The notes under the pieces are model-generated. The model had not been told where the DNA came from and searched no databases. It saw only the letters and a program-made list of their open reading frames with translations. From Callorhinchus milii (Eukaryota): a DNA stretch of 64,000 nt. Location: contig NW_024704760.1 in NCBI RefSeq assembly GCF_018977255.1, positions 992,001 to 1,056,000 of the forward strand, written 5' to 3'. The position numbers were made by a program, and so were the translations under genes. This document shows positions 1 through 64,000 of this stretch, piece after piece. Numbering within the stretch: the stretch's first letter is position 1; each line of letters starts with the position of its first letter.

Positions 1-24680: not shown

Positions 24681-27600
24681 AGAAAATCAATTTATTTTTC
24701 TGGAGGTGGGGGGGAAGTAAGTGTCTTTTCTCACCTTTGTTTTTTTTTGCACAATGTCCACACAAACCCAACTCTTTGTTGGCATTAAGTTATTTTAAAT
24801 TCTCATTTACTCCCTTTCCTCCTCATCACCTTTTTTTTCCCCTCATTTCTCCTCCACCTTTCTCCTTCTTGTCTTTTTCTTTTTAAACTATATTTTTTTT
24901 AAAAAAAAAGAAGAAACTTGCTGTAGTTGATGGGGAGTCTAACCAAACCTCGGTTTGTGTGCGCGTGTACGTGTTTTTAAAAAAGAGGATCTAAAATAAC
25001 TCGTATAAATATACTTAAAACATATACAGGTTATTTTAAATATATTTTAAGCGACCGTTTGTGGGACACTGCTGTTCGCAATTGTCTGCCTCGTTTCCCC
25101 CCCTCCCCAAAAAAAATCCAGTCCACTTTACAGTATATTCTGTGAAGCGCTTTGAGACTTCTCAAAGACGAGGTAAGTCGCTATATATCAAATGCCAGGA
25201 TTGTTGTTATTATTTTGAAGGAATGTGAGCTTNNNNNNNNNNNNNNNNNNNNNNNNNNNNNNNNNNNNNNNNNNNNNNNNNNNNNNNNNNNNNNNNNNNN
25301 NNNNNNNNNNNNNNNNNNNNNNNNNNNNNNNNNNNNNNNNNNNNNNNNNNNNNNNNNNNNNNNNNNNNNNNNNNNNNNNNNNNNNNNNNNNNNNNNNNNN
25401 NNNNNNNNNNNNNNNNNNNNNNNNNNNNNNNNNNNNNNNNNNNNNNNNNNNGGATTTTCTTTCATTGTGTTTGTTTTTTCTGTGTGTAACTTTCAGTAGG
25501 CGGCAGTGACTCGTGTGTAACCGCTGTGATTTGGGACTGTTGAAAGGGGGTGTGGTTGGTGTTGGTGGTGTGGTTTTAGCCGGGGGTGGGGTGGGGGGGG
25601 AAGAGTGGAAACTGGCTGCAGTTTAGCAGGAAAAACTTATTTCTTCCTGCCCAGTGGATTTTACCCCTCCACACACACACGCAAAAAATCTTCATGGTTG
25701 CTACGTGTAAATTGGCTTCTGCACCAGCCTACAAATACGGTCTTTATAAGTGTTCTCTGTGAAACGCTTTGAAATCATCCTGTTGACAGGATGAGGATCT
25801 CTATATCACATGCAGGGGTTGTATTCTTTATTATTTATCTTTGCTCAGAAACGAAAGACGCAGAATTGTTTTTTTGATGCAGTAGATGGAAAAGATGCGT
25901 GCTTTTCTTGTTTTGTAATCTGCAGCTATCTGATCCCGATCTTGCTTTTGGAAAAGTTCCTGCTTTTGGTTTTGTGGGGGCTGGGGCAGGGAATTTTTTT
26001 TAAAAAAAAAGGATGTCAGACATGTTTTAAAGGGAACTATGCCAATTTAAAAGGACTGTTGAGAACAGTTTGTGTGCTTTTTTTTTACTATATTTTCGTA
26101 ACAAAATATTAACTCAGTTTTTAATTTTAATCTTGATCTGTGATGGCACAGTACTTAGTCCTTGGCTGCTGACCACCTCATTCTGGTAACATTTCAATGT
26201 GATTGATGAAATGTACTGATAATTATGAATGATTATCGGTAATTGTGTTTTTCTATCAATATTCTGTAAAATGTCCTGTAACGTCTCATAAAATGATGAT
26301 GTTGTAGGGTGTCGATCGCTTTTAGTATAATATTGTGCTTCGTTCATAGATGGATTCTCTTTCGAACATCAAGTAGTTGAAATTATTACATTAGCATTTT
26401 TTTTAAAATTCCAACCAATTTTATTATCTACTCTTCCTACATCTTTAAACACTGACCATCTTATACAATCTTATGTGGAACTGAATTAGCTCCCACAGTG
26501 GCTGCTGAATCATCCCTGTGTTAATGACTACACCTCTAATAATGATTATTCAGCTCCTGCAGTCGGCCTCAGTGCGTCCTTCGGTTTAGGTAGGACTTCT
26601 GTGTTGTTTTCTGTTCCCTTTGTTGAAAGGCAACGGTTTAATAGAATAGGAGAGAACTATATTCAGTTCTATTTTACGATTCGTTATGAGTTAGCAAAAG
26701 TAACAAGGGGTACAAGGAAAGAAGTGGAAAGAGAGATTGATACAAAATGATAAGTTAAATAAAAGGATAACTTAAAAAGGTGATAGTGGCACGAAATGTT
26801 TCCCTTGTGGGTTGAAAATTCCTATTTGTATGTTCAGTCGGTCCTTAAACGCCTCGAAGATGTGATAAGGCGCTATATCAAATGTAAGGGTTATTATTTT
26901 TCTGTCATGCATTATTTGCTTAGAAAAACTTGATTTTAGGCTTGCAGTTTTGTATCCACTTGGCTCAATTCAACCATTGAATGCTGATTGATTCCTCCTT
27001 ACAGATCATTGAACAGAGTAAGGAATCTGTTAATGATAACAAACCCAAATTTGTGTACATAATCAAGGTTTCAAACCATGTCGGTTGATTGTTTTGACAA
27101 ATAAAGATATAAAGATAAAGCAATCACTGGCATTTCTAAAATTCCTAATACCTATGGATAAGTGCCTTCCAGGTTACTGTGTCCCATTCACAAATCAGCT
27201 GTTTGTTCGTCTTCTAAGTGTGTTATAATTAAAACCTGGAGGAAAAAGAATATACTTTAGGTGCATTTTTTTAAAAAAACATAATGATCGTGGGGTTGAG
27301 GTATAGTGTGTTTTGTCCCTTATATGTACTCTTGCAGTTAGAAAAGGGCAATAAATACAGATGAAATCTAGGTCCTCTTCATACCTTGCGTCTTATATAT
27401 TTCAATCTTTCTTCTGTAATATCACACCCATAAGTCTATTACATACAAACAGCCTTCATTTTTCTATGTGATGCTTGTGCTGACACCATCATCTGATGCC
27501 AGTATGGTTTTGATAATAACTACTTTGCCAGACAGGGACCACTGCGTTTAGCAGCTGTTCAGTGGACCAAAGAATTCATTCCTAGGCCAAGTGAGCTTGC

Positions 27601-30294
27601 CTTATTGTGCTCCCATATACAGGAAGAAGCTTCCGGTGGCAGCTTTTTCCAAGTTGTCTGCAAAAAAAACGCATGCTAATTTCTGTTGAGAGAGCAGTAA
27701 TTGTGGGCAGTTGTCAATACTCTGATCCAGGGATTCTGCTACCTTAATAATAGTTCTTGTCTATGATCGCACACACTGTCTATTTTATATAAATTAGAGC
27801 CACTTATGTGGAGGTTACTAACAATTGTGCTAAACAGCTCCCGATTACCTCATTTATTCTGGATTATGAACTTGGTTTTACTTCCTCTTCCAGGCAGTTT
27901 CACAAACTAATTATCTTAATGACTTGTCATATTTCTAGTTCTGGCTTGAGTTTGACTTCAGATCAAAGGTTTTGGAAGGAGCAGCTGAACTGCTTTTTTA
28001 TAAATGTCTTTTTATAACAAAAAATGTTGTGCCAAACTCTAATTTTAAACTTGAATCTCATAAAAATATGTCTGAAGAGAGGTGCAAACCACTCAGCTGT
28101 TAAAGCCCTATGAAAGTTACACTAGTCCAGACTTCAGTGAAATAGTTTTGTTGCTTTATGGCATTTTATATATGTGGTAGGAATAAGTCCCCTCTTTCAA
28201 TTTTTTTTAAACATTAAATTCATCACAGTCATGGATGGGACCTACACAGCTCATTCAGACCTCTCGCATGCGTCAGTTCCACTTAGATGTAGGGTAAATT
28301 CCATTTTGCCAGGTCATATTGCATATCATGTTTCATACTCTGTTGTTCTCTATTATATGTAATGGATTTTGTCTGTAGATATCATTCACTTATGATGATT
28401 TATAAAACGACTGTCAGAGCTAAGACTTGTAGCATATTGCATTTGATTGGGCTTGAATTTGCATTTATTAATAATAATAATCCTTGCATTTAATACGCAT
28501 CAATGCGCATTACAAAATACACTGTAAAGTGAAGTGTCTGTATATTTTGTGGGTGGTTGTAATGATCAGTGATTTTAATTTTTAATGATATATTCAGCCT
28601 CCCACCTGAGTCTACCAGTCTCTGCCACCTTTACTTCAGTTTTCTCGTTAACTTTAATCAGCAGAGATAATAATAATAGTTCTTTACATTTGGTGTAGCG
28701 CCTTTCACATCGGGAGAACGTCTCAAAGCACTTCACTCTGAAAAGGAATAACATACCTATTTTGCAGTATAGACAAAGACCTATTCTGTGAGGTAGGGAC
28801 CCCAGCTGCATTAGGTCACAAAGGATCAGATGCAGTGAGAAAGCAGAGAAAGAAACAAAAGATTAGAGAATAAGGGATTAAACACTCAGGTACTTGGAAC
28901 TGTTGAACTAACTCTGTTTGTCACCTCACCAAACCTGGAGAGTAATTTATCTTTGAGTAAGTGATTAGGGGTATTTTTACAGCCATTTTCTCATTTTGTC
29001 CTGTGCATACTATCGACAGTCTTTTGAAGCTATGTGAACCCATTGTGCATTTCAACTTCTGTTTTATAGACAAGCCTAACATTAGTGTTATCATTTTAGT
29101 CTGTTTGAGATGTAGCTTTCCCTGTTCTTATTTTCTTTATCCAGTATTTGTTTTGCCTTTGTTCGGTGGTTGAAATTGGGAATATCTACAGTGTAGACGT
29201 TTATGTGTACAAATTTGTGCTCCAATGTTAGAATTTAGACCGCTGCACTCTCAGAAACATTGATTATAATATTTTGTTATCAATGGCTTAAGAGTATGAA
29301 AATATTTAAGTTTTTGTAGTAGGTTTGTTTAACTAGCACATAGTTTGCATGCATTGCTGATTCTACGTTTTGCCCCCGGGGTTTCTGTCAATCATGGAAC
29401 CCAAACTCTGGGGCTTTTAAGACTTATTTGAATAAACACAAGAAATGTGAAATTGTAACTCCTTGTGATTTTAAAAGACAAATTAGTTGAACCTTCATGC
29501 TGTCTGTTCCAGTTGAATGGTCTATTGGTTAATCTATTTTCACAATGCTGACCTTTCTTTTTGAAGGAACGGTATGTTAACCAAATAAATGTGGACTGTA
29601 CTTTTCATGTAAAGCTTCACAGATATCAAGGTCTTGCTGTTGTGTCCATCAGTTCTTCTAGAATAGGAAAACCTGTTTGGTTCATACTGAAGAGCGTATG
29701 CTAATCCAATGCACAAGCTCTTGGGAGTTCTTGAAGTGTTGATTTTGTTTTCAAAAAGTTCTTCAAATTGTGTGTGGAGAGTGAAGAGTCCGTTTGAACA
29801 GTGCTTTTTATTTGAATATCTCTGAGGTGATCTGCCTCTTTGCCTGCTTTCTGTGTATCTCTCTTCTTCTGTAACTATTTTTCTTTTTCACTTATTTTAC
29901 AACAGCTCACTCAATACGAGTGCAGTTTTAAAATGTTTATTTGCCATCCTCAATGCATTCAGTATAATATTGTACTTGCAACTGCAACTTGCACACTGGA
30001 TTTTACCTTGGGCTGCATATCTTAATTAACTTTTAAGAAATATAATAACTTTTCTATTTGACATAGTGAATTTTAAACAGGTCAAACCACTTCTCAGAAT
30101 ACACTGGAAAATGTATTGACTGCATATTTGTAGGTGAAAATGTAGGCTCTGTACATTTTTCTGCACATATAGCATGAGACTCGATTGCTTGGTTTTGCTA
30201 TTGACAGGTAGATGTTGTGTGGCGCACCTGTCAAGTCATGCATCAGGTCAATTTAGATAGGAGCACTAAAACTATTTTGTTTTCCAGAGCCAAC

Positions 30295-30393
30295 ATGAAT
30301 TTAGAAAATCTCAGTAAGCCGGAATTGTTGATGTTCTTCAGTGTGCTTGAGGGCGAACTGGAAGCACGAGACGTTGTGATTGAAGCATTACAG
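30295..30393 (+). CDS. CTTNBP2NL: CTTNBP2 N-terminal-like protein, coding exon 1 (MNLENLSKPELLMFFSVLEGELEARDVVIEALQ)
   Basis: Acceptor tttccag ends 30287, ATG in gccaacATG context at 30295, donor GTAGGT at 30394. The peptide closely matches the recalled vertebrate CTTNBP2NL start (MNLEKLSKPELLTLFSILEGELEARDLVIEALK). Confidence 0.96.
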
Positions 30394-33300
30394 GTAGGTG
30401 TCACCAGTTTTCTTTTTGACGTGACCTGGCTAAAGATTAGGTGTATTTTTTCTGCTTTTTTTATAGAAAGGGAATCTAGTCTTCCCAATTACATTATGCT
30501 ATGGACAGACACTAGTGCCAGACGTATTGCTGTTGACTAGTAACTAATGGCCTGTGACTGTTCTAGTTATATCCCAACACACACATTCACCACATTGTAC
30601 CACCACAAGGAGGTTTGTCGTCTCGAAGGTTCAGTAAAAGCCCTTGTGCAAGTTTGTGTGAGGTGTGGACGATATTTGTAGTTTCTGGCTATGCAAGTTG
30701 CAGTCCAAGGTGGTTTAACAATAGTTCCACTAGTACGAATTGGCAAGGTACATTGTGTGAAAGTGGAAATGGTGTGATTACATTCCCTGATTTACATGAT
30801 AACACTTCAACTGGAGTACTGTATAAAACTCATTGTGGTTTAAATTCCAGCATTCTGTTATGTTTTGAGAGAAAAGATCTTTCAAAGCTGATTGAGGATC
30901 TAGTATGAGAGATTCGTAACTTGTGAAGAGATTGCATGCAGCCAGTCGACCTTTTCGGCGTCCCTGTGGCAATGGAAGCTTTCCATGTTGGCTGTTTGAG
31001 TACAGGAAGTAATTTTTGAAAGCAGTGCAAAGGCAGGAAAAGTAAGGTAGTGTGACATGAACAGGAGCAGAAATTGGCCCAATAATATTAAGGGGCTTGA
31101 CCTTTAGTGCACCCGAGTGGTGTACTAAAGGCGAATAATCTTCGTATTATACAAGCAGGCCAGTTAAAAGATTACATTTTATATTTGCGATTAGGTTAGT
31201 CTTATTGCCTTCATTTTCCCAGTACCTTGCTGGCAGTCCATCATATTCTTAATTGTAGGCAGCTGTCTATGTGGCCAAAGTATATTTTAAATAGCACCAA
31301 TGTTAATTAAGTCTACACTGTACAATTTGCACTAATATTGGGGTCTATCATACACTGATTATTAAAAGTAACATTTTGAAACATAGCAGAAAGATAACTT
31401 ATTTTGGGGATCAGCATATGAAAGATCCCATTATGTGGATTTTGGCTCAGCAAGTTTAGCTGACAATTGAGCAGTAAATTGAGTATAGATGGCTGTTGTT
31501 TGATAACCAAATTATTATTAATGTAGCTTTTATAATGTAGAAAACTGAATTTCTTGTTGCTGCTATAACGGCTTTGACGTGTCAGAAACTTCTAAAGCAA
31601 CTTGACGTCTTTCCCTTTTTAACTTTTTTTTGAGTGTGGAAAAATGTGGCTTTGGTGGATTTGCAGTCTAAATTCTTGCCAGTTCCATAAATATACAAGA
31701 TGTCATCGTTAGCTGTCTAGTCAGCAATGATTAAATATTTGCCACAAGGAAGGTTGACTCCATTCTGTCTTAGCAATCTTCCCCTCCTCCCACTCTCTTC
31801 CCCACCTCAGAAAAGCAACCTCTGCACCAATGTAACCTTTTCAACTTCCTGTATTTGCTCAGCAAGAAGTTAGCAAAAAGTGCTCAATTAAAAGCAAATA
31901 TATAAAATAGATCTAAATTGCAGGGGTGTAAATGTTAAGCTTTCTTGGATTGAAGCTTCTTCTCTGAATTGGTTTGAAAAGCAATGAGAAAAGTGTGCTT
32001 TAATTGCCTGTAATGGCTGACGTCGGGGTCTCCAGTATTTCTCCTCGAATAGAAGCAGCTTCTCGTTTTAAAGAGAGTGCGCTGATAAGTTAGTGCAAGA
32101 AATCCGATGCGTGTTTCTGTGTGTATAAGCCATCCAAAGGGTCCTAAAAATATGTGCAAGCTAAACCCAGCATTGTACTGTTGAATGCACAGCACTGAAG
32201 AATGAAATATTAACAAGTACTAACTGGTTGTGCATTACTAATAGGGAGGTTTGTTTAGAATTGTAATGCCAGGATAATGCTGGTAGAGATAGTCTAGAGT
32301 ACTTGATTGTATTGTGTTTAGTAAGTTTTCCGATTTTATGCTGTCAAAAGTTTCATGCATCAGATTGACAGTCCCTGTGGCACTATTTTAAAGAAGAATG
32401 GGGAGTTCTCCCAGTGTGTTGTCCAGTCTCATCCATCATCTAAAAAAAAATTCACAAAAAAACAAACGAATAGGTCATTTCATTGTTTGTGGGATATTGC
32501 CAGTGTAGATAATAATTAGCTTCTGGATTTCTTACACCAATCAGATGAGAGGAAAGTTCCTTTCATAAAGACTCTCGTCCTGCATCTGTTTGAATAATGG
32601 CATGACTGTGCAGTTACTCGCCATTAGTCAAGCAAAGCAACATGTCTAAAAAAATCACTTGCTAGAATACAGCTGCCGAAGGTTTCCTTTTGTGTTCATT
32701 CTCCTTCATGTCCCTTTTACACAGTCATTCAGCCTTCCATGTGATTGCATAAAAGCACATTTATATTTAAAGTCTGCACAACATCTGACTGTAAATGTAA
32801 TAGCTAGCCTCTGTTACATAAAGGTACAGTCTCTCCTTGTGACTGATTCGTTTCTAGTTTATCATCTAAGTAAACATGTTATGATGTAATTGAACAGGCA
32901 GAATTTTCAACTGTGAACCTTTCATAATTATAATTTTAAAGGGTTGGCATAATGTTGAAAGACAATAATAATAATCCTTGCATTTAATATAGCATCTTAC
33001 GATGTCTTTGAGATGTCTCAAAGCGCTTCACAGAATATCCTGTAAAGTGAATTGACTGTATATTATGTGGGCCAAACGGTACTACTTGACAAAAATAACA
33101 GGGATGATCCTCCAATTGTAGGTAAATTTACTGACCTTGGAAAGTGAGCGAGCATCTTATTGTCTGTCTGCACGCTCACTATAACATCCCCAATGTAAGC
33201 TCTTGGTGCCAAAGTTGGTAAATTTATTGATCGGCAGCTTCTGTTGAGACTGATCTCTACAGGGTATATCGTATCAATTTGCTGACTTTAGAGCTTTATG

Positions 33301-34164
33301 TTTTGAAGTGAAAAGTCAAGATTTCATTTCAGCACATATTCTACAGTTCTGATAATAGTTTGTTGTCTTTCCTTACTCAAGCAAATCTATTTAATCTTCA
33401 TAAAATGTTGATGTGATGTTGTAATCTAGGGCAGAATGTGGTGCACTTCTTTAAATTTAGGATTTCTGTAGCTTCTGATGCACACAACTGTTGCACAATC
33501 CCATGTTACAAACTTCTATGATTTAACGGCGCATAAAGTTACATAATTCTTAACCATTCATCCCACTCACCAAGTAGAGTCACAGTAAAGCCTCATTGTC
33601 TGGATTCAAACAGTGTGCCTTTATCCTTCATTGCAGACAGCTGTCTTTATCTGGATATGATGTGCAGTCATATCCTGAACTGTATTGGTTACAGAGTGTG
33701 GGCCACTTCAGTGAAGTGTGAAATGTTTTTGAGAGACTAGATAATGAGGTTTCATCGTTGCAGTTAATGGTGTAAACCGTGAGGTGAGAGCAAGTTAGTT
33801 GACTTCAGGCCTACTGTTATGAAATCTCCATGAGTAGGCTTAACTTATTTTCAGCAATAACTTTTGCTTGGTATTGAAGATGCAATAGCCCAGTTATATG
33901 AAAGTACAGTATTATCTTGCAGCTAGTAATATGATGATAAAATAATTGAAATGTTTCTTTAAAGACAAATGCTCCTTGCTGAGTCAAAAGGCTTTTATAT
34001 CAACATTTGAATAAATTTTCATATCCAAGAGACACATTTTTAGAAGTTTCTTCTGCAACTATCTTACACAGGCCAGATACCTCGGGTTCAATTTTATTGC
34101 TCAATAGGGGAGATTGTATGACTATCTTAAAATGACCAGTATTTTCATGTGATAATTTGATTAG

Positions 34165-34530
34165 GTGTCAGCCTCGCTCAGTGCTATCTCAGTGAGATAG
34201 TCCTCTCGCCTCTGAGTCAGCAGGGTGTGTGTTCAAACCCCAGGTTGGGACCTTGAGCTCATAGTTTAGGCTGATCCTCTGTTGCAGCGTAGTGCTGGTG
34301 GAACATTGAGTTGTCGGAAGTGCCATCTTTCCGATGAGGCATTAAACTGAGGTCCCGTTGGTCTTCCAGTCTCCCGGCAAGCCCTCCCCCCCCCGCCCCG
34401 CCCCACTGATTAACAGAAAGAAGGTTCACATTTGTGCGACGTTGCTGTGCACAAATAGACGCTACATTTTGAAAACTCAGTTAAGACTTTTTAACATAAG
34501 GCGTTGTATCAAATGCTAAGCTTATTATTT
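34165..34530 (+). mobile_element. Deu-domain SINE (SacSINE1-like), degraded
   Basis: Head CTCTCGCCTCTGAGTCAG...TAGGCTGA, then the Deu-type block TGCCATCTTTCCGATGAGGCATTAAACTGAGGTCCC and a tail remnant. Confidence 0.75.
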
Positions 34531-35514
34531 TAACTGCTTTAAATCTTATGGAAAATTATGATTCAGGCCGTTTTTAAACTGTGCTTAGTAACACACAGGT
34601 GTGGTGTGCTTGTCTCTTGTTTCCTGATAACAATCACACCCTGTTGTTCAGTGTGTTTGCCAGGTGGGAGAATCGGTTGTTGGTTTACAGGTATGTCATG
34701 ATCTCATCGCATTTCTTAAAGATCTGGGTAGCTTTTCAAGTTAGGCCGGGTTGCAGATTCTTTCAAAACAGTCCATCTCAATAAAGCATCTGAAACCTGA
34801 ATCTTCAGAATTGCTAACTGAACATTTAAGTTGTCATAAGATTCCAGTGGTGAAGAGATGAAACAATAACACCATAAGCCATAAAACTTGCAGTGTAGTG
34901 AAGAGCCGTTGCCATTTTAAAATGGAAATTAGACATTGTGCAAGTTGTGCTTAGATTCAAGGATATGTCATGGATACAGAATGCATTGAAGGTTGGGGTA
35001 TACTTAATGTTGACAGTTTCTACTGTTTTCTGAATCTACGTAAAACTTAACTGTTTACAAAAGTGTATAGAAACAGTAGGACTCTGTAGGGGAGAGATCA
35101 CGAACGGGTTTATCAGCAAGATTGTTTGGAGGGGTGGGGGTGGCAGGTGCTTGAAGAAATGCAAGCACCTCAAACAGCCTGAATGACATTAGCCTCCCTG
35201 TTGAATGCCCTTATCATGGGTTAATATCGGGCCACAATGAAGCCGTTGTGTGGCTTCAAACCAGGTGCAACTTTCTTTTTCTGCATTCTAAATCTAGCAA
35301 AAAGGCAACTGAATGAATTTTCGAGGCTTTGTCGTCCAGTCCAAAGGATATAGTAGTTGAGTCATGATAAACACATGACTGGTTTACCAAGAAATGTTGC
35401 TGCACGATCAGAATTTCCAGCTATAAGTAGCCAAGACTGTTATGTAGCCCACTAACATTCATTCAGCAATTCAAAAAAAGTTAAACATTTTGTGCAAATC
35501 TGATTTGCATTCTA

Positions 35515-36027
35515 AACAACAACAACAACAAAATCACATCTATAGAGCGTCTTTTACGTCGGGAGGACGTCCCAAGGCGCTGAACAGTCAGTTGTCGGGG
35601 CCCGAGCATGGGGGAGGGGTTGTGTAGCGGTGAGGGAAGGCAGAGAGGTGGGACGGAGACCAAAGTCATGATTGAAGAGAAGGGTCTTGAGACCGGCCTT
35701 GAAGGAGGCAAGAGAGGAAGCGAGGCGAAGGGACCGTGGGATGAAGTTCCAGAGTGTGGGGTCAGAGAGGCTGAAGCCCGGCCACCGATGGTCAGGCGGG
35801 AGACATGGAGCAGCCGGAGCCCGATGAACGGAGGGAGCGGGCAGGTTGGTAGGGAGTCAGCAGGTCAGAGAGGTAGGAGGGGGCAAGGCCATGGATGGCC
35901 TTGAAGGTGAGGATGAGAATCTTGAACTTGATCCTCTGGGGGATGGGGAGCCAGTGGAGTCGGGCGAGGGTGGGAGTGATGGGGTCACGGAGCCTGGTGC
36001 GTGAGATTACACGAGCTGCAGAGTTTT
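35515..36027 (-). mobile_element. L2 LINE 3' fragment
   Basis: Reverse complement of the same L2 end; (CAA)n tail at ~35515 and the IKFKILILTFKAIH frame on the minus strand. Confidence 0.9.
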
Positions 36028-39000
36028 GGAAAGAAAAGCGTCAATCACTTGTGAATATTGACTTACTGCTGAGCATTTCCACAACAGAATTTTTTTTTCT
36101 TACTTTTTTTTAAAAATCCACGTTCCGCCCACAAAATATACAGTCAATTCACTTTACAGTATATTCTGTGAAGCGCTTTGAGATGCCTCAAAGACGTGAT
36201 AAGGCACTACATCAAATGCAAGTATTATAATGTGGAAAAATGTATGCCTTTTAGGCTTGAATAGATTTCCCAAACCTCAAAACATCCAATTTAACTTGTA
36301 GTGTTTTTTTTTAAAAAAATGTTGCTGTCAGGTATTGATCCTCGTAAAAGGCCGGAAATTTGCTGCAGTGTTCATTTCTTAACACAGCGAATCTTTTTAC
36401 AACACCAAGTTACTAAAGAAAGAAAAAGGTAATCATACAAGCATATTCTTTACAAGCATCAACATGAATGATTATGCTGTGGTTGTGTAGGCTGCTGCAG
36501 TGCAGTAGCACAGCGTAACCCATCTGCCATGTTGTTCCCATGAACAAAGAACTGACATAATTATAGTATTTTTCAGAAAGAGCAATTGTGTGCCATGTTT
36601 TGTTGCATATTTGAGAGCTGCTGTGATCCTGCAAGCTATTGTATAGCTCTGGAAATGACCCTTTTACAGTGTAAAATGTTCCGAATCATTGGTCCCACAA
36701 ACCCTACTTAATGTATCTCTATCACCAATTCCCATGTTGAGCAGCTTTTGTAAAATTACAGATTCATTTGAGCTTCAAAAGTGATAATCTCATGTTACTT
36801 CGTCTCGTAGGAACAAGAGTAGGCAATTCAGCTTCTCGAGCCTGTTCCGCCATTCTACAATATCATAAATATAGAAATCTCAGTTATTGAATACTAATCT
36901 TGTGTTTCTCATGTTTGAACGTTTCCAGATTACAAATTTGCAGTAGATGTATGACAGCACATTCCAAATTGATTTAAAAAAAAGTTAGCCAGTATAAATA
37001 GCTTAGGTGAACAAATTGCTCTTACAGGACATTGCGTGAGGTTAATCCCTTCACATTCATTGGAGGCTGAATGTTCTTGTTTTTAAATTATTATTGTGTA
37101 TATTTTTATCCTGGAATACTGAACAAAAAAAACCCTATGTTTTAACTAATTTGGTTAAAAATAGATCTGGAGACTTTGAGGTAACTAGTGTTTATATTCA
37201 CTTTTGTTTTCTGAACAATGTACAATATTGAAAATATTACTGGGATTGTTCTGGTTGAGGATATTTGTTCCCTCACTCTCTTTCTTCAAGGAAAAGGCTT
37301 TATTACAACACACACATGCAGCAGTTCAGGCTTGCTCTCAAAGGTCAGTGAATTGTACAAACTGGAGCCACAGAAACAGGAGTGGCTAATTACATTGCTC
37401 CTGTATACACTCCGTAATGAATGGCAGGAAGCACTGAACTGGGCTCCTTTTGTTTCATTTATTGGCATGGATAGTCGGATTGTTGGTCAGTGTCAAAATA
37501 CATGAACGCTTCAGTAGAAAGTAAATAAATTGAAGAAGCACTAGCCAGCCTACTGTTGTACTGAGAATGCTGAAGTTAAACGCTTTTGAGAACCGTGACA
37601 AATCGAGTGCAAATAGAAAACGTTGCTCCAGATTTACAAATGGTCTTGTCGTTTCTCGTGCTCCTATCTTCCAGAAATTGATTTTCTCTCCCGTTTTTTT
37701 GTGTGAATGCAATATCTCCATGTCGTACATCATTCCTGGCCAGGAATCCTGGCTGGGCACTTGCTCAACAACAACTTGCATTGATATAGTGGCCTTCACG
37801 CAGGGTAGCATCTGAGTGCTTGACAGTGGTGGAGTCTGACACGGAGCCAGGCTTCTGCCAATGCAGCTGTTTCACCAAGCACAAGGTGATTCAGTGTGAC
37901 TGCCATCCTGACTGCAACCCTTCCTTTGGCGAAGTGCTTAAAAATAGTGAAATATTTTTTAGCTGCTTGATTGCTAAAACACATTCAGGCAGTGAAGAGA
38001 GTTCATTGATGGTTGAGTGAATGTGCTGAGAAGGTGTAAGATTGGTCAGCATTCTGCCTGATTAATTGTACAGTGCAATACAATTGGGCTTGATATTGCA
38101 CAGTTACCAGTACTGTCCCATTAAATATTTATTTTTCTGCTCAGTAAATAAGACCTGCTCAGATCTTTGGTGGTATTTTCTCCAACTGCATTCCTCTCTT
38201 GAAGCTGGCTGAAGGAGGTAAATGAAGCAGGAGTGGGGATTTGGGGAGGTAAAGCAGAGTGGAGAAATGTGTGATGATAAATGGAGGTTCCACAGTCAGT
38301 ACATGAGAGTTCAAGAAGAGAAGATCCAGACTCACCAAGCAGGAATGAGAATAAATGTTTACTGATGGTATCCGGCAGCAACCTAGAAGAATTTGAACAT
38401 ATATGGATTGGATATTTTAAGAAGATTAAGCTGGCTATAATTCAAAAAGACAATGCTTTTTGTACTTTGACAATTAAATCCTGTCACACAACATAAAATG
38501 CTGAACTTCCTTCCCCTAGGAAAACATAAACCGTAAGTAAGATTGTTGAATCAAGCACACGCTCTGAAGTTTAGGGTAGCAAAGGTTGTGTAGCGATGGA
38601 AAGGGCCATGGAATTTGAATTGGCTTGGGATTCTGCTGGCTTTACACAGCAGTGAACATGTATGTACTGTGCAATACAAAACCTATGCCTAGAGGGTGCC
38701 TTTGAGGGTCAAAAGAGATTCGGCACAATTGGGATGGTTTATGTAGCCAGGTTCATATCAGAATACAGACCATGAAAAAATAGCGTTATTTGGCAGTTTA
38801 GTGGAAGTTTGATACAAGCAGTCTTGTATTTATTTGACTGTTGGTAGCAAACAGTAATGCCAAGGTAAGATCTCACTAGGTTATCCCTGTGACCTCATTT
38901 CCACTTGGGAGCCAGAATGAACCTATATCCATCCTGTTCTTAAAGAAAACATTGGAAGAGAAGAGGAAAGCTCCATATTCCCTTCCCTTATCCTCCCAGG

Positions 39001-39473
39001 GAATTCTTCCAAATAGGATTTCCTGTGGATCAGTGCTTTGGGAACACCTCAGCATGCTGATAAGTGCATTCAGACATCAGGACATCATTAACCCACTCAG
39101 TTTTACACAGCTGGTTTTGATGCAACTGGTCTGTCATTCCTCATTTCAGGATATTCACGCTTGAAATGCAACAATGGCATCTTAGAGAACGGCAGTTTAT
39201 GTAGTTTACAGACTACAGTACTATTGAACACCATTTGTAGAATTGTTATTTTTCAGATTATTAATAAGATAGTCCAATGAATGCCAACTCCAGTAACAAA
39301 ATCAAGCTCTGCCTTCCCAAAATCTGAGGAACAAATTTAGCTTTGAATTCCATGTCAGCTGCAAACCATAACAAGCAGGAAGTGACTATGGCCTTCATTG
39401 CAGCAGGAATTGTAATTAGAAGTTTGACTTTTGGTAATACAGAAGCCATTATTTAAAGAGCCCTCACTAGCAG

Positions 39474-39830
39474 TGGAGTCCTGTAGCTTAGTAGTTCGAG
39501 CACTCGTCTCAAGCAAGAGGACCTGGGTTCGATTCCCGGGCAGGGCAAAACGTTGGGCAAGTTTCGTTACTCCACATGCCTCTGTTTACCTAGCAGTAAG
39601 TAGGAACCCGGTTGGTAGTCGATTAGAGGAATGCTTTTCCGGGGATGATAACCAATAATAATTTGATTACTCAATCCAAGACTGTTAATGGGACACTGTT
39701 GTGTGCAATTGGCTGCCACGTTTCACCCACAAAATATACAGTCAATTCACTTTATAGTATATTCTGTGAAGTGCTTGGAGACTTCTCGAAGACGTGATAA
39801 GGCATATCAAATACAAGGATTTATTATTAT
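39474..39830 (+). mobile_element. tRNA-derived SINE, full length (intronic)
   Basis: GGAGTCCTGTAGC head through to the GGATTTATTATT tail. Confidence 0.9.
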
Positions 39831-42261
39831 GGCAAAAAACAAAGTTTGGCTCAACAATAATAATAATCCTTGCATTTGATATAGCGCTTTTCAAACAGGA
39901 AGTCAACAGAACCAATATGTTTATTCCATTATTCAATCAACAACTCAGTCTAAACAAAAACCTGTATTGTACAAAAAAGGGAATCACAAAGACTGACTCT
40001 GAGATGTGGTGGTGGATTGACTGCATTATGTACACTTGGCATTTAGAAAAAAAACTAAGCAAATTCTAGTATCTGAAGAATATGTTATCCTTGAATCATC
40101 ATTTATTTGATGGGGAAGCGAATCCATCCCCTTATAAAGGCCCTTTTCAGCCCATTGTGTTAATGATGTTCCTGAAAATGATCTTTCTTTTTTACATCCT
40201 AAACTGCTATGGATTTCAATGTTTCTTAGCAACAGTTTCTATTTATTTCATATGCTGATTCAGATAATAATAATACAGACATAACTGAACAGGACGGAAC
40301 CACTTCAAATCATGAAATGTAAATTCTTTCTTCCTTCCTCCGCCCCTCCCCCCACCCGCATCGTAATGTGATTATTCCAACTAAATAGCCAGACAGCCAT
40401 ACACTATGCCAGAAAAGTTAATTCGAACAGAAACGAGAAGTACATCTTAGATAGTTGCAACTGAGCCAGCTGCATTATCGCATTGACTTTTCACAAACCA
40501 TTAGATTGAAAATGTCTAATTGGATAGCAGGGGAATTCAATGTATTCTTTGTTTTTGGAATGCATTAAATCCGAGTGCTTGGCGTAGCAGCAGCACATTG
40601 AGGTAGTTGAAATGTCAATAAGAAACTGCAGTAATTATCTCAATCCCTCTCCTATTGCGTGACTAGGTGTAATATGGTTTACCGGGATGTTACAGTGGGC
40701 AGTGACATTGGCACCTGCTTGTGAACCTGATGATCAGACCAGAAGTAATATTGGGGAGTATTTCACTAGTTATCCAAAGCAAAAGCCTACTTTCCAAATC
40801 TTTGGATTTGCTTTTGCTTTTCTTAGAAACACTGACAGGAAGTAGTTCATTTTGCAGTAAGAGAGCTGCAAACTCCCCTCGGTGCGGATGTACACACCAG
40901 AGGCATTGAAGTATTTTATAGTTGACCGTTGTGATCGTAATCCACGGCTTTAGTCCCCAGTGGAATCTACTCTGGGTGCCTGTGAGCCAACGTGAATGCC
41001 TTTATTTCCCCAGTTTAATAGCTGAGTTAAATGCATTCTGAAGTTTAAGTTCTGCCTCATTGGCTTTCTCTTCTAATTACCAGCCCAATGGAATTTATGG
41101 ACATTCCCTCTAGGGTGTTGCTGTGGTTTTGCCAATTTATTTTGGTTGTACGAATACATTTTAATTTTTTTAATAAACGAACCCGAGCCCTTGTAATATT
41201 TCGATCATAAATTCCATGTTTCCATTTTAATCACTTGATCTTCGGGAGAGTGGCTCCTAACTGTGTGCTTGTGCAGGCATAGGCATGCATGTCTGGGATG
41301 TCATGTGAATGATACCATAAAAATTTTAATGGAAATAATAATAATCCTTGCATTTGATATAGCGCCTTATCACGTCTTCGAGGCATCTCAAAGCGCTTCA
41401 CAGAATATGCTATGAAGTGAATTGACTATATATTTTGCGGGCAAAACGTTGCAGCCAATTGCGTGCAACAGTGTTCGACAAAAAGGAAAAGTTTGCCATT
41501 TGACTTTGACTGGTCCTTCCAGTTGTAGAGACCAGCTGTAGCTAAATCTGTGGAAAATCCTGTAATATCTCGAGTAGAATAACAGCCAGAATGCAATTGC
41601 TGTTGTGATTTGTGGTAATCTGGCTTGGCTCTCTGGAGGAGGTAAAGCTAGAATTTAATTGATTGGCGTGTTATTAGAGCACAGACATTTGAGATTTCTC
41701 AATTAGATATCATCTTCATTCAAATTTAATTCAACCTCAAAACCATTTCTTGTAGCTGAAGTTCCTTAAACTGAGATCAGGATTACTCATTGTAACTGTG
41801 GAGTGAGTTCCTGTTTATTCACCAGACGGAAAATTACTGAGTAACTGTACAGTTATTTATCCAACAGTGTTTCAGTTGCTGCGTAGCTGTGAGTTTTTAT
41901 ACCCCAGAGATTGGTTTTGTTTGCATACATGCAAATAGTGCTATATATATTTCCTTTTGTGAGCGATAGTTCAGTGATCTGTTGGGATTCTTGTATTGTT
42001 TATGGCCTTGATCTCTGGCAATGACGAATAATTGTTTTGATCTGCTTAGAGTTTTGAATCAGGTTCCTCTGAGCATCTCTTAAAACATGCGTCGCTTCCC
42101 TTTCCTTCTTGACTTTGGTTGAAGCCACATTTGGGTTTATGATTTATACTTTGGCTTCCTTGGTTTTGCAAACATTCTCAGAATGAGTCTTCTCCCCCAG
42201 AAAAGGAAACTGACTCACTCTTATGCGTTTAAAATGGAAGGGGCGTTCATAGTAATTATTG

Positions 42262-42630
42262 TGGAGTCCTGTAGCGTAGTGGTTAGAGCAATCGCCTCTG
42301 AAGCGAGAGGACCTGGGTTCGATTATTGAGCAAAACTTTGGGCAAGTTTCCTTTCACCACACGCCTCTGATTACCTATCAGTAAGTAGGAACCCGGTTGT
42401 CAGTTGATTGGCGGATTGGTTTTTTGGGGTTAATAAGCCCTTCAAAAAATGTTTCAATAATTTAGTCGCTCAGTCCATGACTGTTTGTGGGACACTGCTG
42501 GCTGCAGTTAGCTGTTGCGTTTCGCTAACAAAATACTCGGTCACTTCACTTTACAGTATATTCTGTGAAGTGCTTTGAGACGTCTCAAAGACGTGATAAG
42601 GAGCTATATCTAATGCAAGGATTATTTATT
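42262..42630 (+). mobile_element. tRNA-derived SINE, full length (intronic)
   Basis: GGAGTCCTGTAGC head through to the ATGCAAGGATTATT tail. Confidence 0.9.
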
Positions 42631-43626
42631 TTTATTGTATTTACAGTATCTGGCCTCCTTAGTATTGAAGAAGTCTATATGTCTATATAATAATTGGAAT
42701 TGAATTTGCTGACGATTATTCTACCAAAAGAGATACTAATATCTCAGACTAGTGATCTCAGACTCGTGAAACCAAAAGCAAAATGCTGGAAGTTCATAGA
42801 ATGGCAATAATAAACAATAATCATTCTATTTGATAGCAGTTAACAAGTGTCTCAAAGTTGTTGAAAGGTAACTGCTGTAAGTGTAGTAGGAAAATACAGC
42901 AGCCATTTCGCCCACAACAGGTTCCATAGAAAAACAAGCCATAGAAATTTTGAAGCCATGAAGTGAATGACTAATTTACCTGGATTGTTAGTCGCGGCCA
43001 GCAGAAATTCTGTTCTGTCTTGAAATAGTGTCGTGGGTTGTGGAAAACATTACAGTAAATTGGGTTTGTCCTAGCTTCAGCATCAAAATAGTTCCATCTC
43101 CCAGTCATTACTGTACAAAAGCCTTGCTTTAGTACGCAGCCAACTGTGCACATGTTGTTTTCTGTACTGCACAGATAAAAATGAGGTTATCTAACAAAAA
43201 TAAAAGCAATGTTGTTTAAATTTCCTAGAAACAATTTCTTGTGTTCTTTTATCCACTCAACATAGTTTTGTTTAATGTTTCTCTTGGTAAAATAACTAGC
43301 CACGATAAAAATAATAATAATAGTCCTCGCATTTGATATTGCGTCTTATACGTCTTCAAAACGTCTCAAAGCACTTCACAGAATATTTGCTGTAAAGTGA
43401 ATTGACTATATTTTGTGGGCGAAACGCGGCCGCCAATTACGCACAACAGAGTTGTGGATTGAGTGACCACGTTTTTTTTTACATGATGATTGATATAAGT
43501 GGACCTTAAGCATTTATCAAGTTGTTGTATATTAATTATTGTATATTCTATTACATGATTTACTTGAAATGCCACTGCAGTAGAAGTACATAGAAATATT
43601 TCAGTGTTTTCTGCGTGTGATTTCAG

Positions 43627-43857
43627 GCACAGCACAGAGACCATTTCATTCAAGAACGCTATGGAAAATATGACATCAGTGACCCATTCCTGGCTCTGCA
43701 GAGGGACTGTGAGACGATCCGGGAGGCGTATCGTGGTGAGAAACAGCCGGTGTGCACCAACCCACTGTCTGTACTCAAAGTGGTGATGACCCAGTGCAAG
43801 AAGATGCAGGAGCGGATGGTATCCCAGCTATCTGCTGCAGAGAGTAGACACAGAAAG
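43627..43857 (+). CDS. CTTNBP2NL: CTTNBP2NL coding exon 2 ([27 protein letters not shown]...[18 protein letters not shown]), CortBP2 coiled-coil domain
   Basis: tttcag acceptor at 43621-43626, 231 nt, phase 0-0, donor GT at 43858. Translated by hand; this frame is absent from the ORF track. Confidence 0.96.
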
Positions 43858-45017
43858 GTATCGTAAATTGGTATATGCTAAATGGATTTTATACGTGCCT
43901 TCTTCGCAATTATTTTTCAGTTTGATATTTATCCTCAGTTGGAGGGGGAACAACAATCATCGTTTCAATATTAATACTGAGATTTATATGACTGATATCC
44001 ACCAGATGTTGGCTTACATTTGACACAAGTACTGTAAATAGTTTTAACTAATTTAGTTGCACAATTCACCACTAAATGCTGGAACATGGATAAATCCCAA
44101 AGGTCCTGACGAAATAAATGCTTGTACATACGTAATCATGGTGTTTTGTTATCCAAGGATCAAGGTATTCTGAGTGCTAATGAGGTGGAATGTATTTCTG
44201 CATAGACTATACTCACACTCTTTAGTATGGTTAGAGATAATGTAGAATTTAATCAGGAAGGACAGAATGATCCAAACGCATCTGTTTTAAAAAAAAAACT
44301 GCTTTAAATATTTATGTTCATTTGTAGGCTAAAGCCAGAGCTACCAAAACTTCTCCTGGGCCTTAGGCAAGAGCAATTATGTGCTTCCCAATCCTACCTA
44401 ACATCCTTGGGACGTCCTCCCGACGTGAAAGGCGCTATACAAATGTAATTTTGTCATTGTTTCCAAAAATGAGGAATGCTTAAAGTTTGAATTGTAATTT
44501 ATTTGCTTCAGAGCACCTCTATGCCAACTCTATACATGAAAACAGCGATGAAACTACTGTCTGTCATTGTCTCATGGGTAAAAGAAACAGACACAGCAAG
44601 TGTGCAGGAATGCACAGCTGCTGTCTGTCTCCTCAGCCATGCCAATATTAGAAAGCGTAAGCTCTGTTAGGGTAGCAAACCAGACCATTCATTGTACAGG
44701 ACGGAGATTGTACAGGTGGTTTCTCAGGTTGATATAAATATCATGGATTAAAAGCAAAGTTCAGCTTTTAAATGCATGATATCTTAATGTTTCCCCATAA
44801 AACTCGCTCTAAATCCTGTGAAGTGCTTCGAGACATCGTCGTACAGGAAAGGCACTATATCAAATGTAAGGATTATTATTGCATTCACACATTTTAGATT
44901 AAATTCTGCATTTCAAGAATTTGAATCCATGCCTTGCATTCCTGTAACACAACCCTTCGCACTGTTCCCTCAGACTGGCACTGCAGCCCAAGCCAGCAGT
45001 CTGGAGAAGTGTAGTGT

Positions 45018-45316
45018 TCTTTCGGATGAGATGTTAACCCGAGGTCCCATCTACCTGATTAGGTGTGCGTTAAAGATCCCTGGCACTATTCGAAAAGAGA
45101 AGGGAGTTTCTCCCAGTGCCTAACCAACAATCTCCCAGAAATAAAATTGGGCACTCGCTCCATGGCTGTTTGTGGGACACAGCTGTGCGCAACTGGCTGC
45201 CTCATCTCGCTCACAAAATATAGTCAGTCCATTTTGCAGTATATCCTGTGAAGCGCCTTGGACGTCTCACCGATGTGATAAGGAGCTGCACGAAATGCAA
45301 AGATTATTATATTATT
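45018..45316 (+). mobile_element. Deu-domain SINE 3' part with L2-type tail
   Basis: CTTTCGGATGAGATGTTAACCCGAGGTCCC...AAAGATCCCTGGCACTATTCGAA...GGGAGTTTCTCCCAGTG, then GCTGTTTGTGGG...AAATGCAAAGATTATT. Confidence 0.8.
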
Positions 45317-45689
45317 ACTGCAGGCGATGGAACTGATGGTAAAATACAATATATGTAAGCGCGGGAGTGCCCTCTAATGGAGAACCTCAGTACTGCAGCA
45401 ACCCATTTTTATAATCTTGGAAGTCGGTACATCTTTTTTTCTGTTGATGTCTACATTCATTAGAAGATAAGGAATACCGGAATGCCATTCAGCCCACCCA
45501 TTCATTCCTTCAACTGACTTGACAATTATCTGACCCTAAAGAAGGTGAATAACCATAGGGTATTGGAATGTTGTCAATCCTTTGGATACTGGAGTTTCCG
45601 GGAGGGGTTTGAAGTACACAGAGCTAGAGTAAAATTGAGGAGGTTTTGCGAACTGTTTCCCCGTGGCTGAGTTTTGTGCATTTTTGCAG

Positions 45690-45797
45690 GTTATCCTGGA
45701 CCTGGAAGAGGAAAGGCGACGACATGCCCAGGACACGGCAGAGGGAGATGATGTGACTTACATGTTGGAGAAGGAACGGGAGCGGCTCACACAACAG
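45690..45797 (+). CDS. CTTNBP2NL: CTTNBP2NL coding exon 3 (VILDLEEERRRHAQDTAEGDDVTYMLEKERERLTQQ)
   Basis: tttttgcag acceptor, 108 nt, phase 0-0, donor GT at 45798; near-identical to the recalled vertebrate exon. Confidence 0.97.
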
Positions 45798-46949
45798 GTA
45801 CCAAAGCAGGATCCGAGCCTTCATCTCAGTTTTGTCTTGATAGTATTCAAATCTTAGTCCAGTGTCTTATCTGAAAGGCAGTCGGTCATATGTTTATTTT
45901 TCAGATGCATCTGCAAATAATCTCTTTCTCTATTACAATTGATCCTGTGGTTGGAAAGCGGAGCAACTTAACTTTTATTTGGTGGCCTTTCAGAATATTG
46001 CACGGTGGCCGTAGTAATAATAATGATGATGATCCTTGCATTTGATATAGCACCTTATCATGTTGTTGAGGCGACTCAAAGGGTATATTGTAAAGTGGCT
46101 TGACTGTGTATTTACAGGATATAGGAAAGAGAACAGTGACCCTATATTGTGAAAGAATTGAAAAGGAACTGTACTGAGAGTATTGTATTTGTGCTTCCAG
46201 ACTTCCAATCCAGCTGTTCCTGCTTCTTACCAGCTCAGCTTGTTGCATCTGCCGCTGTTCTATAGGCTGTCTGCACAATGTGGTCAGCTGCAGGTGGGCC
46301 AGCAGTTGCAGCTGTTGGCTGCTTTAGCCCACCCATGCTTTAAACAGCAGCTCTGTGAGCAGCAGCAGAAACACTGCTCTGACACAAATGCATTTGTGGT
46401 GGTGAAATGAGTTTCTGTGAACAGTCAGTAACTGGAGGGCCTCAATTTAACATCAATACCAAAATGGAGCAGTTGGGAGAAACTGTTTTACACAGGATTG
46501 TTAGCACATAGAATACATAGGAACAGGAGTAGGTCATTCAGACCCTCGAGCCTATTCTGCCATTCTGAAAGATCATGGCTGATCTGTACCTCAACTCCAA
46601 CTACCCACCTTTGCCCCGTGTCCCTTGATACCCGACCAAAACTGCGGTGGGCGAGAAGTATGCAATAGTCTTAAGTGATTTGGACAAATATTTGAGAATA
46701 AATTGTTTAAAATGAGAGTGGGGGCAGGCATGGAAGAGGGATTGAATGGAAGCCTATTTGAGAGCCAGCAACAGTATAAGGGACCAAATGGCCTTCTTTG
46801 TTGTAAAATTCTACATCATATGCTAGGTTTGTGGGGAGGGACAGATTATTTTAAAACCCATTTCAATCTTGCTCCTTAAATAAGTACCAGAATGAGTTTA
46901 AGGATACTGCAGTTTTGACTCCAGTTTGTTTTCTGATTGTTCCTTTCAG

Positions 46950-48692
46950 CTGGAGTTTGAGAAATCGCAGGTGAAGAAGGTAGAAAAGGAACAGAAGAAG
47001 GTCTCCTCGCAGCTGGAGGAGGAACGATCACGGCACAAACAGGTTACCGCGGTGCTGATGAAAGAGTGCAAGAAAGCAACCAATAAGGCAGCAGAAGAGG
47101 GGCAAAGAGCAGCCGAGATGAGCGCAAAGCTGGAGAAGGAGAAAAGCAAGAGCACTCGGCTGGAAGAGGAACTGGCGGCTGAGATCCGGAGAGGCTCGGG
47201 GAGGGAAGCCCAGATGGAAAAGCAGCTCTCGGAATTTGACACTGAAAAAGAGCAGCTCCGAGCAAAGCTGAACCGGGAAGAAAACCGAACACAAGCCCTG
47301 AAAGAAGAGGTTGAAAACTTGAAGAAACTTATTGAAGACATGAAGAACGGAAAGCTGTTTCCGAATGAGCCGGAACAGGACGAAGCAAGTGAGGTAACTA
47401 GTCTGCCGCAACACTTAGGGTCTGATAAATGTCCATTGGTTTCCTCGTTGTGTCAAACCGAGAGCACTTGTGCTGAACGGTCGAACGAAAGTGACGAGAG
47501 CAAGGCTGTGTCGTCAAACCCAACTGCAGTTTTTCCACGGCACGCCAAGACCAACGGGCATTGCAGTACAGCCCTGGTTAAAAACGGTGCGGATGAATCT
47601 TCTGACGGTTGTGAAATGGATAGTCTTCTCTCAACTGAAGATAAGGCAGGTTTTCCTTCTGATCAGGGGAGCATTGTCGAGAATGGAGGTTATGCCAACA
47701 ACAGTGCGACCGCACATTCTAGTGCATCTCCCAGTGGAATGCCCCTTTCTCCAAACGCCGCAATCAACTCCCCTTCCGCCACATCCTCAGGTTCCGGGTC
47801 GCCGTGCTCTTCACCGGTGTTAACGAAGCGCGTGGCCAGCCCGGGAACGTCCGGCTCGGCTTTCCACTCCTCCTACCAAGCAGGGTTGAACCAGAGATTT
47901 CACGCTGCTCGCTTCAAGTTCCAAGCCCAGGCCGAGCATGATCAGCAGATGGGGGGCTTACAGAGCCCTCCGGCAAGGGATCTGTCGCCCACTACAGTCG
48001 ACGGTTCTACTGCCAAGCAGTTGGCCCGTAATACTGTCACCCAAGTCCTCTCTAGGTTCACGAGTCAACCGGGTGCTCTTAAAACTGCAAACAACTCCCC
48101 CTTTGGTACTGATTATCGACAGTTGGGCACTTCCCCTAAAACACCGACTGGGGATCACAGTCATTCTCCAACCTCCAGCAAAGGTTCCAGTCCACAAAGT
48201 CCATTGACACCCGGGATCAAATCACCAACGATCTCGAGAGCAGAGAGAGGAACTCCTCCACCAATCCCGCCAAAAAAGCCGGGGCTTGCCCAATCACCGG
48301 CATCGCCACACCCACTGGGAAGGCCAACCACCGATGGAGGACATTCCCAAGTTGGGCAGATACCCAAGAGTGAGTCGAGTGCTTCTATTCAGTCTCAGCG
48401 TTCACTCTTCAACTCGCGCGAAACAGGGGTTCAAGAGGAACTTCCATCCAAGCCCTGCCTGGACCACAATGTAGGGAGAGGCTCCGGGGAAGGGGACGGA
48501 GGCCCAAATCGTGTAGTTCTAGTTGGGACCCCATCCAACGAAACCAATCCCACAAGCTGCATGAAGCTTTCATCAGTTTCCAAGGATGTGTGTAACGCCA
48601 CACTGGACCTCTCAACCCCCTGTGGCATGAATAGTGCTCTGATCACACCATCTGCTAAAGAGATTGATATACTACTACCAACCAGTAGTTAA
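46950..48692 (+). CDS. CTTNBP2NL: CTTNBP2NL terminal coding exon (LEFEKSQVKK...NQRFHAARFKFQ...ARNTVTQVLSRF...PPPIPPKKPG...LLPTSS*); spliced protein 726 aa
   Basis: Acceptor tcctttcag ends 46949, in frame with ORF 46926..48692. Contains the diagnostic CTTNBP2NL motifs and LLPTSS C-terminus, with no ankyrin repeats (so not full-length CTTNBP2). Confidence 0.97.
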   Translation: MEFEKSQVKKVEKEQKKVSSQLEEERSRHKQVTAVLMKECKKATNKAAEEGQRAAEMSAKLEKEKSKSTRLEEELAAEIRRGSGREAQMEKQLSEFDTEKEQLRAKLNREENRTQALKEEVENLKKLIEDMKNGKLFPNEPEQDEASEVTSLPQHLGSDKCPLVSSLCQTESTCAERSNESDESKAVSSNPTAVFPRHAKTNGHCSTALVKNGADESSDGCEMDSLLSTEDKAGFPSDQGSIVENGGYANNSATAHSSASPSGMPLSPNAAINSPSATSSGSGSPCSSPVLTKRVASPGTSGSAFHSSYQAGLNQRFHAARFKFQAQAEHDQQMGGLQSPPARDLSPTTVDGSTAKQLARNTVTQVLSRFTSQPGALKTANNSPFGTDYRQLGTSPKTPTGDHSHSPTSSKGSSPQSPLTPGIKSPTISRAERGTPPPIPPKKPGLAQSPASPHPLGRPTTDGGHSQVGQIPKSESSASIQSQRSLFNSRETGVQEELPSKPCLDHNVGRGSGEGDGGPNRVVLVGTPSNETNPTSCMKLSSVSKDVCNATLDLSTPCGMNSALITPSAKEIDILLPTSS

Positions 48693-51600
48693 TCCACATA
48701 GAAATCAAATGTGAGTTTTTTTTTTTCCTTTTGATTTTTTAGATTCGAGACACATGAAGCATTTTTGAACCGATCGGATCAAAGATAGTTATTTATTATG
48801 TAGCTTTATATTGCATTTTGTACTTGTACAATATTCACTTTAGTGAACTGTATATCCTCGACTTGTTAATCTGTTTTAGGTTCCTAGATGTTTCTGTTGA
48901 AGCCAACTCTACTACATTTGATGCTTAATACTATTTTGTTGTGATTAACCCATAACTTGTGGCGTAACCACTTTGTAAGACTGATGGGTCGTGCATGGAG
49001 TTAGTTGATGATGAAAAGTTGCTGCAGGTTTTGTGAGCGTTTGTGACTTATTTTCTGGGCCCCACATCTCACAACCGGTTCTGTGGAGTGGAGTGTTCCT
49101 GTACTGTGAAATCCGCATCTGACAATCGCGGGCTTGAGCCTCACCAGATGGATAGTAGGTACAAGAAACTCACTGCGAGCTTCCCGCTGGGCAAAGTACT
49201 TCACAGCTGGAATTCACCATCATCTACAGCGACGATGTTCTGAAGACAACCGTGTTTTTTGTAAGCGTATAAGTCCCGGCCGTAGAATAGAACAACTGAA
49301 GTATCAAAAAGACCCGAGTAATATTCTCTCTTGATATGATTGATGGTTCATAAGCATCAGTGGTCAGCACAATATCCTTGTTATCAAGTAAATGTAATGT
49401 TCATGGTGGTAGGACCATTCTCCATAGCTTGGCTTGTGTTCAGTTGCAGGCATTAGTATGCGGAGCGGAAAAAGCAAGGCGTAGAAGAGCCGGCATTATT
49501 TATGTATAAAGCTATAGGACCCCGGGGAGAGTTTGTAAAAAATTATGCTGCCTGTGTCAATGGCAAAGTGTTTATTATACAGCTGGGAGCCAGGCTATTG
49601 AAGCAACTTGTGCCCTGCAGTTTATGGCTTCTCATATTCCTTCGATTTGTTTCTCAGCTGCTAAAGTTGTACGTTGAGACATAAGAAGGTTCTATTTTGA
49701 TATTGCCGGGAGGGCAGAAACTCCAAATGCTATTTTGCTGGTAGTCTTGTCCTGCGATTTATCCAACCTAATGATCGACGCGATGTTCTATCCCATTCGA
49801 TTTCAGCTCGAATTCAATTCGAAGTGTAGGCTATTTCAGTTTAGTGCTTTGTGCCTGTGTCTCATGGGTTTCCATGCAGGGTGCAAGCTTGCTCAAGGCA
49901 GTGACTAAAAACCTGTTGAAAAAATCCCCAACTAAAGATGTATAAAGCTGTGACAGCTTGTCTGTACATCAGCTATTTTATAACTAATCTGCCACTTTAT
50001 TCTGAACTGTTACTTAGCAATAATGCATGCGCAATTCAGTGGCAATTCAATTATTCCACACAAGTGAGTACCTCAAAAATAAAACCTAACCAGCCAGTGG
50101 ATAGAAATTAACGGAAATAATAATAATAATCCTTGCATTTGATATGGCCACTTATCATGTTTTCGAGACGTCTTCCGCTTCACGGAATATACTGTAAAGT
50201 GTGGTTACTGTATTTTGTGGGTGAAACAGCCAAAAGATTGCTTTCTTTTAAAAAAAAATACAGTGAAAGGTTTTAGAAATAATAGCTTTGTGTGGTTGAG
50301 GGATGGCATTGGCAAGAAAGCTTTACATTTCTATTAATTTCACCACTGGCTGCCTGACATGAAGCTGTTACTGGTTCCATTGTTCAAATAACAAATTCTG
50401 AAATATTCTTTGAAAGCATTGACGCTCGTACAATATAAATCGTGTCTGCCTCAAAATCAATCAATCAATTCTTAGCCTCGCTGCTTGCTGGCTCCTGGAA
50501 CTTTGAGTAGTGCGTGAATACAAGGAGCCTTTTTCTTAAGGATTTGATGACTTGATTTGCCAGTTCTTGGCAACCTAGTATTTAAAGCCTCCTGTGGCAT
50601 TGCATTTTAATATCCAGTGAGCTGCTCATTAGAGCAAAACTAGTCGACAGCAGATTTGTGGCTTTTCAGTGACTTTCAGGCACCGTGATCCGTGCATTCC
50701 ACGATATGGATTTATGACTCTGAGGTAGCATTGAAAAAACCCATCACAGCAAGTGACTGAAACATTGTATAAGTGATAAATTAGATTAAAATGCCGTGTG
50801 TATGTTACTGTTCACATCATGCATGTTCTATATAAGTATTTGGTGACTTTTTTAAACCAAAAAAGACTTTATTGTGGTGGTACTTATTTCCTCCAAGCCA
50901 AAGCAATACCTGATACTAGTAGGTAATAGGGGTGACATTTTAGTGCTGTATTGTTGGGATCCTAAATAGCCCAGGATGGTACCTATGTTCAGTAATTCCC
51001 AGGACCACTCTCTTGGAGTAATTAGAATAATGGTGTGACTGCAGTGCTGTGACATTGATGTGTAATGACATCTACAATGAAAGATTGACTATTGTGATAT
51101 GATAATGGCTGAAGGTTTACGGACTGTTAATGACTGAGAATGAATGTATGTGTGGAATATAAGGCAGTAATTCATTATTCTGATGCCAATTTGTAAGGTG
51201 TACAGTTGAGTAGCGTTGGGGTGAGAATAATTTCATTTCTGCTTTAAATTGACTGCCAGTTTTTTTTATACATCATGTTGGTTATTTAATATTTTTTTAA
51301 AAAAAACTTTGTTTGGGGTTACCTTAGTGCGGGGCTGTGCAGTTCAGATGGATTTGTGCAGGTGAAAGGGTGATGATGAAAGTAGCGGAGTTGTGAAACA
51401 ACAATGAGTGGCACAGTATATAAAATATTGGGAATTCCTGGTTTGCGTTGGGTTACCAAGCCTACGATCTATTTTCTTTTGCAACACTAGGTAAATGGGC
51501 TATTTTATAATCAATTAAAGGATCCAAAATATCAGTTTTTCAGTGCACACGATCAAATGTACACGTGTAGCTCTGGTTTCTTATAAACGGTTTTATTATC

Positions 51601-54600
51601 CAGTGTTTTTTTTAAAAAATCTTCGATACACTGTGATATATTGAATATATTAGGCCCTTGTCTTAGTACAGTCGTGTTTAGAATGGTTTGTACATAGGAG
51701 TGATTATTGTAGTTCTATTAATAGAAGTACTGCATTTTTTTTAAAAAAAGATTCTATTGATAGATTGCTATTATTTTGTTTGCTTTTTAACTGCAATTTG
51801 TTAAAATGTCCACTTGATGATTGGACAGAACACTGGGGCCAAATGTTGCACAGATTGTGGTGCTGAGGTGTCCGGGATGTCAATTGCTGACTGGAACCAG
51901 TCAGTGGTCTTTGCCAACACCTTATTCCTGCCATATTAATCGTACTTCATATCATAGGAATTTTTATCTGAACAACTATAAATCGTAGCTCTTGGTGATG
52001 GGAGGAGCAGTAAAGGATTACCAAATGGATTCATGATTTGGTGAAAAATATTAGTTCAACACACACTATAAACCTGTTGTGGTAGACTACTGAGAGGGGG
52101 AGATTGAACCTGTGCCATTTTCTGTAGGTTTTGTAGATACTGTTATCCCTTTTGTGCTGTACACACACAAGAGATCTTGAAAGAACTTCCGGCTAAACTT
52201 GCAGGGGCGGGGAGCGTGGGGGTGCGAAGGGAAGGGTCGGCGTACTCTGGAATGAAGCTCCCACCCCCACCCCCCCGACCATGCGCATAATTTTATTTTT
52301 TTAAAAGGTTTAGATCAGCTTTTGAAATCTTCAGTAAAATGGAATACTTTATAAATTTGGGGAGTGTGCATATCAGCTGAAAGCAATCATTCAATCGTTT
52401 GATAAGTATGATAACATCACAATGAAGCTATCTTCTTACATGACATATCCATTACTGTACAGAGAAAATGTTTTCCCCAGCAAAGGGTTGATTGAAAATA
52501 CATGTGATGAACACTAAGGTTACAGGATCGTTGGTAGTGCAAATACAATCTTCCAGTTGTGTTTGAAGAGAATTTTGATCTTTGTCCTAGCATCATTGAT
52601 CGCTTGTTTTTCTTAGAAGACTGGCTGTGATTGCAGCATCTGTTGTCCTTCTCGATGAAGCGTTGCTCTCTCCCTTCGGGAAGGGAGAGCGCATTAAGTA
52701 TGAAGAGGTGAAAGGTGCTATGTAAACGTAAGTTTGTATTGAATTGCAAGTTTCTAGCAGAGGTTTTCAGAACAACATTGTTGAATTAATTCATGGAAGC
52801 AAGTCGACAGCAGTTTATATATTGCATGTGAAAACTGATTAAGAGTAGGGAGAAAACATCTTCTAGCTGCTACCTGTAAAAACGTGCACGTGTATGTAAT
52901 GCCTGTGTTTTTTTTATATAAGATTGAAATAGGTGCCTCTGTTTGTGCACTTGCCTTATTGTAGGTGGTGTGTGATTGTTGTCCATAGGAGATCCTGGAC
53001 ATTTTTTTCCACTGTGCGAGACTACCGTCCGTCTTCTTTCTCACCATCACTACTCATCCAATCTGAGATCCTCCACAGACTAGGCAGGCATGTTGTCCAT
53101 CTTACAGCGTGAGTAAGCTGGACTGAGACGGAGCTAACAGCACACTAACCCATTATATCCCACCAGGTTAATTGTATGATTACTTCTGGAGAATTTATTA
53201 GGCAACGTTAAGCAAGATTTGTGAAGTGAAAATGTTTTACCTGCCAAAATCTCCCTATATGGAGCATTCCTATCAGAGGGAAGAAAGAGAGAGACTGCAC
53301 TTATTAAATAAATGACTTTTTTTTACTAGTTTATTTAAGAAAATAAGTCTTGGGCTCTGGTATGAACAATGAACATCTGTGACCCTCGCTCCCACCGTTT
53401 GAATATAAACAATTTTTCTGACGTTCTGTCAATAACTCAATTAGCCGCAAGTACCATATCCAGGTTTGGTTTAATTTGATAACATGGAACGTGTCTGTAA
53501 AGTTGAAGGTCTTTGCATATCTGAGTGAGGGAATTGGCTACAATTCTGCATCTTTCTTGAATTGACTGTTTGCTCTCTGAGGTTATTTCTGTACAATCAA
53601 ATTCAAGATCCTCATCCTCACCTACAAGGCCGTTCACGGCCTCGCTCCCTCCTACCTCCCCGACCTACTATCCCCCTACTTACCTGCCCGTACCCTCCGT
53701 TCCTCTGGCTCCGGTCTGCTCCACATCCCCCGCCCCAACCGCCCTACCATCAGTGGCCGGGCCTTCAGCCTCTCAGCCCCGAGGCTCTGAAACTCCATTC
53801 CCCGGTGCCTTCGCCGCTTCCTCCCTTTCCTCCTTCAAGGCCGGTCTCAAGACCTTTCTCTTTGACCGTACCTTCAGCTCCACTCTCGACTCTCTACCCT
53901 CTCCTCGCTCCCTCCCTTCCCTCCCCTCACCATTTCCCCCCAATACTCGGGTCCTGACCCAACTGTACAGCGCCTTGGGACGTCCTCCCGACGTGAAAGG
54001 CGCTCTATAAATGGAATCTTGTTGTTGTTGTTGTTCTGTCAAATCTTGAAAGGCATGATACTGGGACCGAGCACATTAGACTCCAGTCTGCTTTGGGGGG
54101 AAAATATTAATTGAGCCAATAATTGTCATCTGTCAGGGCAGAGACTAATCGAGGTGCAAATTAGAGGCACTTAAAATGAATTAAGTACTTTGTCGTTTTG
54201 GAATAATGCATTTTTTTAATCCTGTTTTTTTATTGTGTTACTAACTATGTATTCTCTAGTGGCTGCATGTTACAGTGTAATTGATTGACTGATTGGACCA
54301 ATTCATATTCCTGTAAAAGTCGACATGACAATATATTTTTAATAATTTATAATCTATAAAACTGTTTTAGTTTGGTAATATAGCGGAGTCAGTATTTTTT
54401 CACACCTAATGTACTGGATGACTAAAATCGCATGTAAATGAGTGATATTCTTTTTGTACTTTATCAATGAACTTCTTAAATGCAAAGCTGCTCTCCCTGA
54501 TAGGATTCAAGTTCTACTGCTGGGAACTTTGACTCATTCAAAATGCAACTTCAAGTGCCTTTTGGATCTGCATGCTGTAAATAATGTTGAAATGCATTTA

Positions 54601-54650
54601 TTGATATCTGATTACCATCAATCAATAAAAAAAATTCTTACCCTCTCGAC
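48693..54650 (+). other. Probable long 3'UTR of CTTNBP2NL
   Basis: AT-rich and repeat-poor after the stop codon; AATAAA at 54624-54629 followed by a T/GT-rich downstream element. An earlier AATAAA lies near 50078. Confidence 0.5.
53595..54035 (+). mobile_element. L2 LINE 3' fragment
   Basis: ATCAAATTCAAGATCCTCATCCTCACCTACAAGGCC...TTCAAGGCCGGTCTCAAGACC...(TTG)n tail. Confidence 0.9.
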
Positions 54651-56279
54651 TTGTTTCCATCTTTGTTTTTCAATATCAGTTTCTCTTTTCGCAGCAAAGT
54701 TGGAATAAAAAGCACAGACTCCCAGTTGTGTCGACTCCGTTTATGGAATGGAAAGAGAATGCCCAGTAGGGATTGCGTTACTCTTTGGTGCTTTACTTTG
54801 CAGGATTGGATGGAGGACATATCTGCTGCACCTTGAGACGTACAGGCTGGTCAGCCATCAGTGATTGTCGAGAAACTTCCTTGTTTTTCTCCGCAGTGTC
54901 TGAGCCATTTTGACCCAGGGAGAATACCTGAATACCCCTTCCAATTCTGTTTCCCTTCCATCTCTTTGTCCAGGTCCATTTTTGGTCAGGAGGGTCATTA
55001 AATTCCACCCGCATAGGAATTTTAAATGACATCCATTCACAGTAATTGTCTTCCAGCTTTTCACTTTAGAAAATGAGCTCTTCAAGATAACCTTTGGTCT
55101 TTGAAACTGGAATCAGTGCATGGTGTTTCCCTTGTAAATGCAGCTTTTGAACATTTCCATACTGATTCTAGCCGATTGTGAAGCTTGAGCTTGTTATCTC
55201 CCGACTCGGAGGCAAGATTGCAACCAACTGCACCATATGAGGAGCTCCCTTGCGTAAGTGGGACATTTTGTACAGTTTAGTGGTGAACCTAACATATCTC
55301 TTCACAGAGAGTACTCAGTAACACAATGTACAAATCAACCATCCCTCTGGACTGATTTATAACCTAATGTAGAAACTCTCCCCCAAAAAATTTCTAAATT
55401 GGGGTTGTGGATTAATCCTCTGGTCCGGTTGGTTCACGGGTGGGTTATTTAGGGATTGGGGAAAAGAGTGGTTTCATTGTTGAGTCTGCTGTGAGTTGAG
55501 AACTGCGTAGTCCTGAGTTATTTTCCTCTCAGCGTATTCTTTCCCAAGTTCGTTTGTTCAGGTACAGTGTTATTTACAGAATGTTTGATTTATGACATCT
55601 CCCATTCATAACAATGGGAAGTGTGTTAGCAATGTGTTCAGCGCAGGCAGTAAGATTTGATCATTACGTTCACTTTGAAGTATGATACATGTTATGCCAA
55701 CATTGTTTGATTTACTTTTCCATTCTTCATGCTTTGGCCCCGGTTCCTTGCCTTGCTTATTGCGCAGATTTTAAGAAATCTGTCTTAAAATTTTGTGTAA
55801 AATCCCTTGGGGTTTATTTAATTCAGCAATGTGCACAATTATTTAATTCAGCAATATTTGTCTCTAAAATACAGTATTTCTACCCTAGACATCACTGTGC
55901 CTTTGTGCCTGACATTGCCTTTTTTAAGTCGTTTTGAAATTGTGTTCTTAAAAGCAGAAAATAGGAACATTAGAACAGGAGGAGGCCATTCAGGCCCTCT
56001 AGCCTGTTCTGCCATTCTATTAGATCATGGCTGAACCCACAAAATGTCCAACTTTGCACCCCCTCACGTGGAATTGCCGTCCCCTAATTATATTTCCCAA
56101 CCAGTCACCAAGTGATCGATCACAATCGCAATCTAGTATGTAGGAGACTGCATTTGATCACCTTTATTTAATTCAGCAATATTTGTCTCTAAACTAGTTC
56201 TGGGTTGCTCTGTGGGATCGATCAGCCATTGGGTGAATAGGTGTCCATCAAGAGGAAATCAGCTTTGACACAGTTCATG

Positions 56280-56304
56280 ATGGGCAACATTTTCTACGGA
56301 CTCG
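56280..56304 (+). CDS. Orphan gene, putative coding exon 1 (MGNIFYGL-)
   Basis: ATGATGG: the second ATG has a strong Kozak context (A at -3, G at +4). Donor G|GTAAGA at 56305 is phase 1, matching the downstream acceptor. Confidence 0.55.
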
Positions 56305-56402
56305 GTAAGAGATTTAAGGGATGTTTATTTGGAAATATAGGATGTTTGCGTGAAAGATTGCGATAAGATTACAAAAACAAATGTTTGTGCCTCTCTTTGC
56401 AG

Positions 56403-57058
56403 TCGGTCCAAACTACAAATGCTGTAGAGATAAAGCCAATATGATTGAGCCTCGCCTTAAAGGACAATCAACCGTCCGTATCTGTTCACAAGGGATAGGG
56501 TTCAATCCGAAGTGCAAAGTCCCTCTGAGCTCGGCAGGCCAGACCAGCACTGGAAGGCCAAGTGCAACTTCCAATACAAGCCAAGGGACAGGGTCAACAG
56601 GCACTGGGAGCCTTTCACTGACCACTGTCCAAAGCCCTGGTAATGCCCTTGTGCCACCTGCTAAAAAGCCACGCTTGAGCACCACCAACACCTCTGTGAC
56701 AACCACCACCAAGAGAGTTTGGGTGACCAGCGCTAAGAGTCCCAGAGTGACCACTGTCGGGACCTCCCTGACCACCACTGTTCAAAACACGTCGACGACC
56801 ACTATTAACAGCCCCAACGTGGCCTCCACTGGAACTCCTCAAGCCACTATCATCGGGAACTCTAATAGAATAGTCATCGGAAACCCTGTTAAAATTGGTA
56901 CGACAAATCCAAATAGGAGTGTGGTCCGAAACCCTGACACTGCCTCCGTTAAAAGTGCCAACATAATCAATATCACATACCCTTTCCAGTCTTCTAGTGG
57001 AAACCATAAGGCCACAACGGGGAGGTCCAAAACAGTGGCCAAAAGGCGGTTGATATAA
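56403..57058 (+). CDS. Orphan gene, terminal exon: Cys cluster plus Thr/Ser-rich low-complexity protein with NLS-like PPAKKPRL (spliced 226 aa)
   Basis: Strong acceptor tgtgcctctctttgcag (ends 56402), 656 nt open frame in non-repetitive, GC-richer sequence, TAA ending at 57058, AATAAA at 57143-57148. Confidence 0.65.
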
Positions 57059-58859
57059 ACTGAGCCAAATGGCTGACTTCTCTGCTGAAAATACGTGTTC
57101 TGTACTTTAATTTTATGTGTGTTGTTTCTTGTGTAACTCAAGAATAAAATGGAGTTCTCATTGTCTGGAATCCCTGGTCTACAGTTTACAGAGTTAGATA
57201 TATAGTGTGGGTGAGCGGTTGAGGCTTACAGTTGACCTCAGACCCCTGGTAAATTGAGCACAATCATGTAAGGATTATTATTATTATTATACCAGTGCAG
57301 TGAATGGCATTTTAGATTGATTCTCCAATTGATTAATAGAGGACAGGCATTACTATTACTGAGCAGCACAGTCATGAAAGTCGATCTCAGTCCAGACATT
57401 TGCCAAGACCTTGCTCGACTGTCCAGGGGAAGGCAGCTCAGCAGCGAGCATGTGGCCTCAGATGACAGGATGTGCCGTGCTGTTACAGCAGTAAATGGCT
57501 CCTCCTACACCTCGCTTCCTTTATAAATTGCTTTCAGTCTTTAATTTGCCCAGTTATTCTATGTGTAAATCTCCCTCGATTAGATTCAAACCTGAAACTC
57601 ACTGCTGTGATCAGTTATTCTCTCTCTCTATATATATATATATGTGTATAACCCCCATTCCCCACACCTCTACTGTATGCCCCCACCCCTCCCCATTTAA
57701 TAATAATAATCCTAGCTTTGGATGTAACGTCGGTGAGGTGTCTCAAAGTGCTTCACAGAATGTATTGTAAAGTGGAGTGACTAGGTGAAACGCGGCAGCC
57801 AGTGTAAGGACCAGAACAGACGGCTGGTCCCGTCTCCTGCTCTCACGACCACCGGAAAAGGTTAGATGTGAACGCAATGAAGGGGTTTAGCGGGAGGGAA
57901 GAAATCGATGGGCTGAATAACCGGTCCTCGTGAGGCATCGGAGAGAAGCTTAAACGTTCTGCTCGTCAGCAAAGTCCGCAATCCAGTGCACCCGCACCGC
58001 GGATACGCGCAGATCTAAGGTGTTGAAATCGTTTTTTAAAAAAAAACCTTATTTGTATAGGGCCCAATCACGTAAAAGAAAAAATAACGACAACAAATTA
58101 CATTTGTATCGCGCTTTACACGTCGGGAGGACGTCTCGTATCGCTTTTCTCAAATGAGAGCGACTGGAAATGGAGTGAATGTTAGAGAGGCAAAAACGAT
58201 AGCGATATCCGAAGAGCCACAATGAGCCGAGCGGCCGGTGAGTGAGAACTTTCAGGATGAATTTGAATGAGGAAGGGAAACACAAACCAAGATCACTAAA
58301 GTGGGGGACTTCCACTTTGTATTAGCAGAAAAGCCCCCTTCACGGCCACCTAAGTCTTTCAACGGTGAGACCTTGATTAATGACTCACTGAAAAAAAAGA
58401 GATGCTAATCTGGAAATAAAATAATTCCCTTGTATTTAACAAAGCCTGTTATGTAGACAAACTCTGGGTTGTAAGGAGCAAACGCACAAGACTGGTTGTG
58501 ACTGACTGGGAGCCAGAGATATTTCAAGGACCAAGTTGGACAGTACCACGATGGGACAAGCTTAGAGGAAAGAGAGAGAGACAAGCAGGGAGGTGCCAAT
58601 GAAAACAAAACCGGGGGGGAAAGTTCAACAAAAACATGTACTGATATCTCATGTTAAACATCGTCCCACAGCCATTGTGTAAACAGAATGCACAGTGAGA
58701 AGCGCAGACTGGCCAGTTCGCTCCAGTCAGGACCAAAATCTTCTCGTAAAATCGTAGAAGCAAAGAAATGACAGCCCAGAAGGAAGCCATCAATAACCAC
58801 TGCCATGACGCAGCGCCTTGCACATAAAAGAAGCTTCTCGAAGCTACCCTACGCCATTC

Positions 58860-59122
58860 AGGAGTGGAATCAGGAGTCTATTTTTCATGCAAAGGGTTGT
58901 GGTAATCTGGACCTCTCTTCCCCACCCTCCCTCAAAAGGCTGTGGATTATGTCTGGATCTATTAAAATTTTCAAGACTGAGGTGGATAGATGTTTGTCAG
59001 GTTAGGGTATTAAGTGATATGGGGCAAAAGTGGGTAAATGGAGTTGAGGTACCGATCAGCCATGATCTAGTAGAATGGCGGAACAGGATCGAGGGGTTTC
59101 ATGGCCTCCTCCTGTTCCTATG
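58860..59122 (+). mobile_element. CR1 LINE 3' end
   Basis: AGGGTTGTGG...TTTTCAAGACTGAGGTGGATAGA...GATCAGCCATGATCT...GAATGGCGGAACAGG...GGCCTCCTCCTGTTCCTATG. Shorter matching pieces at ~19470-19560 (+), ~36808-36860 (-), ~46510-46635 (-) and ~55962-56035 (-). Confidence 0.85.
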
Positions 59123-62100
59123 AAGTACTTTATTTTCACAGAACGAGATTAATTGGAGAATAAGAAGGTAATATGACACATAGCCGAAAGTGGCTGCTGG
59201 TTTACGCTCACAAAGTCCCACAAATAATGAGATGAGGAGCCAATTCATTAGAATCTTAGGGGCGCATTTGGATGAAAAAGGAATAATAATAACCCTGGCA
59301 TTTGATACAGCGCCTTATCACATCTTCGAGACGTCTCAAAGCGCTTCGCAGAATATACCGTAAAGCGTTCGCGAAGTATGTTTCAGATACGTTCTGATTT
59401 TACAATTATAAACTCAGCAGTCTCCAGGGAATTGATGAAATCCCCCCCCCCCTTTATATCCCTGTGTTCCTAGATAGTGAGTCACCCATCAACAAAGAAA
59501 GAGTTGGCTTGAACGTGGTCTCATTTACGTGCGGCCGGTCCCACCACTCCCAGGATCTGTGCTCAGTTCCTTGCGTCCTTTTCTAGTCATTCGGGCCTCC
59601 GACTAACTAATGATACAGCTCTGTCACTGTTAGGCTGTGATTGCAAAATTCCCCTATTGTGTGTGTTTTAAAGGCTTTCTGTGTTTCATAGAGAGTGTCT
59701 GTCGTCTCACTCGGACAGTAAATCGTAATGATGAGATAACTGATACTCAGCCATCTATCCTGTGACTCACCCTTCCAGGATTCTGCACATTTACACCCCC
59801 CTCCCCACCGCCCCCTCAACCTCCGCCCCCCCCAACCTCCGCACACAGCCTGAAATACAATAAAACACACGTCTGGTACGAGACATTTACATCTCAGCTC
59901 CTTGTAGTTGGGTCGAGAAAGGGTAGGATTTTTCATAATATAACATAATAATACTTGCTTTTGATATAGCTCCTTATAATGTCGTCGAGACGTCCCCAAG
60001 TGCTTCACGGGATATACATGTAAAGTGGATTGACTGTGCATGCAAAGTCCCACAAACAGCCATGCAGTGAGTGGTCAATTTTTTTAATATCTATTTGGGG
60101 AACCTTTGGCCAGGACACCGGGAGAGGAAAAACTCGCTTCTCTTTTTAAATAGTCTCGGAGCGTTTCACAGTGCTGAGCGCGGCGAAGGGTGAGTGACCA
60201 GCCTTTAAGGTAGGTTTTATTAATAGTAATAATAATAATCCTGGCGTTTGATACAGCGCCTTATCACGGCGCTGAGACGTCTCAAAGAGCTTCACAGGAT
60301 ACGCTGTAAAGTGAATTGACTGTATTTTATATATACACTTTTTTTCTATGTACAGTACATTATATATATGTAATAGATGTATATACGGTGGTTCATTATT
60401 GGAGCAACTTTAAGTCCAGAGAGAGAAAAATATAATAATAATCCTGGCATTTGATACAGCGCCTGATCACGTTTTCGAGACGTCTCAAAACGCTTCAGAG
60501 GATACACTGTAAAGGGAATTGACTGTATTTTGTGGGCGGAACGTCGGTACATATATATATATATATTATTATTAGGTATTGCATATTTTAGATAAATATA
60601 TATAAGTATATACATATTATACTATAGTACATATACATATATATATATATATGTACACATGCTTCATTATTATCAGAGAGATGGAGAGGTATTCTCTGGA
60701 GGGCACCTCAGACAGTCTACAGCTCTGTGTGTGTGTGTGTGTGTGTGTGACAGCTCTTAGTTCCTGGAGACTGACAGAGAAAGAAAGAGAAAGGGAGAGC
60801 GAAGAATTATTCCGGGACACGGAACAAGTAGGATTTCCCAGGTCCAGGAACCCCAGGACATCGTGTTATTTGGGGAGAGGATAGGGGTGTGTGTGGGGTG
60901 GGGTGGGGGGGAGGGGGGGGAGGGGGCTGAACCCTCTTCCCCCTTTAAGGGGCGTAAAAAGAGCAAGTGGGGGGTTGGGGGGTGGCATTTGCTTTGTGGG
61001 TTTGTTTTGAAACCTTTTTGTTAACTGATCACACCCGGGGTTTGGTGGAAGGTTGGGTCAGAGAGATTTCCTGCGCCAAACCCAATCCTTTTCCTTCCAC
61101 TCCCTCCCTCCCTCCTCCTCCCTCCCTCTCCCTCCCTCCCTCTCCCTCTCCCTCTCTCTGGGATCTGATTCCCACACCTACAAGACGACAGGAGAATAAC
61201 GACAGAGGCGGACTGTGTGTGTGTGTGACATTCACACCAGGGGAGAAAAAAGGAGAGAGAAGAGAAGGGACAGAGAGAGAGAGAGAGAGAGCAAAGCATT
61301 GGCCAAAAAAAAGACTTTGAAAATAACAAACAGCTCTGACATACAATGCAGAGAGGAAATGCTGTCACACACACACACACTCTCTCTCTCTCTCTCTGTA
61401 CAATTTCCTAGATCTGTTTTAACCATTGCCACAGCCTTGTTGTGAACAATTTAATCCCTTTTCCTCCCCCCCTCTCCCCCCCTCTCTCTCTACATACAGT
61501 ATAAATAGTATGAACATTGTGGATTCTGAAATCGAGAGGACTCAGTGGTTGGGGTGAGTTTTACTTGGTATATTTTTATGTTTTCCTTGTGTGTGTGTGT
61601 GTGTGTGTGTGTTTTCTTGCAAACCCTTAATATTCTGGGTTTGGGTTTGGGTTTGGGTTTGTCCCTGGGGGGGGATCTGACTGATTGCTTCTGCTGCTTA
61701 AACCAAACAACTGGTTATATAATCAGGGGAGGACTTGCAAGGGAGAGACAGAGAGAAAGCAGACAGACAGACAGACAGACCGACAGAGAGAGATTTCCGG
61801 GTCTGCTTGTCAGACCATCAACTTACAGGGCAATGTTTTTGCTAAATGATTATTTGGCGGAAAAACGTAACACAAAACAACCCGTTTGTTGGTTTCGTGT
61901 CCAGTTTGGCAGTGAACCCAGAATTCCCAGTGTTACTGTGTGTGCGGACAACTAACAGAGATTCATGGATGGGGGGGAAGTGTGTTTTTGTTGTACTAAA
62001 TAAACAGGGAAGTGTTTGTGATTTATTTTATAGATACTTAGCGATATAATAATAATAATAATAATAATCGTTGCATTTGTCACAGCGCCTTATCACGTCT

Positions 62101-63794
62101 TCGAGACGTCTCAAAGCTCTTCAGAGAATATACTGTAAAGTGAATCGACTGTATATTTTGTGGGTGAAACACAGCACCTCCCTTTCTATCTCCGTCTGTC
62201 ACCAGGCCTTGTTCGTGCCTGTAGGAAACTACAGAGAAAAACACAAAACAACTGCTTTTCTTTTAGTTTCCTGTAACCATCGCAGCCTTTAACTTTTTTT
62301 TAAAATACAAGTATATAATTTTTTTATTTAAAAAAGGAGAGGGCAGGAGCTTGTGTTTTTTGCCTCTGGAAAATGAATTGATTACGATTAAAGTTTCCTG
62401 TTATTGGGGGCGAAACTGAACAGAAAGGGGGGCAGAGGGGTAAGTATTTACATTATTGGGGGATTATGATTGTGGTGGGGGTGGGGAGGACCTTGGGTAG
62501 TCCTCCCAACGTAAAAAGCGCTATCCAAATGTAATTTGTTTTGTTGTGAAGACTTCTGCTGTCTCTACTGTTGAATCAGGGGACAAACACCCTTAATAAC
62601 CCATTATATAGGGAATAACAGAGCCTGGGTGGAACCAATAACAGCAGATTGATTGATTATCGCCCAGGGGATCTGCACTCTATCTTGACTGACACAGCAA
62701 TCTTTCTCAAGGGTTTATTTCCAATCGTAAAATCTAAAGGTGATTGCTGGTGTGTGTGTGTGTATGTATATGTGTGTGATGTNNNNNNNNNNNNNNNNNN
62801 NNNNNNNNNNNNNNNNNNNNNNNNNNNNNNNNNNNNNNNNNNNNNNNNNNNNNNNNNNNNNNNNNNNNNNNNNNNNNNNNNNNNNNNNNNNNNNNNNNNN
62901 NNNNNNNNNNNNNNNNNNNNNNNNNNNNNNNNNNNNNNNNNNNNNNNNNNNNNNNNNNNNNNNNNNNNNNNNNNNNNNNNNNNNNNNNTGTAAAACAAAA
63001 TAGGGTTATTTTATTCCCGTTAGCGAGGAAACACAATCGGAAAGCTCTCACTCTCTCCCATCCTCCACTGCAGATTAAACGTGAAACCCCATCAATGGAG
63101 ACTGAAGTGACATAGATTGATTATTTTAGTTTTTTTAAATCGTGTAAAAAATACATAAACAGAACGGAGGAAAGAAACCTCTCAGTCCTTTCGCTGTCAA
63201 TGATTTTGCTGGATGGTGAGGGAAGATAATTATCACATCATACGCCTGATCTCAACCCCTTGCCCACCCCCGCCTGCATTTCAATGAGTCAGAGAACAAT
63301 AAGGGAAAGTAGGATTAATATTAATCCACTGAGATTTTTAGGGATGGGGGATGTGGAGAGCTGTGTTGTCAGAGACTTTGGCTGAGACTTTAAGATACGG
63401 TTTCTTTCTGTCTGTGGGTGGACAGACAAGATCCTGGGGCGCTATTGGAAAGGAGAAGAGAGTTACTCCAACAATAAACTCTCTCCCAGTACTGGACTGT
63501 ACTGGGGCATCATTCTACGTCAAGGAGCTCAAAGCCCCCCCGCCGCCATAAGTGTAGAGAGCTCCAGTGGGGGAGCGAGCCCCAGCACAGACACCATGGG
63601 GAGAGAAAGAGAGAGCAGGGAATGGGGTTGGAGTAGAGAGCTCCAGTGGGGGAGTGAGCCCCATGGGCCAAATGGCCTTCTGTGCATAATAACCATTCTT
63701 TGATTCCAAAATGGAACAGCACTCTCATAAAACTGTCAGGGAATGGAGTGGAAACGCAGCAACTTCAATGATTACCGGCAGATGTGGAGACCTC

Positions 63795-64000: not shown

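Follow-up and report, generated by a model that had tools for sequence, protein, structure and literature searches.

A single-copy reading frame with a hidden 24-nt repeat behind CTTNBP2NL in the elephant shark

Described systems closest to the locus

Orphan (taxonomically restricted) genes for low-complexity repeat proteins form a general class. The locus described here, from a 64,000-nt window of the elephant shark Callorhinchus milii (the whole stretch of DNA analysed; gene features lie on the plus strand), resembles this class in being short, with few exons, a disordered predicted product, an in-frame internal duplication, no annotation and no relatives. Unlike typical orphan repeat genes, it has units that share only about 40% identity and still hold one register, and its expression is only predicted. 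An N-terminus beginning Met-Gly-Asn-Ile-Phe is known from ARF1, and the predicted protein would share this start, together with the Cys pair of such SH4-type N-termini, if exon 1 of the gene model is used. It differs from ARF1 in having Tyr at position 6 and neither a GTPase nor any other domain (no Pfam family at E 1), and its paired Cys at residues 15–16 lie beyond positions 3–5, those given for G-alpha subunits. Gel-forming mucins and peritrophins likewise combine Thr/Ser-rich repeats with a preceding Cys-bearing head, and one weak match was to a protein with CBM_14 repeats; in contrast to them, the orphan product is strongly basic, has four Cys only and lacks a signal peptide or hydrophobic stretch, and its head contains no CBM_14 or other Cys-rich mucin domain (Pfam, E 10).

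The Ile/Gly/Asn-rich units of the array (56786–56929 and 56822–56905) presumably resemble the RHIM amyloid motif; RHIM was rejected as a candidate, a Pfam search of these units at E 10 having returned no family. The C-terminal triple-stranded beta-helix of phage T4 gp5 has an octapeptide repeat (PMC3004832), and this eight-residue period is common to the elephant shark array. The corresponding family (PF22178) matches array residues 21–64 weakly, at E 0.12 and 12.9 bits, below the curated cut-off of 30.9; the best matches in Pfam (E 0.12) and in the PDB (E 0.08) are both weak, and both involve microbial proteins with a beta-helix. Unlike gp5, the orphan units have Pro at position 2 in about half of the cases, two AlphaFold2 runs gave no confident beta-helix, and the context is of vertebrate intron type. 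A trimer prediction of residues 90–207 scored 0.00, which counts neither way. Only as a very unlikely reading do we consider a live gene whose 14–16 octapeptides stack as a beta-solenoid or functional-amyloid fibre, in the cell or nucleus, convergent on the gp5 helix and possibly acyl-tethered. If true, the product would be an intracellular fibre protein of a vertebrate, built from repeats and outside every known family, with units aged to 40% identity.

Gene model and RNA contigs behind CTTNBP2NL

The frame sits behind the adjacent C. milii gene CTTNBP2NL (identical match). All coordinates of the two-exon gene originally predicted here, including the start, the intron and its phase, exon 2, both stops and the AATAAA, were exact on rechecking. 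Predicted exon 1 (56277–56304) carries tandem ATGs, the first at 56277 in weak context and the second directly behind it at 56280 in strong context (A at -3, G at +4), and would end in a phase-1 donor. The predicted intron (56305–56402; 98 nt, GT-AG, phase 1) has a strong acceptor, and main coding exon 2 (56403–57058; 656 nt) runs through 217 whole codons to the TAA at 57056–57058, for a CDS of 681 nt and 226 residues. Upstream, the frame stays open as far as the stop at 56238–56240. Over 234 codons there is neither a stop nor a frameshift. In-frame ATGs also occur within the predicted intron at 56381 (weak context) and within exon 2 at 56441, and starts at these two sites require no intron. 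What stands confirmed is this DNA anatomy, splicing of the intron being predicted only.

The individual signals differ in strength. When the 4098 plus-strand AG sites are ranked by a simple score, the acceptor at 56402 falls within the top 19 and outscores all three of the real CTTNBP2NL acceptors that were examined. At 56305, the donor is ordinary (4/7, a score reached by 541 of 3789 GT sites and by two of the three real CTTNBP2NL donors), and the AATAAA at 57143–57148, 84 nt past the TAA, is at chance level, being present in 697 of 9151 random 95-nt stretches. Of 12 comparable upstream donors, five, that of exon 1 among them, close a Met-containing exon in phase 1. Further upstream, in the putative promoter or 5' region, 38-nt direct repeats (55834–55871 and 56159–56196; 92% alike) bracket a repeat fragment, and the bin 55552–56075 has very high repeat depth. 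An Rfam search of 48700–64000 returned no families, and the antisense frames of the locus contain 3–15 stops and no Pfam matches.

RNA evidence consisted of assembled contigs from four of 12 listed runs, tissue not given, and such contigs drop rare forms; six of the 12 contained hardly any of the words sought, which counts neither way. One RNA contig is shown on the frame (run X1, record 8, 56367–56969), with no differences over 603 nt. It bridges the acceptor unspliced, with 36 nt on the intron side, and comparable unspliced pieces occur in CTTNBP2NL introns in the same run. The X1 depth in the two bins over the gene (2.40 and 3.81) comes entirely from this contig, which leaves exon 1 free of X1 contigs. 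Depth in runs X2 and X7 is zero in 56600–57123, and about half of the X2 depth in 56076–56599 is not accounted for. None of these cover values is evidential, given the loss of rare forms from contigs and the unspecified tissues. No spliced transcript across the intron was seen in the RNA contigs, among the 15 of 2350 joints listed; since the joint table is swamped by SINEs, a 56304–56403 joint may be hidden.

These contigs bear directly on the membrane-anchoring half of the original prediction, in which a two-exon mRNA encodes a protein myristoylated at Gly2, palmitoylated at Cys15/16 and shuttling between membrane and nucleus. A strong-context ATG, Gly2, a phase-matched intron and the Cys pair (56420–56425) are all consistent with it. 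The whole proposal depends on exon 1, however, and the joint to 56403 is unseen while the contig crosses the acceptor unspliced. Gly2 is present only with a start at 56280 and the intron removed; it is absent when translation begins at 56277, 56381 or 56441 instead, and the other Met-bearing donors compete with that of exon 1. Tyr6, already flagged as atypical, departs from the signature MGXXX[ACGST], which calls for a small residue at position 6; the same source adds that Phe, Arg, Asn and Val are tolerated there (bioRxiv 10.1101/2020.08.25.266692), and on the strength of Phe an aromatic residue is not excluded. An acylated, membrane-anchored product appears quite unlikely, and this half of the interpretation was not sustained, in contrast to its restricted, disordered frame.

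The acceptor and poly(A) signal would also be accounted for, without exon 1, by an alternative last exon of CTTNBP2NL running from the consensus donor GTGAGT at 48711–48716 (located 18 nt past the stop of CTTNBP2NL, and a candidate to pair in the forward direction with the 56402 acceptor) to 56403 and ending at the 57143 AATAAA, with the frame untranslated or a second cistron from 56441. This donor matches the consensus in full, and 48710 is the exact end point of RNA contigs in X2 and X7. Against this, no 48710–56403 joint is present among the 15 of 2350 joints listed, contig sizes favour a back-splice from the same donor, and the retained frame would be left unexplained. The CTTNBP2NL coding donors examined are phase 0 and the 56402 acceptor is phase 1, so an in-frame fusion is not available either. 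We regard such a last exon as highly improbable.

A hidden repeat and codon periodicity in exon 2

The length of the orphan frame alone is not above chance, but its structure is. An open frame of at least 217 codons arises in 63 of 100 simulated 64-kb windows; among local shuffles, an equally long one is found in only 1–9 of 2000. The codon-position chi2 of the frame is 63.4, whereas 550 non-coding windows of 651 nt reach 26.2 at most and 2000 simulations conditioned on an open frame reach 26.6 at most; it also exceeds that of three CTTNBP2NL slices (15–40). The first 56 codons of exon 2 are without codon periodicity (chi2 5.4).

The Thr-rich tail noted in the original prediction is present, but its main feature was overlooked and is new in the present analysis: a degenerate tandem array of about 14 units of 24 nt, or 8 codons (56690–57025, limits set after inspection of the data). 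Pairwise identity between units is about 40%, in a single register throughout, and the array stops 10 codons short of the TAA, so that array and ORF end together. Tandem Repeats Finder (TRF) at score 30 failed to detect it. Period 24 in the array is the strongest period among 1086 windows and the best of 18 lags; three stretches were each shuffled by codon 600 times, and no shuffle matched it. In a leave-one-out test, offset 0 gave the best fit for 12 of 14 units, and a profile scan of 55000–58000 placed its 16 best matches all inside the ORF and in the same frame. Two repeat-like units upstream of the array (56609–56656; scores 10.8 and 5.9) are offset from it by an in-frame 9-nt shift.

A non-coding minisatellite offers another account of these units, in which a 24-nt repeat, a multiple of three and stop-poor by luck, decayed neutrally and the surrounding signals arose by chance. 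Several observations are compatible with it: long frames, the donor and the AATAAA are all common by chance, the first 56 codons lack periodicity, a stop-free outcome was also obtained in 10–14% of neutral simulations of the array, and pN/pS between units (0.79–0.84) is not clearly under the neutral value of 0.92 ± 0.09 (P 0.05–0.19). However, the array has taken 69 substitutions or more (146 at most) with no frameshift, whereas 6–13 frameshifts would be expected (P 2e-3 to 2e-6 for none) from the neutral indel rate of 27 SINE alignments in the window (70 frameshifting indels per 775 mismatches), with the caveat that minisatellites may lose indels differently from SINEs. Third codon positions are the most diverged (inter-unit identity by position 0.46, 0.40 and 0.35), and neutral simulations give less conservative inter-unit exchanges (P 0.015–0.028). 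The shared end of array and ORF also speaks against neutral decay, as does a flank control: among 20,483 overlapping control positions, only 8–21 combined a comparable acceptor and a start exon with an open flank of 95 codons. A minisatellite origin is judged quite unlikely.

The strong hidden repeat without frameshift, together with codon periodicity, implies that exon 2 is coding now or was until recently, and units only about 40% identical but held in one register suggest that the array is of great age. Besides a live gene, one rival account is a coding relic, that is, a recent pseudogene or orphaned last exon crossed only by CTTNBP2NL read-through or pre-mRNA and still intact because the genome is slow. 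A relic would reconcile coding-type periodicity and register with the missing annotation and the unspliced contig; CTTNBP2NL RNA contigs reach 54643–54744, less than 2 kb upstream of the frame, and C. milii proteins evolve slowly, according to PMC3964593. The 234 codons without stop or frameshift and the intact acceptor, donor, ATG and AATAAA argue against decay, and we consider a relic unlikely, if less so than neutral repeats. A live gene of any kind has, in our estimate, slightly better than an even chance.

Copy number, homology and the predicted product

DNA depth over the frame is 8–9, like that of unique exons, whereas SINE bins reach thousands or more, and at 92% likeness the frame is single-copy by depth. 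In a second DNA data set one contig spans the locus (56006–57688), with 5 other letters and 4 gaps of unseen position. Flanking SINE fragments and the weak beta-helical microbial matches could point to a piece of a gene from a transposon or an endogenous virus, the kind of match that had been named as refuting the orphan gene. No such match was found: besides the single-copy depth, there are no terminal repeats around the locus and no element domains, Pfam and PHROG searches gave no family for the product, and relatives were found in 0 of 33 viral and 0 of 394 metagenome candidate contigs. An origin of this kind seems extremely unlikely.

The family remained unrecognised, as originally reported, throughout the searches. 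Pfam returned no family for the 217-residue exon product at E 1 or for two head segments at E 10, and the ESM Atlas gave no usable match. Protein searches detected no self-match, though annotated C. milii proteins were in the searched collection and the genome project drew on poly(A) RNA from ten tissues including testis and ovary (PMC3964593). They also detected no relatives among annotated sharks and rays with listed CTTNBP2NL proteins, and no homologue outside the lineage, a result that is weak for low-complexity sequence. Five phmmer matches (Sushi, CBM_14, Ig-like, a kinase with repeats and one unnamed) were discarded, being sums of weak similarities within repetitive proteins of unrelated families. 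Literature searches yielded no description of the gene among the papers listed.

The 226-residue model contains 27 Lys and Arg, 3 Asp and Glu and 66 Ser and Thr, with four Ser/Thr-Pro sites and, besides the Cys pair, single Cys at residues 36 and 46. It has no hydrophobic segment, and its best 19-residue hydropathy of 0.5 indicates no signal peptide. AlphaFold2 models (pLDDT 40.5 and 43.6; single-sequence runs, which are often poor) contain two strands only, and the low pLDDT fits disorder. Together with the periodicity and the absence of a homologue, this backs the original view of a lineage-restricted, mostly disordered, unannotated coding frame. The classical monopartite nuclear localization signal has the pattern K-K/R-x-K/R. 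The KKPR of the NLS-like motif PPAKKPRL (56654–56677) conforms to it, as originally proposed, but a basic tetrad also arises in 18% of 5000 codon shuffles; with a preceding Pro the figure is 2.4%.

Our preferred explanation, to which we give somewhat less than an even chance, is a lineage-restricted gene with narrow expression, whose product would be a basic, disordered and probably nuclear repeat protein. Such a gene would be unannotated and narrowly or weakly expressed; it would be confined to the chimaeras, or else have diverged too far for relatives to be recognised. The main exon may have been enlarged through internal duplication of the 24-nt unit, the units then diverging while selection maintained an intact frame. 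Depending on the start site, the product would be a strongly basic, largely disordered protein of 205–226 residues rich in Ser, Thr, Asn, Val and Ile. A nuclear role is proposed because of this composition and one common motif: the basic motif might mediate nuclear import, after which the repeats could bind nucleic acid, chromatin or each other, weakly and multivalently, with binding tuned by phosphorylation or O-GlcNAc on the many Ser/Thr. Lipid anchoring would not be required. Counting against this explanation are the unspliced contig with no spliced transcript seen, the lack of a self-match or relative, the near-neutral pN/pS and stop-free neutral simulations, and the chance frequency of frames of this length. 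If expressed, this would be a new repeat protein.

The genome of the elephant shark is a reference for early jawed vertebrates, and genes absent from its annotation bias claims on the gene content of cartilaginous fish. The locus also illustrates how a homologue-less gene can be tested from a single sequence, through the question of whether the repeat units inside it have stayed in frame. As a separate observation on the adjacent CTTNBP2NL, RNA contig sizes point to a back-splice from the 48711 donor, with 48710 presumably joined to 30288, and imply a 2206-nt circle that probably holds the entire CTTNBP2NL coding sequence; for RNA biologists, this probable circle may be of greater interest than the orphan gene.

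Candidate gene structure and read evidence 3' of CTTNBP2NL

The plus-strand frame lying 3' of CTTNBP2NL is, as predicted from its sequence, probably an orphan gene, and its exon contains an octapeptide repeat that is old. The gene coordinates originally proposed between 56280 and 57143 were all borne out: a candidate start ATG in strong context at 56280 (with a second, weak ATG 5' of it at 56277), a predicted 98-nt GT-AG intron in phase 1 (56305-56402), a 656-nt main exon (56403-57058) ending in TAA at 57056-57058, and an AATAAA poly(A) signal at 57143. The two-exon model encodes 226 residues. The 5' neighbour is CTTNBP2NL, which in mammals is presumably followed by WNT2B. Its last exon matches the Callorhinchus milii protein CTTNBP2 N-terminal like b (NCBI) at 100% identity across 579 residues, which identifies the window as elephant shark.

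The length of the frame alone is unremarkable: simulation produced frames of at least 217 codons in 63 windows out of 100, although low-complexity blocks inflate this null; in local shuffles such frames arose in 1-9 of 2000. With simple ad hoc scores, the acceptor ranked within the top 19 of 4098 AG sites and the donor was equalled by 541 of 3789 GT sites. An open 95-codon flank combined with a comparable acceptor and a start exon was found at 8-21 of 20,483 control positions (overlapping and non-independent). Of 9151 stretches 95 nt long, 697 contained AATAAA. That the main exon is instead an alternative last exon of CTTNBP2NL is very unlikely.

Read evidence consisted of contigs from 4 of the 12 listed runs, three of which (X1, X2 and X7) behave as RNA because their contigs join CTTNBP2NL exons. 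The sole RNA piece on the frame among the contigs listed, X1 record 8 (56367-56969, 603 nt, 0 differences), begins 36 nt within the predicted intron and runs over the acceptor unspliced, and no joint splicing this intron occurs among the 15 joints listed of 2350. Other unspliced X1 pieces lie in CTTNBP2NL introns (44430-44876 and 46161-46399) and at 55020-55380, so that pre-mRNA, read-through or DNA can explain record 8, which speaks against splicing in the X1 sample only. In a DNA run, the whole locus is contained in one contig, which over 1683 nt differs at 5 letters and has 4 gaps. Its unique-sequence depth argues against a young transposon, and origin from a mobile element is most improbable. 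At 55028-55551, DNA depth is approximately twice the unique level (15.7 versus ~8), with additional X1 depth, which suggests a low-copy repeat or duplicate.

A degenerate 24-nt repeat in the main exon

Autocorrelation of the main exon peaks at 24, 72, 168, 96 and 48 nt. Laid out in eight-codon rows, 56690-57025 comprises 14 units encoding approximately Asn/Ser/Thr-Pro-x-x-Thr-Thr/Val-Val/Ile-Gly/Lys, with two additional units 5' of the array offset by an in-frame 9-nt shift. The array was not detected by TRF. Its period is the strongest of 1086 windows of 336 nt, offset 0 is the best fit for 12 of the 14 units, and period 24 exceeds 600 of 600 codon shuffles in each of three stretches, including the whole exon. 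Codon-position bias in the exon (chi2 63.4) compares with maxima of 26.2 across 550 non-coding windows and 26.6 in 2000 open-frame simulations, and with 15-40 in three CTTNBP2NL slices; it stems from the repeat tail, the first 56 codons reaching just 5.4. Among the non-coding windows, the top codon periodicity (chi2 22-26) belongs to a minus-strand open frame of 264 codons (18207-18998) that overlies SINE sequence.

Units are 40-42% identical (0.46, 0.40 and 0.35 by codon position, lowest at the third). Their exchanges are more conservative than in simulations of neutral decay (P 0.015-0.028), but between-unit pN/pS is only marginally low (0.79-0.84 versus neutral 0.92 +/- 0.09, P 0.05-0.19); stops were also absent from 10-14% of neutral array simulations. 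A neutral minisatellite is an improbable account of the array. Across 27 SINE alignments of the same window (self-match and alignments <100 nt dropped), 70 frameshifting indels accompany 775 mismatches; at that rate 6-13 frameshifts would be expected in the array and 0 were observed (P 2e-3 to 2e-6), with the caveats that the array limits were set post hoc and that tandem arrays may treat indels differently from SINEs. This kept register is the firmest sign of coding history in the array. We conclude that the exon evolved as coding sequence and are less sure that it is coding at present, a coding relic being unlikely.

Predicted product and search for relatives

The frame belongs to no family tested. 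No relatives were found among 633 candidates of 119-380 residues or 6709 of 381-2000 residues, nor was there any Pfam, PHROG or Atlas match, viral or metagenome locus, exact record in the protein collection for the frame from 56441, or description in the literature searched. Homology search with the 56-residue start of the main exon likewise yielded no true relative: phmmer against 1.84 billion representatives returned five weak matches, rejected as summed weak scores to repetitive proteins of unrelated families. The protein collection includes this species' proteins and lacks a self-match, and the genome project, according to the accessible part of its report, covered ten tissues, testis and ovary among them, in its poly(A) RNA sequencing (PMC3964593). 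A live gene would thus have to be rare, confined to certain stages or passed over in annotation.

The predicted product is strongly basic, with 27 Lys+Arg to 3 Asp+Glu; it has 66 Ser+Thr, includes four S/T-P sites and lacks hydrophobic segments. AlphaFold2 runs without alignment gave pLDDT of 40.5 and 43.6. On the favoured, still tentative reading, it would be a soluble, intracellular, disordered protein whose basic motif would mediate import, and whose repeats would make many weak contacts with nucleic acid, chromatin or one another, tuned by Ser/Thr modification. The original prediction instead combined a nuclear signal with a lipid-anchored N-terminus (Gly2 myristoylation, Cys palmitoylation) translated from a two-exon mRNA; its orphan gene stands as probable, whereas the membrane anchor is doubtful and the full scheme rather unlikely. 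It requires the intron junction absent among the joints listed, its start has competitors at 56277, 56381 and 56441, and a Met-bearing phase-1 exon is also available from 5 of 12 comparable upstream donors. Tyr6 departs from the signature MGXXX[ACGST], although Phe is counted among tolerated position-6 residues (accessible part of bioRxiv 10.1101/2020.08.25.266692).

The C-terminal AKRRLI (57041-57055) resembles a cyclin-docking RxL motif, presumably of the kind in p21 and p107, without the usual subsequent Phe or Leu. The array shares its eight-residue period with the T4 gp5 beta-helix, as described in the available text of PMC3004832. The best matches, far below cut-off, were beta-helical (PF22178, E 0.12; an O-acetyltransferase, E 0.08), and a beta-solenoid or amyloid might be entertained as a distant lead.

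CTTNBP2NL transcripts and flanking features

A consensus donor lies at 48711, 18 nt 3' of the CTTNBP2NL stop. X7 record 25 (2236 nt) is circularly permuted, with ends overlapping by 30 nt, and X2 record 11 (2206 nt) has an end at 48710 and its position 443 at 46947. The exons 30288-30393, 43627-43857, 45690-45797 and 46950-48710 sum to 2206 nt and match all three contig numbers exactly, which implies a back-splice from 48710 to 30288. These lengths and offsets point to a probable 2206-nt circular RNA containing the entire coding sequence, with 7 nt ahead of the start codon and 18 nt beyond the stop. Both runs fall under one study code, and tandem duplication may alternatively produce such contigs. 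A circular RNA is named at cttnbp2nl in the accessible part of PMC10148060.

The CTTNBP2NL 3' UTR spans ~6 kb (48693-54744), with RNA contigs ending at 54646 (X1), 54643 (X7) and 54744 (X2), just past AATAAA at 54624 and 54704; this is a weak hint, from one study code, of tandem poly(A) sites. Acceptor-like sites at 54803, 54896 and 54973 (scores 14, 17 and 16) cluster immediately beyond (54785-54973), the first resembling the orphan acceptor at 56402 in 15 of 19 nt, and possibly mark additional terminal or 5' exons. At 55813-56196, a 38-nt direct repeat (92%, copies 325 nt apart, third copy partial) flanks a repeat fragment just 5' of the candidate start and may represent a local duplication or a long target-site duplication. 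Less than 1 kb past the poly(A) signal, a CpG-rich stretch (57800-58250; observed/expected ~1.1 in 58000-58499) may be a regulatory element belonging to the gene that follows.
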